In this document: piece after piece, positions 1-64,000 of the stretch | How the letters are laid out: each line of letters starts with the position of its first letter | How positions within the stretch are numbered: position 1 is the first letter of the stretch | Assembly (NCBI GenBank): GCA_034423015.1 | Contig: DAOUJG010000053.1 | Span: 68,565 to 132,564, forward strand | Length of the DNA stretch: 64,000 nucleotides | Reading direction: 5' to 3' | From: Dehalococcoidia bacterium | GTDB taxonomy: Bacteria; Chloroflexota; Dehalococcoidia; Lucifugimonadales; JAGWBF01 | Made by a program: the position numbers and the translations under genes | The notes under the pieces: generated by a model | Seen by the model: the letters and a program-made list of their open reading frames with translations, nothing else | What the model was told of the DNA's origin: nothing | The model's database searches: none

Positions 1-2
1 GC

Positions 3-260
3 CTGCCCCAGCGGGAGGCCGACGCCAACAGGATGGGTATGCTGGACATAGCCCGCCCCGGCGGCATGGGCGATTTCCGGGTCCTGGCCCAGGCCAAGGG
101 CGTCGGCAGGCCCGACCTGTGGGGCATCCTGCCCTCGGAGGCCGCCGCGGCCGTCCTCGAGGGGCTGCCGGCGCCCCTGAGGTCACCCACGCACGTTCCC
201 CTGATGGAAGGAGCGTATCCCCACCTGGGCATGGACTGGGAGATGACACACCTGCCTTGA
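3..260 (+). CDS. hypothetical protein, C-terminal part (gene starts upstream of the window)
   Basis: The frame is open from the window edge to TGA 258-260. There is no recognisable motif in ...MGMLDIARPGGMGDFRVLAQAKG... Confidence 0.3.
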   Translation: MPQREADANRMGMLDIARPGGMGDFRVLAQAKGVGRPDLWGILPSEAAAAVLEGLPAPLRSPTHVPLMEGAYPHLGMDWEMTHLP

Positions 261-417
261 CAGCCCCGGACCCCCTTCCTCAAACCGGTAATCCATCACA
301 CCTCCCTGGGGCAGGGGGATACCCCAACCCTTGCCCGACGGTCGAGGCCGTTGGTAGACTAGGTGTGGGAGAACAGCGCGGGTCGTCCCCGTGACCGGGA
401 CGGCCGGGAGGCATTGA

Positions 418-780
418 ATGGAGTGCGAGGAGCATGGCCGGACGGCAAGGCAGTTCCTGGCCGCATCCGACGAGGAGTTCGCCGCTGGAGACCACCTGCA
501 GGCCTCCGAGAAGCTATGGGGCGCAGCCTCCCACGCCGTCATGGCCGCGGCCGTGCTTCGGGACTGGCCCTGCCGGACCCACCGGGAGCTGAAGAACGCG
601 GTGGAGAGGCTGAGCGAGGAGAAGGCCGACGAGGGGTTCGCCGCTGGTTTCTACGCCGCGGAGAATTTCCACAAGAACTTCTACCACGACGAGATGGAAC
701 CCTACCAGATCGAGATCGATCGTCCCCGGGTGCATCGTTTCGTAGACCGGGTGCTGGCGACCCTGGCGCCGGACGACTAG
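418..780 (+). CDS. PaREP1/HEPN-like all-helical protein
   Basis: 120-aa ORF with a GGGAGG SD about 7 nt upstream. The segment FLAASDEEFAAGDHLQASEKLWGAASHAVMA resembles the PaREP1/HEPN-like helical family (SEKxWGA signature) as I recall it. I see no clear Rx4-6H motif. Confidence 0.55.
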   Translation: MECEEHGRTARQFLAASDEEFAAGDHLQASEKLWGAASHAVMAAAVLRDWPCRTHRELKNAVERLSEEKADEGFAAGFYAAENFHKNFYHDEMEPYQIEIDRPRVHRFVDRVLATLAPDD

Positions 781-798
781 CCCGCTACCACCCATTGA

Positions 799-984
799 TT
801 GGAGCGCTCCATGGAGAACATCCTGAACCTGTCCCGGCAGCCCAAGACCCTGGACCTGGAGAGGACCGACGACGGGACCCTCCGGCTGGTCATCACCCTG
901 AAGAAGCTCGGCCAAGTCTCGGCTATGGAGTACTTCCTTGACGGGGAGGACGCCCGGAAGCTGGCCGAGGCCCTGGGGAGCTAG
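799..984 (+). CDS. small hypothetical protein (61 aa)
   Basis: The ORF sits between the HEPN-like and caspase-like genes, 18 nt after the previous stop and 30 nt before the next start. The ATG at 811 has a better SD (TGGAG) than TTG 799. No domain recognised. Confidence 0.4.
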   Translation: MERSMENILNLSRQPKTLDLERTDDGTLRLVITLKKLGQVSAMEYFLDGEDARKLAEALGS

Positions 985-1014
985 CCGGGCCGGGGCCGGC
1001 AAGAGAGGCCGCCA

Positions 1015-1590
1015 GTGCTCTGGAGCTCAGCGTCCATACCGGGCAAGCCTGCGCTGCTCATCGTCGACGCATCCGGCGACGTCCAGGGTTGGGAGTCCGA
1101 GTTCTGCGACCGGATATACTCGAGCCTGCGGAAGAGGGGGCTCGACCTGAAGTCCCAGGGCCCCGTGCGAGTGCGGGAGCCCGGGGAGTTGTCCCCCCAC
1201 CTGAGGTACGCTGGGCTCAACTCCATCCTGCTACTGGGGCATGGCGGCGGAGGGACATCGGGCGAAGGGATCGAGGCCTACTGGTCCTGGCTGGCGGAGC
1301 GGGAAGGGCTGCCGCCCCTGCTCCTGGCCGTGTGCACCTGGGAGAGCCACGACCCGGCCCTGACCGACCGGGTGCTGGGCGGGTCCGACGGGTTCGCGCC
1401 CCTGGCCGTGGCCCAGAAGTCCCCATTGGGCCCCCGGGAGGCCGGCCTCTACTTCCTCAAGTTCTTTACCGAGTTGGACCTTCACTCCGAGGACGCCATC
1501 ACCGGCCGGATGGTCTGGTTCTCCGACTCCAAGGCGAGGGAGCTCCTGAAGCGCCGCAGGCTCCCGGGGCTTGTGGGGGTGCGCTGCTGA
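1015..1590 (+). CDS. hypothetical protein with caspase/CHAT-like His...Cys signature
   Basis: GTG start preceded by AGAGAGG. A hydrophobic strand plus His-Gly (ILLLGHGGGG) is followed about 30 aa later by a hydrophobic strand plus Cys (LLLAVCTWES). This is the layout of clan-CD peptidases. The assignment is inference only. Confidence 0.5.
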   Translation: MLWSSASIPGKPALLIVDASGDVQGWESEFCDRIYSSLRKRGLDLKSQGPVRVREPGELSPHLRYAGLNSILLLGHGGGGTSGEGIEAYWSWLAEREGLPPLLLAVCTWESHDPALTDRVLGGSDGFAPLAVAQKSPLGPREAGLYFLKFFTELDLHSEDAITGRMVWFSDSKARELLKRRRLPGLVGVRC

Positions 1591-1618
1591 CAGGGAGCCC
1601 GGGGCTTGTGGGACCTGA

Positions 1619-2194
1619 TCAGGCGTCTTCACCCTCTCCGGTGGCAAGCCCCAGCTCCGCGGCCACGGGTTTCAGGCTCTCGATGACGAAGGCCATGTGC
1701 TCGTCCAGGTCTACGCCCATCTCCTCGGCGCCCTTGACGATGTCATCCCGGTTGACGTCCCTGGCGAAGGCCTTGTCCTTCATCTTGCGGCGCACCGACC
1801 GGGGGGTGACGTCGTCCAGGCTTTTGCTGGGCCGCACCAGCGTCACCGCCCTCACGAACCCCGATAGCTCGTCCACGGCGAACAGGGTCCGCTCCATGGG
1901 CGTCTCCCGCTCCAGGCCCGTGTGGTCGCCGTGGGTGAGCACGGCCCGCACGATGTCTTCGGAGAAGCCCCGCTCCCGTAGGATGTTGGCCCCGAAAGTC
2001 GGGTGCTCCTCGGGGGTGGGCACGATCTCCCAGTCGAAGTCGTGGACCAAGCCCGCCACGCCCCACCGCTCCTCGTCCTCCCCGAACTTCCGGGCGTAGG
2101 CCCGCATGGCGGCCTCCACCGCCAGCAGGTGCTTCATCAGCGTGTCGGTCTTTACGTAGTCTCCCAGGAACTTAACGGTCGTCTGCCGGTCCAT
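1619..2194 (-). CDS. HD-domain metal-dependent phosphohydrolase
   Basis: 191 aa. HD-superfamily ligand motifs GLVHDFDWE and LTHGDH are present. ATG at 2192-2194. Confidence 0.75.
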   Translation of the reverse strand: MDRQTTVKFLGDYVKTDTLMKHLLAVEAAMRAYARKFGEDEERWGVAGLVHDFDWEIVPTPEEHPTFGANILRERGFSEDIVRAVLTHGDHTGLERETPMERTLFAVDELSGFVRAVTLVRPSKSLDDVTPRSVRRKMKDKAFARDVNRDDIVKGAEEMGVDLDEHMAFVIESLKPVAAELGLATGEGEDA

Positions 2195-2960
2195 CCTCTC
2201 TCTCCTGTTGGGCGTTCTCGGTAGCCGCGGGCGGCTGGGCTCCGGGCCTGGGCGAGCACAGCCTGGCCGTGGTGATGAACCCCGTGTGGGCCACCATCCT
2301 GTGCACGGGCCGCACGCTGCGGCTGGTCACGTTCCAGGGGCGCAGCAGCACCTCCACCGTCTCGACGAGCTGGAACCGCGGGTCCGCGGCGAGCGCCTCC
2401 GCCAGCCGGTGTATCTGGAGCACCGTGGGAAGGAAGCTGAGGAAGATGCCGCCCCTGCGCAGGGCTTCGCCGACGTGGGGCACAGCCTGCCACGGCTCGG
2501 GCACGTCCAGCACGACCCGGTCCACCTCCCGCTCGACGATCCCCTGGTAAACGTCGCCGATGCGCAGCTCGTGTCGGTCGAAGTCTGGGGCCAGCGCCCG
2601 TACGTTGGCCAGGGCCTTGGCCACCATGTCCTCCCGCACCTCGTAGGTGACCACCCTGCCCCGGGGCCCTACCGCCCGCAGGAGGGCCGCCGTCAGCGCC
2701 CCGGACCCCAGCCCCGCCTCGATGACGGTGGCCCCGGGGAACACGTCGGCCAGCATCAGGATGTTGCCCAGGTCCTTCGGGTAGATGACCTGGCTTCCCC
2801 TGGGCATCTCCAGCACGTAGTCGCTCAGGGTGGGCTTCAGGGCCAGCAGGCCCTGGCCCATGCTGGTGCGGAACCAGTCGCCCTGCTGGCTGCCGATGAT
2901 CTGGTCGTGGGGGAGGGTGCCCACGTGGGTGTGGAACACGGCGTCCGACTTCAGAGTCAC
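2172..2960 (-). CDS. trmI: tRNA (adenine-N1)-methyltransferase, TrmI/Gcd14 family
   Basis: SAM-binding motif VIEAGLGSGALT, DVPEPW, and family-typical FHTHVGTLPHDQIIG. GTG 2960 is the first canonical start, but the conserved N-terminal strand GDLALLIDRKGRRHLV is encoded upstream, out to about 3065 (see finding). Confidence 0.85.
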   Translation of the reverse strand: MTLKSDAVFHTHVGTLPHDQIIGSQQGDWFRTSMGQGLLALKPTLSDYVLEMPRGSQVIYPKDLGNILMLADVFPGATVIEAGLGSGALTAALLRAVGPRGRVVTYEVREDMVAKALANVRALAPDFDRHELRIGDVYQGIVEREVDRVVLDVPEPWQAVPHVGEALRRGGIFLSFLPTVLQIHRLAEALAADPRFQLVETVEVLLRPWNVTSRSVRPVHRMVAHTGFITTARLCSPRPGAQPPAATENAQQEREDGPADDR

Positions 2961-3096
2961 CAGGTGCCTGCGGCCCTTGCGGTCGATCAGAAGGGCCAGG
3001 TCTCCCTCCTGGAACCCCCCTCCGCCGCGGGCGAGTTGCTGGGCCGCCGTCGGGTCGGCTACTATGGGGCGCCTCCGGTGGGGAATGGCTGTCGGC

Positions 3097-3939
3097 TCAT
3101 CGCGGCGCCGGGGCCTGCCGGCCCGTCACCTCGTCCAGGAACCGCAGCACCTCGGCGGTGCAGCGGTCGGGGATCAGAAGCTGGATGCCGGCGGCCATGT
3201 TGGGGAAGGTGACCAGCCGGGAGTCGGCGACGGCCTCCCACACCCGGGCCTGCTCGTCGGGCGGGCAGCTCTTGGCCCTGTCGCTGTACATGATCAGCGT
3301 TGGGACGTCGATCCTGGAGTGGAGCTGGGAGACGTCCAGCACCTCGAGCACGTCCATGAGGGAGGCCGCGACCTCGGTCGGGGTCTTGGAGTGCTCCCGC
3401 ACGTGCCACTCGTCCAGCCTGGGGTTGGCCAGGGCCAGGTCCATGCGGGTCGCCCGGGTATCGATGAGCCACTGGGGGAAGCCCACCCGCCTGATCTCGT
3501 CGCACGCCCTGATCCCCGCCGCGGCGAAGTGTCCCGTGCCTATCCCCGCGGGGGTGTTGCAGAGGGTGAGGCTCTTTATCCGGTCGGGGTGGTTGGCGGC
3601 GTACACGATGCCCCAGAGACCGCCGGACTCGAAGCCCACCCAGTGGACGGCGTCAATCTCCAGGGCGTCGATGACGTCCACCACGTCCGCCGCGATGCGG
3701 TCCGCAGACCAGGGCGCGCCCTCGGGGGGAACGGAGGAGCCGCCGCAGCCGCGGATGTCGTAGCGCAGGACCCTGTACTTTCTGGCCAGGGCGGGCACCC
3801 ACTGGGTCCACCACACCATGCTGCGGGCGAACCCGTGGCTCATGACGATGGTCTCCCCCGGGCCCTCTATCCACGGGTCCCGGAAGTCGTCCAGCCGGTA
3901 GTTGATCTCGACGCCGTCGCCGGTACGCACGCTGGGCAT
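3097..3939 (-). CDS. alpha/beta-fold hydrolase
   Basis: Internal ATG 3937-3939 chosen, because the upstream part of the 331-aa track ORF runs across the peroxiredoxin gene in another frame. It has IVMSHGF and a nucleophile-elbow-like VGFESGG. Substrate unknown. Confidence 0.8.
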   Translation of the reverse strand: MPSVRTGDGVEINYRLDDFRDPWIEGPGETIVMSHGFARSMVWWTQWVPALARKYRVLRYDIRGCGGSSVPPEGAPWSADRIAADVVDVIDALEIDAVHWVGFESGGLWGIVYAANHPDRIKSLTLCNTPAGIGTGHFAAAGIRACDEIRRVGFPQWLIDTRATRMDLALANPRLDEWHVREHSKTPTEVAASLMDVLEVLDVSQLHSRIDVPTLIMYSDRAKSCPPDEQARVWEAVADSRLVTFPNMAAGIQLLIPDRCTAEVLRFLDEVTGRQAPAPR

Positions 3940-3950
3940 CGGCGGTCCCC

Positions 3951-4415
3951 CTAGCCCAGCTTGTCCAGCTCCGCCAGGATGTCCCTGGGATCGGGGAGGT
4001 TGGGGGGCGAGTACTCCTGCCTGAACCGGATGACCCCGCCCTTGTCCACGATTATGATGGCCCGGCGGCTGGCGCCCCGTTCCTCGTTCCACAGCCCGTA
4101 GGACTTGACCATCTCCCCGTGGGGATGGAAGTCGGAGAGGAGGGGGTAGGGTATGTTCCCAAGGCCCGTCGAGTAGGCGCGGTGGGAGTGTTGGCTGTCA
4201 CAGCTTATGCCCAGGACCTGGGCATCCTTCTCCTCGAACTGGCCGTTGTACTGCCGGAACGAGGAGACCTGGTTCGTTCACCCGCCTGTGAAGTCGAAGA
4301 CGTGGAAGGAGAGCACCACGTTCTTCTGGCCCCGGTACTGGCCCAGGGAAACGTCGTCTCCCAGGCTGGAGGGCATCGTGAAATCGGGAGCGGGCTGTCC
4401 CACCTCGGCTGCCAT
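3951..4415 (-). CDS. peroxiredoxin (AhpC/TSA/Bcp type) with in-frame UGA at the peroxidatic Cys position; selenocysteine candidate
   Basis: A single frame from ATG 4413-4415 to TAG 3951-3953 reads MAAEVGQPAPDFT...VVLSFHVFDFTGG-TGA(4278-4280)-TNQVSSFRQYNGQFEEKDAQVLGISCDS...IIIVDKGGVIRF...LDKLG. The TGA aligns with Cys of the FTGVCTDE motif in the adjacent paralog. Confidence 0.75.
4230..4266 (-). promoter_or_regulatory. candidate bacterial SECIS hairpin downstream of the UGA at 4278-4280
   Basis: On the mRNA, CUCCUCG...CGAGGAG forms a 7-bp stem starting 11 nt after the UGA. A short inner CCG/CGG pairing is possible and the apical region contains GU. Not folded computationally. Confidence 0.4.
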
Positions 4416-4456
4416 GCTGCGTACCTCCTAAAGCTGACCTGCGGCCCGGCTGGGGG

Positions 4457-4933
4457 CTATCCTCCCAGGCCGCTCAGGGCCTGCCTGATCTCGTCGTAGT
4501 CGGGCTCCGCGGTGACCTGTGGGGCGACCCACTTGTACCGGACCACCCCGCCCTTGTCCACCACGAACACCGCCCGGTTGGCCGCCGTGTACCCCTCCAT
4601 CCCGGCCAGGTTGGGGAGGGCGACCCCGTACTGGTTCACCACCTGGCGGGTGAAGTCGCTCAGCAGGGGGAAGTTGAGGTTGTTGGCGTCGGACCACGCC
4701 TTCTGGGCGAAGGGCGGGTCTACGCTTATGCCCAGCACCTGGGCGTTCAGGGAGTTGAACTGGTCGGCCCGGTCCCGCAGGGCGCACATCTCGTCGGTGC
4801 AGACCCCGGTGAAGGCGCCGGGAAAGAAGGCGAGGACCACGTTCTGCCCGTGGAGGTCGCCCAGGCTCCTGCTCTTCAGGTCGGTGCCGTGGAGGGTGAA
4901 GTCCGGGGCCGCCTGGCCGACGTCGACAGACAT
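4457..4933 (-). CDS. peroxiredoxin (AhpC/TSA/Bcp type, Cys form)
   Basis: 158 aa. It has the PxxxTxxC-type motif [12 protein letters not shown] and [12 protein letters not shown]. Confidence 0.9.
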
Positions 4934-5108
4934 GGAATAACTCCCCTTTCCAGCTACGTTGGACTCTCTACCGGCCCGTCCGGGCGTGGGGCGGCTACAT
5001 TATAGCGCATAGACGGCTGGCATACCACCGAGGGGCCCCCGGCGACGGCCCCAACGACGGTCGCCCGCTGACAATCCGCGGTCGCCCTCTCCGTCTGGAT
5101 TTGATAAG

Positions 5109-5831
5109 ATGCTCTACATGGAGATAGGAGAGGCGCAGTTGCAGGAATTACAGACCGCAGCTCGAGAACTCGGAGATAAGTTGTCCTCTGAACGTCCGAT
5201 ATTTGTTGAGTTCGCAGGCACTCCCAAGAGTGGGAAGAGCACCTGTATTGACACCGTCAACCATTTCTTCCGACGGCTGGACTATAAGGTGTTGGCGCCC
5301 ACGGAAGGTGCTTCCAAGCGAACGCCGTACTATCTCAAGGATGATTTCGTCGCATTCAATACTTGGTCAGCGGCCTACGCGTTGACTCACATCTTGGAGG
5401 GCCGCTTTGGGTCTGACCAATACCAGTTGGTCATCATGGACCGGGGACTCTTCGATGCCCTTGCCTGGTTTGAACTCCTGCGGGCTAAAGGCGACGTCAC
5501 GGAAGAAGACTGCACCGTCATTCAGAGCTTCCTGCTGGTTGGTCATTGGCGACAGCTAGTCGATGCGGTTTTCTTGTTCAAGACCGACCCGGCCACGTCG
5601 CTGGTGCGTGAGAACAGCAACAAGCTAATAGAAGAACCAGGTCGAGCCATGAACCCTGAGTTCCTTCGAGACCTGAACGACGCTTATCAATCCATCAGTT
5701 CGAAATACTCCGCGCAGTTCAGGTCCGTTTACGAGGTGGACACCGCCGGTGCCCAAGACACCACACCTCAGTCGACGGCCTTTGAGGTCGTCAAGAGAAT
5801 CGTCGACCACATTCGAAGCAGGGTAGCGTAA
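5109..5831 (+). CDS. P-loop NTPase, deoxynucleoside/NMP-kinase-like
   Basis: Walker A GTPKSGKST. VIMDRGLFDALAW resembles the DR/ERS motif of the dNK/NMP-kinase fold. A sampled line is about 48% GC, clearly below the flanks. Confidence 0.6.
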   Translation: MLYMEIGEAQLQELQTAARELGDKLSSERPIFVEFAGTPKSGKSTCIDTVNHFFRRLDYKVLAPTEGASKRTPYYLKDDFVAFNTWSAAYALTHILEGRFGSDQYQLVIMDRGLFDALAWFELLRAKGDVTEEDCTVIQSFLLVGHWRQLVDAVFLFKTDPATSLVRENSNKLIEEPGRAMNPEFLRDLNDAYQSISSKYSAQFRSVYEVDTAGAQDTTPQSTAFEVVKRIVDHIRSRVA

Positions 5832-5836
5832 TCAAT

Positions 5837-6475
5837 ATGCCCGCCAACCAAGTTCTTGTGTTCCCTCGGGCGATTTTCGGGGACGTTTTCTCGCTTTTGC
5901 CGTGGGACTCGATTCAGGAACAGATCGAGGAGATCGAAAGCACCTTTTCGTGGCTGCATCGGCCGGATGCGGAGCTGTCGCTCCATCTGGTCCAGGCAAT
6001 TCCGTGCGGATTCATTCGAGACCACGAAGGCCGGTACTGTGTGCTCAGGCGCGTGGAAAACTCCCGAAACGACCTCAACAGGAAGTTGAGCCTGGTTGTG
6101 GGGGGGCATATCGACAAGCCGCACAAGGACAGGTCGTTTCGGGCCACCATGTCGTTGAATCTCATGCGGGAGTTGGACGAGGAGGTTGGAATTCGCCCCG
6201 AGGAGCCCCCCAGTCCCGTCGGTGTAATTATCGACGATTCATCCATACAAGCTTCCCGGCACGTGGCGTTTCTGCATGAGATAACATCCGAGCAAGTCTT
6301 GCCAAGGGCGCCGGAAGAGTTTGCGGTGAGGTCGAAATACTCAGGCACGTTCATGCCTGCAGCCCGGATCGCTGAGATGTCCCACGGGTTCGACCCGTGG
6401 TCGAGACTGCTAATCGAGGAGTATGTCTGCCGGGGGGATGTCCGCCCGCAAGCCCGGCAGCGTTCGTTGTTCTGA
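5837..6475 (+). CDS. Nudix hydrolase
   Basis: Nudix box GGHIDKPHKDRSFRATMSLNLMRELDEEVGI (REx2EExGU core). The gene starts 5 nt after the kinase-like gene stop and shares its low GC. Confidence 0.7.
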   Translation: MPANQVLVFPRAIFGDVFSLLPWDSIQEQIEEIESTFSWLHRPDAELSLHLVQAIPCGFIRDHEGRYCVLRRVENSRNDLNRKLSLVVGGHIDKPHKDRSFRATMSLNLMRELDEEVGIRPEEPPSPVGVIIDDSSIQASRHVAFLHEITSEQVLPRAPEEFAVRSKYSGTFMPAARIAEMSHGFDPWSRLLIEEYVCRGDVRPQARQRSLF

Positions 6476-6507
6476 TTCACCCAGCGCCAGTCATTCTCCA
6501 ACAGCCG

Positions 6508-7653
6508 GTGGACACCCTCGAGAAAAAGGTAAAGCAATGTGCCCGGGAGCTGGGCTTCGACCTGGTGGGAATCGCCTCGGCAGAGGCCTTCTCGGAGCAT
6601 CAGGCCGTCACCCTGGAGCGTATACGCCAGGGGCTGATGGACGGGCTTCCCTGGTTCACCGAGGCCCGGGTGCGGCGCGGCTGCGACCCCCAGGCGCTGC
6701 TGCCGGGAGCCAGGTCCATCGTCACGGTGGGCATGAGCTACCACAGCCCCGACGGGGAGCCCCGGGACGGCGCCCCCGCGGGCAGGGTGGCCCGTTATGC
6801 CTGGGGGGACGACTACCACAAGGTCATCAAGCAGAGGCTCCGCGAGCTGGCCCGGCGGCTGTCCGATGGCCTGGGCAGGGAGTTGGCCGCCCGGTGGTAC
6901 GTGGACGACGGGCCGATGCTGGACCGGGCCGCCGCGGAGCGCGGGGGCATCGGCTGGTTCGGCAAGAACACCAACGTGCTGACCCGCTCCCACGGCTCCT
7001 GGGTGTTCCTCGGCCAGCTCGTCACGGACCTGGAGCTGGAGCCCGACCCTCCCCTAAAGAAGACGTGCGGAAGCTGCGTCCGGTGCATAGACGCCTGTCC
7101 CACCGGGGCCATCGTCGCGCCATACGTCATCGACAACGCCCGCTGCATCTCCCACCTGACCATCGAGAACCGCGGGCCCATTCCCCGGGAGTACCGCCCG
7201 TTGATGTACGACTGGGTCTTCGGCTGCGACATCTGCCAGGACGTGTGCCCCGTCAATCTGAAGGCCGCGTACACCAGGGAGCAGGCATTCCAAAAGCGGC
7301 GGTTCACCTCGCCGGACCTGATAGGCCTCCTCCGGATGAGCGACGAGGACTTCCGGGAGCGGTTTAGGAACAGCCCGGCCAGGCGGGCCAAGCGGTCGGG
7401 ACTTCGACGCAACGCCTGCGTGGCCCTGGGCAACGCCGGGGACCCAGGCGCCGTGCCGGCGTTGGTGGAGGCGCTGGAGGACGACGAGCCCCTGGTCAGG
7501 GGACACGCGGCCTGGGCCCTGGGCCGGCTGGGAGGCGCCGCCGCCGAGCACGGCCTGGAAGCCGCCCTTGGGAGCGAGGAGGACCCCGACGTGGTCGAGG
7601 AGATGGAGCTCGCCCTGGGCGAGGCCCGGGCCTGGAGGGCCGGGGCCTCCTAG
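6508..7653 (+). CDS. queG: epoxyqueuosine reductase
   Basis: GTG 6508 chosen, because the track ORF starting at 6397 overlaps the Nudix gene. Two ferredoxin-type motifs (CGSCVRCIDACP and CDICQDVCP) and a HEAT-like C-terminus (VRGHAAWALGRLG) are present. Confidence 0.9.
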   Translation: MDTLEKKVKQCARELGFDLVGIASAEAFSEHQAVTLERIRQGLMDGLPWFTEARVRRGCDPQALLPGARSIVTVGMSYHSPDGEPRDGAPAGRVARYAWGDDYHKVIKQRLRELARRLSDGLGRELAARWYVDDGPMLDRAAAERGGIGWFGKNTNVLTRSHGSWVFLGQLVTDLELEPDPPLKKTCGSCVRCIDACPTGAIVAPYVIDNARCISHLTIENRGPIPREYRPLMYDWVFGCDICQDVCPVNLKAAYTREQAFQKRRFTSPDLIGLLRMSDEDFRERFRNSPARRAKRSGLRRNACVALGNAGDPGAVPALVEALEDDEPLVRGHAAWALGRLGGAAAEHGLEAALGSEEDPDVVEEMELALGEARAWRAGAS

Positions 7654-8156
7654 GAGCGCCGCCGGCGGCCGCGGCCGGACGAGGGGGGCTTCTCGGGGCC
7701 CCTGGGCCGCTCTCCCCGCAACCGTCGCATCTCGTCTTCGACCAGGCCGAAGTCCCTCTTGGGCAGAAGGTGCAGGTTGGTCTGGGCGAACGCGATGTAC
7801 CAGTCCTCGGGGGCCCACCTGCGGACGTAGTCGAGCCTGGGAGCAAGCTGCCGGGCGTCGATGTACTGCTCCTCGTCAAGCACGATCTCCGGCTTGATGC
7901 GGACCCCGTAGGCCCACGCGCTCTTGCCCTCTTTGGCCCACTTGTGAGTCCCGTCCTCGAAGTATCGCGATGTGGCCGTGGCCGTGGCCGGGAAGTAGCG
8001 GTCCCTTCCCACGTAGTACAGTATCCGGTCCTCGGGCTCGATGCGCTGCGCCTTGCGGTGATACTGGGCCTTCAACCCCTGGACTGTAAACCCCAACTCT
8101 CTGATTATCCGGAAATTCTCCGGGCTGATGACCATCATCCAGTAGTTCCTGGGCAT
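7650..8156 (-). CDS. EVE/PUA-like domain protein
   Basis: ATG 8154-8156. MPRNYWMMVISPENFRIIRELG...RILYYV is typical of EVE/ASCH-like PUA-fold proteins as I recall them. The C-terminal tail is basic. Confidence 0.6.
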   Translation of the reverse strand: MPRNYWMMVISPENFRIIRELGFTVQGLKAQYHRKAQRIEPEDRILYYVGRDRYFPATATATSRYFEDGTHKWAKEGKSAWAYGVRIKPEIVLDEEQYIDARQLAPRLDYVRRWAPEDWYIAFAQTNLHLLPKRDFGLVEDEMRRLRGERPRGPEKPPSSGRGRRRRS

Positions 8157-8267
8157 CTGTTCCCCTGTTCTGTAGAAGAGGCTCCTTCTGTGAGTAATGG
8201 GTCCACTCCATTTTACCATATCGCTTCGCCTCGGGGACGCCGGACGGGGCGCCGGGCACTTGACTAA

Positions 8268-8296
8268 TTGTAGGCTATCGCTGCACATGCTATAAT
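8268..8296 (+). promoter_or_regulatory. sigma70-type promoter of metH
   Basis: TTGTAG, 17 nt, then TATAAT (8291-8296), followed by GGG. The ATG lies 30 nt downstream. Confidence 0.5.
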
Positions 8297-8325
8297 GGGT
8301 CGACCCTCGCCGCGGGCAAGACTGC

Positions 8326-11300
8326 ATGAACGAGAACGAACGCATCGACTCCCTCAAGTCCCTTCTGCAACGGCGAATACTGGTGCTGGACGGCGCCATG
8401 GGGACGTCCATCCAGGCCCTGGACCTGGGGCCGGAGGACTTCGGCGGAGCGGAGTACGAGGGGTGCAACGAGTACCTGGTCGTAACCCGGCCAGACGCCA
8501 TCTTAGGCATACACCGGAGCTACCTGGACGCCGGATGCGACATCCTGGAGACCAACACCTTCGGCGCCACGCCCCTGGTGCTGGCCGAGTACGGCCTGGC
8601 CCACGAGGCCCGGCGCATCAACCGGGAGGCCGCGGCCCTGGCGCGGCAGGCGGCGGACGAAGTCGCCACTGCCGACAGGCCGCGTTTCGTCGCCGGGTCC
8701 ATGGGCCCCACCACCAAGACAATCTCGGTGACCGGCGGCGTGACCTTCGACGAGCTGGCTGACTCGTTCCACGAGCAGGCGCTGGGCCTGTTGGAGGGGG
8801 GCGCCGACCTGCTCCTCCTGGAGACTGGCCAGGACACCCTGAACATCAAGGCCGGCCTGGAGGGCATCGACCACGCCTTCCAGGAGCTTGGGAGAGAGCT
8901 CCCGGTGGCGGTGCAGGGGACCGTGGAGCCCATGGGCACCCTGCTGGCGGGACAGGACGTGGAGGCGCTCTACACGTCCCTCGCCCACCGGGACCTGCTG
9001 TGGATAGGGCTGAACTGCGCCACCGGGCCGACCTTCATGACCGACCACGTCCGCACCCTGGCGGCCCTGTCCCGGTTCCCGGTAGCGTGCCTGCCCAACG
9101 CAGGCCTGCCCGACGAGTTCGGCAAGTACAACGAGACGCCGGAGATGATGGCGCACACCCTGGGCCTCTTCATCGCCTCCGGCTGGGTCAACCTCATCGG
9201 CGGGTGCTGCGGCACGACGCCGGAGCACATACGCCTGCTGGTCGAGGCCGCCGAGGGCGCCCCCGGCAGGCCCCTCGCCGCCGGGCGGGATACACGGGTG
9301 TCGGGCATCGAGACGGTGGTGGTGGACGAGGACGTCCGGCCCGCCATCGTCGGAGAGCGCACCAACGTCCTGGGGAGCCGCCGCTTCCGCCGCCTCATAA
9401 ACCAGGGCAGCTTCGAGGAGGCCGCCGAGGTGGGACGCCGTCAGGTGCGAAACGGCGCCCACGTGCTGGACGTGTGCCTCCAGGACCCAGACCGGGACGA
9501 GGTGGCCGACGTGACCACCTTCCTGGATGTGCTCAACAAGAAGGTCAAGGCGCCGGTCATGATCGACTCCACCGACGCCCAGGTGATCCACGAGGCCTTG
9601 AAGCGGCTCCAGGGCAAGTCCATCATCAACTCTGTCAACCTGGAGGACGGCGAGGAGCGGTTCCAGGCGGTTGTCCCGCTGGCCCGGCGGTACGGTGCGG
9701 CCCTGGTCGTGGGCTGCATCGACGACGACAAGGAGCAGGCCCAGGCCGTCACCCGGCAGCGCAAGCTGGACGTGGCCCTCAGGTCCTACGACCTCCTGAC
9801 CGGGAAGTATGGCGTGGCCCCCGAGGACCTGATCTTCGACCCGTTGGTGTTCCCGGCGGGGACGGGGGACGAGAACTACGTTGGGTCGGGAGAGGAGACC
9901 ATCGAGGGGGTACGGCTCATCAGGCAGGCGCTGCCCCGCTGCAAGACCGTCCTTGGCATTTCCAACGTCTCCTTCGGACTGCCCCCCTCGGGCCGGGAGG
10001 TGCTCAACTCGGTGTTCCTGTACCACTGCGTCCAGGCCGGCCTGGACATGGCCATCGTCAACTCGGAGTTGATGCAGCGGTACACGTCCATCCCGGAGGA
10101 GGAGCGGAGGCTGGCCGAGGACCTGATCTGGAACCGGGGCGAAGACCCGGTGGCCGCCTTCGCGGCCCACTTCAGGGACCGGCCGCCCAAGTCGACCACC
10201 GAGGAGCGGCGTAGCCTGCCCCTGGACGAGCGGTTGGCCATGGCCATCATCGAGGGGTCCAAGGAGGGGCTGGCCGAGGACCTGGACGAGGCCATGGCCG
10301 GGCGGACCCCGCTGGAGATAATCAACGGTCCGCTGATGGCGGGGATGGACGAGGTGGGGCGACAGTTCAACGCCAACCAGCTCATCGTGGCTGAGGTGCT
10401 CCAGTCGGCGGAGTCCATGAAGTTCGCGGTGGCCCACCTGGAGCCCCACATGGAGCGGGTGGACTCGGCCACCCGGGGCAAGGTGGTGCTGGCCACGGTG
10501 AAGGGCGACGTCCACGACATAGGCAAAAACCTGGTGGAGATCATCATCTCCAACAACGGTTACCAGGTGATAAACCTGGGGATCAAGGTGCCGCCCCAGG
10601 ACCTGATCGAGGCCTACCGGGAGCATAACCCGGACATCATCGGGCTGTCGGGCCTGCTGGTGAAGTCCGCCCAGATGATGGTGGAGACGGTGCGGGACTT
10701 TCGCCAGGCGGGCGTGAGTGCGCCGGTGCTGGTGGGTGGCGCCGCCCTCTCCAACCGGTTCACCCGGCTGCGCATCGCGCCGGAGTACGACGGGCTGGTG
10801 GCCTACGCCTCCGACGCCATGACGGGCCTGGCTCTGGCCAACACCATCCAGGAGGCCGACGAGCGGGAGCGGCTGGCGGCGTCGCTGACGGCCGAGTCCC
10901 GGGACCTCCTGGAGAGCGAGGAACGACGCCGGCAGGCGGAGCCGGCCGCCGGCGCGCTGCCCCCCAAGGCGGCCCAGGTCAGGCACGACTTCCCCATCCC
11001 CAACCCGCCCGACCTGCTCCTGCACGTCATACGGGACCACGACCTGCAGGAGATATTCCCGTATATCAACCCCCAGATGCTGTACGCCCGCCACCTGGGC
11101 TTCAAGGGACGGTTTGCCGATGCCCTGTCCCAGGGGGACCCGGCGGCGGTGGAGCTGCGGGAGTCGGTGCGGCGGATAGAGGACGAGGTTCTGGCCCGGG
11201 ACGACATCAACGCCGGCGCCGTCTTCAAGTTCTTCCCCTGCCGCTCCGATGGCCGGCAGGTGCTGGTGTACGCCCCCGACGGGGCGACGGTCCTGGAGCG

Positions 11301-11835
11301 GTTCCGCTTCGGCCGCCAGTCCCGGGGGGACGGGCTGTGCCTGGCCGACTACCTGCTACCCGGGGACTCTGGGGAGGTCGACTACCTGGCCATGTTCGTA
11401 ACCACCGTGGGACCGGGGGTCCGCGACCTGGCCGAGGCGTGGAAGCAGGAGGGGCGCTACCTGGACTCCCACGTCCTCCAGGCGCTGGCCCTGGAGAGCG
11501 CCGAGGCGTTCGCGGAGCTGCTGCACCAGCGCATTCGCCGCATGTGGGGGTTTGGCGACCCCGAGGGCACCACCTACGTGGACCTGTTCCGGACCCGGTA
11601 CCGGGGCCGCCGCTACTCCTTCGGCTATCCCGCCTGCCCCAGGCTGGAGGACCAGGCCCAGCTCTTTCGCTTGCTGGGAGCCACGGCCGAGCTCGGGGTG
11701 GAGCTGACCGAGGAGTTCATGATGGACCCCGAGTCATCGGTCTCGGCGCTGGTCTTCCATCACCCCGACGCCAAGTACTTCAACCTGGACGAGGCGGACA
11801 TCCAGCGGCTGGAGGCCGAGACAGGGGCCGGCTAG
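8326..11835 (+). CDS. metH: cobalamin-dependent methionine synthase
   Basis: 1169 aa. Hcy-binding, pterin-binding, B12-binding (ATVKGDVHDIGKN) and AdoMet-activation domains follow one another colinearly. Confidence 0.95.
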   Translation: MNENERIDSLKSLLQRRILVLDGAMGTSIQALDLGPEDFGGAEYEGCNEYLVVTRPDAILGIHRSYLDAGCDILETNTFGATPLVLAEYGLAHEARRINREAAALARQAADEVATADRPRFVAGSMGPTTKTISVTGGVTFDELADSFHEQALGLLEGGADLLLLETGQDTLNIKAGLEGIDHAFQELGRELPVAVQGTVEPMGTLLAGQDVEALYTSLAHRDLLWIGLNCATGPTFMTDHVRTLAALSRFPVACLPNAGLPDEFGKYNETPEMMAHTLGLFIASGWVNLIGGCCGTTPEHIRLLVEAAEGAPGRPLAAGRDTRVSGIETVVVDEDVRPAIVGERTNVLGSRRFRRLINQGSFEEAAEVGRRQVRNGAHVLDVCLQDPDRDEVADVTTFLDVLNKKVKAPVMIDSTDAQVIHEALKRLQGKSIINSVNLEDGEERFQAVVPLARRYGAALVVGCIDDDKEQAQAVTRQRKLDVALRSYDLLTGKYGVAPEDLIFDPLVFPAGTGDENYVGSGEETIEGVRLIRQALPRCKTVLGISNVSFGLPPSGREVLNSVFLYHCVQAGLDMAIVNSELMQRYTSIPEEERRLAEDLIWNRGEDPVAAFAAHFRDRPPKSTTEERRSLPLDERLAMAIIEGSKEGLAEDLDEAMAGRTPLEIINGPLMAGMDEVGRQFNANQLIVAEVLQSAESMKFAVAHLEPHMERVDSATRGKVVLATVKGDVHDIGKNLVEIIISNNGYQVINLGIKVPPQDLIEAYREHNPDIIGLSGLLVKSAQMMVETVRDFRQAGVSAPVLVGGAALSNRFTRLRIAPEYDGLVAYASDAMTGLALANTIQEADERERLAASLTAESRDLLESEERRRQAEPAAGALPPKAAQVRHDFPIPNPPDLLLHVIRDHDLQEIFPYINPQMLYARHLGFKGRFADALSQGDPAAVELRESVRRIEDEVLARDDINAGAVFKFFPCRSDGRQVLVYAPDGATVLERFRFGRQSRGDGLCLADYLLPGDSGEVDYLAMFVTTVGPGVRDLAEAWKQEGRYLDSHVLQALALESAEAFAELLHQRIRRMWGFGDPEGTTYVDLFRTRYRGRRYSFGYPACPRLEDQAQLFRLLGATAELGVELTEEFMMDPESSVSALVFHHPDAKYFNLDEADIQRLEAETGAG

Positions 11836-14594
11836 GACGATCCGGCGGCCTCTTTCAGGGCTGCCTGGGCGGCGGCGAGGCGGGCCACGGGGACGCGGAA
11901 GGGCGAGCAGCTAACGTAGTTCAATCCCTCCCGGTGGCAGAACTCGATGCTGGCCGGGTCTCCGCCGTGCTCCCCGCAGATCCCCACCTCCAGGTCCGGG
12001 CGTGTCCGGCGGCCCTGCTCCACGGCGATGCGGACCAGGGCGCCCACACCGTCGGGGTCCAGGGTGGCGAAGGGGTTGGCGGGCAGGACCTCCTCCTGGA
12101 TGTAGGTGGCCAGGAACTTGCCCTCGGCGTCGTCGCGGCTGAAGCCGTAGGTGGTCTGGGTCAGGTCGTTGGTCCCGAAGCTGAAGAAGTCCGAGTGGCC
12201 GGCCACCTCTCCCGCTGTGAGGCACGCCCTGGGCACCTCTATCATGGACCCGTACAGATAGCCGACGGTGGTGTCCATCTCCTTCTGCACCCGGTCGGCG
12301 ACCTTGGTGAGACCTACTTTGAGGCGGCTGAGCTCGTTGACGTGGGAGGTGAGGGGGATCATGATCTCGGGGTGCACCTGGACCCCCTCGCGGATGAGCC
12401 CCGCGCCCGCGGTGATTATGGCCTCCACCTGCATCTCGTAGATGGCGGGGAAGGTCAGGCCGAGCCTGCAGCCTCGGTGCCCCAGCATGGGGTTGGACTC
12501 GCGCAGGGACTCCACAAGCTGCAGGAACTGCTCCCTGGCCTGCCTCTCCTCCTGGGGCGCGCCCCGGACCTCCATCTCCACCACCTCCCGCAGCAGGTCC
12601 TCGTGCCGGGGAAGGAACTCGTGGAGCGGGGCATCCAGGAGGCGGATGATAACCGGGCGGTCGCCCATGGCCCTGAGCACCCCGGTGAAGTCGGCTATCT
12701 GCAGCTCCTTGAGATGTGCAAGGGCGTTGTAGAACTCGTTGACGCCCACGGGTAGCTCGGGCGAGGTGGCGCGACGGACGGCCGCCTCGGGGTGGGCGGC
12801 CTCCCAGCGCTCGGCCTCCTGGGCGTTGATGAGCATCCGCTGCACCACGGGCACTCTGTCGGGCCCCAGGAACATGTGCTCGGTGCGGCAGAGGCCTATC
12901 CCCTCGGCCCCCATCGCCACGGCCCGCTCGGCGTCCAAGGGGGTGTCGGCATTGGCCCAGACGCCCAGGCGCCTGGCCTTGTCGGCCCAGGAGAGAAGGG
13001 TCTGGGCCTCCTGCAGCTCGTCCAAGTCCGGCTGGAAGGTGGGTATGGCCCCGGCGAACACCTCCCCGGTGGTGCCGTCCACGCTGAGGTCGTCTCCCTC
13101 CTCTATCGTTTGGCCGTTGGCGACGAAACGCCGGCCCTGGAGGTCGACCTGTATGTCCTCGCATCCGACCACGCACGGCTTGCCCAGTCCCCGGGTGACC
13201 ACCGCCGCGTGGCTGGTGACGCCGCCGCGGCTGGTGAGCACGCCCCTGGCCTCCAGTATGCCGTGGATGTCGTCGGGCTTGGTCTCGGGCCGGACCAGGA
13301 TGACGGGCGTGCCGTTCTTGCCGGCCTCGGCGGCCCGGGTGGCGTCGAAGAACACCTTGCCGGTGGCCGCTCCCGGGGAGGCGCCGAAGCCGCGTCCCAG
13401 CAGCTCCTGCGAGGATACCTTGGCGGCCCTGGCTTCGGAGTCGAAGCGAGGGACGAAGAGCAGGGACAGCTCCTCGGCGTTGACCCGGTTGATGGCCGCG
13501 CTCTCGTCGATCAGGACCTCGTCCACCATGTCCACGGCGCTCTTCACGGCCGCCTGGACGGTCCGGGCGGCGTTGCGGGCCTGGAGCATGTACAGGCGGC
13601 CACCCTCCACGGTGAACTCCAGGTCCTGGACGTCCCTGTAGTGCTGCTCCAGCTGCTGGGCCACCCTGGAGAGCTGGGAGTGGACCTCGGGCAGCTGCCG
13701 GGCGAGGGCGGAGATGGGTTCGGGGTTGCGAATCCCCGCCACCACGTCCTCTCCCTGGCCGTTGACGAGGTACTCGCCGTACAGCTCCTTTCGGCCGTTC
13801 AGGGGATTGCGCGTGAAGAGGACTCCCGTTCCGCTGTCGTCTCCCAGGTTGCCGAAGACCATGGCCATTATGTTGACGGCCGTGCCCCAGTGGTGGGGGA
13901 TGCCGAAGTGGTCCCGGTAGCTGACGGCGCGGGGGCTGTTCCAGCTCTCGAAGACCGCCTTGACGGCTCCTTCAAGCTGCTCCCAGGGGTCCTGGGGCAC
14001 TTCGCTGGAGGTGGCCTTGTGGACCTCCGCCTTGAACTGCTCGATGACGCTGCGGAGCTGGTCGGGGTTCAGCTCGTTGTCCAGGCTGACTCCGGCGCGC
14101 TCCTTCTCCCGGGCGAGTATCTCCTCGAAGACCTCGGAGTCCACGCCCATCACGACTCCGGCGTACATCTGTATGAACCGGCGGTAGGCGTCATAGGCCG
14201 GACGCTCGTCGCCCATGAGGGAGGCCAGACCGTGGACTATCTCGTCGTTGTTTCCCAGGTTGAGGATGGTGTCCATCATGCCTGGCATGGATATCCTGGC
14301 TCCCGAGCGCACGGAGACCAGCAGGGGACTGGACTCGGAGCCGAACCGGCGGCCGATGGACTCCTCCAGCGACGCCATGTTGCTCCTTACAGCCTCCCAC
14401 AGGCCCTCGGGCACCTGGCCGCCGGTCTCGAAGAAGTGGACGCAGGCCTCGGTGGTGATGATGAAGCCGGGGGGCACGGGAAGGTCCAGGTTGGCCATCT
14501 CGCAGAGGTTGGCCCCCTTGCCGCCCAGCAGGTCGCGCATCCCCGCATCGCCTTCGTCGAACCGATAGGTCAGCTTGCTGCCGCCCTTTGCCAT
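11832..14594 (-). CDS. ppdK: pyruvate, phosphate dikinase
   Basis: 920 aa. It has N-terminal LLGGKGANLCEM, the phosphohistidine region GGVTSHAAVV and a C-terminal PEP-utilising domain. Confidence 0.95.
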   Translation of the reverse strand: MAKGGSKLTYRFDEGDAGMRDLLGGKGANLCEMANLDLPVPPGFIITTEACVHFFETGGQVPEGLWEAVRSNMASLEESIGRRFGSESSPLLVSVRSGARISMPGMMDTILNLGNNDEIVHGLASLMGDERPAYDAYRRFIQMYAGVVMGVDSEVFEEILAREKERAGVSLDNELNPDQLRSVIEQFKAEVHKATSSEVPQDPWEQLEGAVKAVFESWNSPRAVSYRDHFGIPHHWGTAVNIMAMVFGNLGDDSGTGVLFTRNPLNGRKELYGEYLVNGQGEDVVAGIRNPEPISALARQLPEVHSQLSRVAQQLEQHYRDVQDLEFTVEGGRLYMLQARNAARTVQAAVKSAVDMVDEVLIDESAAINRVNAEELSLLFVPRFDSEARAAKVSSQELLGRGFGASPGAATGKVFFDATRAAEAGKNGTPVILVRPETKPDDIHGILEARGVLTSRGGVTSHAAVVTRGLGKPCVVGCEDIQVDLQGRRFVANGQTIEEGDDLSVDGTTGEVFAGAIPTFQPDLDELQEAQTLLSWADKARRLGVWANADTPLDAERAVAMGAEGIGLCRTEHMFLGPDRVPVVQRMLINAQEAERWEAAHPEAAVRRATSPELPVGVNEFYNALAHLKELQIADFTGVLRAMGDRPVIIRLLDAPLHEFLPRHEDLLREVVEMEVRGAPQEERQAREQFLQLVESLRESNPMLGHRGCRLGLTFPAIYEMQVEAIITAGAGLIREGVQVHPEIMIPLTSHVNELSRLKVGLTKVADRVQKEMDTTVGYLYGSMIEVPRACLTAGEVAGHSDFFSFGTNDLTQTTYGFSRDDAEGKFLATYIQEEVLPANPFATLDPDGVGALVRIAVEQGRRTRPDLEVGICGEHGGDPASIEFCHREGLNYVSCSPFRVPVARLAAAQAALKEAAGSS

Positions 14595-14716
14595 CGTCTA
14601 CTCCGATCTCTCTCCCCTTCCGGGGACCTGAGCTATGGCTTGGTCTCCGCCGGACGCCGCCCGCGCCCGGGAGTCAGTGGCGCCTCGTTACCCCGCTTTC
14701 GCGTGGGGCCGCTCGC

Positions 14717-15724
14717 TCAGGACTCGTCCTGCGGGGCGGCGGCCGCTTCCTCCAGGTAGAAGCCGTTCTCCCAGAGGTCGTCCAGTACGGCCTCCTCCTC
14801 CGGCCCCAGGTCGGGCGTGTCGGGAGCGGAGGTGTACTCCACCAGCTCATCCATGCCGGTGATGTTGGGCAGCACCGAGACGATGCTGCCCTTGGCCAGG
14901 CAGAACTTGATGGCCGCCTGGGACATGGTCCGCCCCGTCTCCTCGGCCAGGAACCTGGCCTGCGCGGCCTTCTTGAGCGCGTCGACCATCCACTCGTGCT
15001 TGCGGTGGGCGCGGTGGTCGGTGGGGTCGAACTCCGGGGGCTCGGTGAACTTGCCGGTGAGGACCTCGGAGGCGTGGGGCACCCGGGACAGGAGGCCCAC
15101 GTTCTCCTCCTCGGCGATGGGAAAGAAGCGGCGGGCCGGGTCCTGCTCCAGGATGCTGTAGATTATCTGGACGGAGCTGACCTGCCTCTCCCGCATGGAG
15201 GCCTCTCCCTCCTCGAACCATCCTATGTCCGGGCCCAGGGCGGAGCCGTAGTACCGTATCTTGCCCTCCTTGACGAGGGCATCCAGCAGGTCGAACACCT
15301 CGTCGTTCTCGATGGCGTCGATGCGGGGGTTGTGCAGCTGGAAGAGGTCTATGTAGTCGGTCTTGAGGCGGCGGAGGCTCTGTTCGCATGCGTAGCGGAT
15401 GAAGTCCGGCTCGAAGCGCTGGGACCGCTCCTTGTGGCCGATGCGCTCTATGTTGTCGTACCAGTCGTAGCCGAACTTGGTGGCGATGACTATGTCATGC
15501 CTGGCGTGTCCCAGGGACTTGGCCAGGATCTCCTCACCGTAGCCCTCGCCGTAGGTGTCGGCGGTGTCGAAGAGGTTGATCCCCATCTCCACTGCCTGCT
15601 CGAGGAGGCGCACCTTGTCGGCCTCCTCGATGCGGCCCCACCAGTTGGTGGCCACGGTCCACAGGCCGAACCCCACCTCGGATAGCTGGAGGTCGGTCCT
15701 GGGTAGCTGCCGGTACTTCAACAT
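14717..15724 (-). CDS. aldo/keto reductase
   Basis: ATG 15722-15724 (the longer track ORF is a shadow extension). FDTADTYGEGYGE, IDLFQLH and the overall AKR layout are present. Confidence 0.9.
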   Translation of the reverse strand: MLKYRQLPRTDLQLSEVGFGLWTVATNWWGRIEEADKVRLLEQAVEMGINLFDTADTYGEGYGEEILAKSLGHARHDIVIATKFGYDWYDNIERIGHKERSQRFEPDFIRYACEQSLRRLKTDYIDLFQLHNPRIDAIENDEVFDLLDALVKEGKIRYYGSALGPDIGWFEEGEASMRERQVSSVQIIYSILEQDPARRFFPIAEEENVGLLSRVPHASEVLTGKFTEPPEFDPTDHRAHRKHEWMVDALKKAAQARFLAEETGRTMSQAAIKFCLAKGSIVSVLPNITGMDELVEYTSAPDTPDLGPEEEAVLDDLWENGFYLEEAAAAPQDES

Positions 15725-15831
15725 GCACTCCGCAGGATAGTCTCCCCGGCCGGGCGTGCGGGCTGCCGCCGGCCCGAGGACAAGCGTGCGCCCGCCATCG
15801 GTCCCCGGGCCTTCGGCCCCCCGGCCCTCGG

Positions 15832-16404
15832 TTATTTCAGCGCGGCCTTGACCTCTTGGACCCTGGTCCGGAAATCGTCGTCGGTCATGACCGGGGCGAG
15901 GGCCCCGAGTCGGACGGGCTCCGGGAGCTCGACCCAGGACTTGCACCCGGCGAAGGACCGGGAGAAGGGCACGGTGTGCGGCTCCTCCAGGCGGTACAGC
16001 CGTACCAACAGTATGGCCAGCGGGTGTCTTGGCTTCCAGTGAAGGCGCTTCTGCGCGTAGTCCGATGTCCAGATGTGGTGGGGCTCCAAGCTGTCCACGG
16101 CGGCCTGTTCGCTCAGCTCGATGGCTTCTTCGACCCTGGCCCAGTGGCCGAAGGTGATGGCGCCGTTGCCCCCGGCCTCGGCGACCACCCGGGACAACTC
16201 CTGGTGATACTCCTCCTTGAGCAGCTCCGGCTTCTGGTGCTCGAAGGTCGGATACATCAGGAACTCCGGATGTAGCACCCGGAAGTCCTTGCCATCCTCG
16301 TGGATGCCGCCCTTGCGGAGGAGGAGGATCTGGTCGCCCCGGTCGAAGGCGCGAATGGTGACGGCCCACTCCTTGAAGGCGACATTGCAGGAGAGATGGT
16401 GCAT
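15832..16404 (-). CDS. DUF1802-family protein
   Basis: AFKEWAVTIRAFDRGDQILLLRKGGIHE...MYPTFEHQ matches my recollection of DUF1802. ATG 16402-16404. Confidence 0.65.
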   Translation of the reverse strand: MHHLSCNVAFKEWAVTIRAFDRGDQILLLRKGGIHEDGKDFRVLHPEFLMYPTFEHQKPELLKEEYHQELSRVVAEAGGNGAITFGHWARVEEAIELSEQAAVDSLEPHHIWTSDYAQKRLHWKPRHPLAILLVRLYRLEEPHTVPFSRSFAGCKSWVELPEPVRLGALAPVMTDDDFRTRVQEVKAALK

Positions 16405-16522
16405 GGTCTCGCTCCGGGCGGGCACGGGCGGCCGAATGGTGCCCGCGAATATCCAACAATGTTATCACCAACGGTCAACTGCCTCAACCGGTGGCGCTGC
16501 TCCTTTCCCTTCCCACTGCGGC

Positions 16523-16531
16523 TATAATGGG
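16523..16531 (+). promoter_or_regulatory. -10 element TATAATGGG upstream of the reductase gene
   Basis: TATAAT plus a GGG discriminator lies 26 nt before ATG 16557. The -35 is weak. Confidence 0.4.
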
Positions 16532-16556
16532 ACGGTACCGAGACATAAGGGGGACG

Positions 16557-17708
16557 ATGACGGGAAAGAGATACGACGTCCTGATAGTGGGGGCCGGGCC
16601 CGCGGGCACGACCCTCGCCTACGACCTGGCGCGCCGGGGTGTCAGCACCCTCATCGTCGAGCGGGAGAGGCTGCCCCGTTACAAGACCTGAGGCGGCGGT
16701 GTGAATGAAAGGGCCGTTCGGCTCTTGGATTTCCCGATAGCGCCCGTGGTCCAGAGGACCGTGGACCGGGCGTGGCTCACCTACAGGATGTCCGGTGGCT
16801 TCGTCCGCAGCTTCCATCAGCCCTTTACGTACATGACGATGCGGGAGCGCCTGGACTCCTACCTGGCCCAGCGGGCCGTGTCGGTGGGGGCCGAGGTCAT
16901 GGACGGGGCCCGTGTCGTGGGAGTCGAAGCCGGGGACGGGCCCGTACGCGTTTCCGTGGCCGGGGAGACCATCGAGGGCCGGGTGCTGGTGGGGGCCGAC
17001 GGGGTGAACAGCGTCGTTGCCCACCAGGCGGGACTCCTGAGGGATGCGGAGGTCGGCGTCGGGCTGGAGAGCGAGGTCTACCCTGCCCCCGGCATCCTGG
17101 AGCCCTGGAGGGACACGGCCGGCCTGGATTTCGGGACCCTCCGGGGCGGCTACATGTGGGTGTTCCCCAAGGAGGACCACCTGTCCATCGGCGTGGCGGG
17201 GTTCGCCCGGTGGGGTCCCAGGATGCGGGGCCTCCTGGACGCCTACCTGGGCTTCCTGGGGTTGGAGGGCGCGGAACGCCGACTGACCAGGGGACACCGG
17301 CTGGCGCGACGCAAGAGGGGGATGGCCATCCAGTCTGGCCCTGTCCTGCTGGTGGGAGATGCGGCGGGGCTGATGGACTTCTGGACCGGGGAGGGCATCT
17401 ACTACGCCGTCAAGAGCGCCCAGGCGGCGGCACCGGCCATCGCCGCGTACCTGGAGGGTGCGACCCCGGACTTCGCCGGCTACGAGAAGACCATCGACGC
17501 CGAGCTGATGCCCGAGCTGCAGATAGCCCGGACGCTGACGAGGATCGCCGTGTGGTTCCCCAAGCTCACATACACGTTGATGAAGAGGTCGGACTGGGTG
17601 TGGAACGCCGGGTGCCAGGTGCTGCGGTCCGAGAAGACCTATCAGGACGTAAGGGGTAGGATGGGGCCCCTCACCTTCCTCTTCGACCTGGCCGGTAAGG
17701 GGACGTGA
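16557..17708 (+). CDS. geranylgeranyl-reductase-family FAD flavoprotein with in-frame UGA at the conserved CGG-motif Cys; selenocysteine candidate
   Basis: Track ORFs 16491-16691 and 16701-17708 are in the same frame. The joined product reads MTGKRYDVLIVGAGPAGTTLAYDLARRGVSTLIVERERLPRYKT-TGA(16689-16691)-GGGVNERAV...LLVGDAAGLMDFWTGEGIYYAVKS. The dinucleotide-binding motif and the GD motif are intact. Confidence 0.75.
16709..16726 (+). promoter_or_regulatory. candidate bacterial SECIS hairpin
   Basis: AAGGGCC-GUUC-GGCUCUU forms 7 bp (including one G-U pair) with a GU-containing tetraloop. It starts 17 nt after the UGA. Confidence 0.45.
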
Positions 17709-17735
17709 CGGGACGGCTACCGGAGTGATTAGCCC

Positions 17736-18296
17736 TCACGCGACGACGGCTGATACCTCGACGGTGAGCTCGGGCAAGGCCTGGGGCGAGACCCGGCTTC
17801 CTACCGGCGACACCTGGACGCTGCCGTACCCCCCGGTCACGGGCTCCCGGTATACCTCGACGGCCCCCGAGCCCAGGTCCACCAGCCACACCTCGGGAAT
17901 GGCCGCCGTTCCGTAGGCCGGCACCTTGACCTCCCTATCGTACTCCGCGGAGGCGTCGGAGACCTCCACCAGCAGGAGGATGTCCTCGGGGCCCGGGTGG
18001 GACTCGGAGTAGAAGTCGGCCCTGGCGCGGAGGATGGCCAGGTCGGGCTGGGGCTCGGAGAACTCGCCGAGCCTGACGGGGTTCTGCACAGCAACGATGA
18101 AGCGTCCCCCGGCCTGCCTCGAAAACGCTTGAGTCAGGCGGTTCACACAGGCCGCGTGGCGGCTGCCGATGGGTGCCATCTCCACTATGTCTCCTTCCAG
18201 CAGCTCTACCCGGTCGTCCTCGGCCAGGATTCCAGCGTCGATCATGCGGTCGTAGTCGCCGACGGTGAAGCGGCGTCTGAGAAGCTGGATGGCCAT
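17736..18296 (-). CDS. Uma2-family (DUF820) endonuclease
   Basis: ELLEGDIVEMAPIGSRHA...QPDLAI...LLVEVSD...Y...IPEVWLVD is the typical Uma2 PD-(D/E)xK layout. Confidence 0.85.
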   Translation of the reverse strand: MAIQLLRRRFTVGDYDRMIDAGILAEDDRVELLEGDIVEMAPIGSRHAACVNRLTQAFSRQAGGRFIVAVQNPVRLGEFSEPQPDLAILRARADFYSESHPGPEDILLLVEVSDASAEYDREVKVPAYGTAAIPEVWLVDLGSGAVEVYREPVTGGYGSVQVSPVGSRVSPQALPELTVEVSAVVA

Positions 18297-18398
18297 GACT
18301 CCTCCTTCTGGAAGCTCCGGTCTGGAAACTCTTGCTGCCGAGTATACGTTGGTCGGCGCGCCTGGGGAAGAGAATGGGCCGAGGCTTGGGGTCCCGGC

Positions 18399-19166
18399 TC
18401 AGGCGCGGTCCAGCAGCCGGGTGAGGTTGGCGGTGGTGGCCTGGGCCACCTCTTCGACGGTGATGCCCTTCAGCTCGGCCAGCTTCTCGGCCACGTCCCG
18501 TACGTGGCGAGGCTCGGTCCAGTTGTGCCGGTACTTCTTGAAAGGCTGGGGCGCTGCGTCGGTCTCCAGCACGATGCTCTCCAGGGGGATGTCCCTCGCC
18601 ACCTCCTGGAGGTCGGGCAGCCTGAGCAGCGGCCGGGCCAGGGAGATATGGAACCCGGAATCGATGGCCTCCCGCGCCGTCGCGGTGTCGGCCTGAAAGT
18701 AGTGCATCACGGCGCCGACTTCGTGGGCCCGCTCCTCCCGAAGGGTGCGGAGCACCTCGGGATGGGACTCCCGGGAGTGGAAGATGATGGGCAGATTCAG
18801 CTCCCGGGCCAGCCGTATCTGGGCCCGGAACACCTGGTCCTGTACGTCCCTGGGGGGAGACCCAGGTAGGAAGTCCAGCCCTATCTCGCTAATGCACACC
18901 ACGCGGGGGTTGCCCGCCGCCATTCCTCGCAGGGCGGAGTAGGTCTCGTCGTCGACGGGCTTCCTGGCCTCCATGGGGTGTATGCCCACGCCGGCGACGA
19001 AGGCGTCGTAGCTGCGGGCCAGCTCCACGCACGCCCTGGAGGACTCCACCGTGGTGCCCGCGCACACGATGAGGCCGACCTCGGCATCCCGGGCCCGGTC
19101 CAGGATCCCGGGGAGCTCCGTCGATGCGTATTCGTCCAGGTGGGTGTGAGAATCGTTCAGTATCAT
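18399..19166 (-). CDS. TatD-family metal-dependent hydrolase
   Basis: DSHTHLD at the N-terminus, GIHP, EIGLD, IIFHSRE and LETDAP motifs. Confidence 0.9.
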   Translation of the reverse strand: MILNDSHTHLDEYASTELPGILDRARDAEVGLIVCAGTTVESSRACVELARSYDAFVAGVGIHPMEARKPVDDETYSALRGMAAGNPRVVCISEIGLDFLPGSPPRDVQDQVFRAQIRLARELNLPIIFHSRESHPEVLRTLREERAHEVGAVMHYFQADTATAREAIDSGFHISLARPLLRLPDLQEVARDIPLESIVLETDAAPQPFKKYRHNWTEPRHVRDVAEKLAELKGITVEEVAQATTANLTRLLDRA

Positions 19167-19243
19167 GGGCGCCGCCTCTATGCGTATATATTGACTTTAC
19201 TCTATACTATGTTTGGAATGATGGACAAGGGAACGGGCGGCAG

Positions 19244-20275
19244 GTGCTGAGGGCCCTTCCGAATACGGCGAGACGGGGGCTCAAGGACGCCCGTGTACGG
19301 GCCGCTCTGGGAGTCGCCGTCGGCTTGACCCTTGGTTGGCTCGCCGTGCGCGGAGTCGACTGGGGACTCGTGGCGGACGAGTTCAACAGCTTCCCCGTCA
19401 AGTGGGCGGCGGCGTCCCTGGCGGTGATGATGCTGTCCGCGGTGGTCCGCGCCTACCGCTGGCAGAGACTGTTCCTGGAAGAGAAGCCCCACCTGCCGCG
19501 GATGTTCCTGGTGCAGAACACGGGAATAGGGCTCAACAGCCTGGTCCCCCTGCGCGTCGCAGGAGAGGGAGCCCAGTTCGCCCTCCTGACCCTGCGGTAC
19601 GGCGTGAGGAGAGGGGTGGCGCTGGGCACCATGGGCGTGGAGCGGGTGCTGGACCTCGTGGTGACGGCCTCGCTGCTGATGGCCGGGCTGACCCTGATCC
19701 CCGATAAGGGCGACGTGCTCCCCTATGTGGTGGGGGCCTTCGTGGTTGCCGTGGCGTCGGTAATAGCCATCCCGTTCCTCGTCTATCTCAGCACCAAGCC
19801 TTTCTTGAGACGCATACCGCTGATCGTGTCGATGGCGGGGTACCTCACCGACTTGGGAAGGGCCAAGTTCGCCATTACCTCGGCGCTCTTCCTGACCCTG
19901 GGATACTGGCTCCTCGTGGGGGCGTGCGGATGGCTGTTGGCCGTGGGGATGGGCCTCGATATCTCCGCTTTCGTAGCGACCCTCGCCATTCTCGGGGCCA
20001 TCTACTTTACGACCTCGTTGCCGGGGCTGCCGGCCTCGTTGGGTACCTTCGAGTTCGCCATGGTATACGTTCTCAAGCTGTTTGGCGTGGGCCAGGCGGC
20101 GGCGTTCAGCTACGCCGTCGGCCTCCACGCCATTCTGTTCCTGCCGCCGATACTCATCGCCGTGTCTATGCTCCTTACTCTGGGATTGAAGAGCCTGGCC
20201 TCGGGCTCGGGCGCACAGATGCAGCGGTCCGAGCCGGCGACGGCCGTAAAAGACACGGGAAGGATTGGCGTGTGA
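19244..20275 (+). CDS. flippase-like / LPG-synthase-TM (UPF0104) membrane protein
   Basis: Polytopic and hydrophobic, with the VRAYRWQRLF motif. The start is uncertain; GTG 19244 was chosen and the track ORF begins at 19124. Confidence 0.65.
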   Translation: MLRALPNTARRGLKDARVRAALGVAVGLTLGWLAVRGVDWGLVADEFNSFPVKWAAASLAVMMLSAVVRAYRWQRLFLEEKPHLPRMFLVQNTGIGLNSLVPLRVAGEGAQFALLTLRYGVRRGVALGTMGVERVLDLVVTASLLMAGLTLIPDKGDVLPYVVGAFVVAVASVIAIPFLVYLSTKPFLRRIPLIVSMAGYLTDLGRAKFAITSALFLTLGYWLLVGACGWLLAVGMGLDISAFVATLAILGAIYFTTSLPGLPASLGTFEFAMVYVLKLFGVGQAAAFSYAVGLHAILFLPPILIAVSMLLTLGLKSLASGSGAQMQRSEPATAVKDTGRIGV

Positions 20276-22071
20276 AGCCTTACTCTCGTCTCGTCCTGAT
20301 AGCCGGATTCTTGTTGGTCATGACACTGACCGCCTGCGCATCCTCGACCCCCACCCCTGTGCCGACGCCCATCCCCACCCTGGCTCCCCCCCCCAGCGCT
20401 ACGCCGGCGCCCGCTCCCACGGCCGCGCCGGTCCCCACCGCTACGCCCGAGCCGACCCCGACGTCGGTCCCGCCGACGCCCGCCCCCACGCCGACGCCAA
20501 CCAGCACGCCCGTGCCCACGGCCACACCGACGCCGGTGGTATCCGCGCCTCCCATCGGGCTGCACGGCGGCAGGTTCACGACCCTGGCGCCGGCCAACGT
20601 ACCCAACCTGGACGTACACCAGGAGGTCCAGGAGACCCTATCCTCGTTGGGGCCGGGCATCGCGTACAGCCGCTTGCTGCGCCTGCGGACGGGGCCCGAG
20701 GATGAGGTGCCCCAGCCGAGCCTGCGCCTGGAGTGCGACTTGTGTCGGAGCTGGCGGATGGTCGACCCGTTTACCTACGTCTTCCAGCTACGGGAGCGGG
20801 TCCTGTGGCAGAACAGGGCCCCGGTCTTCGGGCGCGGCCTGACCGCCGAGGACATCGTCTACAGCTACGAGAGACAGCGGACGCCGGGATGGGCCAACGC
20901 CGCCCTGTTGCAGGACGCGGACGTCATCGAGACGGAAGGCCCGGGCGCGGTGAAGCTGACCCTGAAGCCCGGTTTCGCCAACGCGGACTTCCTGGTGGCC
21001 CTGGCCGACGGGCATAGCAAGATCGTGGCCAGGGAGGTGGTGGAGAGGTGGGACGGACTCGAGCACGCCCCGGTCATAGGTACGGGCCCGTGGCGATGGC
21101 AGAGCACCGAGGAGGACGTGGGCAGCGTCTTCATCAAGAACTCCGACTACTTCGAGGGGGGGCTGCCCTTCCTGGACGAGCTGGTGATAAGGATCATCCG
21201 GGGGGATGACAAGACCCAGCTGGCCGTTTTCCTTACCGGCGGCGTGGACGTCTACCGCATCTCCCCCTCGGGCTGGCGGCAGCTATCCGAGACTCCCGGC
21301 GCCATGGTCCAGAGCCATCTGTCGAGGCAGGGAGGGTCGGGAGTAGCGTTGACCATGAACGTGTCCAGGCCGCCTTTCGACGACGTCCGGGTGCGCCGGT
21401 CGGTGTTCCGGGCCATGGACCCCTGGAACTACGTGCGGACCATCTGGGGCGGCCAGGGGTTCCCCAGCCTGGGCATGCCCGTGCATGAGCCCGGCTGGAA
21501 CCTGTCGATGGAGGAGATGCGGGGTCCCTACTTCGCCAACCCCACCGCCGCCAGCAACGACCTGCAAGCCTCGGGAGCGGAGCTTCCACTGCGGTTCGAG
21601 CTTGCCGTGGCCGATTTTGGCGACGTTCACCGAGAGATGGGGACCCAAATAGAGGAGGACCTGAGGTCGGTGGGGTTCGACCCATTCATGGTGCCGGTCA
21701 GCGCGTCCCAGTACCAGGACAAGGTGTGGCGGGACAGGGACTACGCCATGGCTCTGGGGGAGCTGCCGCCGACCTCGACGCCCAATGACTTCCTCTTCGG
21801 CGTACTCCACGGCGGCACGGGAAGCGTTGTGGGACACTCGGACGCCGAGCTGGACGCCCTCATCTTGAGTCAGTCGGTGGAGGCGGACCCTGCGGCGAGA
21901 CGAGACCTGGTCAGGGAGCTGCAGCAGCGAGTGCTGCAGCAGGCCTACATGGTCACGCCGGTAACCACCGGAGTCAGGTGGGTGTTCCATCCGCACGTGA
22001 AGGGCTTCTTCCCCAACCCTTCGGCCTCGGAGTACTTCTACTGGGCCAAAGCGTGGCGTGAGGAGGGCTAG
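20272..22071 (+). CDS. ABC transporter substrate-binding lipoprotein (family 5, peptide/nickel type)
   Basis: GTG 20272 overlaps the previous stop. It has a signal peptide with lipobox LTAC, a 75-aa Pro/Thr/Ala linker, and then an SBP_bac_5-like body. Confidence 0.85.
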   Translation: MKPYSRLVLIAGFLLVMTLTACASSTPTPVPTPIPTLAPPPSATPAPAPTAAPVPTATPEPTPTSVPPTPAPTPTPTSTPVPTATPTPVVSAPPIGLHGGRFTTLAPANVPNLDVHQEVQETLSSLGPGIAYSRLLRLRTGPEDEVPQPSLRLECDLCRSWRMVDPFTYVFQLRERVLWQNRAPVFGRGLTAEDIVYSYERQRTPGWANAALLQDADVIETEGPGAVKLTLKPGFANADFLVALADGHSKIVAREVVERWDGLEHAPVIGTGPWRWQSTEEDVGSVFIKNSDYFEGGLPFLDELVIRIIRGDDKTQLAVFLTGGVDVYRISPSGWRQLSETPGAMVQSHLSRQGGSGVALTMNVSRPPFDDVRVRRSVFRAMDPWNYVRTIWGGQGFPSLGMPVHEPGWNLSMEEMRGPYFANPTAASNDLQASGAELPLRFELAVADFGDVHREMGTQIEEDLRSVGFDPFMVPVSASQYQDKVWRDRDYAMALGELPPTSTPNDFLFGVLHGGTGSVVGHSDAELDALILSQSVEADPAARRDLVRELQQRVLQQAYMVTPVTTGVRWVFHPHVKGFFPNPSASEYFYWAKAWREEG

Positions 22072-22532
22072 GCCGCCGGCCGGGCCCGGTACTCCTCTAT
22101 ACCCTGCTCCAAGGCGCTCCACCCCAGGAGGGCGCACTTGATGCGCACGGGGAACGCCCGCACCGCTTGAAGGGCTTCCAAATCGCCCAGGCCGCCTGAA
22201 GGAGAGTCCGAGGGGGCGTCACCGGTCAGGCTTAGTCGGAACCTGTCTGCCAGGTCCTCGGCCTCCTGCAGCGTCAGTCCCTCCAGGGCGTCGGTCATCA
22301 TCGACGCGGAGGCCTGGGTTATGGAGCAGCCTTCGCCTTTGAACCCGGCTTCGACGATCCGGCCCTGGACCACCCTCAGCCGTAGGACGACCCGGTCGCC
22401 GCAGATGGGGTTGTACTCGTCGTACTCCACGTCGGGGTCATCGACCTCGGGGCGGCTTCGCGAGGCCCGGTAGTGCCGTAGTATGACGTCGCGATAGAGG
22501 TCGTCGATCTGGTCGAAGGGGAATTTCTGCAC
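22068..22532 (-). CDS. SufU/IscU-like Fe-S scaffold, paralog 1
   Basis: NPICGDRV, GEGCSITQASASMMT and RIKCALL Cys ligand motifs. Confidence 0.85.
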   Translation of the reverse strand: MQKFPFDQIDDLYRDVILRHYRASRSRPEVDDPDVEYDEYNPICGDRVVLRLRVVQGRIVEAGFKGEGCSITQASASMMTDALEGLTLQEAEDLADRFRLSLTGDAPSDSPSGGLGDLEALQAVRAFPVRIKCALLGWSALEQGIEEYRARPAA

Positions 22533-22563
22533 GATCGCATCTAGGCGCCAGACTGTTCACTCA

Positions 22564-22845
22564 CTACGTTGCCATGGTTGGCACTCGCAGTGTTACGAAG
22601 GCCAACATCTCCCCGGGCCTCAATTCCACATCCTCTGCGGCGCTGGGCGCGGGAATGGGTTGGCCATGTTCCCGCAATACATCCAGGAACTCAGGGAGCA
22701 TGTCCTCGGCGTCGGCCAGAGCCTCGTCTACGGTAGCTCCCATGGCGTAGGCGCCGCGCAAATCGGGGATGACGACGCCATAGGCGCCCCGCTCCCCATC
22801 TATCACTGCTGGGTATTTGGTCAGCTTCTCAGTCATTGTTCCCAT
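22564..22845 (-). CDS. hicB: HicB-family antitoxin
   Basis: 93 aa with the UPF0150/HicB N-terminal fold pattern (YPAVIDGERGAYGVVIPDLRGAYAMGATVDEAL). It overlaps hicA by 13 nt. Confidence 0.8.
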   Translation of the reverse strand: MGTMTEKLTKYPAVIDGERGAYGVVIPDLRGAYAMGATVDEALADAEDMLPEFLDVLREHGQPIPAPSAAEDVELRPGEMLAFVTLRVPTMAT

Positions 22846-23018
22846 CCTGCCTGCGTAGTGATCTGTTGGGCTACGCCCATGGAGACTGTCCTGTGGCGGG
22901 GCAGTCGGATCGTCTCGGAGGACTCAGGGTGTTTGTAGATGTCGTGCTTGCCGCGGCGGACCAAGTACCATCCTTCTCTCTCCAGCCGACGCCTGATTGC
23001 TCGGGTGTTCGTCTCCAT
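22833..23018 (-). CDS. hicA: HicA-family mRNA interferase toxin
   Basis: 61 aa. LEREGWYLVRRGKHDIYKHP...IRLPRH is typical of HicA. Confidence 0.85.
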   Translation of the reverse strand: METNTRAIRRRLEREGWYLVRRGKHDIYKHPESSETIRLPRHRTVSMGVAQQITTQAGWEQ

Positions 23019-23026
23019 GCATCAAT

Positions 23027-23042
23027 CCTATCAAGTGATAGG
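23027..23042. promoter_or_regulatory. perfect palindrome upstream of hicA (candidate HicB operator)
   Basis: CCTATCA-AG-TGATAGG lies 9-24 nt upstream of the hicA ATG and overlaps the AGGA SD. Confidence 0.4.
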
Positions 23043-23119
23043 AATTGCGGACAATAGGAGAGGCCATTTTGTGACACCCTCATCCCAGCATGCCCGCCCT
23101 TGGAGCCCCCGTACGAGCC

Positions 23120-23572
23120 CTACTCGGTGGTGACGGAGTCCGCGTCGCCCTCCAGGGCCACGCGGAGGGTGTGCCAGGAGAGGACGGCGCACTTGACCCT
23201 GGCGGGGTATTCGTTCACGCCGGAGAGGGCCTCGAGGTCGCCCACCTCGTCGGGATCGAACTCCGCGCCGGGAGGACGGACGAGCATCTTCTGGAAGGAG
23301 TCGAACAGGTCCACTGCGTGGCCCTTGGGCCGCCCCTTCACCGCCTCGGTCATCATCGAGGCCGAAGCCTTGGAGATGGCGCAACCGGAGCCCTCGAAGC
23401 CGATGTCGCTGATAAGGTCGCCGTCCACGTGCACGTGCAGGGTGTAGCGGTCTCCACAAAGAGGGTTGTACCCCTCCACGGAGCGGGTCGCGCCCTGAGG
23501 CTTGCGGAAGTTCCGGGGCCGCGAGTTGTGGTCTATGACGATGTCCTGGTACAGGTCCTGAAGGCTCGACAC
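23120..23572 (-). CDS. sufU: SufU Fe-S scaffold / sulfur acceptor, paralog 2
   Basis: GTG 23570-23572 overlaps the sufS stop by 1 nt. NPLCGDRY, GSGCAISKASASMMT and RVKCAVL motifs. Confidence 0.85.
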   Translation of the reverse strand: MSSLQDLYQDIVIDHNSRPRNFRKPQGATRSVEGYNPLCGDRYTLHVHVDGDLISDIGFEGSGCAISKASASMMTEAVKGRPKGHAVDLFDSFQKMLVRPPGAEFDPDEVGDLEALSGVNEYPARVKCAVLSWHTLRVALEGDADSVTTE

Positions 23573-24807
23573 TAGCTGAACACCTCCAGGACCTTGTCGA
23601 TCCCCTTCACCAGGGCATCGATCTCCTCCCGGGTGTTGTAGAAGGCCAGGGATGCCCTGGCGGTGGCCGGGATGCCGAACCTGTCCATCACCGGCTGCGT
23701 GCAGTGGTGCCCTGTGCGGACGGCGATGCCCTCGGAGTCCAGGATGGTGCCGATGTCGTGGGGGTGCACTCCGTCCAGGACGAAGGAGAGGATGCCCGCC
23801 TTCTTTCGGGCGGTGCCCACGAGCCTCAGCCCGCTGATGGACGACAGGGCCCTGGTGCCGTAGTCCAGCAGCTCGTGTTCGTAGGCTTCGATGTTCTCCA
23901 AGCCGACGGAGGTGACGTAGTCCACCGCGGCGCCCAGGCCGATGGTGCCCGCGATGTTGGGCGTGCCCGCCTCGAACCTGTACGGCAGGTCGTTGTACAG
24001 GGTCTTTTCGAAGGTCACGGACTTGATCATGTCTCCGCCTCCCTGGTAGGGAGGCATCGACTCCAGCAGGTCCGCCTTGCCGTAGAGGACCCCGATGCCC
24101 GTCGGGCCGTACAGCTTGTGGCCGGAGAAAACGAAGAAGTCGCAGTCCAGGTCCCGCACGTCGACGTTCACGTGGGGCGCGGATTGGGCCCCGTCCAACA
24201 GGACCGGCACGCCCCGGCTGTGGGCCATCTCGATGATCCGGCGCACGGGGTTTATGGTGCCCAGAGAGTTGGAAACGTGGACGATGGACACTAGCTTGGT
24301 GCGCGGGCCGAGCAGGCGTTCGTACTCGTCGACCAGCAGGTCGCCGTCGTCGTTCATCGGCACGACCCGCAGTTGGGCGCCCCGCTCCTGGCAGAGTATC
24401 TGCCACGGGACGATATTGGAGTGGTGCTCCATGGCCGAGATGATGACCTCGTCGCCCTGGCCGACGTTGGCCCTCCCGTAGCTGCCGGCCACCAGGTTGA
24501 TGCCCTCGGTGGTGCCCCGCACGAAGATGATCTCCCGGTCGTCGGAGGCGTTGAGGAGGCCACGTACCTTGGAGCGGGCATCCTCGTAGTCGGCCGTCGC
24601 CTGCTCGCTCAGGTAGTGGATGCCCCGGTGGACGTTGGAGTTTTCGGTGGTGTAGTAGCGGCTCAGAGTATCCAGCACGCTCTGGGGCTTCTGGCTGGTG
24701 GCTGCGTTGTCCAGGTACACCAGGGGCTTGCCGTGGACCTGTTGGGCCAGGATGGGGAAGTCCCGCCTGACGCGGGACACGTCGAAGCCGGGCCCGGTGG
24801 AGGTCAT
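23572..24807 (-). CDS. sufS: cysteine desulfurase
   Basis: ATG 24805-24807 begins [20 protein letters not shown]...[11 protein letters not shown]. The PLP lysine region is [16 protein letters not shown] and the active-site Cys is in RTGHHCTQP. Confidence 0.95.
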
Positions 24808-26219
24808 CGCCCGCCCCCTATCTGCGACCCGGAAATGACATCCAGGAACGCCCCCTCTAGAAACTCCCGGAGGGGACCGAGGCGGACCTGGTCGATGATC
24901 TCGCCGGCGAAGCCTCGGACCAGCAGCGCGCTGGCGGTCTTCCGGTCCAGGCCCCTGCTCATCATGTAGAAGAGGGTATCCTGGTCGATGTGCCCGGCGG
25001 TGGCCCCGTGCCCGCACTTCACGTCGTCGGCGTATATGAGCAGGCTGGGCTTGCTGTTCACCTCGGCGTCGTCGGACAGCAGCAGGTTCTTGTCCGACTG
25101 CTGGGCGTCGACTTTCTGGGCGTCCTTGCGCACCAGCACCGTCCCTCCGAACACGGCCCTGGAGCTGCCGTCCAGGATGCCCTTGTAGTACAGCTTGCTG
25201 GTGGTGTGAGGACTGGCGTGGTCGATGTTGATGAAGTTGTCTATGTGCTCCTTGCCAGAGGTGACGTAGAGGCCGTTGAGGGAGCAGTAGGCGCCGGGGG
25301 CGTCGAGAGTGACCATCAGGTCGTGCCTGGCCAGCGCCGCTCCCCGGGCGACGGACGCGGAGGTGAAAGAGCTGTCCCTGGACTGGTGGACCCGGGTGGC
25401 GCCCACGTGAAAGGCTCCTGCGGCGTTGAGGAGGAGCCGGTAGTGGTCGACCTTGGCGCCGTCCTCCAGCACGATCTCGGTGACAGCGTTGGTCAGGTCG
25501 CGGCCCGGCGACAAGCTGAGGTACGTCTCGACGATGGCGGTCTCGCTGTTCCGTCCGGCGACGATCAGGTTCCTGGGGTGGGACGCGGTCGGCGAGCCGT
25601 TGCCGGAGCTCAGGTGCAGCAGGTGTATGGGCTTGGCGAGGCGTGCCTCCCGCTCCACCGAGAGTACGCCCCCGTCGTCGATGAAGGCGGTGTTCAGGGC
25701 GGTAAAGCCGTCGTCCTCGACCACGGCGTACCGTCCCAGGTGCTCCTCGGCCACCGCCCCGTCGTGTTCCAGGCAACTCGCCAAGCTGGAGATGCGGACA
25801 CCCTCCAGCCCTGGGGACGGGGTGGACAGGGACGGCGAGTAGCGACCGTCCAGGAAGGCCAAGGTAACCCAGCCATCGTCCGTGGGTATCCTGCCGGCGA
25901 GTGCGGCTGGGTCGACCGCTCCAGGGGCGCCGGCCGTCGGATGCCCTTGGGCCGTCGGATGCCCTTGGGCCGGCGGATGCCCTTGGGCCGGCGGATGCCC
26001 TTGGACCGTCGGATGACTGAAGGCGACGGCCGCTATGGGGGCTACATTGGTGTATTTCCACCGCTCGTTGCCCCGGCGAGCCGTGGGGAACCCCAGCTCG
26101 GTGAACCGGGCGAAGGCGTGGGCCCGCGCCCTGGAGAGCCACTCGGGCTCACGGCCCTCCCTGGCCTCCTGCAAGGCGCGGAACTCAGAGACGTATCGGT
26201 CGTCCTGGACCTGGGTCAT
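24804..26219 (-). CDS. sufD: Fe-S cluster assembly protein SufD
   Basis: ATG 26217-26219. The SufD beta-helix core and C-terminal ...YYKGILDG...[26 protein letters not shown] are present. There is a 4-nt overlap with the sufS start. Confidence 0.9.
25932..26017 (-). repeat. in-frame 18-bp tandem repeat (about 4.5 copies) inside sufD
   Basis: The plus-strand unit CGGATGCCCTTGGGCCG(T/G) repeats at 25938, 25956, 25974 and 25992, with a partial fifth copy. It encodes [29 protein letters not shown]. Confidence 0.85.
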
Positions 26220-26235
26220 GTCTTCGTCGCCGCCC

Positions 26236-27006
<771 letters not shown>

Positions 27007-27060
27007 GACGTTACCTCTGGCCGTCCTTCCCCTCACGGGAGGGGCTGGGGCGACGGGACC

Positions 27061-28521
27061 TTACCCGACCGTTCCTTCCAGGCTGACCTTGAGCAGCTGT
27101 GAAGCCTCGGAGGCAAACTCGAAGGGCAGCTCCTTGAAGATGCCCCGGCAGAAACCGTTGATGATCATGTGCTGCGCGTCCTCGGCCCCGATGCCCCGCT
27201 GCTGCAGGTAGAAGAGCTGGTCCTCGCTGACCTTGGACGTGGTGGCCTCGTGCTCCATCTTGGCCGTGGGGTTGCGCACCTCGATGTAGGGCACCGTGTG
27301 GGCCCCGCACCGGTCGCCTATCAGCAGGGAGTCGCACTGGGTGAAGTTGCGGGCGTTGGTGGCAGAGGGCATGATCTTCACCAGGCCCCGGTAGGTGCCG
27401 TTGGCCTCTCCCGCCGAGATGCCCTTGGCGACGATGGTGCTGCGCGTGTTCTTGCCCATGTGCAGCATCTTGGTGCCCGTGTCCGCCTGCTGGTGGTTGT
27501 TGACCAGGGCGACGGAGTAGAACTCGCCCACCGAGTTGTCCCCCTGGAGGATGACGCTTGGGTACTTCCAGGTGATGGCGGACCCCGTCTCCACCTGGGT
27601 CCAGGATATCTTCGAGTTGACCCCCTGGGCCTTGCCCCGCTTGGTGACGAAGTTGTACACGCCGCCCCTGCCCTCTTTGTCGCCGGGGAACCAGTTTTGG
27701 AGGGTGGAGTACTTGATCTCCGCGTTGTCCAGGGCCACCAGCTCCACCACCGCGGCGTGGAGCTGGTGGGTCTTGCGGCTGGGAGCGGTGCAGCCTTCCA
27801 GGTAGCTAACGTAGCTGCCTTCCTCGGCCACGATGAGGGTGCGCTCGAACTGGCCCGAGTCGGCCTGGTTGATCCGGAAGTAGGTCATAAGCTCCAGCGG
27901 ACAGCGGACGCCCTTGGGAATGTAGGCGAAGGAGCCGTCGCTGAACACCGCGGAGTTGAGGGTCGCGAAGAAGTTGTCCGTGTAGGGGACGACGGAGCCC
28001 AGGTACTTCTTCACCAGGTCCGGGTGCTCCTGGATGGCCTCGGTGAAGGAGCAGAAGATCACCCCGTGCTTCTCCAGGGTCTCCTTGTAGGTGGTGGCCA
28101 CGGAGACGCTGTCCAGCACGGCGTCGACGGCGACCCCCGACAGCTTCTTCTGCTCCTCGATGGGTATGCCCAGCTTGTTGAAGGCGGTTATGAGCTCGGG
28201 GTCCACCTCGTCCAGGCTCTTGGGGCCGTCGGCCTTGGACGCCGGGGCCGCGTAGTAGATCATGTCCTGGTAGTCGATGGGCGGGTACTGGACGTTGGCC
28301 CAGGTGGGCTCGCCCCTGTCCATCTTGAGCCAGTGGCGGTAGGCCTTGAGCCGCCAGTCCAGCATCCAGTCAGGCTCGCCCTTCTTGGCGGATATGAACC
28401 TGACGATGTCCTCGTCCAGTCCCCGGGGGGCGGTGTCCGACTCGATGTCGATGACGAAGCCCCACTTGTAGTCCGATTCGTCCAGGCCGCTTTGGCGGGA
28501 GATCACCCTCTGTGAGGTCAT
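27061..28521 (-). CDS. sufB: Fe-S cluster assembly protein SufB
   Basis: 486 aa, colinear with SufB (…[11 protein letters not shown]…, C-terminal [14 protein letters not shown]). Confidence 0.95.
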
Positions 28522-28538
28522 GCCAGTCCTTCAGGCGG

Positions 28539-28654
28539 TATTGTCGACCATTTTGGTCGGGAATCAGTATAGCACCGGCCCATGCCTGAGTCAACGGGTT
28601 TCGTAGTGTTTCCGTGCCCGGCGAGAGCTATTGTCGACCCCAGGGCTCGACAAT
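28539..28654. promoter_or_regulatory. two copies of a TATTGTCGACC-containing inverted repeat in the sufB / 2-hydroxyacid dehydrogenase divergent intergenic region
   Basis: Site 1 (28540-28564) is ATTGTCGACC-ATTTT-GGTCGGGAAT. Site 2 (28630-28654) is ATTGTCGACCCCAGGGCTCGACAAT. The shared 11-mer occurs at 28539 and 28629. Confidence 0.4.
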
Positions 28655-28822
28655 TTCCCGGTATGTGTCCTGCCGCGGAGACGGCGGCATTTCCCCGCAT
28701 TCGTCATGACCCCCGGGCCGGTCGGCGGTTGGAAAGGCGCGGACGCCTGCCCTACAATGTAACACGCTCCGCGCCGGGTGCAACCCGGGCAGGGGAGCAG
28801 TTGGAACAGAGGAGTGTCGAAT

Positions 28823-29809
28823 ATGGTCAGGCCCAGGGTGTTCGTGACCCGGCAGATGGACCGGGACGCGTTGGAGGTCATCTCCGCCCATGCGGAGATG
28901 ACCGTATGGCCCGAGGAGGACCCGCCGTCCCCGGAGCAGCTGCGGGAGGCGCTGGGGGGCATGGACGGTGTCCTGACCAACATCATGGACCGGCTGGACG
29001 GCGCGGCCCTGGAGAAGGCCCCCGGCCTGAGGGTGGTCAGCCAGCTTGCCGTCGGAGTCGACAACATCGACGTGGCGGAGATGACCCGCCGCGGCATCCC
29101 CGTGGGGCACACGCCGGGAGTGCTGGCCAAGGCCACCGCCGACGTTGCCTTCGCCCTCCTCATGGCCGTGGCCCGGAGGGTCGTGGAGTCGGACCGGTGG
29201 GTCCGCCGGGGAAGCTGGCGGATGGCTTTCCATCCCAACTACTGGCTGGGCGCCGACGTCAGCGACTCCACCCTGGGCATCGTGGGCATGGGCAAGATAG
29301 GGACGGAGATGGCCAAGCGGGCCCGGGGCTTCGACATGAGGGTGCTGTACCACTCCCGCACCAGGAAGCCAGGGGAGGAGGAGCGCCTGGGGATGGAGTA
29401 CACGGCCATGGACCGGCTGCTGGAGGAGTCGGACTTCGTCAGCCTTCACGTGCCCCTCACCGGGGAAACCCACCACCTCATAGGAGAGGCCGAGCTTCGC
29501 AGGATGCGGTCCACGGCCATACTGGTGAACACGGCCCGGGGGCCCGTGGTGGACGGCCGCGCCCTGCACCGGGCTCTGGAGGAGGGCTGGATCGCCGGGG
29601 CGGGCCTGGACGTGACCGAGCCCGAGCCCATTGCGGCGGACGACCCGTTGCTTGCCATGGACGGTGTGGTGGTGACCCCCCACGTGGGCAGCGCCTCCCG
29701 AGGCTCGCGGAGGGCCATGTGCATGCTGGCGGCCCGCAACCTGCTGGCCGGCGTCCGGGGGGAGCGCCTGGTCCACTGCTGCAACCCCGAGGTGTATGAC
29801 GGGGCATGA
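28823..29809 (+). CDS. D-isomer-specific 2-hydroxyacid dehydrogenase (glyoxylate/hydroxypyruvate reductase-like)
   Basis: ATG 28823 follows GGAACAGAGGAG. It has the NAD motif GIVGMGKIGTEMAKR and catalytic-region NTARG...D...AGLDV...EP...PH. Confidence 0.9.
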   Translation: MVRPRVFVTRQMDRDALEVISAHAEMTVWPEEDPPSPEQLREALGGMDGVLTNIMDRLDGAALEKAPGLRVVSQLAVGVDNIDVAEMTRRGIPVGHTPGVLAKATADVAFALLMAVARRVVESDRWVRRGSWRMAFHPNYWLGADVSDSTLGIVGMGKIGTEMAKRARGFDMRVLYHSRTRKPGEEERLGMEYTAMDRLLEESDFVSLHVPLTGETHHLIGEAELRRMRSTAILVNTARGPVVDGRALHRALEEGWIAGAGLDVTEPEPIAADDPLLAMDGVVVTPHVGSASRGSRRAMCMLAARNLLAGVRGERLVHCCNPEVYDGA

Positions 29810-29818
29810 GGAACTCCG

Positions 29819-30034
29819 ATGAGCAACACCATTTTAGCCGCCGACACGGCGCTGCGGCTGTCGCGCTATCTCGGTACGACCCCGCAGCTCTGGCTCAATC
29901 TTCAGAAGACCTTCGATCTGCGTGTGGCGCAGATAGAGACGGGCAAGCACATCGAGGACCTCGTACAGCTCAGAGGTACTGCGGAGATGCCTGGTAGCTC
30001 GGCCGGCAGCGCTATACCCTACCAGGAGCGGTAG
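29819..30034 (+). pseudogene. N-terminally truncated HigA-like HTH antitoxin remnant
   Basis: Only the second half of the Xre/HigA HTH is present (ADTALRLSRYLGTTPQLWLNLQKTFDLRVAQ). No HigB partner is present, and the 3' end overlaps the convergent thiD. Confidence 0.55.
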
Positions 30035-30819
30035 AAGTGGTTCAGGGGGCCGTGGCCCTGGCCCATGGGGAACGCCCTGGACATGGCCTCGGTGACGTAC
30101 TCCTTGGCCCCGGCCACGGCGTCCACGAGGTCGTGTCCCAGGGCAAGCCCGGCGGCGATGGCCGAGGCGAAGGTGCAGCCGGTGCCGTGGGTGCTGGCGG
30201 TGTCGACCCGCTTCCCCGGGAGCTCCAGGAACCTGCTGCCGTCGTAGTACAGGTCCACCGGGTCACCGGGCAGGTGTCCCCCTTTGACCACCACCGACCG
30301 GGCGCCCATGTCGAGGATGCGCCGGGCCGCCCGCCGGGCGTCCTCCCCCGAGCGGACCTCTATTCCGGTCAACGTCTCCGCCTCGGGGACGTTGGGGGTC
30401 ACGACGGCGGCCAGGGGCAGCAGGGTCGACCTCAGGGCGTCCACCGCCTCCTCCCGCAGCAGCCGGTCGCCGCTCTTGGCGACCATCACGGGGTCCACCA
30501 CCAGCCGGGTCACGCCCAGACGGCGCATCTCGGCGGCCACGGTCTTGATGATGGCGCTGCTGGACAGCATCCCGGTCTTGACGGCGTCGGCGCCCAGGTC
30601 CGTCATGACGGCCTGGACCTGGGCCGCGATCATCTCCACGGGCACCTCGTGGACGCCGGTCACGGCCACCGTGTTCTGGGCGGTGACGGCTGTGACCACC
30701 GAGGTCCCGTACACGCCGAAGGCGGCGAAGGTCTTCAGGTCGGCCTGAATTCCCGCGCCGCCCCCCGAGTCGGACCCGGCGATGGTCATGGCCCTGGGGA
30801 CTCGGTCTACTCCGGCCAC
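30019..30819 (-). CDS. thiD: hydroxymethylpyrimidine / phosphomethylpyrimidine kinase
   Basis: TIAGSDSGGGAGIQADLKTF and GTGCTFASAIAAGLA motifs. The start is ambiguous between GTG 30819 and ATG 30789. Confidence 0.9.
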   Translation of the reverse strand: MAGVDRVPRAMTIAGSDSGGGAGIQADLKTFAAFGVYGTSVVTAVTAQNTVAVTGVHEVPVEMIAAQVQAVMTDLGADAVKTGMLSSSAIIKTVAAEMRRLGVTRLVVDPVMVAKSGDRLLREEAVDALRSTLLPLAAVVTPNVPEAETLTGIEVRSGEDARRAARRILDMGARSVVVKGGHLPGDPVDLYYDGSRFLELPGKRVDTASTHGTGCTFASAIAAGLALGHDLVDAVAGAKEYVTEAMSRAFPMGQGHGPLNHFYRSW

Positions 30820-31463
30820 GCCTCCCCCTTGTAGGCCATCTCCCAGAACATGTACTCGTACCTCAGGGTGGCGAGGAAGGTGCGCTCCAGGTGGGCGCCG
30901 TGGCCGATGCGGGCGCCGTCCAGGGTGCTACGGAGCCACGCCACGAAGTCGCCCAGCTCCTTGCCGGCGTGTATGTCGATCCAGAGCTGGTAGTGCCTGT
31001 TGGCCGGGCGCTTGCCCGCGGCGTCCAGCCGCTGGGCCCAGTCCAGGTAGGGCCACTCGATGCCCAGCAGGGTGGTGAGTATCTCGTGGAAGGAGCCGTC
31101 CCGGGCCACCTGGCGCAGGAACCCGTTCTGGGCGTGGGAGGTGGGCAGGTATTGCAGGTCCGCTACGTCTGCCGCCGACAGTCCCTTCTCGCGGAAGTAG
31201 TCCCGGAACATCCCCTCCTCGGCGCCCAGCGCGCCGTGGACGAAGGCCGCCAGGGGCCGGGCGTGGTCGAAGTCGGGCGCCTTGACGACCCCGGCGCACA
31301 TGAGGGCTATCCAGGGTTTCAGGAACAGGTAGTCCTGCCGGAAGTAGACGTCCCACTTGTCGGCGGGCAGGGTCCCCTCCCCAAGCTCCAACACGAAGGG
31401 GTGGGTGACGGTCCGCTCCCACAGGCCCCCGACGCTGCTCCTGAGGTCGTCGCTCAACGCCAT
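30807..31463 (-). CDS. tenA: TenA-family thiaminase II / aminopyrimidine aminohydrolase
   Basis: ATG 31461-31463. HPFVLELGEGTLPADKWDVYFRQDYLFL is typical of TenA. Confidence 0.85.
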   Translation of the reverse strand: MALSDDLRSSVGGLWERTVTHPFVLELGEGTLPADKWDVYFRQDYLFLKPWIALMCAGVVKAPDFDHARPLAAFVHGALGAEEGMFRDYFREKGLSAADVADLQYLPTSHAQNGFLRQVARDGSFHEILTTLLGIEWPYLDWAQRLDAAGKRPANRHYQLWIDIHAGKELGDFVAWLRSTLDGARIGHGAHLERTFLATLRYEYMFWEMAYKGEAWPE

Positions 31464-31477
31464 ATCGTCACCTCGCC

Positions 31478-32557
31478 CTACTGGGCTCCCTCCACGAACC
31501 TGTTGGTGAAGGCGGCGGCGCCGTCCACGGGCTCGGGCACCTGACCGTTGTCCAGGAGCCACTGGGCGAACCCGGACCATTTCTCCAGGGTCTGCCACCC
31601 CACGGGCTGGTCGGTCTTCCACAGGGGCGCGATGACCCGGATGCCGGGGCGCTCGATGGCCTCGTCGACCTCCTCCTCGGTGCGCTCCAGGAGCACCTCC
31701 ACGGCGGCGTCGGGGTCCGCGGCGGCGTCGGCGTAGCCCTTGACGACGGCGCGGACGAACCTCTGCACAAGGTCCGGGTCCTCCTCAACCATCTTCTCGC
31801 TGGCCACCATCACCAGCTCGTAGTAGTCGGGCACTCCCCACTGCTCCAGGCGCATGACGTCGACGGGGTATCCCTGGTTCTCCATGAGTATGGACTCGTG
31901 GCTGAAGTAGCACCCGATGCAGGCGTCCACCGTGCCGCTGATGAGGCTCTCGGCCAGGTTGAAGCCCACGTTGACCAGCTCCACCTCCTCCAGCCCCCCG
32001 GCCACGCCGTCGTACTTGAGCATGGTGTCCAGCAGGGGCTCGTTGGTGGGTATCCCGGGATATCCGACCTTCCTGCCCGCCAGGTCTGCCGGGCGGGATA
32101 TGCCCGACGCCTTGAGGGACTGGACCGAGTTGAGGGGGTGCTGCACCAGCCCTATCACGGAGACGACGGGCACCCCCTGGGACCGGGCGATGAGGACGTC
32201 CGGCTGGTAGTTGATGCCGAAGTCGTCGGCCCCCGCCGCCACCGTCTGGTTCACCGTGGAGGGGTCCACCGGGGTGTACATCTGCACCTCGAGGCCCTCG
32301 TCGGCGAAGTAGCCCTTCTCCTGGGCCATGTAGAGGCCCGCATGGTTGGCGTTGGGGTACCAGTCCAGGGCCAGCCGGATTGAGACCGGCTCCGGCGTGG
32401 ACGTGGGCGCGGGCGTAGGCACGGTGGTGGCGGTGGGGACCGGCGCCTCCGTGGGAGCGGGCGTCGGCACAGGGGTGGGAGTAGGGGATGCGCAGGCGGC
32501 CGCCGCCAACAGCACCGGTATGATCGCCAGGAGCACCAGCCTGAGCCTTGCTAGCAT
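31478..32557 (-). CDS. NMT1/THI5-like substrate-binding lipoprotein (ThiY-like)
   Basis: ATG 32555-32557. It has lipobox AAAC and a Pro/Thr linker. LALDWYPNANHAGLYMAQEKGYF is typical of the NMT1/THI5 family. Confidence 0.85.
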   Translation of the reverse strand: MLARLRLVLLAIIPVLLAAAACASPTPTPVPTPAPTEAPVPTATTVPTPAPTSTPEPVSIRLALDWYPNANHAGLYMAQEKGYFADEGLEVQMYTPVDPSTVNQTVAAGADDFGINYQPDVLIARSQGVPVVSVIGLVQHPLNSVQSLKASGISRPADLAGRKVGYPGIPTNEPLLDTMLKYDGVAGGLEEVELVNVGFNLAESLISGTVDACIGCYFSHESILMENQGYPVDVMRLEQWGVPDYYELVMVASEKMVEEDPDLVQRFVRAVVKGYADAAADPDAAVEVLLERTEEEVDEAIERPGIRVIAPLWKTDQPVGWQTLEKWSGFAQWLLDNGQVPEPVDGAAAFTNRFVEGAQ

Positions 32558-32601
32558 GTTCAGCCTCCCTAGTGTGTGTTGTTGTCCAACGTTGGGTCCC
32601 G

Positions 32602-33434
32602 CTATTCCAGGCCCGGCACGCGGTTGCGGCGGGCGTCGTGGTACCAGGGCAACAGCCGCCTCTCGGCCAGGGCCGCGACCAGGAAGAGGGCTATCCCCAT
32701 CAGGCACAGCAGGAAGATGGACGCCAGGACCCGGTCGGTGAGGAACTGGGACTTGGACCGGATGGCCAGGTAGCCCAGCCCCTCGCTGGAGCCGACCCAC
32801 TCTCCCACGACGGCGCCGATGACGCTGGCCGTAACGGCTATCTTGATCCCCGAGAAGAGGGACGGCAGGCTCGACGGCACCTGCACCTTGGCGAAGATCT
32901 GCCGGCGGCTGGCGCCCAGGGCCCGCAGCAGGCTGACCATGTCCGGGTCGGCGGAGCGCAGGCCGTCGGCGGTGTTGACCACTATGGGGAACAGGGCGAT
33001 GAGGGCGACCACGATGACCTTGTGCTGCATGCCGTACCCGACCCAGATGAGGAGCAGGGGCGCGATGACGATCCAGGGCACCGTCTCCGAGGCGATGACC
33101 GGCGGGTACAGGACCCGGGCCATGGTGGAGGATATGGAGATCAGGCCGGCCAGCGTCACGCCCGCGACCAGGGCGATGGCGAAGCCCGCCAGCACCTCCG
33201 CCAGGGTGACCCACGTATGGGAGGCAAGCAGGGCCCTGGCCTCCCACATCTCCACGGCGACCCCCGAGGGCGGCGGCAGCTTCCAGCCCGGGACGTCGTT
33301 GACCGCCACCAGGACCTCCCACGCCCCGATCACGACCCCCGCGACCAGGACCGCCGGAAGCCACCGGCGGAGGATGGCCAGACCCCGGGAGAGCGTTCCG
33401 GGCCCGGCCTCGGCGTCCCGGGCGGCGTCCACGG

Positions 33435-33438
<4 letters not shown>
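32602..33438 (-). CDS. ABC transporter permease (NitT/TauT family)
   Basis: ATG 33436-33438 overlaps the ATPase stop by 4 nt. It has multiple TM segments and the EAA-like loop ...DGLRSADPDMVSLLRALGASRRQIF... Confidence 0.85.
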
Positions 33439-34247
<809 letters not shown>

Positions 34248-34253
34248 TGCGTC

Positions 34254-34290
34254 AAAAAGAGGAAGGCCGCCATTCAGGTATGGCGGCCTT
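34254..34290 (-). terminator. intrinsic terminator (expression platform of the TPP riboswitch)
   Basis: On the mRNA, AAGGCCGCCAUaccugaAUGGCGGCCUU (an 11-bp perfect stem) is followed by CCUCUUUUU. It ends 7 nt before the ATPase ATG. Confidence 0.75.
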
Positions 34291-34320
34291 ACCAAACTCA
34301 AAGACTGCACCGGACGCCAA

Positions 34321-34407
34321 TTCCCTACGCTGGCATTACCCAGATCAGGTCGCAAGGGTCGACGGCATCGACGGCCGCCCTCTCAGCCTGGCTAAACCAA
34401 GCTCCCC
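34321..34407 (-). promoter_or_regulatory. TPP (THI-box) riboswitch aptamer
   Basis: The mRNA reads GGGGAGC...GCCAGGCUGAGAGGGC...ACCCUUGCGACCUGAUCUGGGUAAUGCCAGCGUAGGGAA. It contains the conserved CUGAGA, ACCUGAUCUGGnUAAUGCCAGCG and AGGGAA blocks. Confidence 0.9.
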
Positions 34408-35129
34408 TACGGGCCTAGCTGTTCGATTGTGCGCGTATTATAGGTTCCGTGCCGGGAGGTGTCAACAGAGGCCCTTCCCGTCGCGCACAGGTCGCGGAGG
34501 CAGCACTCGTCGCAAAGGGGCGTCTTCTTGCACGTCTCCTTGGCGTGCCGGTCCAGCAGGGCGTGGTACTCGTTGAAGAGGGACGGGTCGTGGGGCAACG
34601 CGTCGTGGAAGAGCCGCTGGTAGTCGCCGTAGAGTCCCCTGTCGGGGGCCAGGCCCATGCGGCCCAGGATGCGGCGGGTGTAAGAGTCGATGACGAAGGA
34701 GGGTCGTCCCGCGGCGTACAGGAGGATGTCGTCGGCCGTCTCGTCGCCGATGCCGTGGATGGAGAGCAGCTCTTCCCGCAGGGCCCCGGTGTCGCCGGAG
34801 AGGAGCGCCTCCAGGTCGCCGTCGTGGCGGTCCCACAGGTGGTCGATGAAGGCCTTCAGCTTTCGCGCCTTGGCGTTGAAGTAGCCCGAGGGCCGCACAA
34901 GCTCCGCCAGGCGCTCCTCGGGGCAGGCCCGGAGGCCGCGAGCCGACATGAGCCCGGCGTCCCTCAGGTTGGCCAGGGCCTTCTCCACGCCCGTCCATGC
35001 CACGGCCTGGGTCAGGATGGCCCCCAGGACCACCTCCAGGGGCGTCTCCGCGGGCCACCAGTGCTGGGGGCCGTAGCGCAGGTACAGGCGTCGGTACGTC
35101 TCCATCAGGACGCCGGTGTCCTCCGCCAT
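34407..35129 (-). CDS. endonuclease III-like HhH-GPD DNA glycosylase family protein
   Basis: It has the HhH region LLSIHGIGDETADDILLY and the 4Fe-4S loop C-x6-C-x2-C-x5-C (CKKTPLCDECCLRDLC). Confidence 0.8.
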   Translation of the reverse strand: MAEDTGVLMETYRRLYLRYGPQHWWPAETPLEVVLGAILTQAVAWTGVEKALANLRDAGLMSARGLRACPEERLAELVRPSGYFNAKARKLKAFIDHLWDRHDGDLEALLSGDTGALREELLSIHGIGDETADDILLYAAGRPSFVIDSYTRRILGRMGLAPDRGLYGDYQRLFHDALPHDPSLFNEYHALLDRHAKETCKKTPLCDECCLRDLCATGRASVDTSRHGTYNTRTIEQLGP

Positions 35130-35848
35130 CAGCCGAGCCTCATGCCGAGGGGGTCCGTCAGGACCACCTCCCCTTCTGTCACGCGACAGCGGTAAGCGTA
35201 TGCCTCGACGCCCCGGTCCAGGGACTCCCGCAACGTGAGGCCGAACTCGGGGTCGGCGTCGTCGTTGGGGGAAAAGGTGTCGGCGTCCTCCCTCTGGACG
35301 ACGAAGACCACGGCGGCGCGGTGTCCGTCGGCCACGGCCTGGGCCAAGCTTAGCATGTGCTTGCGGCCCCTGATCGTCGGGGCGTCGGGGAAGAGGCCGA
35401 CGCCGCCCTCCACGAGCGTCACCGACTTGGTCTCCACGTAGCAGGCGCCCTTTGGGCCGTGCAGGGCCAGGTCCAGGCGGCTCTCGCCGTAGCGGACCTC
35501 GGGCCTGATCTCGTCGAGTCCCGCGAACTGGGGCAGACGCCCGTCCCGCAGGGCCTCCCAGACGAGGCGGTTGGGGAGCCTGGCGTCGGCCGATGCCAGG
35601 GCGTGCCCCAGGTCGACCATGGCGAGGTCGAAGGCCGTCTTCCTGTGGTTCCCGGCCACGGGGCGCAGGAGCACCCGGCGCCCGGTCACCAGCAGCTCCC
35701 GCATCCTGCCCGAGTTGGCGACGTGGACCAGGGTCTCGTCGCCGCCCAGGTCCACGGTGGCGGCGAAGCGGTTGACGCGCCGGATGAACCGGGCTTCAAC
35801 CATCCCATCGAAACGCAAGCCTTGCCCCCCCTGCGAGATTGGCCACAT
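35129..35848 (-). CDS. sfsA: SfsA-family (sugar fermentation stimulation) nuclease-like protein
   Basis: ARFIRRVNRFAATVDL...VHVANSGRM...YVETKSVTL...FPDAPTIRGRKH is typical of SfsA. The start at ATG 35848 is approximate. Confidence 0.85.
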   Translation of the reverse strand: MWPISQGGQGLRFDGMVEARFIRRVNRFAATVDLGGDETLVHVANSGRMRELLVTGRRVLLRPVAGNHRKTAFDLAMVDLGHALASADARLPNRLVWEALRDGRLPQFAGLDEIRPEVRYGESRLDLALHGPKGACYVETKSVTLVEGGVGLFPDAPTIRGRKHMLSLAQAVADGHRAAVVFVVQREDADTFSPNDDADPEFGLTLRESLDRGVEAYAYRCRVTEGEVVLTDPLGMRLG

Positions 35849-35957
35849 GGTAGCAATACGGGCGGGCCCCGGCAACGCTCCCTCCAAGGGCCGTGCCGCC
35901 TTTCGTGTTCGCATCTTCATGGGCACCCCGTTCATGGTCAAAGGCAGGAGCGCCGCG

Positions 35958-35966
35958 TATAATGGG
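35958..35966 (+). promoter_or_regulatory. -10 element TATAATGGG upstream of pyrF
   Basis: TATAAT plus GGG lies 20 nt before ATG 35986. TGGTCA sits 17 nt upstream as a possible -35. Confidence 0.45.
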
Positions 35967-35985
35967 ACGGGAGGGTCTACCGCCA

Positions 35986-36816
35986 ATGGCGTCTTTTCGA
36001 GACAAGCTGGATGCCGCCTGCCGGGCTAACCGCAGCCTCCTTTGCGTGGGTCTCGATCCCGACCCCCGGCGGATGCCGGTGCCCGACGTGTTCCAGTTCA
36101 ACCGGGCCATCGTGGACGCCACCGCCGACTTGGTGTGCGCCTACAAGCCCAACCTGGCCTTCTACGAGGCCCTGGGCCTCCCGGGCCTGGATGCGTTGCA
36201 GAGGACGGTGGAGCATATTCGCAGTCAGGCCCCGGGGGTCGTGGTGATCGGCGACTCCAAGCGGGGGGACATCGGCCCCAGCGCTCAGGCCTACGCCACG
36301 GCCCTGTTCGGCGTCTGGGGCTTCGACGCCACGACGGCCAACGCCTACGGCGGCGGCGACACCCTGCAACCGTTCCTGGAATGGCCCGACCGAGGGGTCT
36401 TCATATGGTGCCGCAGCTCCAACCCGGGCGCGGCGGACCTCCAGGACCTGCGGGTGGACGGCAACGGGACCCCCGTGTACCAGGAGCTGGCGGCAAGGTC
36501 GGGGATGTGGGCCGGCAACGGCAGCGTGGGCCTGGTGCTGGGCGCCACCTATCCCCAGGAGCTGAGGAGAGTGCGCGAGCTGTGCCCGGAGGCGCCCTTT
36601 CTCATCCCCGGCGTCGGCGCCCAGGGGGGCGCGCTGGCCGAGGCGGTGTCCGGCGGCACCGACGCCAACGGCCGCAACGCCGTCATCAACTCTTCCCGGG
36701 GCGTGCTGTACGCCTCCCGGGGCGAGGACTTCGCCCGGGCCGCCCGGGATGCGGCGGCGCGGCTCAGGGACGAGATTGACGGCGTGCTGATACGGGAGGG
36801 TGTGGGGTGGTCCTAG
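35986..36816 (+). CDS. pyrF: orotidine 5'-phosphate decarboxylase (type 2)
   Basis: [18 protein letters not shown] and GDSKRGDIG motifs. Confidence 0.9.
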
Positions 36817-37010
36817 AGCTCCGGCTGGGCGACGTCCTGCGCTTGAAGAAGGCCCACCCCTGCGGCAACGACCTGTGGGAGGTGGTGCGTCTCGGCGCGG
36901 ACATCGGCCTCCGATGCCGGAAGTGCGGGCGCCGTACCCTGCTGGAACGTCCCTACCTGGAGCGGAGGGTGCGCGAGGTGCGCCGGGGCGCGGGGGTGAC
37001 GGGTGAGTAG
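36807..37010 (+). CDS. DUF951-family small protein
   Basis: [31 protein letters not shown] matches my recollection of DUF951. Confidence 0.7.
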
Positions 37011-38646
37011 GTCGGGCGGAAGCCCCGGGAGCCGGGGAGCGGATGGCCCCGGAGCAGAGGGGCTGCCGCCGGTGAAGACTCCCTCCCATATCCCGGTTGA
37101 GCCGGTGTACGGCCCCGACCACCTGGACGGCGGAGACGGCCCGCGGGGACCCGGGGCGCCGGGCGAGTACCCCTTCCTCCGGGGGGTCCACGCCACCGGC
37201 TACCGGGGACGCCGCTGGACCATGCGCATGTTCGCCGGGTACGGCACCGCCGAGGAGACCAACTCCCGGTTCAGGTACCTCCTGGACAACGGGCAGACGG
37301 GGCTCAGCGTGGCCTTCGACATGCCCACCCTCTACGGCTACGACACCGACGCTCCCCAGGCCGCCGGCGAGTTCGGGAAGTGCGGCGTGGCGGTCTCCTC
37401 CCTGGCCGACATGGAGGTGCTGTTCGACGGCATCTCCCTGGACGGCATCACCACCTCCATGACCATCAACGCCCCCGCGGCCATCATCTGGGCCATGTAC
37501 CTGGCCGTGGCCGAGGCGAAAGGGGTGTCCCCGGACCGCCTGGGCGGCACCATCCAGAACGACATCCTGAAGGAGTACACCGCCCAGAACGAGTACATCT
37601 TCCCGCCCGAGCCGTCCATGCGCCTGGTGGTGGACACCGTGGAGTTCGCCGCGGGGCATACCCCCCGGTGGAACCCCATAAGCATCAGCGGCTACCACAT
37701 CCGGGAGGCCGGGGCCACGGCGGTGCAGGAGCTGGCCTTCACCCTGGCCGACGGGTTCGAGTACGTGCGGTGGTGCGTGGACCGGGGGCTGGACGTGGAC
37801 GACTTCGCCCCGCGGCTGAGCTTCTTCTTCAACGTGGACAACTACTTCTTCGAGGAGATAGCCAAGTTCCGGGCTGCCCGGCGGGTCTGGGCCCGGGAGA
37901 TGCGGGACACCTTCGGCGCGAAGCTCCCGCGGTCCTGGTGGATGCGCACCCACGCCCAGACGGCGGGCTGGACCCTCACGGCCCAGCAGCCCGAGAACAA
38001 CGCCGTGAGGGTGGCCCTCCAGGCCCTGGCGGCGGTGCTGGGGGGCACCCAGTCGCTGCATACCAACTCCGTGGACGAGGCGTGGGCGCTGCCGTCGGAG
38101 AAGGCCGCGCTGCTGGCCCTGCGGACCCAGCAGGTGATCGCCCACGAGACGGGAGTCGCCGACACCGTGGACCCCCTGGGCGGCAGCTACTTCCTGGAGT
38201 CGCTGACCGACCAGGTGGAGGCGGGCGCCTACGACTACTTCCGGCGCATCGACGACGTGGGCGGCGTCATCCCGGCCCTGGAGAGCGGCTTCCTGCAGCG
38301 GGAGATCGCCGAAGCCGCCTACAGGTACCAGCGGGAGGCGGACGTGGGGAGAAGGGTGACCGTGGGTGTGAACGAGTACGTAAGCGAGGAGGCCCCGGAC
38401 ATTCCCCTGCTGCGCGTCGACAGGGCGGGCGAGGCCCGGCACCTGGAGAGGCTGAACGACGTGCGGAGGCGGCGGGACGGACGCCAGGCCTCCCTGGCCC
38501 TCCGGTCCCTGGAGCAGGCGGCCAGGGAGTCTCGCAACCTGATGCCTCCCCTGCTGGAGGCGGTGAAGGCCTACGCCACGCTGGGGGAGATGATGGGCGT
38601 GTTTCGCGACGTCTTCGGGGAGTATCAGCCGTCGTGGGGCTACTGA
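37003..38646 (+). CDS. methylmalonyl-CoA mutase family, catalytic (TIM-barrel) subunit without B12-binding domain
   Basis: [39 protein letters not shown]...[10 protein letters not shown] is typical. The ORF ends before any DxHxxG B12 domain. Confidence 0.9.
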
Positions 38647-38727
38647 TCCGGCTCCCCACACGGCCCGTTTACGCTGCCTCCGGGCAGGGTCTAGAATAGT
38701 ATGGGAGCTATCGTTGGGGACGCGCCC

Positions 38728-39345
38728 ATGAAGCTGCTGGTGGCCACCGGAAACCCGGGAAAGGCCAGGGAGTTCCAGGACCTGCTCCAGGAGGTCCCCC
38801 TGGAGATCACGTCCCTAGACCAGTTGGGATGCAAAGCGGACGCCGAGGAAGTGGGGGACACCTTCGAGGAGAACGCCATCATCAAGGCCAGGCTCTACTG
38901 CCGGCGCACGGGGCTGTTGACCCTGGCCGACGACTCGGGCCTGGAGGTGGACGCCCTGGGGGGTGACCCGGGCGTCAGGTCCGCCCGGTACGGCGGTCCG
39001 GGCTACACCGACGAAGGGCGGGTGGAGCTGCTGCTCAGAAACCTGCAGGACGTGGCCTGGGAGGAGCGCACCGGCCGGTTCCGTTGCGTCATAGCCATCG
39101 CCTGGCCCGAGGGTCAGGTGCGGACCGTGGAGGGCGCGGTGGAGGGCATAATCCAGTACGAGCCGAGGGGCGACAACGGGTTCGGCTACGACCCGGTGTT
39201 CCACCTGCCCCACCTGGGCAAGACCACCGCCGAGCTGTCGCTGGAGGACAAGAACGAGCTGAGCCACCGTGGAAGGGCCGCCAAGAAGGCGGTGGCATTG
39301 CTGCGGGAGACCCTGGCCGGGGGCCCCGGCGGCCCCGGCGGATAA
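38728..39345 (+). CDS. rdgB: dITP/XTP pyrophosphatase (RdgB/HAM1)
   Basis: MKLLVATGNPGKAREF...ADDSGLEVDALGGDPGVRSARY...FGYDPVF. TTTACG, 18 nt, then TAGAAT (38668-38697) lies upstream. Confidence 0.9.
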   Translation: MKLLVATGNPGKAREFQDLLQEVPLEITSLDQLGCKADAEEVGDTFEENAIIKARLYCRRTGLLTLADDSGLEVDALGGDPGVRSARYGGPGYTDEGRVELLLRNLQDVAWEERTGRFRCVIAIAWPEGQVRTVEGAVEGIIQYEPRGDNGFGYDPVFHLPHLGKTTAELSLEDKNELSHRGRAAKKAVALLRETLAGGPGGPGG

Positions 39346-39347
39346 AC

Positions 39348-40379
39348 ATGGGCGACGGCGCAGTGGACATACGGGATACCTTCGGCAGGCCGGTCAGGGA
39401 CCTCAGGGTGTCGGTAACCGACCGGTGCAACTTCCGGTGTCCCTACTGCATGCCCGCGGAGATATACGGGGAGCGCTACGAGTTTCTTCCCAGGGCCGAC
39501 CTGCTGACCTTCGAGGAGATCGAGCGGCTGGTGGCCCGGTTCGTGGAGCTGGGCGTGACCAAGGTCCGGCTCACCGGCGGAGAGCCGCTGGTGCGAAAGG
39601 GGCTGGAGGACCTGGTCGCGCGGTTGGCCCTCGTCCCCGGCATCCGGGACCTGACCCTCACCACCAATGGGTACCTGCTCGCCGAGAAGGCCTCCGCACT
39701 CAGGGACGCCGGACTGAAGCGCCTGACGGTGAGCCTGGACTCCCTAGACGAGGACGTCTTCAAGGCGATGAACGGACGGGGCTTCGGGACGGGGCCCGTG
39801 CTGGAGGGCATCCGCGCCGCCGAGGAGGCGGGTCTCAGCCCCGTAAAGATCAACGCCGTGGTGCAGAGGGGGGTCAACGACCATACCGTCGTGGACCTGG
39901 CCCGGCGCTTCAAGGGGACCGGCCACGTGGTGCGGTTCATCGAGTATATGGACGTGGGCAACCTGAACGGGTGGAGGCTGGACGAGGTGGTCCCGGCGGA
40001 GGAGATCATCCGGGCGATCGACGCGGAGATGCCCATCGAGCCCATGGAAGCCAACTACAGGGGGGAGGTGGCCCGCCGGTACCGGTACAGGGACGGCGAC
40101 GGAGAGATTGGCATCATCGCCTCCGTGTCCAAACCCTTCTGCGGCGACTGCACCAGGGCCCGCCTGTCCACCGACGGGAAGCTGTTCACCTGCCTGTTCG
40201 CCGGGACCGGGACCGACCTGCGGGGCCCGATGCGCGGCGGGGCCGGTGACGACGAGCTGCGCGACCTCATCGCCGGCGTCTGGGGCCGGAGGGACGACCG
40301 CTACTCGGAGCTGCGGACCCTGGAGACCCGCGCCGATGCCCAGCCACGGAAGGTCGAGATGTACCAGATCGGTGGGTAG
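39348..40379 (+). CDS. moaA: GTP 3',8-cyclase
   Basis: Radical-SAM motif CNFRCPYCMP and the C-terminal cluster FCGDCTRARLSTDGKLFTCLF. Confidence 0.95.
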   Translation: MGDGAVDIRDTFGRPVRDLRVSVTDRCNFRCPYCMPAEIYGERYEFLPRADLLTFEEIERLVARFVELGVTKVRLTGGEPLVRKGLEDLVARLALVPGIRDLTLTTNGYLLAEKASALRDAGLKRLTVSLDSLDEDVFKAMNGRGFGTGPVLEGIRAAEEAGLSPVKINAVVQRGVNDHTVVDLARRFKGTGHVVRFIEYMDVGNLNGWRLDEVVPAEEIIRAIDAEMPIEPMEANYRGEVARRYRYRDGDGEIGIIASVSKPFCGDCTRARLSTDGKLFTCLFAGTGTDLRGPMRGGAGDDELRDLIAGVWGRRDDRYSELRTLETRADAQPRKVEMYQIGG

Positions 40380-40421
40380 GGGCCCCGTAGCTCCGCGAGC
40401 TGCCCTGGGTCCGTGAGTTAG

Positions 40422-40949
40422 ATGACAGAGCTAGAGCATATCTCCATCTACACCGACGGCGCTTGCATCAACAACCCCGGGCCCGGGGGCTATGGCGTGG
40501 TGCTTCTGAACGGAAGTCGCCGCAAGGAGCTCTCCGGAGGGTATCGCAGGACCACCAACAACCGGATGGAGATCCTGGCCGCGATCGTGGGCCTCGAAGC
40601 CCTCAAGGCGAGGTGCCAGGTCACTCTCTACAGCGATTCCCAGTACCTGGTCAACGCCGTCGAGAAGGGTTGGGCCAGAAAGTGGCGGGCAAACGGCTGG
40701 ATGAGAACCAAGGATGCGAAAGCGTTGAACCCGGACCTGTGGGAGAGGCTACTGGCTCTCTGCGACCGCCACGACGTGCAGTTCAGGTGGGTCAGGGGGC
40801 ACGCCGGCATTCCCGAAAACGAACGCTGCGATCGGCTGGCTAATGCAGCTGCCCGTCGCCCGGGCTTGCCGGTGGACGAAGGCTACAAGGCCGCACCGGC
40901 CGGCGGCGCTGAGCGAAGAGGTGGTTATGGAAGACGGCGCCAGGGATGA
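40422..40949 (+). CDS. rnhA: ribonuclease HI
   Basis: IYTDGAC...GGYG...TNNRMEL(I)LAAI...SDSQY...W...H.GH.GN(E)NERCD pattern. Confidence 0.9.
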
Positions 40950-41433
40950 TCCTCCCGCCACCGGCCTCACCCACCTGGACGAGAGTGGTCGGGCCGGCAT
41001 GGTGGACGTTGGCGGCAAGAAAGTCACCCAGCGGGAGGCGGTGGCCCGGGGGTTCGTGTCCATGCGGCCCGAGACCCTGCGCCTCATCGAGGAGGGCATG
41101 GTGAAGAAGGGAGACGTGGTCGCCACCGCCCGCCTGGCCGGGATAATGGGGGCCAAGCGCACCCCGGACCTGATCCCCCTTTGCCATCCCATCCCCCTGG
41201 ACCAGGTTACGGTGGAGCTGGAGCCGGACGAGTCCCGGGTCGGCATCCACGTCACGGCCACGGCCAGGACCAGCGCCAGGACCGGGGTCGAGATGGAGGC
41301 GTTGACGGCGGTGTCCGTCGCTGCGTTGACTCTCTACGACATGTGCAAGTCCGTGGACCGGGGCATGCGCATAGAGGACGTCCGGCTGGTGCGCAAGCTG
41401 GGCGGCAAGAGCGGCGACCTGGTCCTGGAGTAG
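40927..41433 (+). CDS. moaC: cyclic pyranopterin monophosphate synthase
   Basis: ATG 40927 lies inside the rnhA 3' end. LTHLD...MVDVGGK...[10 protein letters not shown]...[22 protein letters not shown]. Confidence 0.9.
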
Positions 41434-41437
41434 CCCT

Positions 41438-42166
41438 GTGGAGGTCGTTCCCGGGATTCACAGGGTGGACGGCACGTGGGGCGGCAACGTCTACCTGCTG
41501 GACGGCGTCGACTCCCTGACCCAGGTGGACGCCGCGCTGCCCTTCAATGGGGGCAGGATCCGCCGGTACATCCGAGGCGTTGGCCGCTCGGTCTCCGACG
41601 TGCGCCAGCTGGTCCTCACCCACGCCCACCCGGACCACACGGGCAGCATCCACTCCCTGTTCGGCGACTCGGGCGTGCCGACCCTCGTTCACGAAGCCGA
41701 CACCCGCAGCCGCGGCTCGGGACGTAGACTTTACTACCGGGGCCAGCTCCTCTTCCTGCCGGGAAACCTGCCCCTCTGCAGCCCGATCCCCGCCGACGGC
41801 CTGCTGGAGGACGGGGCCACGCTTTCCCACCTGGACGGAGTCAGGGTCCTGCACACGCCGGGGCATACCCCGGGCAGCGTATGCCTGCTGGACGAAGAGC
41901 GGGGGGTCCTCATCGCGGGAGACATGCTCATAAGCGACGGCAAGGGCTTCCACCGTCCGGTGCAGTTTCCCGGCACCGATTTCCGGGACTACCGGAGGTC
42001 CATAGAGCGCATCGTATCCCTGGACTTCGACACGGTGTGCCCCGGCCACGGCAAGCCGGTGGTGGGCGGCGCCAAGGCGGGCCTGGAGCGGATGCTGACC
42101 GGCTACACCTGGGCCCTGTTCCCCTGGCGGTTCATCCCCCGCCCCGCCCTCAGGGACAAGGGCTAG
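41438..42166 (+). CDS. MBL-fold metallo-hydrolase
   Basis: THAHPDHTG motif, downstream HTPGHTPGS, and D...H ligands. Confidence 0.8.
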   Translation: MEVVPGIHRVDGTWGGNVYLLDGVDSLTQVDAALPFNGGRIRRYIRGVGRSVSDVRQLVLTHAHPDHTGSIHSLFGDSGVPTLVHEADTRSRGSGRRLYYRGQLLFLPGNLPLCSPIPADGLLEDGATLSHLDGVRVLHTPGHTPGSVCLLDEERGVLIAGDMLISDGKGFHRPVQFPGTDFRDYRRSIERIVSLDFDTVCPGHGKPVVGGAKAGLERMLTGYTWALFPWRFIPRPALRDKG

Positions 42167-42279
42167 GGATACTCTCAACAACCCTGGGCCCCTCCCGGGT
42201 TTGAGCCCACCCTCGCCTGAGCAGAGGGGCCGGGGCCCCGCGCTCCGCGCGGGCAAGGAGTCTCACCCACCGGTGAAAC

Positions 42280-42891
42280 CTAGGTTATGGTGTGGCGGGC
42301 CTCGTAGGCTGCGATCTTGTCCTCGTGCTGCAGGGTGAGGGCGATGTCGTCCAGCCCGTTGAGCAGGCAGTTTCGGCGAAAGTCGTGGGTCGCCGGGTCG
42401 TTGTGCACCACGAAGGGTGTGCGCAGCCCGTCGGAGTCCGAGATCTCGCACGACTCCAGGTCCACCGTCAGCTCGTACCCGGGGTTGGCCTTCGCCTTGG
42501 CCAGGATCGGGTCGATGCGGTCCTGGTCCAGGACGGCGGGGACTATGCCGTTGTCGAAGCAGTTCTTGTGGAAGATGTCGGCGAAGCTGGGGCAGATGAG
42601 GACCCGGAAGCCGTAGTCGTGCAGGGCCCAGGGCGCGTGCTCCCGGGAGGAGCCGCAGCCGAAGTTGGGGCCCGAGACCAGGATGGTGGCATCGCTGTAG
42701 CCGGGCTGGTTTAGCACGAAGTCGAGGTTCGGGGTCCCGTCGGCCAGGTAGCGCCACGAGGCGAACAGGAAGTCCTCGTACCCCGTGCGCTCGATGCGCT
42801 TGAGGTAAACGGCGGGTATCACCTGGTCGGTGTCCACGTTTACCCTGTCCAGTGGCGCCACCGCGCCGGTTATCTTGGTGAACGGCTCCAT
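42280..42891 (-). CDS. leuD: 3-isopropylmalate dehydratase small subunit
   Basis: NFGCGSSREHAPWAL motif; 203 aa. Confidence 0.95.
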   Translation of the reverse strand: MEPFTKITGAVAPLDRVNVDTDQVIPAVYLKRIERTGYEDFLFASWRYLADGTPNLDFVLNQPGYSDATILVSGPNFGCGSSREHAPWALHDYGFRVLICPSFADIFHKNCFDNGIVPAVLDQDRIDPILAKAKANPGYELTVDLESCEISDSDGLRTPFVVHNDPATHDFRRNCLLNGLDDIALTLQHEDKIAAYEARHTIT

Positions 42892-42934
42892 GCTGTTACC
42901 TCCGTAGGCTTGCTCTTGCGTCGTCCCCTGACGG

Positions 42935-43489
42935 CTAGTCCCGTTGAGCGAAGACAGACTCCAGATCGATGGCCAAGCCCGGCAGCACCTGCGAGGTCAG
43001 CGCCTCACCCGGGCTGTAGGTGGCCCAGTGGTCCAGCCCACGGTTCCCGGCGACGTACACCTCGACGGTGCGGCTCTCGGGGTCGACTATCCAGTACTCC
43101 CGCACCCCCGATCGGCCGTAGAGGGTGCGCTTGTAGCCCCTGTCGTGCTGCGTCGAGCCTGGAGAGAGGACCTCGGCCACCAGGTCCGGCGCCCCCTGGA
43201 TGTTGGCTTCGGTGACGATCCCGGCCCTGGCGCTGGAGACGAAGAGCAGGTCCGGCTGGGCAACGTCATGGTCCGACAGGACCACGTCGAGGGGCGCAAA
43301 CCACACCTCCCCGAGGTCATGCTCAGTGACGAACCGATCTAGCGGGGCAGAAAGCCTGCGAATTAGCCTCTGATGTCTGCTGGTGGGTGAAGGGGCCAAG
43401 ACCATCTCCCCGTCCAGAAGCTGGTAGCGCTTCTCTTCCGGCGCCGTCATGTAGTCGTCGACGGTGAACTTGATTCCCGGCTGCGTCAT
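42935..43489 (-). CDS. Uma2-family (DUF820) endonuclease
   Basis: YQLLDGEMVLAPSPTSRHQ...QPDLLFV...PDLVAEVLSP...Y...GVREYWIVD. It lies between leuC and leuD. Confidence 0.85.
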   Translation of the reverse strand: MTQPGIKFTVDDYMTAPEEKRYQLLDGEMVLAPSPTSRHQRLIRRLSAPLDRFVTEHDLGEVWFAPLDVVLSDHDVAQPDLLFVSSARAGIVTEANIQGAPDLVAEVLSPGSTQHDRGYKRTLYGRSGVREYWIVDPESRTVEVYVAGNRGLDHWATYSPGEALTSQVLPGLAIDLESVFAQRD

Positions 43490-43525
43490 GCTGCTATCCC
43501 CGGAGCGCTTCCCGGCCCGGCGCCT

Positions 43526-44926
43526 CTACCACTCCCGTATGTCGACGAAGTGCCCGGCGACGGCCGCTGCGGCGGCCATCTGGGGGCTCACCAGGTGGGT
43601 GCGGCCGCCCTTGCCCTGCCGGCCCTCGAAGTTTCGGTTGGAGGTGGAGGCGCAGCGCTCGCCTGGCTGGAGTATGTCCGGGTTCATTCCCAGGCACATG
43701 GAGCAGCCGGCCACCCGCCAGTCGAACCCGGCGTCTATGAAGACCCGGTCCAGCCCCTCGGCCTCGGCCTCGGCCTTGATGTTGGCGGACCCCGGCACCA
43801 CCATGGCGTAGACGTTGTCGTGGACCTTCCGGCCCTTGATCACCTCCGCGGCGCTCCGAAGGTCCTCGATGCGCGAGTTGGTGCAGGAGCCCAGGAAGAC
43901 CCGGTCTATCCTGATCTCCTGCATGGGAGTGTTGGGCTCCAGGTCCATGTAGGTCAGCGCCCGCTCGGCCGCCTCGCGCCTGGAGGGCTCGCTCTCGGAG
44001 GCGGGGTCGGGCACCCGGCCCGTCACGGGGGCAACCATGCCGGGGTTGGTGCCCCAGGTCACGAAGGGCTCCAGGGAGGAGGCGTCGATCTCGACGAGCT
44101 TGTCGAAGGAGGCCCCCGGGTCGCTGGGGAGCTCGCGCCACCTCTCCACCGCGGCGTCGAACTCCTTGCCCTGGGGCGCCTGCGGGCGGCCCCGCATGTA
44201 GTCGAAAGTGGTGTCGTCGGGGGCGACCATGCCGGCGCGGGCCCCGCCCTCGATGCTCATGTTGCACACGGTCATGCGGCCCTCCATGGAGAGGCCGCGC
44301 ACCGCCTCGCCCGTGTACTCGATGACGTGGCCCTGGCCGCCGCCGATGCCTATCTGGCCTATGATGCCCAGTATCAGGTCCTTGGCCGTGACCCCCGTGG
44401 GCAGCGGGCCGTTGACCCGGACCTCCATGGGGCTGAGCTTCGCCTGGACCAGGCACTGGGTCGCCAGCACCTGCTCCACTTGGGTCGTGCCGATGCCCAG
44501 GGCGAAGGCCCCGAAGGCCCCGTGGGTGGCCGTGTGGCTGTCGCCGCAGACTATGGTCTTTCCGGGCTGGGTGTAGCCCTGCTCGGGGCCGATGATGTGC
44601 ACGATGCCCTGCTGGGAGCTGAACCTGTCGTACAGCGTGACTCCGAACTCCGCACAGTTGAGGGTAAGGGCCTCCAGCTGCTTCCTGGACATCTCGTCCT
44701 CCACCGGTCGAGACAGCTCCCAGGTGGGGGTGTTGTGGTCGACGGTGGCCACCGTCAGGTCCGTCCGGCGGACCTGACGGCCCGCCAGGCGCAGCCCCTC
44801 GAAGGCCTGGGGCGACGTGACCTCGTGGACCAGGTGCAGGTCGATGTACAGCAGGGTGGACTGTCCGGGCTCCTCGTGCACCACGTGGGCGTCCCATATC
44901 TTCTCGAACATGGTCTTGGGCGGCAT
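43526..44926 (-). CDS. leuC: 3-isopropylmalate dehydratase large subunit
   Basis: Aconitase-family Cys ligands ([16 protein letters not shown]); 466 aa. Confidence 0.95.
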
Positions 44927-45058
44927 GTCAACTCCCTCTCAGAGATAGTCGTCCGTGCGGGATGGGAAATCCCGGCGGGGCGGCGAGCAACGGCGGCATC
45001 ATTATCGATGATGGGTCGATGATGGCGCTGCATCGTCACAAAGACCGATAGTCGGGTT

Positions 45059-46615
<1,557 letters not shown>

Positions 46616-46688
46616 CGTTCCGTAGCTCCCGTTCTTCTCTTGCTTTGGCCGGACGCCCCTGTCGAGCAGGACGCCCTGGGTCCCGGTC

Positions 46689-47687
46689 CTACTCCACGGG
46701 GTTCATCCAGGGCATCATCCGCCGCAGCTCGCGGCCCACTTCCTCGATCTGGTGCTCGGTGGCGTCCTCGCGCATCACGTTGAAGCGCGGGCGTCCCTCG
46801 TCGTTCTCGGCCATCCACTCCCGGGCGAAGGTGCCGTCCTGGATGTCCTTCAGGGTCCGGCGCATGTTGTCGCGCACGTGCTCGTCGATGACCCCGGGGC
46901 CCCGGCTGTAGTCGCCGTACTCGGCCGTGTCGCTGACGGAGTAGCGCATGTACTTGAACCCGCCCTGCCAGATGAGGTCGACGATCAGCTTCATCTCGTG
47001 CAGGCACTCGAAGTAGGCCAGCTCGGGTGGATATCCCGCCTCCACCAGCGTCTCGAAGGCCGTCTTGATGAGGGAGGTGATGCCGCCGCACAGGGCCGTT
47101 TGCTCCCCGAACAGGTCCGTCTCGGTCTCGTCCTTGAAGCTGCACTCCAGCACCCCGGCGCCGGTGCAGCCGATGCCCTTGGCGTAGGCCAGGGTGATCT
47201 CCTTGGCGGTGCCGGTGGCGTCCTGGTCGATGGCCAGCAGGGCGGGCACGCCGATGCCGTCCACGAACATCTCCCGCATCCTGTGGCCCGGAGCCTTGGG
47301 GGCGACCATGGAGACGTTGACGTTGCCCGGTGGCACGATCTGCTTGTAGTGGATGCTGAAGCCGTGGGCGAACATCAGGGTGCTGTCGGGCTTCAGGTTG
47401 GGCTCTATCTGCTCGCGGTACACCCCGGGCTGGACGTGGTCGGGTATGAGCACCATGACCAGGTCCGACTCGCGGGTCACCTCGTCCACGTCGCCGACGG
47501 CCAGCCCGGCCTCCCTGGCCTTGTCCCGGCTGCGGCTGGTGGAGTGGAGGCCGACCATTACGTTCTGGCCGTTGTCCTTCAGGTTGAGGGCGTGGCAGTG
47601 ACCCTGGCTGCCGTAGCCGATGATCCCGACGGTCTTCTCCTTGAGAAGGTCCAGGTTCGCGTCTTTGTCATAGTACACGTTGGGCAT
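46689..47687 (-). CDS. ilvC: ketol-acid reductoisomerase
   Basis: [18 protein letters not shown] motif and the class I KARI length. Confidence 0.95.
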
Positions 47688-47710
47688 TTCTCATTGTCCT
47701 TTCATGGGCG

Positions 47711-48262
47711 CTAGGCCCCCTCGTAGTCGGCGGCCACGGCAGTATGGGCTCGTACCCGTTCCCGCCGGGACTCTCCGGCGGCTCCTCGGGTGATGGCTAT
47801 GCGGCCCGTCCGTATGACCTCCCTGATCCCGAAGGGCCGCAGCAGGTTGTGCAGTGCGTTTATCTTGTCCTCTTCTCCGGAGGTCTCGATGACCAGGGAG
47901 TTGGGGCTGACGTCCACGATGTGGGCCCTGAAGAGCTCCGCGATCTGGATAATCTCGCTCCGGTTGGCGGGGGACGCGTGGACCTTTATGAGGGCCAGCT
48001 CCCGGGCCACCACGTCCTCGTCGATGAGCTCGGACACACGTACAATCTCGATGAGTTTGTTGAGCTGCTTGGTAACCTGCTCGATGGTGGCCTCGTCGCC
48101 CTCGACGACGAAGGTCATGCGCGAGAGGTTGGGCTGCTCGCTCTTCCCGACGGCCACGCTGGAGATGTTGAAGCCGCGGCGGCGGAACAGGCTGGAGACC
48201 CGGTTGAGCACCCCGGGGCGGTCCTCCACGAGGGCTACGATCGTGCGGGTCGGCGTGGTCAT
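47711..48262 (-). CDS. ilvN: acetolactate synthase small (regulatory) subunit
   Basis: ACT-domain start IVALVEDRPGVLNRVSSLFRRRGFNISS. Confidence 0.9.
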   Translation of the reverse strand: MTTPTRTIVALVEDRPGVLNRVSSLFRRRGFNISSVAVGKSEQPNLSRMTFVVEGDEATIEQVTKQLNKLIEIVRVSELIDEDVVARELALIKVHASPANRSEIIQIAELFRAHIVDVSPNSLVIETSGEEDKINALHNLLRPFGIREVIRTGRIAITRGAAGESRRERVRAHTAVAADYEGA

Positions 48263-48274
48263 CGGACCCTCTCC

Positions 48275-49975
48275 TTAGGTGGGGACCCCGGGCACGTGCT
48301 CGGGCTCCTCGATCAGCTCCGCCAGGCTCTGGCCCGCCGGTATCATCGGGTAGACGTTCTCCTCGGGCTCCACCATGAAGTCCACCACGACGGGCCCGGG
48401 CTCCTGCATGGCCCACTCGATGGCCGCCGGCACCTGTACCTTGTCGGTGACTCGCATGCCCGCTACGCCGTATGCCTCGGCCAGCTTCACGAAGTCCGGG
48501 TTCCGGCTGTAGGAGGTGGCGGTGTACTGCTTGTCGTAGAAGAAGTCCTGCCACTGGCGGACCATGCCCAGGTAGTTGTTGTTGATGATGGCGAACTTCA
48601 CCGCGATGTTGTTCTCCACGGCGGTGGCCAGGTCGCACAGGGTCATCTGGAAGCCGCCGTCGCCGGCGATGGACCAGACGTGCTTGTCGGGCTTTCCGAC
48701 CTTGGCGCCCAGGGCCGCGGGGACCTCGAAGCCCATGGCCCCCAGGCCGCCCGAGGTCACCAGATGGTTGGACTCCTTGAACGCGTAGTGCTGGGCGGCC
48801 CACATCTGGTGCTGCCCCACTCCCGTGACTATGATGGCCCGGCCGTCGGTGATCTCCGACAGGGTCTTCAGGATGTACTGGGGCAGGAGCTGGTCCGTCT
48901 CCCTTATCTTGTGGGAGGGGTGCCGCATCCGCAGCTCCTCGATGCGCTGGACCCACTCCGGGTGGACGGCGGAGGGCACGCTGGGCAGGAGCGCTTGCAG
49001 GATCCTCTTGAGGTCCCCCACGATGGGCACGGTGGCCCGGACGTTCTTGCTTATCTCAGACGGGTCCACGTCCACGTGGATGACCTTGGCGTTGGGGGCG
49101 AAGGCGCTGAGCCGGCCGGTCACCCTGTCGTCGAAGCGCATCCCCAGGGAGATGAGCAGGTCCGCCTCGTCTATCGCCTTGCTGGCGTAGGTCATCCCGT
49201 GCATGCCCGGCATGCCCACGTTCAGGAAGTGGTCCATTGGGAAGGAGCTGATGCCCAGCAACGTGGTGATGACCGGTATCTGGGCTTTCTCGGCCAGCTC
49301 CCGGACCTCGTCGTAAGCCCTGGAGATGATGATGCCGTGGCCCGAGAGGATGATGGGCCTCTCGGCCTGGGCTATGAGCCGGGCCGCCTTCTGTATCTGG
49401 GCGGGGTGCCCGTCCAGGGTGGGCTTGTAGCCCGGCAGGTCCACCGACTCCGGGTAGCTGAACTCGGCCCGGTCGTCCTGCAGGACGTCCTTGGGGATGT
49501 CCACGAGGACGGGGCCTGGGCGGCCGGTGTTGGCTATGTGGAAGGCCTCCTTTATCGCGCCGGGGATCTCGGAGGCGTCCATGATGAGATAGTTGTGCTT
49601 GGTGACGGGCAGGGTAATCCCGGAGATGTCCGTCTCCTGGAAGGCGTCTCGGCCTATGGCGCCCCTTGGCACCTGCCCGGTGATGGCCACGATGGGGATG
49701 GAGTCCATCTGGGCGCAGGCTATTCCCGTCACCAGGTTGGTGGCCCCGGGACCGGAGGTGGCGATGCACACGCCCACCTTTCCGGTAACCCGGGCGTAAC
49801 CGTCCGCGGCCATGGCGGCGGCCTGTTCGTGCCGCACCAGTATGTGACGGAGCTGGGGGTACTCCGGGAGTGCGCCGTAAAGGGGGAGCACCGCGCCTCC
49901 GGGCAGCCCGAAGGCCACGTCGACGCCCTCCTTGAGGAGACTTTCGCAAACCAGCTGTGCGCCTGTCAGTTTCAT
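48275..49975 (-). CDS. ilvB: acetolactate synthase large subunit
   Basis: ThDP motif GGLGAMGFEVPAALGA...GDGGFQM. ATG 49973-49975 (MKLTGAQ) is preferred over the track start GTG 49984 because AGGTG sits 6 nt upstream. Confidence 0.95.
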   Translation of the reverse strand: MKLTGAQLVCESLLKEGVDVAFGLPGGAVLPLYGALPEYPQLRHILVRHEQAAAMAADGYARVTGKVGVCIATSGPGATNLVTGIACAQMDSIPIVAITGQVPRGAIGRDAFQETDISGITLPVTKHNYLIMDASEIPGAIKEAFHIANTGRPGPVLVDIPKDVLQDDRAEFSYPESVDLPGYKPTLDGHPAQIQKAARLIAQAERPIILSGHGIIISRAYDEVRELAEKAQIPVITTLLGISSFPMDHFLNVGMPGMHGMTYASKAIDEADLLISLGMRFDDRVTGRLSAFAPNAKVIHVDVDPSEISKNVRATVPIVGDLKRILQALLPSVPSAVHPEWVQRIEELRMRHPSHKIRETDQLLPQYILKTLSEITDGRAIIVTGVGQHQMWAAQHYAFKESNHLVTSGGLGAMGFEVPAALGAKVGKPDKHVWSIAGDGGFQMTLCDLATAVENNIAVKFAIINNNYLGMVRQWQDFFYDKQYTATSYSRNPDFVKLAEAYGVAGMRVTDKVQVPAAIEWAMQEPGPVVVDFMVEPEENVYPMIPAGQSLAELIEEPEHVPGVPT

Positions 49976-49999
49976 GCCGTTCACCTGCCGGGAGACATC

Positions 50000-50225
50000 A
50001 AAAAAACCCGTCCCCTCAAGGGACGGGCTGTTCCCGCGGTACCACCCTTCTTCTCCGGCCGTTCCGGAGCTCCTCTGGGACCTTAACGGTGCCCTGCCGG
50101 CCCTCCCTACTGGGCGTTCAGGAGGGCTGCTCGGGGGCGAGTTCGGGGCTCTTCCGCCGCCGGTTTCTCAGCATGCAACCGGCTCTCTTGGACGGGGACA
50201 TCCCCTACTACTCCCCTTCATAGCG
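50000..50225 (-). promoter_or_regulatory. T-box leader (tRNA-sensing riboswitch) of the ilv-leu operon, probable Leu (CUC) specifier
   Basis: The mRNA contains the exact T-box core AGGGUGGUACCGCG (50035-50047), the terminator CCCGUCCC-uuga-GGGGACGGG plus U7 (50000-50027), an AAGAGA bulge with the distal hairpin GCCGGUU/AACCGGC, and an internal loop AGUAGUA / GAA-CUC-G (CUC at 50139-50141). Confidence 0.85.
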
Positions 50226-50247
50226 TCAATATGAATCTCGGTAGGGA

Positions 50248-50277
50248 ATTTTAAGCTAAACGCCATGTGGTTGTCAA
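50248..50277 (-). promoter_or_regulatory. sigma70-type promoter of the ilv-leu leader
   Basis: On the minus strand, TTGACA (50277-50272), 18 nt, then TAAAAT (50253-50248). Confidence 0.6.
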
Positions 50278-50339
50278 CATGATGCTGTTGAGATAGTAGG
50301 GATCGCATTAAGTATTGAGTCTTGTGCCGGTTGGCCCGC

Positions 50340-50684
50340 CTAGGGAACGCTTACGACTGTCCAACTCCCGTCGTCGTTCTGGGTGGTAGCGAAGCCGTCG
50401 TTGTCGAAGAAGGGGGCGTCGACACACGTCTCGCTGGACGTAGAGAACGTGCTGCCTTTCTTGACCAAATAGCACCCGCCGCCGTCTCGTTTCACCCAGA
50501 AGGTATCGTTGGCGTCGGTCTGCGCGACCGTACAGCCCTCTCCTACCTGCAATGTCGTACCCGCTTGACAGTCGCCAATGACCGAGTCGGGCCCGCCTCC
50601 GCTGGGGCCGAATGTCCAGTCGCTGGAGCAAGCGACAGTAAGGAGGAGGGCGGCCAGGGCGAACAATGCAATCCTGCGGGTCAT
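50340..50684 (-). CDS. small Cys-containing lipoprotein, function unknown
   Basis: ATG 50682-50684. It has a signal peptide with lipobox LTVAC, four further Cys residues, and lower GC than its neighbours. Confidence 0.55.
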   Translation of the reverse strand: MTRRIALFALAALLLTVACSSDWTFGPSGGGPDSVIGDCQAGTTLQVGEGCTVAQTDANDTFWVKRDGGGCYLVKKGSTFSTSSETCVDAPFFDNDGFATTQNDDGSWTVVSVP

Positions 50685-50709
50685 GACGGGATTGTGCTTG
50701 GCCGGAGGG

Positions 50710-51882
50710 TCATATAACCACGGCGTCGTCAATGGAGGGCCAGCTAAGCTCGAATAGCTGGTCGAAGGCCAGGGCCCAGGGGGGCCTCAGGTATCCCAAC
50801 GCCCGCACGTCCTCGAACCAGGTGCTCAGCGGCGAGTACCAGGTGTACGAGGACCCGCCCGACAGCTTGCAGAGGCGAGTCAACACCGACTCCGACAGGG
50901 TCGCGATGCTCTCCTTGGCCAGCAGCGTGTTGTACAGCGTCTGGGTACCGTTGTCGAACTCGGTCAGGGCGGCTTCGAACGCCTTGTCCACCAGCCACGC
51001 CTCCTGCTCGGCGTGGCTCCACTCCACCCGCTGGTACGCCCGCAGCGCGGAGCCCCGGGCCATCTCACGGGAAAGCCTCTCCCGGACGAACTCCATGGCC
51101 GTGTCCACCACGCCGACGACCACGGAGGTGAACATCATCTGCCCCAGGGGTCCGGCGGCCTGCTGCAGCTCCATCGCGTGGCCCGGCCAGGCCGACCGCA
51201 CCACCGGGAAGTCCGTGAACTCGAAGGCGTGGCTGTTGGTGGACATCATCCCGCGCCCCGCCCACGGCTCCGTCAGCCTCATGCCCGTGGTGCCGTCCCA
51301 CGGCGTGTTCCGCACGTCCATGTAGAACAGGTCGGCCAGAGTGTCTCCCTCGGCCAGGGCCCGGGTTGTCATGAACGACGTGATGCCCGAGCCGCTCCCG
51401 AAGTGCTTCCGCCCGCTCAGGCGGTACTTGTGGGGCTCTCCGGTGGGCCGCACCGCCGAGCGGGTCCTGGCCACGTCGCCGCCGCTCCCGGGCTCGGACA
51501 CGATGGTGCCCCACCAAGCCCCGTCCAGGACCGTATCGAACACCTCCCTGCGCTGCCGTGTCCACTCCTCCATGTACGAGTCCGGCACCTGGGGCACCCT
51601 CCACGAGGCCAGCACGCCGGGGTGCATGGCGCTGACCAGAGAGACCGAGGGGTCGCCGTGGGCCAGTATCCTGAGGGAGGTGCAGATGGGCCGGGCCGAC
51701 TGGGCCAGGCTCTCCCACGTGCCCCCAAGCTCGGCCGGCACCGACATCAGGTGCACGCCCAGGTCCAGGAGCCTGTCGAAGTCCTCCTTGCGGGCCTCCC
51801 TGCGAGACTGGCGCTCCTGCCTCTCGGAGGCGAACTCACGGGCCAGGGCCGGCGCCGCCTCCAGGATCGATTGTATGCTCAT
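50710..51882 (-). CDS. acyl-CoA dehydrogenase-fold flavoprotein (ACAD type 2 / sulfur-related oxidoreductase-like)
   Basis: ATG 51880-51882 overlaps the rhodanese gene stop by 4 nt. The N-terminal DFDRLLDLGVHLMSVPAELGG, the central EPGSGGD...K.F.SGSG and the C-terminal helical domain are colinear with the ACAD fold. Confidence 0.75.
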   Translation of the reverse strand: MSIQSILEAAPALAREFASERQERQSRREARKEDFDRLLDLGVHLMSVPAELGGTWESLAQSARPICTSLRILAHGDPSVSLVSAMHPGVLASWRVPQVPDSYMEEWTRQRREVFDTVLDGAWWGTIVSEPGSGGDVARTRSAVRPTGEPHKYRLSGRKHFGSGSGITSFMTTRALAEGDTLADLFYMDVRNTPWDGTTGMRLTEPWAGRGMMSTNSHAFEFTDFPVVRSAWPGHAMELQQAAGPLGQMMFTSVVVGVVDTAMEFVRERLSREMARGSALRAYQRVEWSHAEQEAWLVDKAFEAALTEFDNGTQTLYNTLLAKESIATLSESVLTRLCKLSGGSSYTWYSPLSTWFEDVRALGYLRPPWALAFDQLFELSWPSIDDAVVI

Positions 51883-53462
51883 TGGACCACCTGATACTTT
51901 CGTCCCAGCTCCTCTTCCCAGCGGAGGTAGTGCATCATGTCGGCGTAGCCCCGGTCGGGGCCCGTGGGCACCACGTCGTTGGGAGGCGCCATCACGCCGG
52001 TGAGGCCCCTCTCCACTGCGAACCCTGCCGCCGTCCACGCGGCCAGGCCTCCGTCCAGCGCCCGCACGTCCCGGTAGCCCATGCCGGCCAGGGTCGCGGC
52101 GGCCAGGCAGGAGGCGACGCCGTCGGAGCAGGTGACTGCCAGCGGGGCACCCTTGTTGGGGGCCACGTCCCCTGCTTGAATCTCCAGCCAGCCCCTGGGG
52201 ACCCAGGTCGACCCCGGCACGTGGCCGGCGGCGAACTCCCGGCTGGTATCCACGAATATGACGGTCCGTTCCGCGTCGTCCTTCAGCTCGGAGGCGCCGG
52301 CCAGACGGACCGTCCTGCGCGCGTCCTCGAGGCCGAAGGGAGGCCGGTCGGGGATGCCCGTCTCCAGGGGAAGCCCGGCCGCGCTCCAGGCGGCCGTCCC
52401 TCCCCGCAGGGCGTGGACGTTGGGATAGCCCATCTGCAGGTACCAGGAGGCAGTCACGGTGGACCGGGCCACCCCGTCACAGGCGAAAACGATGACGCCG
52501 TCCCTGACTCCCACCAGGTCGTCGCTGCGCTGGACCGCCTGTCCCCCGGGGAACCATCGGAAGCCGGGAATGTGCCCGGCCCGGTACTCCTCCATCGTGC
52601 GCACGTCTACCAGGTAGACCGGTCCCTCTTGGGCCTTGGCCATCAGACTCTGGAGCTGCGGGGCGTCGACGTACCTGACCCCGTCCTCCGCGGCCAACCG
52701 GGCCGCGTACTCTTCGGCCGCCGCAAGGCCCTCCCGGGAGGGAGGCGGAAGCCGGACGCGGTCGGCGCCCGTCTCCAGCTCCAGCCCCGCCAGCACCCAG
52801 CCCGAGGTGCCGTTCTTCAGGCCGTATACGTTGGCAAGGCCCATTCGTTGAAGGGCCCGCGTGCCGATGATGCTCCGGGTGCGGCCGGCGCAGTTGACCA
52901 CCACCGTCGTGCCTTCGCCGGCTTCCCTCACGATGTCGGTCACCCGGAGGGCCAGCTCTCCTCCCGGCACGCTGCGGCCGCCGGGTATGCAGAAGCGCGC
53001 GTACTCCTGGGGGGTGCGGGTGTCCAGGATGACCAGCCGCTCCCCGCGCTGCACCCTGGCATGGAGGTCGTCGGCCTCCATCTCGGGCACCTGGTGGACC
53101 ACCTCGACCCGCTCCCCGAAGTCCTTGCTGGGGACGTTCATACCCCACTCGGTGGGGTAGCCGTCGGTGGTCCAGCGGTTGACTCCACCCTCCAGCACCG
53201 AGACGTTCCCGTATCCCATCCGCTCCAGAGTCGACGCCGCCAGCCGGGCCCTCCGGCCGTCGTCGTCGCACACCACCACATGGGCCCCGGGGAAGGGCAC
53301 CAGGTGACCCATCTCAAACTCCAGTAGCCGTCTGGGCAGTGAGGAGAAGCCCGCGATGTGGCTGCTGTTGAACTCGCCGTGCTCCCGCACGTCGACGAGG
53401 GCAACGCCGGCCCCCGAGTCCAGCAGGTCGTTAAGGCCCTTTGACGAGATGCTCGAAGCCAT
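51879..53462 (-). CDS. four-domain rhodanese-like sulfurtransferase
   Basis: Four repeats each carry an active-site loop Cys: VVVCDDDGRRA, VVNCAGRTRS, VFACDGVARS and AVTCSDGVAS. Confidence 0.85.
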   Translation of the reverse strand: MASSISSKGLNDLLDSGAGVALVDVREHGEFNSSHIAGFSSLPRRLLEFEMGHLVPFPGAHVVVCDDDGRRARLAASTLERMGYGNVSVLEGGVNRWTTDGYPTEWGMNVPSKDFGERVEVVHQVPEMEADDLHARVQRGERLVILDTRTPQEYARFCIPGGRSVPGGELALRVTDIVREAGEGTTVVVNCAGRTRSIIGTRALQRMGLANVYGLKNGTSGWVLAGLELETGADRVRLPPPSREGLAAAEEYAARLAAEDGVRYVDAPQLQSLMAKAQEGPVYLVDVRTMEEYRAGHIPGFRWFPGGQAVQRSDDLVGVRDGVIVFACDGVARSTVTASWYLQMGYPNVHALRGGTAAWSAAGLPLETGIPDRPPFGLEDARRTVRLAGASELKDDAERTVIFVDTSREFAAGHVPGSTWVPRGWLEIQAGDVAPNKGAPLAVTCSDGVASCLAAATLAGMGYRDVRALDGGLAAWTAAGFAVERGLTGVMAPPNDVVPTGPDRGYADMMHYLRWEEELGRKYQVVQ

Positions 53463-53483
53463 CGGCGTTGGGTGCCGGGCCGC

Positions 53484-54068
53484 CTATTCGTTGTCCCATT
53501 TCCTGGTGACGAAAGAGGTGACCTCCCCCGTCTCCAGGTTGTAGCGGCACCGGTCCAGCCCCTTCAGGTCCTTGCCGTATACGTGTATCTCGACCGTGGG
53601 GCGGTCCGTGTGGTTGTCCATCTGGTGAATCTCGTCCACCGTGGGTATCAGCAGGGATATCTCCCCTGGGACCAGGGTCGCCTCCCTGTCCCTCTCCAGG
53701 GTGGCGTGCAGCGGGTCCTCCCGGTCGTCCGTCCGCCGGAACCGGGTCTCGCTGAGGGCGTTGTCCATGACGCCGATCATGCCCCAGGTGCGGTGGTCGT
53801 GGGGCGCGGCGTGGTCCCCCGGGCCCCATACCACCGCGGTGACCAGGAGCCCGCTTTCGCCCCGGTAGAGCAGATAGGAGCCGTGGTTGCCGCGGGGCCC
53901 CGTGCCCGACGGCACCCTGTACTCGGCGGGCAGCGCCCCGGGGTTGGCGATGAGCCGTTCCAGGTAAGCCGACCCCCGGTCGAATATCTTGGCCTGATCG
54001 GGCTGGCTGCGTAGGACGTCCTCCATGTCGTGGGCGAACTCCTGCAGTCCGTAGCTGGACGTTGCCAT
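53484..54068 (-). CDS. cysteine-dioxygenase-like cupin (thiol dioxygenase family)
   Basis: ATG 54066-54068. The metal-ligand pattern is PHDH...(~50 aa)...IHQMDN in a cupin-sized 194-aa protein. Confidence 0.75.
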   Translation of the reverse strand: MATSSYGLQEFAHDMEDVLRSQPDQAKIFDRGSAYLERLIANPGALPAEYRVPSGTGPRGNHGSYLLYRGESGLLVTAVVWGPGDHAAPHDHRTWGMIGVMDNALSETRFRRTDDREDPLHATLERDREATLVPGEISLLIPTVDEIHQMDNHTDRPTVEIHVYGKDLKGLDRCRYNLETGEVTSFVTRKWDNE

Positions 54069-54139
54069 GGTCCCACCTCCCGTCGGCGTGGCTGGTAGGT
54101 ACAGATTATACTCTTCTCGGGGTGCGGCGGGGAAGATGG

Positions 54140-55474
54140 TCATGGGGCAGGGGAGGACCGGGCCGCCGGCGGCAGGGCCTGCTCCCAGTCGGGCATCAGG
54201 AACCGGGATGTGGTGGGCAGGAGCAGGATGGACAGGACGCCCAGCAGGCTGGTGGCGAAGGAAAGGGCGACGATGCCCTCGTAGCCCGTCAGGTCCCAGA
54301 TCACGCCTCCGCCCCAGGCGCCGGCGGCCATCCCGAGGCCCGACCCCAGCATCTGCCAGCCGTAGGCGGTGCCGATGGGCGCGTTGCCGAAGTACTGGCG
54401 GTTGATTATGGGGAAGGCGCTCATCTCCCCCCCGAAGCCCACGCCGTAGACGACGGCGAACAGGTAGAAGAACCAGGCGTCGTGGGCCACGAACAGCATC
54501 AGCACAGGGGCGGTCTGCAGGAAGAAGCAGAGCCCCATGACTCCCTTGCTGCCCGTGCGGTCGGCCACGATGGGGACGACGAACCGGGTGGTGGTGCTCA
54601 CGGCGAAGAGGGTGGCCACGAGGCCGGCTGCCACCCCTTCGGCGACGCCCCGCTCGATGGCCATGGCCACCAGGAACACCAGCACGATGTTGTGGGCCAC
54701 GCACCCCCAGAAATGGATGCCGATGAGGTTCCAGAAGGCGTTCTTGCGCTGGGCCTGCCGCAGAAACACCTTGGTCCTGGTCTTGGCCACGTCTCCCTGG
54801 TAGACCCGCCGGATGGGCTGGTCCTCCGAGGCGCCCAGGGGCCTGAGGCCCAGCTCCCCGGGCTCGTTGTGGAACCTGCTGATCACGGCCAGCAGCAGCG
54901 CCCCGCCGGCTATGCCCGGGCCCCAGAAGGTCCAGGGCAGACCCAGGCGGTCCAGGAGCACCACCACCAGGGGAATGGCGATGACCGTGCCCAGCCCCTG
55001 GGAGGCCTGGAGGGCCCCCAGGCCCACGCCGAGGTTCTTGTCGAACCAGCTGGATACGGCGGCCATGAGGGGCACGCCGAATATGGCCATCGACCCGCTG
55101 AGGATTACGCCGAAGTAGAGGTAGAACTGCCACAGGTGCTCCATGGTGCCGGTGAGCATCATGCCGCAGACGAACAGGAGGGCGCCCAGCAGCATGGTGC
55201 GCCGAATGCCGTACCGGTCCCCAAGCCAGCCCGCCACCGGTCCGAAGAGCCCGGAGAATATCCACTGCAGGGAGAAGGCCAGCCCGATGGCGCCGTAGCT
55301 CCAGCCGAACCCCCGCTGGGCGTCCGCCAGGAAGGGAACGAACACGCTGGCGGCCATGCGCACGGCGGAGCTGGTGAGGCGCAGCAGCACAGCCATCCCC
55401 ACGATGACCCACGCGTAGTGGACCCGGCGCCCGGCCAGGGTGAAGCTGGAGGGACTCAAGTCGAACAGCGGCAT
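54140..55474 (-). CDS. MFS transporter
   Basis: 444 aa with about 12 hydrophobic segments and the MFS loop motif GWLGDRYGIRR. Confidence 0.9.
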   Translation of the reverse strand: MPLFDLSPSSFTLAGRRVHYAWVIVGMAVLLRLTSSAVRMAASVFVPFLADAQRGFGWSYGAIGLAFSLQWIFSGLFGPVAGWLGDRYGIRRTMLLGALLFVCGMMLTGTMEHLWQFYLYFGVILSGSMAIFGVPLMAAVSSWFDKNLGVGLGALQASQGLGTVIAIPLVVVLLDRLGLPWTFWGPGIAGGALLLAVISRFHNEPGELGLRPLGASEDQPIRRVYQGDVAKTRTKVFLRQAQRKNAFWNLIGIHFWGCVAHNIVLVFLVAMAIERGVAEGVAAGLVATLFAVSTTTRFVVPIVADRTGSKGVMGLCFFLQTAPVLMLFVAHDAWFFYLFAVVYGVGFGGEMSAFPIINRQYFGNAPIGTAYGWQMLGSGLGMAAGAWGGGVIWDLTGYEGIVALSFATSLLGVLSILLLPTTSRFLMPDWEQALPPAARSSPAP

Positions 55475-55498
55475 GCTCTATTCCTTGGGAGTACGGCA

Positions 55499-55507
55499 CC
55501 CATTGTA
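55499..55507 (-). promoter_or_regulatory. -10 element TACAATGGG upstream of the MFS gene
   Basis: The minus strand reads TACAAT plus GGG, 24 nt before ATG 55474. Confidence 0.4.
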
Positions 55508-55601
55508 CACGAACCGGCCGTGCCGGGTGCTGCCGCACACGCGTGGCGTCGTCGCCGGCAGAATGCTAGCATATCGTCAACAGTCTGTTTTGGAGCGGAC
55601 T

Positions 55602-55820
55602 TTGGGGAGCTTACACGTACGACGTTTGGATGATGGAGTGGTCGAACGGCTAAAGCGCCGCGCCGCCGCGAACAATCGTTCCCTGGAGAGCGAGGCCCGG
55701 CACATCCTGGAGCGGGCCTCGGAGGACGGCATGCCGGAGAAGGCCAGGAGATTCGGGGCCCTGGTCAAGAGGTTGCGGAGGGGGACCGGGAGCCGTTCTC
55801 AGACCCCTCCCACGTTCTGA
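55602..55820 (+). CDS. ribbon-helix-helix (FitA/VapB-like) antitoxin
   Basis: A TTG start at 55602 is inferred. SLHVRRLDDGVVERLKRRAAANNRSLESEARHILERA is the typical RHH antitoxin N-terminus. The palindrome ATGCTAGCAT (55563-55572) lies upstream. Confidence 0.6.
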   Translation: MGSLHVRRLDDGVVERLKRRAAANNRSLESEARHILERASEDGMPEKARRFGALVKRLRRGTGSRSQTPPTF

Positions 55821-55854
55821 TCAGGGAAGACCGGGATAGCGGCCACAGCCCTGC

Positions 55855-55929
55855 GTGATGCGCCTGGTCGTGGACGCCGTCGTCGTCAAGTGCCTCGTCG
55901 AAGAGGAATACTCATCCCCCAAGACGGCA
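55855..55929 (+). pseudogene. PIN-domain (VapC-like) toxin remnant, N-terminal ~25 codons only
   Basis: MMRLVVDAVVVKCLVEEEYS resembles a VapC N-terminus with its first acidic residue. The similarity is lost after about 25 codons, at the hairpin. Confidence 0.3.
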
Positions 55930-55955
55930 CATGGCGCCCCGATTGGGGCGCCATG
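55930..55955. terminator. perfect 11-bp hairpin between convergent remnants
   Basis: CATGGCGCCCC-GATT-GGGGCGCCATG. There is no clear U tract on either side. Confidence 0.4.
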
Positions 55956-55989
55956 CTCTCTCAGGTTCAGTTGTGGTCCCGGGGGGGGG

Positions 55990-56505
55990 TCAGTCCGCGG
56001 GAGCGGGGGCGGCATGCTCGTTGGCCGAGCCGTTCCTGGTCCAGGAGTGCTCGTCGGCCTGCCACCTGTAGCCGGCCCCTCGGAGGACCTGCCCGATGGT
56101 CTTGGCGCTGACCTTGGGCGTCCCCTCGGGAGCGTTGCGCAGGGCCTCCTGGAGGCTGGAGAGAGACCAGGCGGGCGACCGGTCGATCTCCCGCTCCACC
56201 TCCCGGAGGATTAGCTGCTTCTCGGCGTCGCCGTACATCCTGTGCCGGCCGGCTCCAGGGAGGGTGTCCAGGGCAGCCATGCCCCGCTCGTGAAACCGCT
56301 GCACCAGGGCGGCTACGCCGCTGCTGCTCCGCATCCTGGCCGTGCGGGCGGCCTGGGTGAACGACTGGCCCTCGTCCACGGCCAGCAATGCCCGGGCCCG
56401 TCGAATCCGTTCCACCCGTTCGACTCCGGACGCGGCTATACGCATCATCTCCGTCTTCTCGGACTCCGTGAGCTTGCGCAGAGGCTGCTTAGGCTGCCTT
56501 CCCAT
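55990..56505 (-). mobile_element. IS630-family transposase fragment (N-terminal HTH domains only)
   Basis: 171 aa. ...RARALLAVDEGQSFTQAARTARMRSSSGVAALVQRFHERG...WSLSSLQEAL...VSAKTIGQVLRGAGYRW is typical of the IS630/Tc1 N-terminus. The DDE catalytic domain is absent. Confidence 0.65.
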
Positions 56506-56650
56506 ATTACTACTGAATCCTCCCTTTACCTACCCGATTTATTCGATTATCGTACACCGTATTTTTGCTTGTCAAGAGATATTTTTCTATACACAACATC
56601 AAAAAACCCGTGCTTCGACTCTCCGAGGGTCTTGTACTAGAATCCATCGT

Positions 56651-57364
56651 GTGAGACGGGACGTGGGACTGGGCCTGAAACGCTTGGCCTCGGCGGGCCT
56701 CGACCTGCTGTTTCCGCCCCGGTGCTGCGGATGCGGGCAGCCCGGCGGCTTCCTGTGCCAGGGTTGTGAGGCCCTCGCCCCCACCCTGGAGCCGCCCTAC
56801 TGCGGCAGGTGCGCCCACCCCGGCGCCCACCGGGCTACCTGCGGCTGCGGGCCGTTGGCGGTGGACGGAATCAGGGCCCCATACCTGCTGGAAGGTCCGG
56901 TCCGCAAGGCGGTCCACGAGCTCAAGTACAGGAACCTGAGGGCGGCGGCTCCCCGCCTGGGCGGCCTGTTGGCCGCGTGGATGGAGAAGAGCCCCGTCCC
57001 TGGGGACCTCCTCGTTCCCATCCCCCTGCACCGGCGGCAGCTCCGCAGCAGGGGCTACAACCAGTCGGCCATGCTGGCCCGGGAGGTGTCCAGGGGCGCC
57101 GGCCTGGCCCTGGCGGGGAACGCACTGGCCCGCGTCCGGGACTCGGCGCCCCAGGTGTCCCTGTCGTCGCGCCTGGACCGGGCCCGTAACGTGGAGGGCA
57201 GCTTTCGTTGCGTGGGAGACGTGAGGGGCGCCAGGGTGGTGCTGGTGGACGACGTGGTGACCACCGGCAGCACGATGTCCGCGTGCGCCGAGGCCCTCAA
57301 GTCGGCGGGCGCCCGCTCGGTTTGGGGCATCGCCCTGGCCCGGCAGCCCTACCGGGCGGCGTAG
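56651..57364 (+). CDS. comF: ComF-family phosphoribosyltransferase-like protein
   Basis: An N-terminal Cys cluster (LFPPRCCGCG...LCQGCE...) and a C-terminal PRTase motif (VVLVDDVVTTGST). TTCGAC, 18 nt, then TAGAAT (56614-56643) ends only 7 nt before GTG 56651. Confidence 0.85.
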   Translation: MRRDVGLGLKRLASAGLDLLFPPRCCGCGQPGGFLCQGCEALAPTLEPPYCGRCAHPGAHRATCGCGPLAVDGIRAPYLLEGPVRKAVHELKYRNLRAAAPRLGGLLAAWMEKSPVPGDLLVPIPLHRRQLRSRGYNQSAMLAREVSRGAGLALAGNALARVRDSAPQVSLSSRLDRARNVEGSFRCVGDVRGARVVLVDDVVTTGSTMSACAEALKSAGARSVWGIALARQPYRAA

Positions 57365-57372
57365 GGGCCTCG

Positions 57373-57431
57373 CCGCTACCGGAGCTCGACGGCCCGGTCG
57401 CCCCCGCTACCGGAGCTCGACGGCCCGGTCG
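57373..57431. repeat. tandem duplication (28/28 nt identical, period 31) spanning the 3' end and stop codon of the CMD-family gene
   Basis: CCGCTACCGGAGCTCGACGGCCCGGTCG occurs at 57373-57400 and again at 57404-57431. Confidence 0.9.
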
Positions 57432-57805
57432 ATGGAAGGCAGGTCGGGGCGGAAGGTGGCCCTCCACGCCTCCAGGCCGTTGGCCCTGGACACGTTGCCC
57501 ACCCAGCCGCCCACCAGCATGATGGCTTCCAACAGCTCCTCCGGGGAGGCGCCGGCCCTGTTGGCCGCGTGCATGTGGACCTTCAGGTGCTCCACCGTAT
57601 CCTTCTCGGCTATGCAGGCCACCACCAGCAGCAGCTCCTTGGTCTTCCGGTCCAGCAGGGACTCGCCCAGGTACTCGGCGTACACCCTCTTGTTAAGCTC
57701 CTTGAGCCCTTCCAGGTCTATCTCGGCCAGGAAGTCGTGAAGGCCGTAGCGGAACCCCCGGAGCCTGGTGGTCTCCTCCAGTACTCGCTCTTTCTCGGTG
57801 GACAT
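57407..57805 (-). CDS. carboxymuconolactone decarboxylase (AhpD-like) family protein
   Basis: 132 aa. LDRKTKELLLVVACIAEKDTVEHLKVHMHAA is typical of the CMD domain. Confidence 0.8.
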   Translation of the reverse strand: MSTEKERVLEETTRLRGFRYGLHDFLAEIDLEGLKELNKRVYAEYLGESLLDRKTKELLLVVACIAEKDTVEHLKVHMHAANRAGASPEELLEAIMLVGGWVGNVSRANGLEAWRATFRPDLPSIDRAVELR

Positions 57806-57827
57806 GCGCCGCCCCCTTTCAGGCCGT

Positions 57828-59045
57828 CTAGGTCTCGAGGTCGAAGGACTCGGCCGCCAGCCCCACGATGTGCTCGCCTATCGCCAGGGAGGAGGTGGCG
57901 CCGGGAGAGGGGGCGTTGAGCACGTGGATGGCACCCTGGCTGCGGTGGATGCTGAAGTCGTCCAGCAGCCTGCCGTCGCGGTCCACCGCCTGGGCCCGGA
58001 CTCCCGCGCCTCCCGGGGCCAGGTCCTCCGCCCGGACCCCCGGCAGCAGCCGCTGGAGGTCCCGGAGGAAGACCCGCTTGCTGAAGGAGCGGTGCATCTC
58101 TCCCAGGCCGGTCTTCCACGTCTTCCGGGTCATGGCCCAGAACCCCCGGAAAGCCAGCGTGCCCATGGTGTCTCCCAGGCTGACGGCCGTCTTGGTGTAC
58201 CCCTCCCGCGCCAGGGCCAGCACGGCGTTGGGGCCCGCCTCCACGTCCCCGTGGATGCTGCGGGTGAAGTGGACTCCCAGGAAGGGAAACCTGGGGTTGG
58301 GGACGGGGTATATGAGGGCCTTCACCAGGTCCCGGCGGTCCTCGCGTATGGTGTAGTACTCGCCCCGGAAGGGGATGATGCGGACTCCCGGGTCCACGCC
58401 CATCATCCGCGCCACCCGGTCCGCGTGGAGGCCCGCGCAGTTGATGAGGTACCGGGACTCCAGGCCGCCCCCGGTGGTCTCCAGCCTGATGGCCCCCTGC
58501 CGCGCCGATATGCCGACCACCCGGCGCCCCGTCATGATCTCCGCCCCCGCCGAGCGCGCCTGCTCCGCGTAGATGCCGGCCACCTGCGTGAAGTCGACGA
58601 TCCCCGTGCCCGGCGCGTGGAGGGCGGCCACGCCATGGGCGTTGGGCTCGAGCTCCCGCAGGCGCTCGGGGCCTATCTTCTGCAGGCCGGGGACGCCGTT
58701 GGCCACCCCCCGCTGGTACAGCTCTTCCATCCGGCCCAGCTCCGACTCGTCGGTGGCCACGATGACCTTGCCGCACCGCTGGTAGTCGACCCCGTTCTCG
58801 TCGCAGAACCGGACCATGGACTCCACGCCCTGGACGCAGAACTGGGCCTTGCGGGAGCCGGGGCGGTAGTAGATGCCCGAGTGGATGACGCCGCTGTTGT
58901 GGCCGGTCTGGTGGGTGGCCAGCTCCCGCTCCTTCTCCACCACCGCCACCCTGCGCCTGGGGTACCGGCGGGTCAGGTGGAGGGCCGTCGCCAGGCCGAT
59001 GATCCCGCCGCCCACGATGGCGACGTCGTAGCCGCCGGGGTTCAC
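57828..59045 (-). CDS. lhgO: L-2-hydroxyglutarate oxidase (FAD-dependent)
   Basis: YDVAIVGGGIIGLATA...THQTGHNSGVIHSGIYYRPGSRKA is typical of LhgO. GTG start. Confidence 0.85.
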   Translation of the reverse strand: MNPGGYDVAIVGGGIIGLATALHLTRRYPRRRVAVVEKERELATHQTGHNSGVIHSGIYYRPGSRKAQFCVQGVESMVRFCDENGVDYQRCGKVIVATDESELGRMEELYQRGVANGVPGLQKIGPERLRELEPNAHGVAALHAPGTGIVDFTQVAGIYAEQARSAGAEIMTGRRVVGISARQGAIRLETTGGGLESRYLINCAGLHADRVARMMGVDPGVRIIPFRGEYYTIREDRRDLVKALIYPVPNPRFPFLGVHFTRSIHGDVEAGPNAVLALAREGYTKTAVSLGDTMGTLAFRGFWAMTRKTWKTGLGEMHRSFSKRVFLRDLQRLLPGVRAEDLAPGGAGVRAQAVDRDGRLLDDFSIHRSQGAIHVLNAPSPGATSSLAIGEHIVGLAAESFDLET

Positions 59046-59091
59046 GGCGTCTCCCGGGGGCAGCCGGCCGGCCCTGCCGGCACAGCCCCGG

Positions 59092-59130
59092 TCAGCTCAG
59101 GCCCGGCTAGCTCAGCCCCGGCTAGCTGAG
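59092..59130 (-). repeat. 15-nt tandem triplication at the Ldh_2 gene stop, giving three in-frame stops
   Basis: The mRNA reads ...CUC AGC UAG | CCG GGG CUG AGC UAG | CCG GGC CUG AGC UGA. Confidence 0.8.
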
Positions 59131-60225
59131 AACGTAGGGGATGTCCATCTCGCTGCAGGTGTCCTTGAACCACTCCAGCACCTCCCTGTGCAGGGGAATG
59201 CCATTGGCCCGCCGGTCCACCTCTGCCTCCCGCTCGGCGAGGCCGGGATACAGCACCCGCTCCGCCCCGGGGGCCGGAGGTGTGGTCCGGAGGGCCCGCA
59301 GGAAATCGTCCATCAGGGACTTGAACCGGTCCACGTCGGTGAACGCGTCTATGCGGTAGGCGGCGACCATGTGGCTGAAGTTGGGCCTGCCCGGCACCAT
59401 GCCGAAGGCGGTGCCCGACAGGGGCCCGGTGAGGATGTCCACCACGCAGCCCAGGCCGTAGCCCTTGTGGGAGCCCATCTCCCGGGTGCTGCCCAACGCC
59501 AGCTGGTGGTACTGCTTCTCGGCCCCCGGCGCCCATTCGGAAGACATGGGGACGGGCTCCATGAGGGGTGTGCCGTCCAGGTCGGCGACCCACCCGGGGA
59601 GCAGGTCGACCCCCAGGCGGGAGGCCAGCCCCAGCTTGTTCCCCGCCACCACGCTGGTGGCCGCGTCGAAGACGAAGGGCGGCTCCTCCCCCGCCGGGGC
59701 GGCCAGGGCGATGGGGTTGGTCCCCAGCCTCGGCTCGGCCCCGAAGGTGGGCAGGACGCTGGGAGGGCAGCCGGTCATGCACACCCCGATCATGTCGTGC
59801 TCCAGGGCCATCATCGCGTGGTAGGAGGCCATGCCCAGGTGCCGCCCGTTGGAGACGGTCACCATACCCAGCCCCACGTTGCGCGCCTTCTCGATGGCGA
59901 TCTCCATCGCCCTGGGAGTGACGATGATGCCCAGGCCCGCGTCCGAGTCGACGTTGGCCGTGGCCGGGGTCTGGCGGACGATGCGCCAGTTGGGCCTGGC
60001 GTTTATCTCCCCGCTGTTGTAGCCCGAGACGTAGGCCCGGAGCATGTTGGAGACCCCGTGGCTGTCCACATTCCGCACGTCGGCGGTGACGAGGACGTCG
60101 GTGGCCAGATCAGCGTCCTCCGCGGGCACGTTCACCTTCCGGAAGATCTGGCTGACGGTGCTTCGCAGGGCATCCTCGCGGACGCGTACCGCGTCCTCTT
60201 CCCTGACGTGGAACTGCTCCAGCAT
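59122..60225 (-). CDS. Ldh_2-family (malate/L-lactate/sulfolactate dehydrogenase type 2) oxidoreductase
   Basis: ATG 60223-60225. NVDSHGVSNMLRAYV and the overall Ldh_2 layout. Confidence 0.85.
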   Translation of the reverse strand: MLEQFHVREEDAVRVREDALRSTVSQIFRKVNVPAEDADLATDVLVTADVRNVDSHGVSNMLRAYVSGYNSGEINARPNWRIVRQTPATANVDSDAGLGIIVTPRAMEIAIEKARNVGLGMVTVSNGRHLGMASYHAMMALEHDMIGVCMTGCPPSVLPTFGAEPRLGTNPIALAAPAGEEPPFVFDAATSVVAGNKLGLASRLGVDLLPGWVADLDGTPLMEPVPMSSEWAPGAEKQYHQLALGSTREMGSHKGYGLGCVVDILTGPLSGTAFGMVPGRPNFSHMVAAYRIDAFTDVDRFKSLMDDFLRALRTTPPAPGAERVLYPGLAEREAEVDRRANGIPLHREVLEWFKDTCSEMDIPYVLS

Positions 60226-60490
60226 GGCTCTCCTTCGCACGGCGTCGGGGCCGGAGATGCGCCCATGATACACGCTGGCTTCCCGTTGGGCAACGGAATC
60301 AGGACGGCGTACTCCGGCCAACTTCGACGCCGGTCCAGGAAGCATACATGCACGAATTTGGGAAATGACAGCACGTTATCGTAGCTTTTTCGTCACGCAG
60401 ACCCCGTTGACAAATCAAGCGTCCATCTGCTACCGTTTCGCCGGTTGCCCCCGCGCAACGCGCGTGACAAACAAATAGGGGAGGTCACAC

Positions 60491-62278
60491 ATGTCCCTGT
60501 TCAAGTTACCGTACATGCTCCTCATCCCGTTGGCGCTCCTGCTGGTCGTGGGAATGGCCTGCGGCGGTGACGATCCCACCGAGGCTCCGACGACTGCGCC
60601 GGCGCCCGCCACCACGGCCCCGGAGGCGACTATGGCTCCCGAGGCGACCATGGCCGCCGAGGCGACCATGGCCCCCGAGGCCACGGCCGCTCCCACGGCT
60701 ATGGCCGAGGCCACGGCCACTCCCGAGGCGATGCCGGGAGATGACGGTTTGGCCGACAAGCTGATCATCGCCATCAACAACTTCGACAAGGACGACCTGG
60801 ACCCCTACAGGTCCGGGAAGACCAACCTGGCCAGCCCCGACCCCTTCGCCGACTTCCTCATCGGGGTCACCCGGGACAACCAGCTCACCAATGTCTGGGG
60901 TTGGTCGGATAGCTGGGAGCAGATAGACGGCAAGACCTGGGACCTGACCCTGAGGGAGGACCTCAAGTACCACGACGACTACGGGTTCGCCGACGCCGCC
61001 GACGTGGCGGAGATCATGGATCTGTGGACCACCGACGAAGCCGTCGGGTCCCAGTGCCTGTACTGCGGGAATTGGGTGAACCTGTACGACCGCGCCGAGA
61101 TCCTGGACGACCACAAGATTCGGATACATCTGCAGAGCTCCTACCCCCTGTTCTTCAATATCCTGCCCCCCATCGGCGGCTCCGACCTGTTCATGTTCTC
61201 GGTAGACGCCCTCAACGACGGTGGCGGGACAGCCCTGGGGTACGAGAACCTGAGCGCCCCGGGCACTGGCCCCTGGGACTTCGAAGACCGCGCATTGGGA
61301 CAGTTCTTCCTGTACTCCCGCTGGGACGAGTACTACAGCCACGACTTCCGCTCCAACTACAAGGAGATGGAGCTGGTCCTATCCTCCGAGGACGCGCCCC
61401 GCATTGCCCTGGTGCAGACGGGGGCCGCCCACATGGCCAACAGCTCGGGCCCCTTCGTGGAGGAGATACGGGCCGCGGGCCTGGAGGTCGACGGCGCCAA
61501 GATGGTGGACAATGTCTACGGCAACTTCTACCAGAGCTACGACGAGGGGCACTGCACCAACAAGCTGGGCGTGCGCAAGGCCCTGAACCTCGCCGTGGAC
61601 GCCGAGGCCATTGTCGATGCCCTGTGGGCCCCCGGCACCGCGACCAGGATCTCCCACCCCTACACCAGCCCCTTCGTAGAGAGCTGGGACCCCAGCCTGG
61701 GCCTCTACGGCTACGACCCGGACGAGGCGATGCTCCTGCTGGAGCAGGAGGGCTGCGCGGGATTCGACATAGTCGTCTACGGCTTCGCCTACGCCGCCGG
61801 CCCCGAGATGCTGGACATGCAGGACTCCATATGCACCTACTTCAACGCCGTCGGCGTCAACTGCACCTTCACCCCCATCGACGCCACCGCCGTCCGGCCC
61901 CTGAGGCAGGAGGAGAAACTGGGCTCCGCCGACGGCCCGCCACACTCGGGGGCCCACTGGATCCCCTCGGCCAGGAACTTCGGCGAGATGCTCCGAAGCC
62001 ACGGCCTCTGCCCCTCCCGGGGCGGCTCGGTCTGCGGCATGGCACAGCAGGACAAGTACCTGGCGCTGAAGGACCAGTACGCCACCGAGGCAGACCCCGC
62101 CACGAGACAGGACCTGGCCAAGAGGATTAGCAGGATGGTCTTCGACGAGTACGAGGGTGGCATACCCATCGCCTCCAGGGACTGGATATGGGCTGTCGAC
62201 CCCAACAAGATCTGCGGTTGGGAGCCCATCGACGGCACCGCCGCCCGGCCCATGTGGAACACCGTCGTACCCTGCTAG
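60491..62278 (+). CDS. ABC transporter substrate-binding lipoprotein (family 5)
   Basis: A signal peptide with lipobox GMAC, an Ala/Pro/Glu/Thr repeat linker, then an SBP_bac_5-like body. Confidence 0.85.
   Translation: MSLFKLPYMLLIPLALLLVVGMACGGDDPTEAPTTAPAPATTAPEATMAPEATMAAEATMAPEATAAPTAMAEATATPEAMPGDDGLADKLIIAINNFDKDDLDPYRSGKTNLASPDPFADFLIGVTRDNQLTNVWGWSDSWEQIDGKTWDLTLREDLKYHDDYGFADAADVAEIMDLWTTDEAVGSQCLYCGNWVNLYDRAEILDDHKIRIHLQSSYPLFFNILPPIGGSDLFMFSVDALNDGGGTALGYENLSAPGTGPWDFEDRALGQFFLYSRWDEYYSHDFRSNYKEMELVLSSEDAPRIALVQTGAAHMANSSGPFVEEIRAAGLEVDGAKMVDNVYGNFYQSYDEGHCTNKLGVRKALNLAVDAEAIVDALWAPGTATRISHPYTSPFVESWDPSLGLYGYDPDEAMLLLEQEGCAGFDIVVYGFAYAAGPEMLDMQDSICTYFNAVGVNCTFTPIDATAVRPLRQEEKLGSADGPPHSGAHWIPSARNFGEMLRSHGLCPSRGGSVCGMAQQDKYLALKDQYATEADPATRQDLAKRISRMVFDEYEGGIPIASRDWIWAVDPNKICGWEPIDGTAARPMWNTVVPC
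60617..60688 (+). repeat. in-frame 18-bp tandem repeat (about 4 copies) in the lipoprotein linker
   Basis: Units GCCCCGGAGGCGACTATG / GCTCCCGAGGCGACCATG / GCCGCCGAGGCGACCATG / GCCCCCGAGGCCACGGCC encode APEATM-APEATM-AAEATM-APEATA. Confidence 0.8.
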
Positions 62279-62320
62279 ACCCGGGGTACGGCGGGTTGGC
62301 CGCCCGTTATATAAGGAGAG

Positions 62321-62344
62321 GGGACCCCAAGAGATTGGGGTCCC
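62321..62344 (+). terminator. hairpin downstream of the SBP gene
   Basis: GGGACCCCAA-GAGA-TTGGGGTCCC is a perfect 10-bp stem 43 nt after the stop. The T tract is weak (TTCGCTTG). Confidence 0.55.
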
Positions 62345-62467
62345 TTCGCTTGTCCCGTCCCCCGGCGTCCGCACGGCTCCGGGGGGGAGCGGCCCCGGGT
62401 CCCTTGAGGTCGGGGGCGTTTCGGGAATAGACTGTAACCATACCGCGAGGGGACCGGAGAGGACGTC

Positions 62468-63004
62468 ATGGCCAACGTGGTGCTGGTAGTGGACATGCTG
62501 AAGGGCTTCCTGGAGCCGGGGCACAACCTGTACTGTGGCGACGCATCCAGGGACATCGTGCCCAACGTCCGGGGCCTGCTCCAGCGGGAGCAAGAGGCGG
62601 GCTCCGCCATTCTCTTCATATGCGACAACCACGAGCCCGACGACCTGGAGTTCAGGATGTTCCCCGTGCACTGCGTGAAGGGCACGGCCGAGACCCACGT
62701 GATACCCGAGCTTCAGGAGTTCGTGGCGGGGGACAACCTGGTGCCCAAGAACCGGTACAGCGGGTTCTTCGACACGGACCTGGAGGAGCGGCTGCGGGAG
62801 CTCTCGCCCGAGGCGGTCATAGTGTGCGGTGTGTGTACCGACATCTGCGTGCTCCACACCGCCGCGGACGCGCGAAACCGCGACTACACGGTGGAGGTGC
62901 CCACGGACTGCGTGGCCAGCTTCGACCCCGACGCCCACCGGTGGGCCCTGGGACACCTGGAGAAGATCCTGGGAGCCCGGCTGGTCACCGCCGCCCGGGC
63001 CTAG
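62468..63004 (+). CDS. isochorismatase-family cysteine hydrolase (nicotinamidase-like)
   Basis: VVLVVDMLKGF...K.RYSGFF.T.L...L and the catalytic Cys in IVCGVCTDICV. Confidence 0.85.
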   Translation: MANVVLVVDMLKGFLEPGHNLYCGDASRDIVPNVRGLLQREQEAGSAILFICDNHEPDDLEFRMFPVHCVKGTAETHVIPELQEFVAGDNLVPKNRYSGFFDTDLEERLRELSPEAVIVCGVCTDICVLHTAADARNRDYTVEVPTDCVASFDPDAHRWALGHLEKILGARLVTAARA

Positions 63005-63041
63005 CTGTTTCTCGCCGCCGGGCTCGGCACGCCCTGGGGAG

Positions 63042-63245
63042 TTACCCGCCGCCCACGGGCCTGACGATCTCCAGCACGTCGCCCTCCTTCAAGAGGACCT
63101 CCGGGTACCTGTCCTTCTCCAGGACGATGCCGTTGTACCCCACGGCCACGTGCTGCAGGTTCACGTCGTAGCTCTCGAGGAAGCTCACCAGGTCCACGGA
63201 GCCGTCCACGTATCGGGGCTTGCCGTTGACCGTCAGCGTTATCAT
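63042..63245 (-). CDS. thiS: sulfur carrier protein ThiS
   Basis: 67 aa with a ubiquitin-like size and a C-terminal ...VRPVGGG. Confidence 0.9.
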   Translation of the reverse strand: MITLTVNGKPRYVDGSVDLVSFLESYDVNLQHVAVGYNGIVLEKDRYPEVLLKEGDVLEIVRPVGGG

Positions 63246-63916
63246 CGCGACCCTCTCCCCGCGCCCGAGACCTGGCGCGCCCCGGCCGCCTCGTCCATGG
63301 CGTTACGCAGCTCCCGGGCCGCCCGGCGGGGGTCCTCGGCTCCCAGAATGGCCCTGATCACCGCGGCCCCGGCTGCGCCGGCCTTCAGCACCTCGCCCAC
63401 GTTGGCCGCCGTTATGCCTCCGATGCCGGCCAGGGGGACCATCACCCGACCCGCCGCCGCGGCCAGCAAGCCCGGGCCTGCCGGCCGCCCTCCGGCGTGG
63501 GACTGGGTGGGGAAGACCGCGCCCACCAGCAGGAGGTCGGCCCCCTCCCCCTCGGCGGTCACGGCCCCTTCCACCGTGTGGACGGACCGCCCCACCAGCA
63601 TCTCCGGCCCGGCAACCTGGCGGGCCGCCTGGACGGAGAGACCCTCCTCGCCGAGCTGCACTCCATCGGCGCCGCAGGCCGCGGCCACGTCCACACGTTC
63701 GTTGACGAAAAGCAAGGCCCGCCCCTCGGTGACCCGTCGCAGGCCGCGGGCCACCTCCAGCAGGGGCCCTCCGGCCAGTCCCTTCTCCCTTAGCTGCACC
63801 AGGTCGACACCGCCCTGGAGGGCCAGGTCCACCTTGCGCTCCAGCTCCCGGGGGTCAGGCCGCCAGAAGCGTGCGTCGGTTACCAGGCACAGGCACGGCG
63901 CGGGTATGGCGCTCAT
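63242..63916 (-). CDS. thiE: thiamine-phosphate synthase
   Basis: LVQLREK, FVNERVDVA and GGI...N motifs. There is a 4-nt overlap with thiS. Confidence 0.9.
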   Translation of the reverse strand: MSAIPAPCLCLVTDARFWRPDPRELERKVDLALQGGVDLVQLREKGLAGGPLLEVARGLRRVTEGRALLFVNERVDVAAACGADGVQLGEEGLSVQAARQVAGPEMLVGRSVHTVEGAVTAEGEGADLLLVGAVFPTQSHAGGRPAGPGLLAAAAGRVMVPLAGIGGITAANVGEVLKAGAAGAAVIRAILGAEDPRRAARELRNAMDEAAGARQVSGAGRGSR

Positions 63917-63920
63917 GGCG

Positions 63921-64000
63921 CTACGTGGCCGCCGGAGTCGGTTGGGCCACGTCCTCCGTGGGGCTGCTGGCGTCGGCGTAGGCCTGCGTGGGCATCCTGC
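63921..64000 (-). CDS. C-terminal end of an unidentified gene (runs off the window)
   Basis: The frame ending ...MPTQAYADASSPTEDVAQPTPAAT-TAG (stop 63921-63923) has about 22 of 24 G/C at third positions. The alternative frame does not. Confidence 0.35.
   Translation of the reverse strand, partial: RMPTQAYADASSPTEDVAQPTPAAT

What the first reader, a model, noticed from the sequence alone, without database searches (positions are those of the whole stretch)
3951..4415. Peroxiredoxin with UGA exactly at the peroxidatic cysteine, next to a Cys paralog: likely selenoprotein
The six-frame track shows no ORF covering this gene. Read on the minus strand from ATG 4415 to TAG 3951, however, one frame encodes a complete 154-residue AhpC/TSA/Bcp-type peroxiredoxin with a single in-frame TGA at 4278-4280.

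The local sequence is HVFDFTGG-UGA-TNQ. The tandem paralog 40 nt upstream (4457-4933) reads [12 protein letters not shown] at the same place, so the TGA replaces the catalytic Cys of the T-x-x-C motif.

The reading frame and family-typical sequence continue for 108 codons after the TGA, which argues against a decaying pseudogene. A 7-bp stem (CUCCUCG/CGAGGAG, 4230-4266) begins 11 nt after the UGA, where a bacterial SECIS is expected. Automated callers would split or miss this gene, and the track instead shows a spurious N-terminal extension of the neighbouring hydrolase across it.

Sec-containing Prx-like proteins are known from anaerobes and marine metagenomes. The Sec/Cys tandem pair is a neat natural comparison.
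Basis: partly seen in the sequence, partly recalled or inferred. Interest (0 to 1): 0.7.

Follow-up and report, generated by a model that had tools for sequence, protein, structure and literature searches.

The report
Selenocysteine peroxiredoxin gene missed by annotation
This is a real, intact antioxidant-enzyme gene whose catalytic residue is almost certainly selenocysteine encoded by an in-frame UGA, which is why gene callers split it; the type of protein is already well known, so it is a correct but fairly ordinary find.

Summary
Minus strand 4415..3951 encodes a 154-codon AhpC/TSA peroxiredoxin with one in-frame TGA (4278-4280) at the peroxidatic-cysteine column.

It is neither a pseudogene nor an assembly error:
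- 70 of 80 species-level genomes with a homolog (Dehalococcoidia, Entotheonella/Tectimicrobiota, Burkholderiales) carry exactly one in-frame stop, always TGA at this column. Ten Acidobacteriota relatives have Cys there.
- Both halves are under purifying selection (dN/dS below 0.33).
- TGA is an ordinary stop elsewhere in this genome.
- A hairpin 11 nt after the UGA is far more stable than synonymous-codon shuffles (z -3.3) and than the same region in Cys-type homologs.

The closest solved relative is M. tuberculosis AhpE. A second UGA-interrupted gene in the same window, a geranylgeranyl-reductase-family flavoprotein at 16557-17708, supports Sec decoding independently. A published database lists one genome that carries this Prx among the most selenoprotein-rich bacteria.

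No selA, selB, selD or tRNA-Sec lies in the window, so the machinery was not shown for this genome.

Sec-peroxiredoxin (TxxU motif) is an established, abundant marine selenoprotein family. This is a new member of a known kind. The reductase-family candidate may be the more novel item.

The parts
3951..4415 (-). Complete Sec-type peroxiredoxin gene (AhpE-like, 154 codons plus TAG stop), read through one UGA
   Evidence: Translation. Pfam AhpC-TSA 116 bits, residues 5-131 spanning the UGA. Best solved relative is M. tuberculosis AhpE, E 1.6e-29. dN/dS 0.05-0.33 upstream and 0.07-0.30 downstream of the UGA.
4278..4280 (-). In-frame UGA, codon 46: inferred selenocysteine codon at the peroxidatic position of the T-x-x-C/U motif
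   Evidence: Aligns with C45 of AhpE and C45 of the paralog. TGA at this column in 70 of 80 species genomes, Cys in the other 10. TGA is a normal stop in 6 of 16 neighbouring called genes.
4229..4267 (-). SECIS-like hairpin. Lower stem is 8 bp (4267-4260 with 4236-4229). Then a UU/UU internal loop, an upper stem 4257-4253 with 4243-4239, and an apical region 4252-4244 (AGUACAACG).
   Evidence: MFE fold. In the window, -21.0 kcal/mol against -10.3 for synonymous-codon shuffles, z -3.3. Across 66 Sec-type genes the median z is -1.98, against -0.44 for 21 Cys-type homologs. Mean MFE -17.0 against -12.8, p = 3e-4. Fixed-register pairing 65% against 56% shuffled and 39-53% slid. Compensatory changes are visible between clades.
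4457..4933 (-). Upstream tandem paralog: Cys-type peroxiredoxin (158 aa) with [10 protein letters not shown], i.e. Cp plus a second Cys five residues later, as in BCP/PrxQ-type enzymes
   Evidence: Translation. Pfam AhpC-TSA 134 bits. 40% identity to the Sec gene. The same tandem layout occurs in L001/L002/L017 and in 14 of 72 Sec-type loci.
3097..3939 (-). Downstream alpha/beta hydrolase gene (280 aa), 11 nt after the Prx stop. Probably co-transcribed.
   Evidence: Called gene with Pfam Hydrolase_4/Abhydrolase_1. No terminator-like site in 2900-5200.

Best explanation
The gene encodes a one-domain, AhpE-like peroxiredoxin whose peroxidatic residue is selenocysteine.

During translation of the mRNA, the UGA at codon 46 is not read as stop. 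A hairpin that begins 11 nt downstream, within the coding sequence, acts as a bacterial SECIS element. It recruits the Sec-specific elongation factor SelB carrying Sec-tRNA(Sec), so Sec is inserted and translation continues for 108 more codons.

The finished enzyme reduces peroxides. The selenolate of U46 attacks the peroxide and is oxidised to a selenenic acid, positioned by the conserved Thr43 and Arg. It is then reduced back. This could go through a selenenylsulfide with the clade-conserved Cys72, or directly through an external thiol reductant as in 1-Cys AhpE.

The gene sits in an apparent operon after a Cys-type BCP/PrxQ-like paralog and before an alpha/beta hydrolase.

What is shown:
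- the gene is intact and conserved on both sides of the UGA;
- the UGA is conserved and is homologous to Cys;
- a selected hairpin is present;
- UGA is otherwise a stop in this genome.

What is inferred:
- the inserted residue is Sec;
- SelA/SelB/SelD/tRNA-Sec exist in this genome;
- the chemistry, and any resolving role for Cys72.
For: - Domain integrity across the UGA: Pfam AhpC-TSA E 1.1e-33; AhpE structures E 1.6e-29 with U46 on AhpE C45.
- UGA conservation: exactly one in-frame stop, TGA, at the Cp column in 70 of 80 species genomes from at least three phyla. Cys (FTPVCANQ) in ten Acidobacteriota relatives. Close Cys-type forms P0006, P0012 and P0057 also exist.
- Database signature of a mis-called selenoprotein: the nearest relatives are 88-104 aa C-terminal fragments, or carry 'W' where the DNA has TGA.
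- Purifying selection on both sides of the UGA.
- Hairpin selected beyond the needs of the protein sequence, and absent in Cys-type homologs. Apical loops lie 23-32 nt from the UGA, inside the published 16-37 nt range (PMC13188914).
- UGA is a normal terminator here: 6 of 16 called genes and 29 of 85 long ORFs.
- A second conserved UGA-at-Cys gene lies 12 kb away in the same window.
- L045 is the genome 'Dehalococcoidia bacterium 10f4566d-...' and carries this Prx with TGA. BSepDB classes it as Sec-utilising with 46 selenoprotein genes (PMC13326102).
- Prx with TxxU is an established, experimentally verified selenoprotein family (PMC1794560; PMC2398784; PMC13188914).
Against: - No selA, selB, selD (tblastn with E. 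coli queries) or tRNA-Sec (ARAGORN; Rfam) in the window or in any fetched locus. The Sec trait is therefore not demonstrated for this particular genome.
- No single consensus structure is found by RNAalifold across all 67 sequences, because the upper stem changes register between clades.
- The rule 'G in the first two apical-loop positions' is met in only about half of the MFE folds. In the window it is met only in the alternative 9-nt-loop fold.
- Against dinucleotide shuffles the window hairpin is only z -1.55.
- No Rfam family matches the hairpin.
- The canonical Pro of PxxxTxxC is Val here, so the active site is not fully canonical.
- No protein-level evidence.
Confidence: 0.9

Rival explanations
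1. UGA at codon 46 is recoded, but to a standard amino acid rather than Sec. Possible routes are near-cognate read-through by tRNA-Trp, or a dedicated opal-decoding tRNA charged with Cys that is delivered by a SelB-like factor. I recall such a system being proposed for some bacteria, but I did not verify that here.
For: The Sec machinery was not found in the sequence available. The homologous residue elsewhere is Cys, so Cys insertion would also give an active enzyme. The hairpin would be equally needed by a SelB-like delivery route.
Against: A genome carrying this gene with TGA is classed as having the Sec biosynthetic system and 46 selenoprotein genes. Prx TxxU is an experimentally verified Sec family. 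A lineage able to insert Cys would have no reason to keep UGA across at least three phyla rather than mutate to UGC/UGU, as the few Cys-type members did. Trp or Gly at the peroxidatic position would give a dead enzyme, which does not fit dN/dS below 0.33.
Confidence: 0.05
2. The gene is split or truncated. Translation stops at the UGA, and only the 45-residue N-terminal peptide and/or a separately initiated C-terminal fragment is made. That would make it a degenerating or two-piece gene.
For: This is what automated callers output. A standard reading of the genetic code gives this result.
Against: The thioredoxin-fold domain spans the UGA, and neither piece contains the catalytic residue. Callers pick inconsistent downstream starts (87-105 aa products), so there is no conserved internal start. 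In the window the first ATG-started ORF after the UGA gives only 53 aa. The UGA and both flanks are conserved under purifying selection across 70 species, which decay would not produce.
Confidence: 0.02
3. The TGA is a sequencing or assembly error for TGC/TGT in this scaffold.
For: A single-base difference separates TGA from the Cys codons. The source is a metagenome assembly.
Against: The same TGA is present in independent short-read and long-read assemblies of dozens of species.
Confidence: 0.01

Closest known systems
Sec-containing peroxiredoxin family ('Prx', PF00578, T-x-x-U) of bacterial selenoproteomes (Zhang et al. 2006, PMC1794560; GOS analysis, PMC2398784; 2026 review, PMC13188914)
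   Same: AhpC/TSA domain. Sec replaces the peroxidatic Cys in the T-x-x-C motif. Cys-type homologs are far more numerous. An in-frame UGA is followed by a hairpin inside the coding sequence. The family is common in marine metagenomes (253 sequences in GOS).
   Different: The published family description stresses a conserved PxxxTxxU motif. Here, and in 61 of 72 Sec-type relatives, the Pro is Val or Ile. I could not check whether this particular AhpE-like clade is among the catalogued sequences.
PrxU of Eubacterium acidaminophilum (NCBIfam NF040737), the experimentally verified Sec-peroxiredoxin
   Same: A peroxiredoxin with Sec at the peroxidatic position. It is the best-scoring NCBIfam model for this protein.
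   Different: A different subfamily. The score is 66.6 bits against a curated cut-off of 270, the model is 233 positions long against 154 residues here, and PrxU comes from an anaerobic Firmicute.
AhpE of Mycobacterium tuberculosis (Rv2238c; PDB 1XXU, 1XVW, 5C04)
   Same: Closest solved relative (E 1.6e-29 over residues 4-144). Same length (153 aa), same FTG-x-C context, and no resolving Cys in the usual positions. JGI names some family members 'mycoredoxin-dependent peroxiredoxin'.
   Different: AhpE uses Cys, keeps the canonical Pro, and has Val where this clade has Cys72.
E. coli fdhF-type bacterial SECIS element (bSECIS model: small apical loop with G in its first two positions, 16-37 nt from the UGA)
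   Same: A hairpin immediately downstream of the UGA within the ORF. The apical loop is about 25-29 nt from the UGA. In the 9-nt-loop fold the loop starts A-G-U.
   Different: The stem is long (8 bp lower stem plus interrupted upper stem). The G rule holds in only about half of relatives' MFE folds. There is no single consensus structure across clades.

Membership tests
Peroxiredoxin (AhpC/TSA, PF00578) | Domain match above Pfam's gathering score | tested here: met
   116.2 bits against cut-off 26; residues 5-131 on profile positions 1-123 of 124, with U read as C.
Peroxiredoxin (AhpC/TSA, PF00578) | Peroxidatic Cys/Sec preceded by Thr at -3 (T-x-x-C/U) | tested here: met
   T43-G-G-U46. U46 aligns to AhpE C45 and to the paralog's C45. 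Thr is invariant in 72 of 72 Sec-type and 9 of 9 Cys-type relatives.
Peroxiredoxin (AhpC/TSA, PF00578) | Conserved Pro at -7 (P-x-x-x-T-x-x-C) | tested here: not met
   Val39 aligns with the Pro of AhpE. The position is V or I in 61 of 72 Sec-type genes and P in 11 of 72 Sec-type and 9 of 9 distant Cys-type genes. The close Cys-type forms P0006 and P0057 also have V, so this is a clade trait. It does not remove the protein from the family, given the domain score.
Peroxiredoxin (AhpC/TSA, PF00578) | Conserved active-site Arg | tested here: met
   R117/R118 in S-R-R-A-I-I-I-V-D aligns with the N-R-G-T-F-V-V-D Arg of AhpE.
Bacterial selenoprotein (Sec decoded at UGA) | In-frame UGA at a position occupied by Cys in homologs | tested here: met
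Bacterial selenoprotein (Sec decoded at UGA) | UGA and both flanks conserved in orthologs | tested here: met
   70 of 80 species genomes. dN/dS below 0.33 on both sides.
Bacterial selenoprotein (Sec decoded at UGA) | bSECIS hairpin immediately downstream, apical loop 16-37 nt from the UGA with G in the first two loop positions | tested here: inconclusive
   Position and stability are met: z -3.3 against synonymous shuffles, stronger than in Cys homologs, and loops at 23-32 nt. The G rule is met in 35 of 72 MFE folds, and in the window only in the alternative fold. No alifold consensus. No Rfam match.
Bacterial selenoprotein (Sec decoded at UGA) | selA, selB, selD and tRNA-Sec in the same genome | not testable with these tools
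   Absent from the 64 kb window and from about 600 kb of fetched loci. The one 'SelB' hit was EF-Tu. The rest of the genome could not be reached. Literature support exists only for the L045 genome.
Bacterial selenoprotein (Sec decoded at UGA) | Selenium in the protein | not testable with these tools
   Needs 75Se labelling or mass spectrometry.
PrxU (NCBIfam NF040737, equivalog) | Score at or above the curated cut-off | tested here: not met
   66.6 bits against 270. It works like PrxU but is not a member of that equivalog.
AhpE-type peroxiredoxin subfamily | Closest to AhpE among solved Prx structures; about 153 aa; no resolving Cys at the BCP (+5) or typical 2-Cys C-terminal positions | tested here: met
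   AhpE chains score E 1.6e-29 to 2e-27, against 3e-20 for the next class. Position +5 is Ser. No curated AhpE model was available to score against.

The most novel reading that the evidence does not exclude
The Dehalococcoidia-centred clade of AhpE-like peroxiredoxins may be a mechanistically distinct Sec-Prx subclass. In it the canonical active-site Pro has been given up, and a clade-specific Cys at +26 serves as resolving residue through a selenenylsulfide. It would belong to an unusually large selenoproteome in marine Dehalococcoidia that also includes a not-yet-catalogued selenoprotein family, a geranylgeranyl-reductase-family flavoprotein with Sec at the PRYKxCGG cysteine.
Probability: 0.25. 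Interest if true: 0.5.

Novelty: new member of a known kind. Interest (0 to 1): 0.3.

Why it matters
The finding itself matters mainly for annotation.
- The gene is split or lost in this scaffold and in most relatives.
- Public protein databases hold fragments of 87-105 aa and versions with a false Trp at the active site.
- That pattern misleads homology searches and undercounts antioxidant capacity in marine Dehalococcoidia.

Biologically, it adds one more case of Sec replacing the peroxidatic Cys. It also offers natural comparison material: Sec-type and Cys-type members of one clade, plus a Cys-type paralog in the same operon.

The larger value is contextual. Two conserved UGA-at-Cys genes within 12 kb suggest that this lineage uses selenium widely. 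The second gene belongs to a family I could not find in current selenoprotein catalogues.

Tried and rejected
- RNAalifold on all 67 distinct UGA-downstream sequences gave no consensus structure. By eye the upper stem shifts register between clades, so I used a fixed-register pair count and energy comparisons instead.
- tblastn with E. coli SelA, SelB and SelD against the window and all loci gave one hit, in L024. It proved to be EF-Tu.
- ARAGORN reported a 90-nt 'tRNA-Phe' in the window and a 97-nt 'tRNA-Leu' in L006. Both lie inside protein-coding genes (metH and citrate synthase) and have odd anticodon positions, so I rejected them as false positives. Neither has anticodon UCA.
- The single metagenome-contig scan, spent on the GGR-family protein, returned only one 23%-identical match and was uninformative.
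- BSepDB supplementary tables are not held, so I could not check whether this exact gene or the GGR family is listed. PMC12013261 (Haft & Tolstoy 2025) is not held.
- PMC5424206 was checked for UGA-to-Cys recoding in Dehalococcoidia. It only reports SepRS/SepCysS there and does not bear on this question.
- Relaxed Rfam search around the hairpin gave only a chance FsrA fragment, E 1.4.
- The sigma-70 and terminator scan found nothing on the minus strand in 2900-5200.
- I first read Cys+26 and Pro-to-Val as co-evolving with Sec. I dropped that reading because the close Cys-type forms P0006 and P0057 share both features.
- I did not run structure prediction. The sequence match to AhpE is already decisive for the fold, and the tool returns no coordinates with which to measure the U46-C72 distance.

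Full report
**1. The observation**

Reading the minus strand from ATG 4415 gives 154 sense codons ending at TAG 3953-3951. There is one in-frame TGA at 4280-4278 (codon 46), in the context SFHVFDFTGG-TGA-TNQVSSF. The upstream gene 4933..4457 reads [15 protein letters not shown] and ends 41 nt before the ATG.

With the UGA read as Cys, the protein matches Pfam AhpC-TSA at 116 bits (cut-off 26). This is a single alignment of residues 5-131 to profile positions 1-123 of 124, so the domain spans the UGA. Mechanical ORF listing shows only a 45 aa and a 53 aa piece, plus a 331 aa ORF in another frame. That ORF over-extends the downstream hydrolase. The public gene calls on the source scaffold show the same split.

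**2. Where it comes from**

The window is part of a 136 kb metagenome scaffold, ENA ERZ23495130 scaffold_427. A scan of one genome per bacterial species found 227 relatives. The best 80 are mostly Dehalococcoidia MAGs, with identity up to 98% (OZ219928.1). Candidatus Entotheonella/Tectimicrobiota, Burkholderiales and Acidobacteriota also appear.

**3. Is the UGA real and conserved?**

In 70 of those 80 species genomes the homolog has exactly one in-frame stop. It is always TGA and always at the column of the peroxidatic residue. The ten Acidobacteriota/Vicinamibacterales homologs have Cys (FTPVCANQ) there.

The protein database shows the typical footprint of a mis-called selenoprotein:
- The nearest relatives (60-86% identity) are 87-105 aa C-terminal fragments.
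- The 'full-length' entries from short contigs read FTGGWTNQ.
- The DNA behind one of the latter has TGA at the W ('does not translate to query').
- A few close relatives have a real Cys: P0006, P0012 and P0057.

Pairwise dN/dS against 16 co-linear orthologs is 0.05-0.33 for codons 1-45 and 0.07-0.30 for codons 47-154. Both halves are therefore translated in this frame and are under purifying selection. This excludes a pseudogene, a two-piece gene and an assembly error.

**4. Is UGA reassigned in this organism?**

No. TGA ends 6 of 16 independently called, mostly Pfam-supported genes around the locus, including the hydrolase directly downstream. It also ends 29 of 85 long stop-to-stop ORFs in the window. 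Read-through must therefore be site-specific.

**5. The RNA element**

Eleven nt after the UGA starts a hairpin. It has an 8-bp lower stem (UCUCCUCG/CGAGGAGA), a UU/UU internal loop, an interrupted upper stem and an apical region.

Against dinucleotide shuffles it is unremarkable (z -1.55), but this is GC-rich coding sequence. The fairer control keeps the protein and redraws synonymous codons:
- Window: -21.0 against -10.3 kcal/mol, z -3.3.
- 66 distinct Sec-type genes: median z -1.98.
- 21 Cys-type homologs and paralogs: median z -0.44.

Absolute stability is also higher in Sec-type genes (-17.0 against -12.8 kcal/mol, p = 3e-4) despite lower GC.

Counting the window's register on all 67 sequences gives 65% paired cells, against 56% in shuffles and 39-53% in slid registers. 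Ten of 13 pairs show double changes. Examples are visible in the alignment: UCG/CGA to UCA/UGA through paired synonymous changes, and UCUCC/GGAGA to UCGCC/GGCGA.

RNAalifold finds no single consensus, because the upper stem shifts register among clades. Apical loops lie 23-32 nt from the UGA, inside the published 16-37 nt range. The 'G in the first two loop positions' rule is met in 35 of 72 MFE folds. No Rfam model matches. I read this as a genuine bSECIS-like element whose fine structure varies by clade.

**6. What kind of peroxiredoxin**

The closest solved structures are all M. tuberculosis AhpE (Rv2238c). They score E 1.6e-29 to 2e-27 over residues 4-144, and U46 aligns with AhpE Cys45. 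The next class (2-Cys Prx) scores 3e-20.

No NCBIfam equivalog is reached. The best is PrxU, the verified Sec-Prx of E. acidaminophilum, at 66.6 bits against a cut-off of 270. So this protein works like PrxU but is not a member of that equivalog.

Active-site residues:
- Thr-3 is invariant (72 of 72).
- The Arg aligns with that of AhpE.
- The canonical Pro at -7 is Val here. It is Val or Ile in 61 of 72 Sec-type genes, and Pro in all nine distant Cys-type genes.
- A Cys at +26 (C72, GISCDS) occurs in 61 of 72 Sec-type genes and in none of the nine distant Cys-type genes.

However, the close Cys-type forms P0006 and P0057 also have Val-7 and Cys+26. Both features are therefore traits of the clade, not strict companions of Sec. 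C72 is a candidate resolving residue. That is inference only.

**7. Context**

The upstream paralog (40% identity) has Cp plus a Cys five residues later, the BCP/PrxQ arrangement. The order Cys-Prx, Sec-Prx, then TrmI-like methyltransferase and HD-domain genes recurs in a 3.4 Mb Dehalococcoidia chromosome. In the window an alpha/beta hydrolase sits between the Sec-Prx and those genes. The tandem Cys paralog accompanies 14 of 72 Sec-type genes. No terminator-like site separates the genes.

**8. Sec machinery**

The window has no tRNA-Sec. Neither it nor the fetched loci has any SelA, SelB or SelD match. The only hit was EF-Tu. The rest of the genome was out of reach, so this defining feature is untested for this genome. 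Two lines of indirect evidence fill the gap.

First, a scan of the window for TGA codons with gene-like codon-position GC on both sides found one other credible case: a 383-codon gene at 16557-17708 (+) with TGA at 16689-16691.
- It passes NCBIfam TIGR02032, the geranylgeranyl reductase family, at 199.9 bits against 158.8.
- The UGA sits where Cys-type relatives read PRYKTCGGG.
- About 55 of its nearest relatives are N-terminally truncated calls.
- TGA is at the same column in all five loci examined.
- A hairpin with a GUUC loop lies 27 nt from the UGA.

Second, locus L045 (OY761986.2, isolate 10f4566d-...) carries this Prx with TGA. BSepDB ranks that genome among the ten bacteria with the most selenoprotein genes (46). 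BSepDB counted only species with at least two of SelA, SelB and SelD (PMC13326102).

**9. Comparison with what is known**

Prx with a T-x-x-U motif (PF00578) is listed among experimentally verified prokaryotic selenoproteins (PMC13188914). Twelve members were counted in 2006 genomes, with repeated Cys-to-Sec conversions (PMC1794560). It was one of the most abundant families in the GOS ocean data: 253 Sec sequences against 7,348 Cys homologs (PMC2398784).

The finding is therefore a correct identification of a new member of a known kind. Its modest points of difference are the AhpE-like subfamily, the missing Pro and the clade-specific Cys72.

**10. Verdict**

- Observation: confirmed.
- Interpretation: supported, confidence 0.9 that this is a Sec-decoded peroxiredoxin.
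- Interest: about 0.3, because specialists would not be surprised.

The GGR-family gene deserves its own follow-up. I found no mention of such a selenoprotein in the 2026 review's family table or text, in deep-Sep, or by full-text search. I could not consult BSepDB's own tables.

Noticed in passing
window 16557-17708 (+), TGA at 16689-16691; relatives L090-L093: A second candidate selenoprotein: a geranylgeranyl-reductase-family flavoprotein (TIGR02032, 199.9 bits against cut-off 158.8) with in-frame UGA at the Cys of PRYK-x-C-GGG. TGA is conserved in 5 of 5 loci. About 55 nearest database relatives are N-terminally truncated calls. A hairpin AGGGCC-GUUC-GGCUCU lies at 16710-16725. I found no such family in the 2026 selenoproteome review, in deep-Sep or by full-text search, so it may be uncatalogued.
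   Followed up: partly
proteins P0001-P0005, P0007, P0008, P0013; L005 150-152: Public protein entries for this family from short metagenome contigs carry Trp at the active-site column. At least in P0001 the DNA has TGA there. These appear to be calls made under a UGA=Trp code. They put false 'W' active sites into databases.
   Followed up: partly
window residues V39 and C72 of the Prx (codons at 4301-4299 and 4202-4200, minus strand): In this clade the near-universal Pro of the PxxxTxxC peroxiredoxin motif is Val or Ile (61 of 72 Sec-type genes). A Cys at +26 is present in 61 of 72. Distant Cys-type homologs have Pro and Ile/Val instead. The close Cys-type forms P0006 and P0057 share the clade state.
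   Followed up: partly
window 10113-10202 (-); L006 16602-16698 (+): ARAGORN calls a 90-nt 'tRNA-Phe' and a 97-nt 'tRNA-Leu' with unusual anticodon positions. Both lie inside protein-coding genes (metH and citrate synthase) and are probably false positives in GC-rich sequence.
   Followed up: partly
window 50016-50230 (-) and 34305-34418 (-): A T-box leader (119 bits) and a TPP riboswitch (66 bits), both above Rfam gathering scores.
   Followed up: no
L092 about 9840-9975: In one relative the N-terminal part of the GGR-family gene is out of frame and contains a stop upstream of the conserved PRYKT-TGA-GGG. This is either a long-read assembly indel or a decaying copy.
   Followed up: no
window 5004-4999 (-) and 16523-16528 (+): A perfect TATAAT hexamer in a similar GC-rich context (gcgcTATAATg / cggcTATAATg) lies 66 nt upstream of the Cys-Prx start and 29 nt upstream of the GGR-family start. 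The consensus promoter scan did not report the first of these, and there is no good -35.
   Followed up: no
L091, L092, L093 and window 8326-17708: Conserved gene order around the GGR-family gene in several Dehalococcoidia genomes: metH, PPDK, aldo-keto reductase, DUF1802, then the GGR-family gene.
   Followed up: no

Follow-up and report, generated by a model that had tools for sequence, protein, structure and literature searches.

A low-GC kinase-Nudix gene pair in Dehalococcoidia, a candidate accessory module of deoxynucleotide metabolism

What do two tightly coupled genes of low GC content do in a GC-rich Dehalococcoidia genome, and does their composition tell when they arrived? The locus lies in a 64-kb stretch of contig sequence (the window), where two co-oriented genes on the plus strand span positions 5109-6475 and are separated by a 5-nt spacer. 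An initial annotation had read them as a P-loop dNK/NMP-kinase-like protein and a Nudix hydrolase of 240 and 212 aa, and the two reading frames and their spacing are as it described. It had also proposed that they share a nucleotide pool, that they were acquired horizontally, and that they might serve anti-phage defence or queuosine salvage. The features of the locus are listed in Table 1.

Table 1. Features of the kinase-Nudix cassette, in window coordinates
Feature	Position	Strand	Remarks
Cassette-borne promoter region	5066..5117	+	DNA homology and upstream alignment; putative promoter function
P-loop kinase gene	5109..5831	+	240 aa as ORF; probable true start 5118, giving 237 aa
YmaB/TM1382-type Nudix hydrolase gene	5837..6475	+	212 aa; RELDEEVGI
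Cassette 3' tail	6476..6506	+	Homology with the L001 cassette runs 31 nt beyond the stop codon

Composition, boundaries and promoter of the cassette

The GC content of the two-gene stretch is 0.558 (55.8%) versus 0.674 (67.4%) for the whole window, and it forms the GC minimum of the 64 kb, approximately 4.7 standard deviations below the mean (1367-nt windows; mean 0.673, sd 0.025). Third-position GC (GC3) is 0.66 in the kinase gene and 0.72 in the Nudix gene, compared to 0.88-0.96 in the neighbouring genes and an ORF median of 0.90 in the window. The codon usage of the two genes lies at distances of 0.61 and 0.54 (z = 6.8 and 5.6) from that of the 41 other window genes, which have a mean distance of 0.22 (sd 0.06, maximum 0.35). 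Windowed GC, GC3 and codon usage all confirm the low-GC island of the initial annotation as compositionally foreign; its figure of 48% GC holds for two 60-nt lines at 5101-5220 only, whereas the island average is 56%. Another GC dip at 7800-8400 was considered as a further island and rejected, as the GC3 of its ORF is normal (0.88) and the dip is an intergenic or out-of-frame effect.

The same contrast was found wherever the cassette was checked. It is the lowest-GC stretch in 21 of 21 loci, and the family-wide deficit of about 11 points is kept even in one clade that inherits the pair at a conserved position. Low GC is therefore no evidence of recent arrival. The horizontal acquisition proposed earlier draws instead on unrelated flanks in different genomes and on sharp homology boundaries, and in this form it is supported.

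In different Dehalococcoidia genomes the pair sits in unrelated contexts. The limits of the cassette in the window, ~5066-6506 (~1.4 kb), were set by DNA homology with the cassette of a second locus (L001), the flanks of which are unrelated. At the 3' side this homology stops 1 nt ahead of the start codon of queG, which the gene call on the source contig places at 6508, not at 6397. IS3 transposases are found near the pair only occasionally (loci L005 and L003) and tRNA-Ser genes in L003 and L004; in L005, where IS copies lie on either side of the pair, these have no repeats of ≥40 nt in common. The integrase, tRNA target and direct repeats of a classical genomic island are absent from the window, and no flanking repeats or target-site duplication were found around the cassette there, in agreement with the initial annotation, which had seen neither direct repeats nor an integrase. 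No empty-site allele was present among 80 metagenomic queG loci, none of which has the peroxiredoxin gene or the pair upstream. An exact look-up of the peroxiredoxin matched the source contig only. The cassette shows accessory and mobile behaviour.

Upstream of the kinase gene, DNA homology sets in no more than 52 nt ahead of the ATG, and this stretch resembles a promoter. This region contains a conserved motif, CTGACA...GGTCGCC (5068-5085), and an extended -10 element, TGn-TAAGAT (TGnTAnnAT, 5102-5110), which is invariant in an alignment of seven upstream regions. The invariant columns of this alignment read AT.TG.TA..AT and CATG and include the ATG at 5118, located 7 nt beyond the extended -10. 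Since an invariant -10 element is followed by an invariant ATG, the upstream ATG at 5109 falls within the promoter and the true kinase start is probably 5118 (237 aa), and the 7-nt distance suggests a leaderless or near-leaderless mRNA. A consensus scan for promoter and terminator signals at the locus gave nothing beyond chance. No terminator-like site was found in the 3' tail (6476-6506), so read-through into queG is likely.

Two protein families with predicted nucleotide chemistry

The kinase, which carries the motifs GTPKSGKST and MDRGLFDALAWF, has a Walker A motif (G37-x4-G42-K43-S44), E66 and R71 within APTEGASKRTP, a D111-R112-G113 motif followed by F115...W120-F121, and a lid with R167...G178-x2-M181-N182. 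Residues G37, G42, K43, S44, D111, R112 and R167 are invariant. For the family, 563 homologues and 1096 representatives at 50% identity were found; 63 residues are invariant among 34 kinase sequences. Searches of Pfam and NCBIfam gave nothing above threshold, with sub-threshold matches to AAA_28, Thymidylate_kin (PF02223; 14.8 bits, cutoff 27) and TIGR00041 (20.2 bits, cutoff 83.25) and none to the Pfam dNK family (PF01712). The PHROGs search also produced sub-threshold matches only, and the kinase profile found P-loop noise only among PDB sequences.

The fold is better defined. The structure model of the kinase (pLDDT 88.6) has deoxynucleoside and thymidylate kinases (dNK, dAK, dCK and TMPK) as its top Foldseek matches in PDB and BFVD (E ~1e-6, TM 0.6-0.73). 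It has the same fold as Drosophila dNK, M. mycoides dAK, human dCK and the TMPKs of S. aureus and T. thermophilus, and shares with them a P-loop and an arginine-bearing lid. As in these enzymes, strand 2 is followed by an acidic residue, and strand 3 by a DR(x) motif and, about 10 positions further on, an aromatic residue. In contrast to these enzymes, to which its identity is 13-20% with scores below the curated model cutoffs, the kinase family has a signature of its own (APTEGASKRTP, N84-x-W86-S87-A88, DRGLFDALAWF and EPGRAMN) and is always paired with the Nudix protein. On the modelled structure, the kinase belongs to a new, strongly conserved P-loop family with a predicted dNK/TMPK fold, and fold and motifs bear out its earlier description as dNK-like.

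The Nudix protein has an N-terminal domain of about 50 residues (W39, A45-E46, Q53-x-I55-P56), a G89-G90-H91 motif and an intact catalytic helix, R111-E112-x2-E115-E116. These four helix residues of the Nudix box (REL-DEE-VGI) are invariant. The box departs from the canonical GX5EX7REUXEEXGU in that the GX5E glutamate is not conserved in the family and that G90 and R111 are 20 residues apart, not 13. The PF00293 score is 20.5 bits, just under the cutoff of 21.1, and several close homologues carry a precomputed PF00293 match. Among PDB sequences the profile matched 3E57 (T. maritima TM1382; E = 3e-13, residues 2-190), and the AlphaFold2 (AF2) model (pLDDT 90.4) gave 3E57_B in Foldseek with E = 4.6e-11 and TM 0.70/0.81, the next match being at 8e-7. 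An hhalign comparison with the nrdF-adjacent YmaB ortholog of B. velezensis aligned 163 columns (Prob 98.6, E = 6e-16), and the protein also matches phrog_8902 (1e-14). Like B. subtilis YmaB and TM1382, it combines an N-terminal RxxAE...QxIP, the GGH motif, the RExxEE helix and a C-terminal (D)xWS. By profile and model comparison, gene 2 is a member of the uncharacterised YmaB/TM1382 Nudix family, and the N-terminal extension pointed out in the initial annotation is present and family-specific. Identity to YmaB and TM1382 is 17-29%; those proteins stand alone (YmaB after nrdF), whereas gene 2 is coupled, and elsewhere fused, to a kinase.

The YmaB/TM1382 family, annotated as 'predicted NUDIX family phosphoesterase', is linked to deoxynucleotide genes. 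The Bacillus YmaB ortholog sits in the ribonucleotide-reductase operon nrdI-nrdE-nrdF-ymaB, and phage homologues of the Nudix protein adjoin dUTPase, thioredoxin, guanylate kinase, 5'-nucleotidase and replication genes. A dNTP pyrophosphohydrolase activity of YmaB was reported as preliminary work, in a paper which describes the family, despite its place in the RNR operon, as not fully explored (PMC5960316). Apart from this paper, our search of the literature on TM1382, YmaB, COG4112 and fusions of kinase and Nudix domains turned up no relevant work.

Pairing, fusion and a proposed joint function

In all 15 genome loci found through the kinase, the Nudix gene directly follows it, with spacings from a 4-nt overlap to a 5-nt spacer, and the pairing holds for distant homologues with 38-43% Nudix identity. 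The divergences of the two proteins are correlated (Mantel r = 0.94, a value reached in 0 of 5000 permutations). Both domain profiles matched in 77 of the top 150 family representatives, 73 of these being at least 400 aa long, and at least 89 proteins sampled by blastp contain both domains, always in the order kinase-Nudix and mostly from Phycisphaerae. The RE..EE residues are retained in 87 of 89 fusion proteins. Fused genes occur singly and are flanked by housekeeping genes (among them topA/alaS and icd/lipoate ligase), and at one distant locus the order is MazG-like, NT5C, kinase, Nudix. The initial annotation had suggested checking whether the pair is conserved as a unit; since the genes are fused in other phyla, this conservation is far stronger than it could know. 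It had also named a match to well-characterised housekeeping families as a reason to drop its reading, and neither protein matches one.

A shared nucleotide substrate, as proposed earlier, is the most reasonable reading of these data. With roughly even confidence, we propose that the kinase and the Nudix hydrolase form an accessory, coupled module acting on one deoxynucleotide pool. The cassette would be self-contained, with its own promoter and two translationally coupled genes, and the pair would correspond to a bifunctional kinase-Nudix enzyme, a single polypeptide in other bacteria, that is here split in two. The kinase is predicted to phosphorylate a deoxynucleoside or dNMP at the expense of ATP, and the Nudix hydrolase to cleave the matching (d)NTP to (d)NMP and PPi. 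The two proteins probably form a complex on the same nucleotide species, and together they may set, buffer or clean one deoxynucleotide pool, by a substrate cycle or by convergent dNMP production. Deoxynucleotides are the substrate class that we infer; the kinase acceptor (nucleoside or NMP, deoxy or ribo) is not readable from sequence, and no definitive substrate has been published for any member of either family. Weak matches to AAA_28 (NadR ribosylnicotinamide-kinase-like) make a substrate other than a deoxynucleotide conceivable. A pair of foreign composition in each of the genomes examined, located at unrelated sites, is a poor fit for a housekeeping-type function.

Alternative readings of the pair

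An anti-phage role is possible, though unlikely: the kinase would sense or gate, and upon infection the Nudix hydrolase would break dNTPs down to dNMPs, so that phage replication is starved. The parallel is AvcD/DcdV, which needs both of its domains, a P-loop kinase at the N-terminus and a nucleotide-catabolic one at the C-terminus (bioRxiv 10.1101/2021.03.31.437871), and a defensive dCTP deaminase provides a second comparison (bioRxiv 10.1101/2021.04.26.441389). The likeness, which is one of analogy and not homology, lies in a kinase-like domain placed N-terminal to a deoxynucleotide-destroying domain, an order found fused, and with its catalytic motifs retained, in many lineages of the kinase-Nudix family, and in the occurrence as single-gene or small-module accessory elements. 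Unrelated insertion sites, sharp boundaries, an own promoter, IS elements or tRNA genes beside some loci and persistently low GC are also consistent with defence. Low GC is usual for fast-turnover accessory genes. However, the partner here is a Nudix hydrolase and not a zinc deaminase, and Pfam finds no deaminase domain in the pair. Unlike AvcD/DcdV, the pair has no PADLOC model match (best match PtuA, E = 0.021, not significant), no detected upstream antitoxin RNA and no defence-island context. Housekeeping genes make up most of its 74 neighbours in 10 contexts (by Pfam, SecA, GatB, tRNA synthetase, TrpA, DHODH and NADH dehydrogenase, among others) and also surround the fused genes, and the PADLOC matches among the 74 are scattered singles, with nine models matched once each and none repeatedly. 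The kinase found nothing by tblastn in phage and plasmid collections, and neither did the kinase and Nudix alignments in IMG/VR. The unusually strong conservation of the kinase and the conserved inherited position in one clade argue in the same direction. No cassette-borne RNA was found upstream, where the conserved stretch is only ~50 nt and has no Rfam match; AvcI-type RNAs are not sequence-conserved, so a sequence search cannot prove their absence. The anti-phage module of the initial annotation thus gained no contextual support, and the pair was not found in the defence islands or prophages where it had suggested looking. By the same analogy, and with marginally lower probability, kinase-Nudix proteins could be an unrecognised family of immune effectors depleting dNTPs through pyrophosphohydrolysis, their universal low GC being a footprint of defence-gene turnover. 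Should the role prove to be triggered dNTP depletion, antiviral immunity by nucleotide starvation would gain a new enzymatic route.

The remaining readings are less probable. A P-loop kinase fold also occurs in Zeta- and AvrRxo1-like toxins, and a tightly coupled, low-GC, two-gene accessory module with its own promoter would suit a kinase making a toxic phosphorylated nucleotide derivative (such as UNAG-3P or 3'-NADP) that the Nudix protein hydrolyses. This is improbable: the best Foldseek matches are dNK/TMPK and not Zeta toxins, Pfam gives no significant Zeta_toxin match, a stable toxin-antidote fusion in many lineages would be atypical, and the links of the Nudix family are to RNR and dNTP genes. 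Equally doubtful is salvage of NAD or nicotinamide riboside by a NadR-type ribosylnicotinamide kinase and a Nudix hydrolase for NAD(H) or ADP-ribose, which is suggested by the weak AAA_28 matches (E = 0.009 to 4e-4) of the kinase and of its fused relatives and by a NadR-like viral protein that ranked 48th in the viral fold search. NadR (NMN adenylyltransferase plus ribosylnicotinamide kinase) and NadM-Nudix are precedents for fused bifunctional nucleotide-cofactor enzymes, but the pair has no adenylyltransferase domain, no AAA_28 score reaches the curated cutoff, structure comparison places dNK/TMPK enzymes first, the Nudix protein is of the YmaB/TM1382 type, a different clade from the NadM/ADPR type, and no NAD genes occur in any context. 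The idea of queuosine-precursor salvage tied to queG is almost certainly wrong. All that speaks for it is the adjacency in the window, where the cassette ends just before the queG start codon; the kinase or Nudix gene occurs in 0 of 80 metagenomic queG loci (40-71% identity), and queG in none of 20 other kinase-Nudix loci where checked by tblastn and gene calls, which refutes a conserved association and with it the queuosine idea of the initial annotation.

For the proposed deoxynucleotide-pool module, pairing and fusion give a testable hypothesis for two families without established function, and the fused proteins offer a convenient single-polypeptide target for biochemistry. With its persistently low GC, the cassette lends itself well to studying why certain accessory genes never adopt the composition of their host.

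Composition and surroundings of the island

The low-GC two-gene island is a real feature, far beyond chance. Its two ORFs lie where the initial annotation had placed them, 5 nt apart, and the GC content of the island (0.558, versus 0.674 for the window) is the minimum of all 1367-nt windows, about 4.7 s.d. low (mean 0.673, s.d. 0.025). The 48% GC first quoted holds for two 60-nt lines at the 5' end and not for the whole stretch. GC3 is 0.66 in gene 1 and 0.72 in gene 2, compared with 0.88-0.96 for neighbouring genes and a window ORF median of 0.90, and both genes deviate in codon usage (z = 6.8 and 5.6 versus 41 other genes), with distances outside the whole range of those genes. As noted initially for integrases and repeats, the searched window shows no integrase, tRNA or bounding repeat; an ARAGORN call of tRNA-Phe(GAA) within the metH coding region is probably a false positive.

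Upstream, the presumed peroxiredoxin pair comprises one intact gene and an adjoining AhpC/TSA fragment (coordinates from the gene calls of the source contig, L033), apparently a second copy in truncated form. A gene of the PaREP1 family (PF05942), better known from archaea, precedes small unannotated ORFs. Downstream, an ORF convergent with queG overlaps its end by 4 nt; of the 80 metagenomic queG loci, 6 likewise pair queG with this convergent ORF (51-63% identity). Pfam and PADLOC gave no match for the ORF and PHROGs no significant one, and its N-terminus (NYWMMVISPENF) is presumably reminiscent of PUA/EVE-like domains.

Features of the island, its surroundings and related loci (window positions unless a locus or residues are named)
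Feature	Position	Strand	Length or basis
PaREP1-family gene	418-780	+	120 aa
AhpC/TSA fragment	about 4278-4415	-	45 aa
Intact peroxiredoxin	4457-4933
Short repeat	5058-5090
Segment shared with L001	5066 to 6506		1442 nt
Extended -10, TGnTAnnAT	5102-5110
Gene 1, kinase ORF	5109-5831	+	240 aa
Probable gene 1 start, ATG	5118
Gene 2, Nudix ORF	5837-6475	+	212 aa
queG	6508-7653	+
ORF convergent with queG	7650-8138	-	162 aa
metH coding region	8326-11835
tRNA-Phe(GAA) call	10113-10202	-
L005, transposase-bracketed region	4005-10847
L021, region of P0238	5607-6951
Gene 1 invariant Walker A	G37, G42, K43, S44		34-member alignment
Gene 1 invariant segment	L62-A63-P64-x-E66-G67-A68-S69-x-R71-T72-P73		34-member alignment
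Gene 1 invariant segment	N84-x-W86-S87-A88		34-member alignment
Gene 1 invariant segment	D111-R112-G113-x-F115-D116-A117-L118-x-W120-F121		34-member alignment
Gene 1 invariant lid	R167-E168, G178-x2-M181-N182		34-member alignment

Families of the kinase and the Nudix protein

Against curated libraries, gene 1 gave only sub-threshold matches (AAA_28, E = 0.009; Thymidylate_kin, 0.023; TIGR00041, 4e-4), as did phage 'thymidylate kinase' entries in PHROGs (about 5e-3). A word-seeded search recovered 563 homologues, the best 120 of which share 57-98% identity, and a full HMM scan at the 50% level found 1096 representatives of the family. This large family is very highly conserved: an alignment of 34 members has 63 invariant residues. 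AlphaFold gave a confident model (pLDDT 88.6), whose best PDB matches (E about 1e-6, TM 0.6-0.73, 13-20% identity) are Drosophila dNK, Mycoplasma deoxyadenosine kinase, human dCK, the nucleoside-antibiotic kinase AbmG and bacterial thymidylate kinases; a viral structure library agrees on the fold, which bears out the initial P-loop dNK/NMP-kinase-like call. On the basis of the conserved motifs, the confident model and the structural matches, gene 1 represents a separate new family inside the known dNK/TMPK fold and apparently encodes an active kinase. Its acceptor may be a nucleoside or a nucleoside monophosphate, the sequence being compatible with either.

Gene 2 scores just under the Pfam NUDIX cutoff (20.5 versus 21.1 bits). 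Its profile (35 homologues) gave one strong match among solved structures, T. maritima TM1382 (3E57, annotated as 'putative Nudix hydrolase'; E = 3e-13, spanning nearly the full length), which is also the best superposition of the model (pLDDT 90.4; E = 5e-11, TM 0.81). Homologues were found by tblastn in Firmicute phages and in a Bacillus replicon, where a 205-aa gene lies directly 3' of nrdI-nrdE-nrdF, the position of YmaB; hhalign confirmed this relationship (Prob 98.6, E = 6e-16), and the annotation of the phage SP-15 homologue notes similarity to BSU17400. The alignment shows the catalytic helix R111-E112-x2-E115-E116 to be invariant, and in the Nudix box an insertion typical of the YmaB/TM1382 family lengthens the distance from glycine to arginine. 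Gene 2 belongs to this family, whose hallmark is the N-terminal extension noticed initially; the Nudix assignment stands. In phages, the homologues neighbour genes for dUTPase, thioredoxin, guanylate kinase, 5'-nucleotidase, primase and helicase. Functional knowledge of the family is minimal: preliminary work reportedly found dNTP pyrophosphohydrolase activity in recombinant YmaB, which might provide dAMP for class Ib reductase (PMC5960316), and we found no further statement of function in the literature.

Coupling, cassette structure and genomic context

The pair is conserved as a unit, the Nudix gene directly following the kinase gene in all 15 Dehalococcoidia loci recovered with the kinase, also where Nudix identity is only 38-43%. 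Only two Nudix genes occur without the kinase; both are more divergent (34% and 42% identity) and lie amid small unknown ORFs. Pairwise divergences of the two proteins correlate (Mantel r = 0.94, 0 of 5000 permutations, 18 loci). Moreover, 77 of the top 150 kinase family representatives match both domain profiles, 73 of them with at least 400 aa; most of these fusions have 430-480 aa, with the kinase N-terminal and a complete YmaB-type Nudix, including the extension, C-terminal. In 89 two-domain proteins sampled by blastp, among them Phycisphaerae MAG proteins and a 663-aa protein of 'marine bacterium AO1-C', domain order always equals gene order in the window, and RE..EE is kept in 87. Given the conserved adjacency, correlated divergence and same-order fusions, sequence comparison identifies the window pair as the split form of a bifunctional enzyme.

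The AO1-C protein (P0325, OJJ17260.1) carries a second canonical Nudix domain after the YmaB-type one. Another homologue, P0258 (426 aa), has a truncated kinase after DUF5131, perhaps through an error of assembly. Among the Nudix homologues the most divergent is P0238 (316 aa, locus L021), with an extra N-terminal region of ~100 aa and no accompanying kinase; it lies 3' of a YAcAr (PF10686) gene, in a series of small co-oriented ORFs resembling a phage or mobile element.

Between the window and L001, its closest relative, DNA similarity is 77% over a segment outside which the sequences are unrelated. Because an invariant extended -10 falls within the shared 5' part, we infer that the cassette has its own putative promoter. 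An invariant ATG follows after 7 nt and is probably the true start of gene 1, with a probably leaderless mRNA; the upstream ATG is missing altogether in one relative. Upstream of the -10, a CTGACAATCCG motif conserved in five non-syntenic loci could be a candidate operator; in the window it is flanked by a short repeat, CGGTCGCCC(G/T)CT, with copies 21 nt apart. The cassette abuts the queG start codon with no terminator-like site found at its 3' end, and queG is therefore probably transcribed by read-through.

In each of 21 loci examined, split and fused, from Chloroflexota and Planctomycetota, no other stretch of the locus is as low in GC as the module (mean deficit 11 points, range 6.7-19.4). 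Six genomes of one clade keep the pair in the same position with the same neighbours; here its GC3 is 0.58-0.66 versus 0.83-0.94 in the conserved neighbours, even though identity at four-fold sites has fallen to about 50%. Since the deficit is family-wide and persists at a conserved position despite divergence, it cannot be read as recent arrival. The horizontal acquisition proposed initially is supported by the unrelated flanks in different genomes and the sharp homology boundaries. Low GC marks a gene that behaves as an accessory everywhere; the low GC itself could stem from weak GC-biased gene conversion, from recurrent replacement out of a low-GC pool or from selection for rare codons.

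Flanking genes vary among genomes, and the other loci lack peroxiredoxin and queG. Queuosine-precursor salvage, suggested by the adjacent queG, is refuted: the pair occurs in 0 of 80 metagenomic queG loci and queG in none of the pair's other loci, so there is no association in either direction and the idea was discarded. Other loci show modest signs of mobility: in L005 the pair has IS3-type transposases on either side, L003 contains a fragment of one, and tRNA-Ser adjoins the pair in L003 and L004. The L005 transposases are two different gene pairs (HTH_Tnp_1 + rve), which bracket the pair and a 425-aa ORF of unknown function and have no common DNA repeats of at least 40 nt. On a 36-kb contig of JGI sample 3300050821, a distant copy of the pair (P0232) stands in a consecutive run of MazG-like, two unknown, NT5C (5'-deoxynucleotidase), kinase, Nudix, 133-aa ORF and NERD genes, which looks like a small nucleotide-metabolism cluster.

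Proposed function of the module

In the best-supported reading, the dNK/TMPK-type kinase would phosphorylate a deoxynucleoside or dNMP, and the YmaB-type Nudix would split the corresponding (d)NTP into (d)NMP and PPi, with both proteins physically coupled and acting on one common nucleotide species. The comparisons show the folds, motifs, coupling and family links, and from these we infer the complex and the deoxynucleotide substrate class. With a nucleoside kinase, both reactions would converge on the monophosphate, whereas an NMP kinase would make, together with the Nudix, a substrate cycle driven by ATP. In both cases the module would serve to set or clean a deoxynucleotide pool, a reading to which we give an even chance.

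The main rival, antiviral defence through triggered dNTP depletion, appears unlikely. It draws on the analogy with AvcD/DcdV and the defensive dCTP deaminase, in which neither the N-terminal kinase domain nor the C-terminal deaminase is dispensable (bioRxiv 10.1101/2021.03.31.437871, 10.1101/2021.04.26.441389): the pair and its fusions likewise place a kinase N-terminal to a nucleotide-acting domain, and the accessory behaviour of the module would fit. Its conservation and genomic context do not. The pair has no PADLOC match, and no defence-island signal emerged, the 74 neighbours from ten contexts being mostly housekeeping genes (nine PADLOC models, each matched once); fused genes are flanked by topA and alaS or by icd and a lipoate ligase, or adjoin a xanthine-dehydrogenase operon. 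Nor does defence fit the absence of the kinase from phage, plasmid and IMG/VR collections. Toxin/antidote and NAD-salvage readings of the pair are weaker.

Nucleotide kinases and Nudix enzymes as a kind are known, as is the YmaB/TM1382 family; the gene 1 family is new, and we found no description of this operon or fusion coupling in the literature. While nothing so far points to a new principle, the module shows an unusual phylum-spanning compositional signature, and the pair provides a testable handle on two uncharacterised families.

Follow-up and report, generated by a model that had tools for sequence, protein, structure and literature searches.

A geranylgeranyl reductase-family flavoprotein with a conserved in-frame UGA at its flavin-proximal cysteine position: a probable new selenoprotein family in Dehalococcoidia

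We examined a 64-kb stretch of Dehalococcoidia DNA, referred to here as the window (the whole stretch of 64,000 nucleotides), and found that positions 16557-17708 very likely form one gene, whose codon 45, a UGA, would be read as selenocysteine (Sec); its product of 383 residues is an FAD-dependent reductase in the geranylgeranyl reductase (GGR) family. As judged from sequence comparison, GGR-family flavoproteins with this conserved UGA are probably a new selenoprotein family.

Two open reading frames, 16491-16691 and 16701-17708, share a single frame and are split by the TGA at 16689-16691 plus three codons. From ATG 16557 to the stop TGA at 17706-17708, this codon is the sole interruption of the reading frame. 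The initial annotation had joined the same two ORFs behind an ATG preceded by AAGGGGGA, and its coordinates check out (Table 1). The joined product carries VGAGPAG (residues 11-17) and E35 at the end of strand 2 (TLIVERE), followed by RYKT-UGA-GGGV; on the 3' side of the UGA come YMWVFP (199-204) and GDAAG (267-271), then TGEG. The GxGxxG FAD-binding motif is encoded upstream of the TGA, and Y199, W201, F203 and P204 are invariant across the homolog alignment. The G+C content of the window is 67%. Each ortholog likewise has a purine-rich stretch and then an in-frame ATG, GTG or TTG located 4-10 codons upstream of its RYD motif.

Table 1. Positions in the window of the GGR-family gene, its parts and the supporting peroxiredoxin gene
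Feature	Position	Strand	Remarks
Shine-Dalgarno-like AAGGGGGA	16547..16554	+	ends 2 nt before start ATG 16557; direct reading
N-terminal coding segment, residues 1-44, Rossmann beta-alpha-beta	16557..16688	+	GAGPAG 16590-16607, E35, PRYKT
In-frame UGA, proposed selenocysteine 45	16689..16691	+	flavin-proximal Cys column, K-x-C-G-G-G
C-terminal coding segment, residues 46-383, and stop TGA 17706-17708	16692..17708	+	YMWVFP 17151-17168, GDAAG 17355-17369
Hairpin AAGGGCC-GUUC-GGCUCUU, 7 bp, candidate SECIS apical stem-loop	16709..16726	+	centroid fold
Peroxiredoxin gene, in-frame TGA 4280..4278 at peroxidatic Cys (TxxU)	3951..4415	-	supporting feature

For profile and homology searches the UGA was replaced by Cys in the query. 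The joined protein scored 199.9 bits against TIGR02032, the geranylgeranyl reductase superfamily model (curated cut-off 158.8), with a match that spans residues 6-295 and covers profile positions 1-297 of 297. These scores, together with the motifs described above, bear out the assignment of the joined product to the GGR family that had been proposed from the sequence. Among Pfam models, PF01494 (FAD_binding_3) matched with 85.4 bits and Pyr_redox_2 weakly, with 27.9 bits. The equivalog models for individual enzymes of the superfamily gave 155 bits for BchP/ChlP against a cut-off of 343 and 64 bits for MenJ against a cut-off of 700, and the DGGGPL reductase equivalog models also scored far under their cut-offs. 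Because its scores lie so far below the respective cut-offs, the window protein is neither a MenJ nor a BchP/ChlP.

The solved structure closest by sequence is 3oz2, the DGGGPL reductase of Thermoplasma, and the alignment places the UGA opposite its Cys47, the Cys in 'VRCGEGL'. The nearest full-length homolog with Cys at this position (P0054, 45% identical) was modelled as a proxy with a pLDDT of 93. Its best PDB match was again 3oz2 (E 1.8e-25, TM 0.73), and this proxy model shows the three-domain fold of GGRs. In GGRs the flavin-proximal Cys, Cys47 in the Sulfolobus enzyme, is present in all active members and lies directly behind the isoalloxazine ring; catalysis by SaGGR depends on it, and whether its role is redox modulation or electron transfer is debated (PMC10821996, PMC6309074, PMC12004948). 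In the window gene this column is conserved and aligned, with TGA as its codon, and the protein would retain the Cys feature of the family only if the UGA is read as Sec, which is chemically analogous to Cys.

We compared the window gene with 12 relatives, comprising the DNA of 11 truncated hits (L082-L092) and L001, a complete Dehalococcoidia MAG chromosome from a genome collection; the label carried by relatives is Dehalococcoidia. One of the truncated hits, L087, has an additional upstream homopolymer frameshift of the sort typical of low-coverage long-read assembly. The codon at the Cys column is TGA in all 13 clade members, and all 12 relatives have an intact in-frame GxGxxG segment 5' of it. 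More distant homologs, from genomes of many phyla, have Cys at this column without exception (79 of 79). The initial annotation had placed the UGA at the conserved flavin-proximal Cys and had suggested that relatives be searched for TGA/Cys alternation at this column; that alternation is what the comparison revealed. The occurrence of an in-frame TGA at the Cys column is far beyond chance.

The clade members are 55-93% identical pairwise, and their synonymous sites are near saturation (pS ~0.65). The 39 codons 5' of the TGA gave a pN/pS of 0.30 and a median dN/dS of 0.14 (12 orthologs), and the bulk of the gene 3' of it a pN/pS of 0.36-0.37 and a median dN/dS of 0.17. The codons upstream of the TGA are therefore under purifying selection as strong as that on the rest of the gene. 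A lone in-frame stop in a single metagenomic contig, taken by itself, could be a nonsense mutation in a decaying gene or an error of sequencing or assembly. However, the same TGA recurs in 13 independent assemblies from several samples at 55-93% identity, dN/dS is 0.14-0.21 on both sides of it, and the clade genes contain no further in-frame stops. The probability that the window gene is a pseudogene or an artifact is consequently negligible.

Reassignment of UGA to a sense codon (Gly or Trp) throughout the genome of this lineage might also seem to account for the interruption, and TGA is indeed rarer than TAG among the stops of the 49 large ORFs of the window (15 vs. 29). Even so, since 15 of these 49 ORFs do end in TGA, it is a normal stop in this genome. 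The window GGR gene itself and that of L082 terminate with TGA, the other 11 of the 13 clade genes with TAG or TAA, and long ORFs are in general not interrupted by TGA. Moreover, the homologs have Cys at the aligned position in every case, and neither Gly nor Trp occurs there. On the strength of TGA conservation, selection and stop usage we regard pseudogene, assembly error and genome-wide reassignment as excluded.

Gene callers and GenBank annotate the locus in two parts, as would be expected if translation stopped at the UGA to give a 44-residue Rossmann peptide and restarted to give a 335-residue protein, with the two pieces assembling or the downstream one alone being made. The N-terminal part was indeed called on its own, as an ORF of 44 residues that matches FAD-binding Pfam models, and the window has a GTG three codons past the TGA. 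However, the potential restart codons show no conservation: only 2 of 12 sequences have GTG at codon +4 (ATC, ATA, GTT or GTC in the others), and 7 of 12 have TTG at codon +12. The called starts correspond to V or L residues that are internal and conserved in the full-length Cys homologs, and the downstream product would be made without the GxGxxG FAD-binding motif. An arbitrary split site would also not explain why the stop falls on the catalytic Cys column in 13 of 13 orthologs. Given the conservation of the TGA, the selection on both sides and the unconserved restart codons, a split gene is very improbable, and a single gene with a recoded UGA remains the preferred reading.

Database searches returned the same pattern. 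Among 5.8 billion proteins searched, the best 53 matches (57-98% identity) were without exception N-truncated ORFs, 291-335 residues long, whose first codon lies just 3' of the UGA position. Database annotation covers this downstream part alone, as a protein of 316-335 residues whose called starts vary and are artificial. No full-length homolog with Cys, in the motif PRYK[TAP]C[GA]GG, exceeded 48% identity. When 1.84 billion cluster representatives were searched exhaustively, the results resolved the Sec clade into one full-length 50%-identity cluster (P0020) and fragment entries such as P0089; a metagenome scan with the single protein yielded one match, which was irrelevant (23%). Three N-truncated entries (P0137, P0242 and P0271) were considered as further Sec lineages and rejected, as all three have full-length cluster mates; the truncation of P0137 and P0242 is explained by short contigs, not by Sec. 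As far as the family has been sampled, Sec appears to have arisen once within it.

The window contains a second gene of this kind. The initial annotation had pointed to a peroxiredoxin with TGA at its catalytic Cys, and we located this gene on the minus strand (Table 1) and encountered a third kind of TGA-at-Cys gene in the relative L085. The peroxiredoxin reads FDFTGG-U-TNQ, in which TxxU is the motif of the known Sec-peroxiredoxin family. At 60-86% identity, its close homologs are C-terminal pieces only 87-104 residues long, although their contigs are long; forms with Cys occur at 43-66% identity. Two of the contigs with truncated peroxiredoxins are equal in length to contigs with truncated GGRs (988,481 and 403,691 bp), which suggests that the two truncated genes co-occur in relatives. 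A peroxiredoxin beside the PPDK gene in L084 was examined as another truncated Sec form and proved to be a Cys-type BCP. The gene in L085 is Grx-like, of the AhpF-N type, with TPS-TGA-GYCP (UxxC), and belongs to a listed selenoprotein family. Read at the level of its sequence, the TGA in the window peroxiredoxin indicates Sec decoding in the same genome, and Sec use is known in some Chloroflexi (PMC1794560).

Within the 64-kb window and the 12 flanking loci we found none of selA, selB, selD or tRNA-Sec. A 90-nt 'tRNA-Phe' called by ARAGORN at 10113-10202 was considered as a mis-called tRNA-Sec and rejected: it has a GAA anticodon and lies inside ORF 8296-11835, a match to the genes that were called as methionine synthase (MetH) in L082 and in L085.

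Sec-like tRNAs that insert Cys exist in some bacteria. The UGA might be recoded to Cys or another standard amino acid, either by a Sec-like tRNA that carries Cys and depends on SelB or by a suppressor or near-cognate tRNA. We found no evidence specific to such recoding, however, and the co-occurring TGA genes belong to classic selenoprotein families with the TGA at known Sec positions (TxxU in the peroxiredoxin, UxxC in the Grx-like protein). In addition, the GGR clade has kept TGA, rather than TGC or TGT, over saturating divergence, for which there would be no obvious benefit if the product contained Cys. We consider recoding to a standard amino acid highly unlikely, and insertion of Sec at codon 45 the better reading of the conserved UGA.

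A bacterial SECIS element would be expected just 3' of the UGA, and the initial annotation had put forward the hairpin at 16709-16726 for this role. By bSECISearch-type criteria, the apical loop of a bacterial SECIS lies about 16-37 nt after the UGA and has a G or GU in the loop. The window hairpin starts 17 nt after the UGA and places its GUUC loop, which begins with GU, on a 7-bp stem 24 nt after it, and so fits these criteria. Its coordinates, spacing and position thus stand as proposed. The 7-bp stem and GUUC loop also occur in six relatives, with some stem bases different, and L090 has a 5-bp stem with a GUGC loop. We also scored a strict SECIS-like pattern, defined as an uninterrupted stem of 5 bp or more, three or more of them G-C pairs, and a loop of 3-8 nt that has GU in its first three bases and starts 16-30 nt past the codon. 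The window hairpin has this pattern, as do 7 of the 11 relatives scored (all but L087), against a background of 5% of codon positions in the genes of the window.

However, the tests of fold and covariation across homologs did not bear out the hairpin. In four of the 12 relatives (L084, L001, L089 and L091) the C26-G33 pair is broken, which leaves only hairpins that are shorter or displaced. In the hairpin alignment 88% of cells pair and zero pairs are changed on both sides; pair counts for the 7-bp hairpin and for an extended stem revealed no informative covariation, and the extended stem is not conserved. RNAalifold did not recover the hairpin, and an Rfam scan, including an E-value scan, gave no SECIS match. 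The 81-nt fold has a z-score of -0.66, and the energy of the +9 to +44 segment is ordinary, ranking 30-191 of about 358 codon positions per ortholog; for a gene this rich in GC, the stability of the hairpin is nothing unusual. Codon identity among same-residue pairs 3' of the TGA is only slightly elevated (0.56 vs. 0.46 gene-wide) and does not rank among the top windows, and nucleotide conservation here is confounded with coding constraint because the region encodes the conserved NERAVRLLDF. Since energy, covariation, RNAalifold and Rfam lend no support, we do not claim a demonstrated SECIS element; the hairpin at 16709-16726 is a plausible, unproven candidate.

If codon 45 is decoded as Sec, SelB with Sec-tRNA(Sec) would be recruited by an mRNA element just 3' of the UGA, for which this hairpin is the best candidate, and the ribosome would insert Sec and read on to the stop at 17706. 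Sec would then stand in for the conserved Cys behind the isoalloxazine ring of an enzyme that, with reduced FAD, may reduce a C=C bond in a substrate of the polyprenyl type. The selenol or selenolate could take over the role of the Cys thiol beside the flavin as a redox modulator, an electron relay or a proton donor. Sec insertion, the SECIS function of the hairpin, the type of substrate and the chemistry proposed for Sec are all things that we infer.

The archaeal GGRs (Sulfolobus acidocaldarius, 3ATQ and 4OPC; Thermoplasma acidophilum, 3OZ2) fall under the same TIGR02032 model and share GxGxxG, YxWxFP and GDAAG with the window protein. In contrast to them, the window protein has UGA for the essential Cys of the K/R-x-Cys-G-G-G motif, comes from a bacterial host (Dehalococcoidia) and is only ~20-25% identical. 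The bacterial members MenJ, BchP/ChlP, HepR and the sterol C-24 reductase Bsr belong to the same superfamily and have the catalytic-Cys position and the YxWxFP motif; all of them use Cys, whereas the window protein has UGA.

A May 2026 review of prokaryotic selenoproteins, which gives the domain identifiers of 119 families and subfamilies, has no entry for GGR, PF01494 or TIGR02032; the flavoproteins in this inventory are of the CoA-disulfide-reductase type (TIGR03385, UGxP) and type III sulfide:quinone reductase (PMC13188914). As proposed here for the GGR case, these listed flavoproteins have a single flavin-adjacent redox Cys that is replaced by Sec in a bacterial subset and is Cys elsewhere. 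However, they are pyridine nucleotide-disulfide oxidoreductases with a fold of two dinucleotide-binding domains, and the window protein belongs to another fold family. Their Sec motifs are UGxP or HxxU, as opposed to UGGG in the window protein, and they act as CoA-disulfide reductase and sulfide:quinone reductase. GGRs, by contrast, catalyse the reduction of C=C bonds, and no Cys redox cycle is established for them. The window protein has neither the pyridine nucleotide-disulfide oxidoreductase architecture nor UGxP, and TIGR03385 is outside its 25 best NCBIfam matches. The Sec peroxiredoxin (PrxU-type, TxxU) of the same window resembles the GGR case in having TGA at the catalytic Cys and truncated homologs in the databases, and the two genes would share one recoding system in one genome. 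It differs in being of a known family with a thioredoxin fold and in having Cys forms among close relatives (54-66% identity), whereas every member of the GGR clade that we examined has TGA.

A full-text literature search combining selenoprotein or selenocysteine with geranylgeranyl reductase returned nothing relevant, and NCBIfam release 20 contains no selenoprotein-specific model that ranks above TIGR02032 for the window protein. The absence of the family from the 2026 inventory, the TGA in every clade member and the purifying selection on both sides of it uphold the suggestion that this is a probable unreported selenoprotein. It is likely that we are dealing with the first selenoprotein of the GGR/PHBH fold (FAD_binding_3), with a selenol behind the flavin of an alkene-reducing enzyme, fixed in its clade of uncultured Dehalococcoidia and systematically mis-annotated as truncated. 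The change itself is of a known type, Cys to Sec at a redox-active site, and is no new kind of system. One entry from the same 90%-identity cluster, GenBank MCE2404541.1, is given as a 327-residue 'NAD(P)/FAD-dependent oxidoreductase', and dozens of database entries including this one would be truncated annotations that lack the FAD-binding motif.

Should the UGA be read as Sec, nature has already run a Cys-to-Sec experiment on the active-site Cys of GGRs. It is debated whether this residue serves as a redox relay, in flavin tuning or as a proton donor, and comparing enzymes that carry Sec with those that carry Cys would put the matter to the test. The prokaryotic selenoproteome would gain a family, its first among flavoenzymes of the geranylgeranyl-reductase class, and the finding would add to the evidence for selenium use by Dehalococcoidia of soil, sediment and the subsurface. 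A natural Sec variant could also guide the engineering of GGRs for the production of reduced isoprenoids.

Finally, the neighbourhood of the GGR gene yields no clue to the substrate. Genes for PPDK, an aldo-keto reductase and a DUF1802 protein, all on the minus strand, are followed by the GGR gene on the plus strand. This order was absent around the Cys-type homologs examined. Of the 13 Sec-type loci, all but L085, which has a different upstream neighbourhood, keep it.

We also examined the genes surrounding the Sec-type geranylgeranyl reductase (GGR) gene, both in the window and in its 12 relatives with TGA at the same codon. A DUF1802 gene is divergent from the Sec-GGR gene at 12 of these 13 loci, the exception being L085, and is followed there by an aldo-keto reductase and then PPDK. 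This linkage may be functional, or it may reflect mere shared ancestry. In the relative L087, a homopolymer with one extra C (L087:5900-5990) shifts the frame in the N-terminal segment, just 5' of the conserved TGA; the extra C is probably a consensus error in this 7x long-read assembly.

The window also encodes a peroxiredoxin with an in-frame TGA, whose top NCBIfam match is PrxU, with a score under the cut-off. For dozens of its near homologs, the database annotation gives just a fragment, 87-104 residues long. The L085 genome carries, in addition to its Sec-type GGR, a Grx-like UxxC gene with a 5-bp hairpin (loop GGU) 22 nt past the TGA; this gene belongs to a selenoprotein family already known. 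In L048, a locus outside the 13 Sec-type GGR loci, the TGA of an HdrA-like flavoprotein gene agrees with CxxU, the motif in which Sec is known to occur in heterodisulfide reductase subunit A. One of the four rhodanese domains encoded at 51879-53483 scored 102.8 bits against NF041203, "rhodanese-related (seleno)protein" (cut-off, 115), and this window copy has no in-frame TGA.

Features of the window and of related loci
Feature	Position	Strand	Remarks
Peroxiredoxin	3951-4415 (TGA 4280..4278)	-	TGA at peroxidatic Cys, FDFTGG-U-TNQ
Thiol peroxidase, Cys-type	4460-4999	-	Immediately adjoins the peroxiredoxin
"tRNA-Phe" (ARAGORN)	10113-10202	-	90 nt; GAA at position 30
DUF1802 gene	15832-16425	-	Divergent from Sec-GGR gene
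ABC-transporter ATPase, NMT1/THI5-like protein, thiD	30019-34382		Downstream of TPP riboswitch
TPP riboswitch	34305-34418	-	Upstream of genes at 30019-34382
ilvB-ilvN-ilvC-leuA-leuC-leuD	48275-50167 down to 42280		Behind T-box
T-box leader	50016-50230	-	119 bits; directly 5' of ilvB
Protein with four rhodanese domains	51879-53483	-	
thiE	63242-64000		End of window
Grx-like/AhpF-N-terminal-type gene	L085:1-549	+	Split by TGA; TPS-U-GYCP (UxxC)
HdrA-like flavoprotein	L048, around 9136	+	...DCSA-TGA-IST; Peptococcaceae MAG

The tRNA-Phe call is probably a false positive. It is enclosed by an ORF (8296-11835, +) that matches methionine synthase (MetH) genes called in L085 and in another Sec-type GGR relative, L082. 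The same stretch was rejected as a tRNA-Sec candidate on account of its GAA and its position inside the MetH-matching ORF.

Finally, the 49 window ORFs of at least 150 residues end in TAG (29), TGA (15) or TAA (5). TGA is usually the dominant stop codon at 67% G+C, and the dominance of TAG seen here is unusual.

Follow-up and report, generated by a model that had tools for sequence, protein, structure and literature searches.

CDO-family thiol dioxygenases are already known to be paired with rhodaneses in Proteobacteria (PMC12947264, PMC5373536). A 3mdo-tst transcription unit has been described in Pseudomonas (PMC12947264), and downstream of the mercaptosuccinate dioxygenase (MSDO) in the Variovorax paradoxus cluster, a rhodanese and a molybdopterin oxidoreductase have been proposed to remove sulfite (PMC5373536). 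In Advenella, sulfite is released by a desulfinase with the ACAD fold (PMC5373536). The group D flavin monooxygenases, also of this fold, oxidise organosulfur compounds including methanesulfinate (PMC13352529).

The locus analysed here lies in a 64-kb stretch of DNA (the window) from an uncultured SAR202-like Dehalococcoidia bacterium. Like Pseudomonas 3mdo-tst (PA2602-PA2603; P. protegens c14110-c14100), it encodes a CDO-family dioxygenase and then a four-domain rhodanese of ~530 aa, to which the window adds genes for an ACAD-fold flavoprotein and an MFS carrier. Judged from its gene products, the operon probably converts a small organic thiol to sulfite. The fuller scheme, in which a carboxylate-bearing thiol would be oxidised via its sulfinate, the flavoprotein step would free sulfite and the rhodanese would handle the sulfur, is put forward tentatively, at slightly less than an even chance.

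Gene layout and operon boundaries

The five-gene minus-strand operon is confirmed (Table 1). The linked genes and spacing described in an earlier sequence-only reading were recovered, and the five products agree with an independent public gene call for the source scaffold. Spacers of 71 nt (MFS-cupin), 21 nt (cupin-rhodanese) and 25 nt (ACAD-lipoprotein) separate the genes, and an ATGA overlap (51879-51882), present in the window and in L002-L004, predicts that the ACAD-fold gene is translationally coupled to the rhodanese gene. Domain searches bore out the identities given earlier to the MFS, cupin, rhodanese and ACAD-fold products.

Table 1. Features of the operon and its upstream flank
Feature	Position	Strand	Size or remark
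MFS carrier	54140..55474	-	444 aa
Cupin, CDO family	53484..54068	-	194 aa
Four-domain rhodanese	51879..53462	-	527 aa
ACAD-fold flavoprotein	50710..51882	-	390 aa
Small lipoprotein-like ORF	50340..50684	-	114 aa
Carboxymuconolactone-decarboxylase (CMD)/AhpD-like protein	57407..57805	-	132 aa, PF02627 (public gene call), 2 kb upstream
-10-like TACAATGGG	55499..55507	-	27 nt upstream of MFS ATG
Perfect TATAAT hexamer	54105..54110	-	within 71-nt MFS-cupin spacer

The -10 element TACAATGGG claimed for the operon is present, but no -35 pairs with it in a sigma-70 consensus scan; it is possibly the operon promoter. The TATAAT hexamer, with a strong Shine-Dalgarno sequence GGAGGTGG between it and the cupin ATG, is a possible internal promoter that the consensus scan left uncalled, its -35 being absent. 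The 3' end of the operon is well defined by a separate promoter-like site (TTGACA-18-TAAAAT, 50277-50248) and a T-box leader (50016-50230), both upstream of ilvB.

Transposase-like HTH and toxin-antitoxin remnants lie beside the cluster, which occupies a different chromosomal site from that in relatives, with MFS, cupin, rhodanese and ACAD-fold genes kept together; this is consistent with transfer of the cluster as a unit. The CMD/AhpD-like gene, a 36%-identical homologue of which recurs at the cluster edge in L061, L067, L072 and L074, is possibly a loose associate only. The terminal ORF, small and Cys-rich, was assigned as a lipoprotein from a signal peptide and Cys spotted by eye, and has no family match in Pfam or NCBIfam. 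It is probably co-transcribed. Of three near-identical relatives only L003 has a homologue, the other two (L002, L004; ACAD-fold proteins 97-98% identical) having other DNA at that position. With the gene so poorly conserved, its proposed role as a component of the system is doubtful, and it is probably a passenger.

Gene products and their conservation

The carrier matches MFS_1 (PF07690, E 3e-39), its best NCBIfam matches being the SfMCT lactate carrier (144 bits, cut-off 320) and the OFA family. It appears to be of the oxalate/formate and monocarboxylate-transporter type, and its cargo is presumably a small organic anion. Orthologues with 64% identity adjoin ACD2-ACD pairs in five other loci, and in about 40 loci the ACAD-fold gene is followed by a paralogue, MFS2, of ~40% identity. 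The MFS partner differs from locus to locus.

The cupin matches CDO_I (PF05995; 23.4 bits, cut-off 23.0) and the structures 4QMA, 3USS and 6XB9 (E 4e-21 to 1.5e-18, 29-34% identity). The PHDH...H ligand pattern noted earlier corresponds to H90, H92 and H148, which together with H162, Y164 and R173 are invariant among 121 relatives. Arg173 corresponds to Arg168 of Av3MDO, to which the carboxylate of the substrate binds (PMC8050391). The Arg/Gln marker suggested for separating CDO from MDO gave neither answer: across the same relatives the Gln position is Gly/Ala63-Ser64 and the triad Ser is an invariant Glu160, differences from 3MDO that count against the preferred scheme. The protein is predicted to be a non-heme Fe(II) thiol dioxygenase of the CDO/3MDO family, in a distinct Asn-His...Glu-His-Tyr subtype; the predicted Glu-His-Tyr, non-Gln and non-Arg dioxygenase subtype is new.

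Four PF00581 stretches make up the rhodanese, which is homologous over its full length to PDB 1YT8 (E 5e-77, alignment ~500 residues) and has the universal CAGRTRS catalytic loop in domain 2. Its loop Cys residues C65, C191, C328 and C445 are kept at 100, 100, 100 and 97% among 73 relatives. Full-length proteobacterial homologues including 1YT8 have Cys in domain 2 only, or sometimes in domain 4 too, so that four Cys are as unusual as had been supposed; a rhodanese with predicted active-site Cys conserved in all four domains is a new feature.

For the ACAD-fold protein, the Pfam middle and C-terminal domains fall just under threshold, and the best family match, the SfnB model, reaches 73 bits (cut-off 431). 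Its AF2 model (pLDDT 81) has TM scores of 0.7-0.78 to ACAD-fold structures. Both catalytic Glu residues, proposed earlier as a check, are replaced: the MCAD Glu376 position is an invariant Arg366 within LRPPW and the second is an invariant Gly247, so a role as a beta-oxidation dehydrogenase is excluded. In the alignment, His87 matches a His found in MsuC and 5GJ7. Foldseek ranked DnmZ, KijD3, MsuC, TdsC and DszC highest, nitrososynthases among them; the almost equal scores of true ACADs and of the CoA-dependent desulfinase 5AF7 count against the preferred scheme. The model suggests a slight resemblance to the group D enzymes MsuC and DszC, and the family, uncharacterised and without the ACAD catalytic bases, is itself a new feature. 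It is seemingly restricted to Dehalococcoidia, a few Entotheonellaceae/Tectomicrobia and one Deltaproteobacteria-labelled MAG; a plasmid search for it gave no matches.

Conservation was followed in 80 GTDB loci, selected by the ACAD-fold gene, and in metagenome sets of 34 cupin loci with 4 kb or more of downstream sequence and 21 long cupin loci. The rhodanese gene lies 3' of the cupin gene in 26 of the 34 metagenome loci, and in the ACAD-selected set cupin and rhodanese are each found in 42 of 80. A protein with PF00174 and PF03404, whose best matches are SoxC, SorA and SorT, is encoded after the rhodanese in the same proportions (42/80 and 26/34). Most Chloroflexota relatives thus have the cupin-rhodanese pair, then a cytoplasmic sulfite-dehydrogenase-like molybdoenzyme, encoded between the rhodanese and ACAD-fold genes, and an MFS carrier. 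This arrangement points to sulfite as the product; no sulfite oxidase or molybdoenzyme gene was found in the 64-kb window. Homologous four-domain rhodaneses also adjoin CDO-family genes in Ralstonia and Azospirillum. Cupin and four-domain rhodanese are therefore, by gene content, a conserved module in Chloroflexota and, with other predicted thiol-dioxygenase subtypes, in Proteobacteria.

The survey proposed for the cupin-rhodanese-ACAD triad thus found the first two strongly co-conserved but the ACAD-fold gene within 8 kb of the cupin in only one of 21 long metagenome loci, indicating that the dioxygenase does not need the flavoprotein; the ACAD-fold gene is accessory. The cupin nevertheless adjoins it in four or more separate lineages of the ACAD-fold tree, with differing gene orders. 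In the basal clade a single-domain rhodanese gene is directly upstream of it, and in L029, L078 and L133 a single syntenic slot is occupied by varying subsets of the same gene families. No flavin reductase gene was found in the window or the conserved neighbourhood of relatives. In relatives, the luciferase-like gene kept next to the cupin is of F420 (Mer-like) rather than SsuD-like type, which weakens a sulfinate-to-sulfonate-to-sulfite route.

A candidate route from thiol to sulfite and its alternatives

In the preferred scheme the carrier would move an anionic substrate or product, and the Fe(II) cupin, established as to family, metal ligands and carboxylate-binding Arg, would use O2 to convert a thiol to a sulfinate. 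The flavoprotein would most likely act on the free sulfinate as MsuC does, by S-oxygenation or C-S cleavage, to give sulfite, and the four-Cys rhodanese would handle reactive sulfur, forming thiosulfate from sulfite and sulfane sulfur or a thiosulfonate from the sulfinate. The molybdoenzyme of relatives would oxidise sulfite to sulfate, its gene having presumably been lost in the window lineage. The organosulfur pathway first suggested for the operon is strengthened by the cupin-rhodanese pair and the sulfite-dehydrogenase-like gene of relatives, but its ACAD-fold, MFS and lipoprotein parts are inconstant, and with neither sulfite oxidase nor flavin reductase in the window it can no longer be called self-contained. 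Against the scheme, deletion of tst in P. protegens did not significantly change 3-mercaptopropionate levels (PMC12947264).

The sulfinate could instead follow the CoA route of 3-mercaptopropionate catabolism in Advenella and Variovorax: 3-sulfinopropionate or an analogue would be activated by a housekeeping succinyl-CoA synthetase or a distant CoA-transferase, and the ACAD-fold protein, as a non-redox sulfinyl-CoA desulfinase, would yield acyl-CoA and sulfite. The window encodes no CoA-transferase or ligase, as was first pointed out against this route, but the argument is weaker than it seemed because Advenella activates via housekeeping SucCD encoded elsewhere, its mdo adjoining the desulfinase gene acd and an AhpD-core gene (PMC5373536). 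The missing catalytic Glu, expected of a non-dehydrogenase, the clear structural match to 5AF7 (TM 0.72), the nearby CMD/AhpD-like gene and a methylmalonyl-CoA mutase encoded in the window (37003-38646) all fit, as does the presence, in 13 relatives, of a family III CoA-transferase-like gene within a few kb. The latter, however, apparently belongs to a separate operon with thiolase-like genes, 5AF7 ranks below monooxygenases in sequence and fold searches, and the desulfinase model NF042439 gives 25 bits against a cut-off of 600; the CoA route is thus considered unlikely. It also seems unlikely that cupin and rhodanese are the sole functional pair, with the other genes serving unrelated metabolism as neighbours by genome history. 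The ACAD-fold gene is missing from 20 of 21 long cupin loci and elsewhere is found in cupin-free settings, accompanied by a second ACAD paralogue or immediately downstream of a luciferase-like monooxygenase gene; a single shallow clade accounts for most cupin/ACAD co-location, conservation of the flanking genes (PIG-L-like, Ham1-like, cyclase) reflects descent and the lipoprotein is unconserved. Genome history alone would not readily explain the ATGA overlap, the recurrence of cupin beside ACAD-fold gene in separate lineages, the rhodanese gene preceding it in the basal clade or the four genes intact at a new chromosomal site.

Sulfinates are rhodanese acceptors in classical rhodanese chemistry, which would favour a role in sulfane-sulfur handling, with the pair acting on persulfides, in the manner of fused persulfide dioxygenase-rhodanese enzymes, or the rhodanese loading sulfane sulfur onto a sulfinate to form a thiosulfonate. 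Across phyla, members of one rhodanese family accompany three subtypes of thiol dioxygenase, four conserved Cys in the Chloroflexota rhodaneses would suit a sulfur relay and sulfite-oxidising enzymes are adjacent in relatives. Known persulfide dioxygenases, however, have a metallo-beta-lactamase rather than a cupin fold, and the conserved Arg173 favours a thiol-carboxylate chelate. In bacteria, persulfide dioxygenases frequently carry a fused rhodanese module (PMC12934615), but the characterised relatives 3MDO and MSDO oxidise thiols to sulfinates (PMC8050391, PMC5373536), and this role is rated as rather improbable. Lower still is the likelihood that the flavoprotein precedes the cupin, as a DszC- or Dms-like S-oxygenase or C-S-cleaving monooxygenase making the thiol from an imported thioether or sulfoxide. 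Group D ACAD-fold enzymes do oxidise such compounds (Foldseek matches DszC and TdsC; PMC13352529), and the ACD2-ACD pairs with which the MFS orthologue travels lack a cupin, suggesting that the carrier's substrate is the flavoprotein's. Gene order, though, places the flavoprotein last among the enzymes, no reductase partner was found in the window or conserved neighbourhood, and the invariant Arg residues, including active-site Arg366, would suit an anionic sulfinate better than a neutral thioether.

Comparison with known systems

The window rhodanese and 1YT8 ('thiosulfate sulfurtransferase'), which we take to be PA2603, have an identical CAGRTRS loop in domain 2, but domains 1 and 3 carry Cys in the former and Asp in the latter. 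The cupin has in common with Pa and Av 3MDO the Fe ligands, the His-Tyr and the carboxylate-binding Arg; it differs from the solved 3MDOs (29-34% identity) in having Gly/Ala-Ser for the Gln marker and Glu for the triad Ser, and it matches the MSDO structure 8VNI more weakly (E 7e-9). The MSDO clusters of V. paradoxus B4 and Advenella mimigardefordensis, and one of the same layout in Ralstonia solanacearum, likewise join a thiol dioxygenase to a rhodanese-domain protein (PMC5373536), and V. paradoxus adds a molybdopterin oxidoreductase; in Chloroflexota relatives, cupin, rhodanese and sulfite-dehydrogenase-like genes stand in a row. The MSDO clusters also have a cystathionine beta-lyase, which is absent from the window operon, and lack an ACAD-fold gene, whereas the window lacks the molybdoenzyme.

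The A. mimigardefordensis act-acd-mdo-ahpD cluster (3,3'-dithiodipropionate/3-mercaptopropionate) resembles the window in that a thiol dioxygenase adjoins a non-dehydrogenase ACAD-fold protein with an AhpD-like gene nearby, but the window has a rhodanese and no CoA-transferase, and its flavoprotein, by the desulfinase score, is not an orthologue of the Advenella-type enzyme. With the group D two-component monooxygenases (MsuC, DszC/TdsC, SfnB family) it shares the absence of the ACAD catalytic Glu and, with MsuC and 5GJ7, a His in the N-terminal domain. None of the scores, however, comes close to its family cut-off, the C-terminal His of group D (HNPP/HDP region) is the invariant Arg of LRPPW, and no flavin reductase partner was found in the window or conserved neighbourhood. 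The operon thus presents a known pairing, here joined to an unusual ACAD-fold flavoprotein.

Operon layout and borders

Five minus-strand genes, encoding in order an MFS carrier, a cupin of the CDO family, a four-domain rhodanese, an ACAD-fold flavoprotein and a small lipoprotein-like ORF, form a compact operon in the window, whose nearest relatives in sequence are Dehalococcoidia MAGs. The ORFs and the spacing described in the sequence-only reading (71 nt, 21 nt, an ATGA overlap, then 25 nt) were confirmed, and the five products recur in the public gene call. That reading also placed the operon behind a -10 element. The element, TACAATGGG, is positioned 27 nt 5' of the MFS start codon, and a full sigma-70 promoter at this site was rejected because a consensus scan revealed no -35 partner. 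The spacer between the MFS and cupin genes contains a perfect TATAAT, a candidate internal promoter, and a strong ribosome-binding site, GGAGGTGG. Downstream, the promoter-like site and the T-box leader ahead of ilvB indicate that the ilv genes are a separate unit and that the small ORF is the last gene of the operon. With the hairpin that precedes ilvB, these elements make ilvBNC-leuA-leuC appear to be under tRNA-sensing control.

The small ORF has a putative signal peptide with a lipobox Cys, MTRRIALFALAALLLTVAC, recognized by eye, and matched no family in Pfam and NCBIfam model searches. It is not kept across relatives, and the lipoprotein was rejected as an unsupported member of the system. 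The MFS carrier possesses a PF07690 domain (135 bits) and most resembles lactate and oxalate/formate carriers, at scores well under the equivalog cut-offs (SfMCT, 144 bits with a cut-off of 320; OFA, 90 with a cut-off of 375).

Three remnants separate the operon from a comF-like gene: a ribbon-helix-helix antitoxin-like ORF (...LHVRRLDDGVVERLKRRAAANNRSLESEARHILERA...), a short ORF that starts like a PIN-domain N-terminus, and a 171-aa HTH_29/HTH_32 transposase-like ORF on the opposite strand. As a group they resemble the debris of mobile elements and toxin-antitoxin systems next to the cluster. Elsewhere in the window, the TPP riboswitch, ABC-transporter ATPase and TenA/ThiD genes look like a thiamine salvage/uptake unit, and the split AhpC/TSA and FAD_binding_3 genes could be frameshifts, pseudogenes or recoded stop codons.

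Positions of features in the window and, where prefixed with an L-number, in loci of relatives from the database scans
Feature	Position	Strand	Description
Split AhpC/TSA gene	~4278-4933	-	158-aa and 45-aa products in the public gene call
Split FAD_binding_3 gene	~16557-17708	+	335-aa and 44-aa products in the public gene call
Fe-S cluster assembly region	~20300-28521		cysteine desulfurase, two NifU_N genes with a HicAB toxin-antitoxin pair between them, sufB, sufC, sufD
TenA and ThiD genes	30019-31622		after the ABC-transporter ATPase gene
ABC-transporter ATPase gene	33435-34355		
TPP riboswitch	34305-34418	-	upstream of the ABC-transporter ATPase gene
T-box leader RF00230	50016-50230	-	119 bits; terminator-like hairpin directly before ilvB
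Promoter-like TTGACA-18-TAAAAT	50277-50248	-	downstream of the operon, before ilvB
Operon	50340-55474	-	five genes
ATGA overlap	51879-51882	-	within the operon
Three remnants	55572-56505		between the operon and the comF-like gene
Conserved 85-aa ORF	L038:8035-8292	-	also in 29 other loci; opposite strand, between rhodanese and sulfite-dehydrogenase-like gene; CxxC-like motif VDCAECDW, no Pfam match
Uma2 (PF05685) insertions	L066:9295-9990		example from L039-L075, loci of the first recurrent context described below; one to three copies between sulfite-dehydrogenase-like and ACAD-fold genes
Single-domain rhodanese and ACAD-fold gene	L078:9654-11152		108-aa rhodanese 12 nt upstream; also L076, L079
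Sulfite-dehydrogenase-like pair	L133:10348-13068		397-aa and 369-aa paralogues with a 116-aa small cupin between; marine SAR202-type contigs

The dioxygenase, the rhodanese and the flavoprotein

The cupin passes the CDO_I model (PF05995) narrowly, at 23.4 bits with a cut-off of 23.0, and matches the solved bacterial enzymes 4QMA, Pa3MDO and Av3MDO (the latter two 3-mercaptopropionate dioxygenases, 3MDO) at E values of 4e-21 to 1.5e-18 and 29-34% identity. In an alignment of these three enzymes with 121 relatives of the cupin, all at least 61% identical, the 3-His Fe(II) site (H90, H92 and H148, corresponding to Av3MDO His90, His92 and His142) is invariant in the relatives, as are His162, Tyr164 and Arg173. 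The last of these is the equivalent of Av3MDO Arg168, the residue to which the carboxylate of the substrate binds (PMC8050391). By its ligand set the cupin is thus predicted to be a thiol dioxygenase, and its substrate is probably a carboxylate-bearing thiol. The earlier assignment to the thiol dioxygenases therefore stands as far as the 3-His ligands are concerned, but neither the Gln marker of MDO nor the Arg marker of CDO was found on checking. More specifically, Gly/Ala63-Ser64 is aligned with Av3MDO Gln63, an invariant Asn61-His62 replaces the (R/Y)-Y of Gln-type enzymes, and His62 occupies the Arg-type CDO marker position, equivalent to residue 61 (Av numbering; position per PMC8050391). 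The Ser-His-Tyr outer-sphere triad retains His162 and Tyr164, with an invariant Glu160 at the Ser position. Asn61, His62, His86 and Asp151 are invariant among the relatives and different in the solved enzymes. As judged from these residues, the cupin fits neither the 3MDO nor the CDO class and represents a distinct Glu-His-Tyr subtype.

The rhodanese comprises four PF00581 stretches (E 2.8e-59), and each domain has a loop Cys that is conserved across 73 Chloroflexota sequences, in which the CAGRTRS loop of domain 2 is 100% conserved. PDB 1YT8 ('thiosulfate sulfurtransferase', 539 residues) aligns with it at full length over ~500 residues (E 5e-77), so the four-domain architecture is already known and solved. 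However, 1YT8 and the proteobacterial homologues carry Asp in domains 1 and 3, where the window's rhodanese has Cys, and retain Cys only in domain 2 and sometimes also in domain 4. The four-Cys protein had been called unusual from sequence alone, a view upheld by the lack of Cys in domains 1 and 3 of the proteobacterial homologues; the all-Cys state is a feature of the Chloroflexota lineage. Megaplasmids and chromids of Proteobacteria carry full-length homologues with 39-42% identity: that of Ralstonia solanacearum adjoins 'cysteine dioxygenase' and metC, that of Azospirillum immediately follows a Gln-type CDO-family gene, and that of Shinella lies amid luciferase-like monooxygenase (LLM), SDR and TauE sulfite-exporter genes.

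The ACAD-fold protein falls under the gathering thresholds of its Pfam domains (31.8 with a threshold of 33.3; 20.6 with 22.4). Its best NCBIfam match is SfnB (TIGR04022; 73.3 bits, cut-off 430.9, residues 4-268 only), and the 3-sulfinopropanoyl-CoA desulfinase model NF042439 gives 25.3 bits (cut-off 600); orthology to 3SP-CoA desulfinase, SfnB and DszC was rejected by model scores. An AF2 model (pLDDT 81, pTM 0.83) exhibits the three ACAD domains (helical, beta, helical), with TM scores of 0.7-0.78 to ACAD-fold structures. In sequence searches the nearest solved proteins all score 40-51 bits: 5GJ7/5Z8T (a flavin-containing monooxygenase according to its deposition), a Brucella ACAD, MsuC, DnmZ and KijD3. 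The CoA-dependent desulfinase 5AF7 reaches 32 bits. Foldseek places DnmZ, KijD3, MsuC, TdsC and DszC on top; true ACADs and 5AF7 score nearly equally, and the ranking does not split the monooxygenase, dehydrogenase and desulfinase classes. The ACAD segment RDxR...YEGT aligns with EDVRALGYLRPP, which puts Arg366 at the position of MCAD Glu376. At least 97% of 81 ACAD-fold sequences retain this Arg, and the IVD-type Glu position is Gly247 by manual alignment, a residue that does not vary among the 35 sequences of alignment A1. A His of MsuC and 5GJ7 lines up with His87. A beta-oxidation ACAD was rejected, given the replacement of both catalytic-Glu positions and the absence of homologues in 72,556 plasmid records. 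The sequence-only reading was borne out on this point by the catalytic-Glu check, which found Arg366 and Gly247 instead; judged by these residues, the protein is not an acyl-CoA dehydrogenase, and it tends towards the flavin monooxygenases of group D, a class known to oxidize organosulfur substrates, methanesulfinate among them (PMC13352529).

Gene neighbourhoods among relatives

A GTDB scan (one genome per species) with the ACAD-fold family alignment yielded 80 loci, nearly all from Dehalococcoidia and one from Entotheonellaceae, whose neighbourhoods were read by tblastn with defined queries, ORF clustering and public gene calls. Three contexts recur. The first (~40 loci, a single shallow clade) opens with an LLM gene on the opposite strand and continues with cupin, rhodanese and a ~400-aa protein; between one and three Uma2 genes come next in some loci, ahead of the ACAD-fold gene and an MFS paralogue. 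The second (13 loci) has an additional ACAD paralogue, ACD2, immediately upstream of the ACAD-fold gene, preceded by either the cupin or an MFS gene 64% identical to the window's carrier. In the third (8-10 loci) a luciferase-like monooxygenase gene occupies the immediately upstream position. The ~400-aa protein contains PF00174 and PF03404 with best matches to the sulfite dehydrogenases SoxC, SorA and SorT, below cut-offs, and no twin-arginine signal by eye; its gene is hereafter termed sulfite-dehydrogenase-like. The window and its near-identical relatives (L002-L004) have the order MFS-cupin-rhodanese-ACAD, to which L005 adds the sulfite-dehydrogenase-like gene; the 64-kb window contains no homologue of that gene. 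The Uma2 insertions amount to 51 copies in 29 loci, with two more Uma2 genes on the window's own scaffold. A single-domain rhodanese directly upstream of the ACAD-fold gene characterizes the basal, most divergent clade (L076, L078, L079), in which the next genes encode a cyclase and a Ham1-like protein.

Searching metagenomes with the cupin alignment gave a second set of 80 loci. Where at least 4 kb downstream of the cupin was available, the four-domain rhodanese and the sulfite-dehydrogenase-like gene were each present in 26 of 34 loci, linking the cupin-rhodanese pair to this enzyme in relatives. The common marine order is cupin, rhodanese, sulfite-dehydrogenase-like, small cupin, second sulfite-dehydrogenase-like and MFS. 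On contigs of the L133 type the paralogue pair lies downstream of cupin-rhodanese, with no ACAD-fold gene on these contigs. Different subsets of the same families occupy the same syntenic slot in L133, L078 and L029, flanked by PIG-L-like and membrane-protein genes at one end and by the cyclase and Ham1-like genes at the other. This slot is read as a sulfur gene island with a core of cupin, rhodanese and sulfite dehydrogenase and with optional ACAD-fold genes.

Candidate pathways and known systems

The MFS protein may carry a small thiol carboxylate, which the cupin would dioxygenate to a sulfinate. The flavoprotein would further oxidize or split the sulfinate with release of sulfite, and the rhodanese would use up sulfite or sulfinate with sulfane sulfur; in relatives, a final oxidation to sulfate may follow. 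An unlikely but more far-reaching form of this scheme makes cupin, four-Cys rhodanese and ACAD-fold protein a CoA-independent sulfinate/sulfane-sulfur machine, in which a four-Cys relay would run to or from the sulfinate of a new Glu-His-Tyr dioxygenase, and the flavoprotein, with Arg366 for the ACAD base, would constitute a new desulfinase or sulfinate-oxygenase class. If true, abundant SAR202-type bacteria would be able to turn dissolved organic thiols into sulfite and sulfate by a hitherto unrecognized route. A CoA-dependent desulfinase route, as in Advenella, is also improbable: no CoA-activating enzyme was found in the 64-kb window, where searches for a sulfite oxidase, second ACAD, LLM, DAO homologue and CoA-transferase returned only a housekeeping Ham1 paralogue and a carboxymuconolactone-decarboxylase/AhpD-like gene 2 kb upstream of the operon.

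The flavoprotein might instead act upstream of the cupin as a thioether oxygenase; this is very unlikely, and a flavin reductase partner was seen neither in the 64-kb window nor in the conserved neighbourhoods of relatives. Alternatively, but improbably, the flavoprotein may be simply adjacent to cupin-rhodanese. With ~8 kb available downstream of the cupin, an MFS gene was present in 13 of 21 loci, the ACAD-fold gene in one and ACD2 in two; in a neighbour-joining tree of ACAD-fold proteins, at least four separate lineages have the cupin no more than 10 kb away, with cupin-free lineages interspersed. Passage from sulfinate through sulfonate to sulfite via the conserved luciferase-like gene near the cupin was weakened as a candidate, this gene being F420/Mer-like and not SsuD-like, and the luciferase-like gene of relatives has no counterpart in the 64-kb window. 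A persulfide or thiosulfonate role of the cupin-rhodanese pair is quite unlikely. In Pseudomonas, 3mdo and the downstream tst form one transcription unit, and deletion of tst has no significant effect on 3-mercaptopropionate levels (PMC12947264); mercaptosuccinate dioxygenase clusters also include a rhodanese gene (PMC5373536). Gene pairs of thiol dioxygenase and rhodanese occur widely.

SAR202-type Dehalococcoidia are abundant in the ocean, and a role in sulfur cycling has been proposed for them. Neither of two SAR202 genome papers mentions the present cluster: the words 'dioxygenase', 'thiol' and 'cupin' are absent from one (PMC5864207), a sulfite oxidase is all that the other mentions (PMC5395668), and both treat rhodanese or sulfite oxidation in general terms only, with thiol dioxygenase unmentioned. 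Cupin, rhodanese, sulfite dehydrogenase and carrier, with the new flavoprotein as an option, make up a conserved cluster that offers a concrete, testable route from organic thiol to sulfate in these uncultured bacteria, and three tractable biochemical targets: the Glu-triad dioxygenase subtype, the all-Cys four-domain rhodanese and the ACAD-fold family that has Arg in place of the catalytic base. The closest systems are Pseudomonas 3mdo-tst, the mercaptosuccinate dioxygenase clusters (rhodanese and molybdopterin oxidoreductase) and Advenella act-acd-mdo-ahpD. The window's system has parts in common with each of the three and is identical to none, differing in its dioxygenase subtype, its all-Cys rhodanese, an ACAD-fold family without a characterized member and the lack of CoA enzymes.
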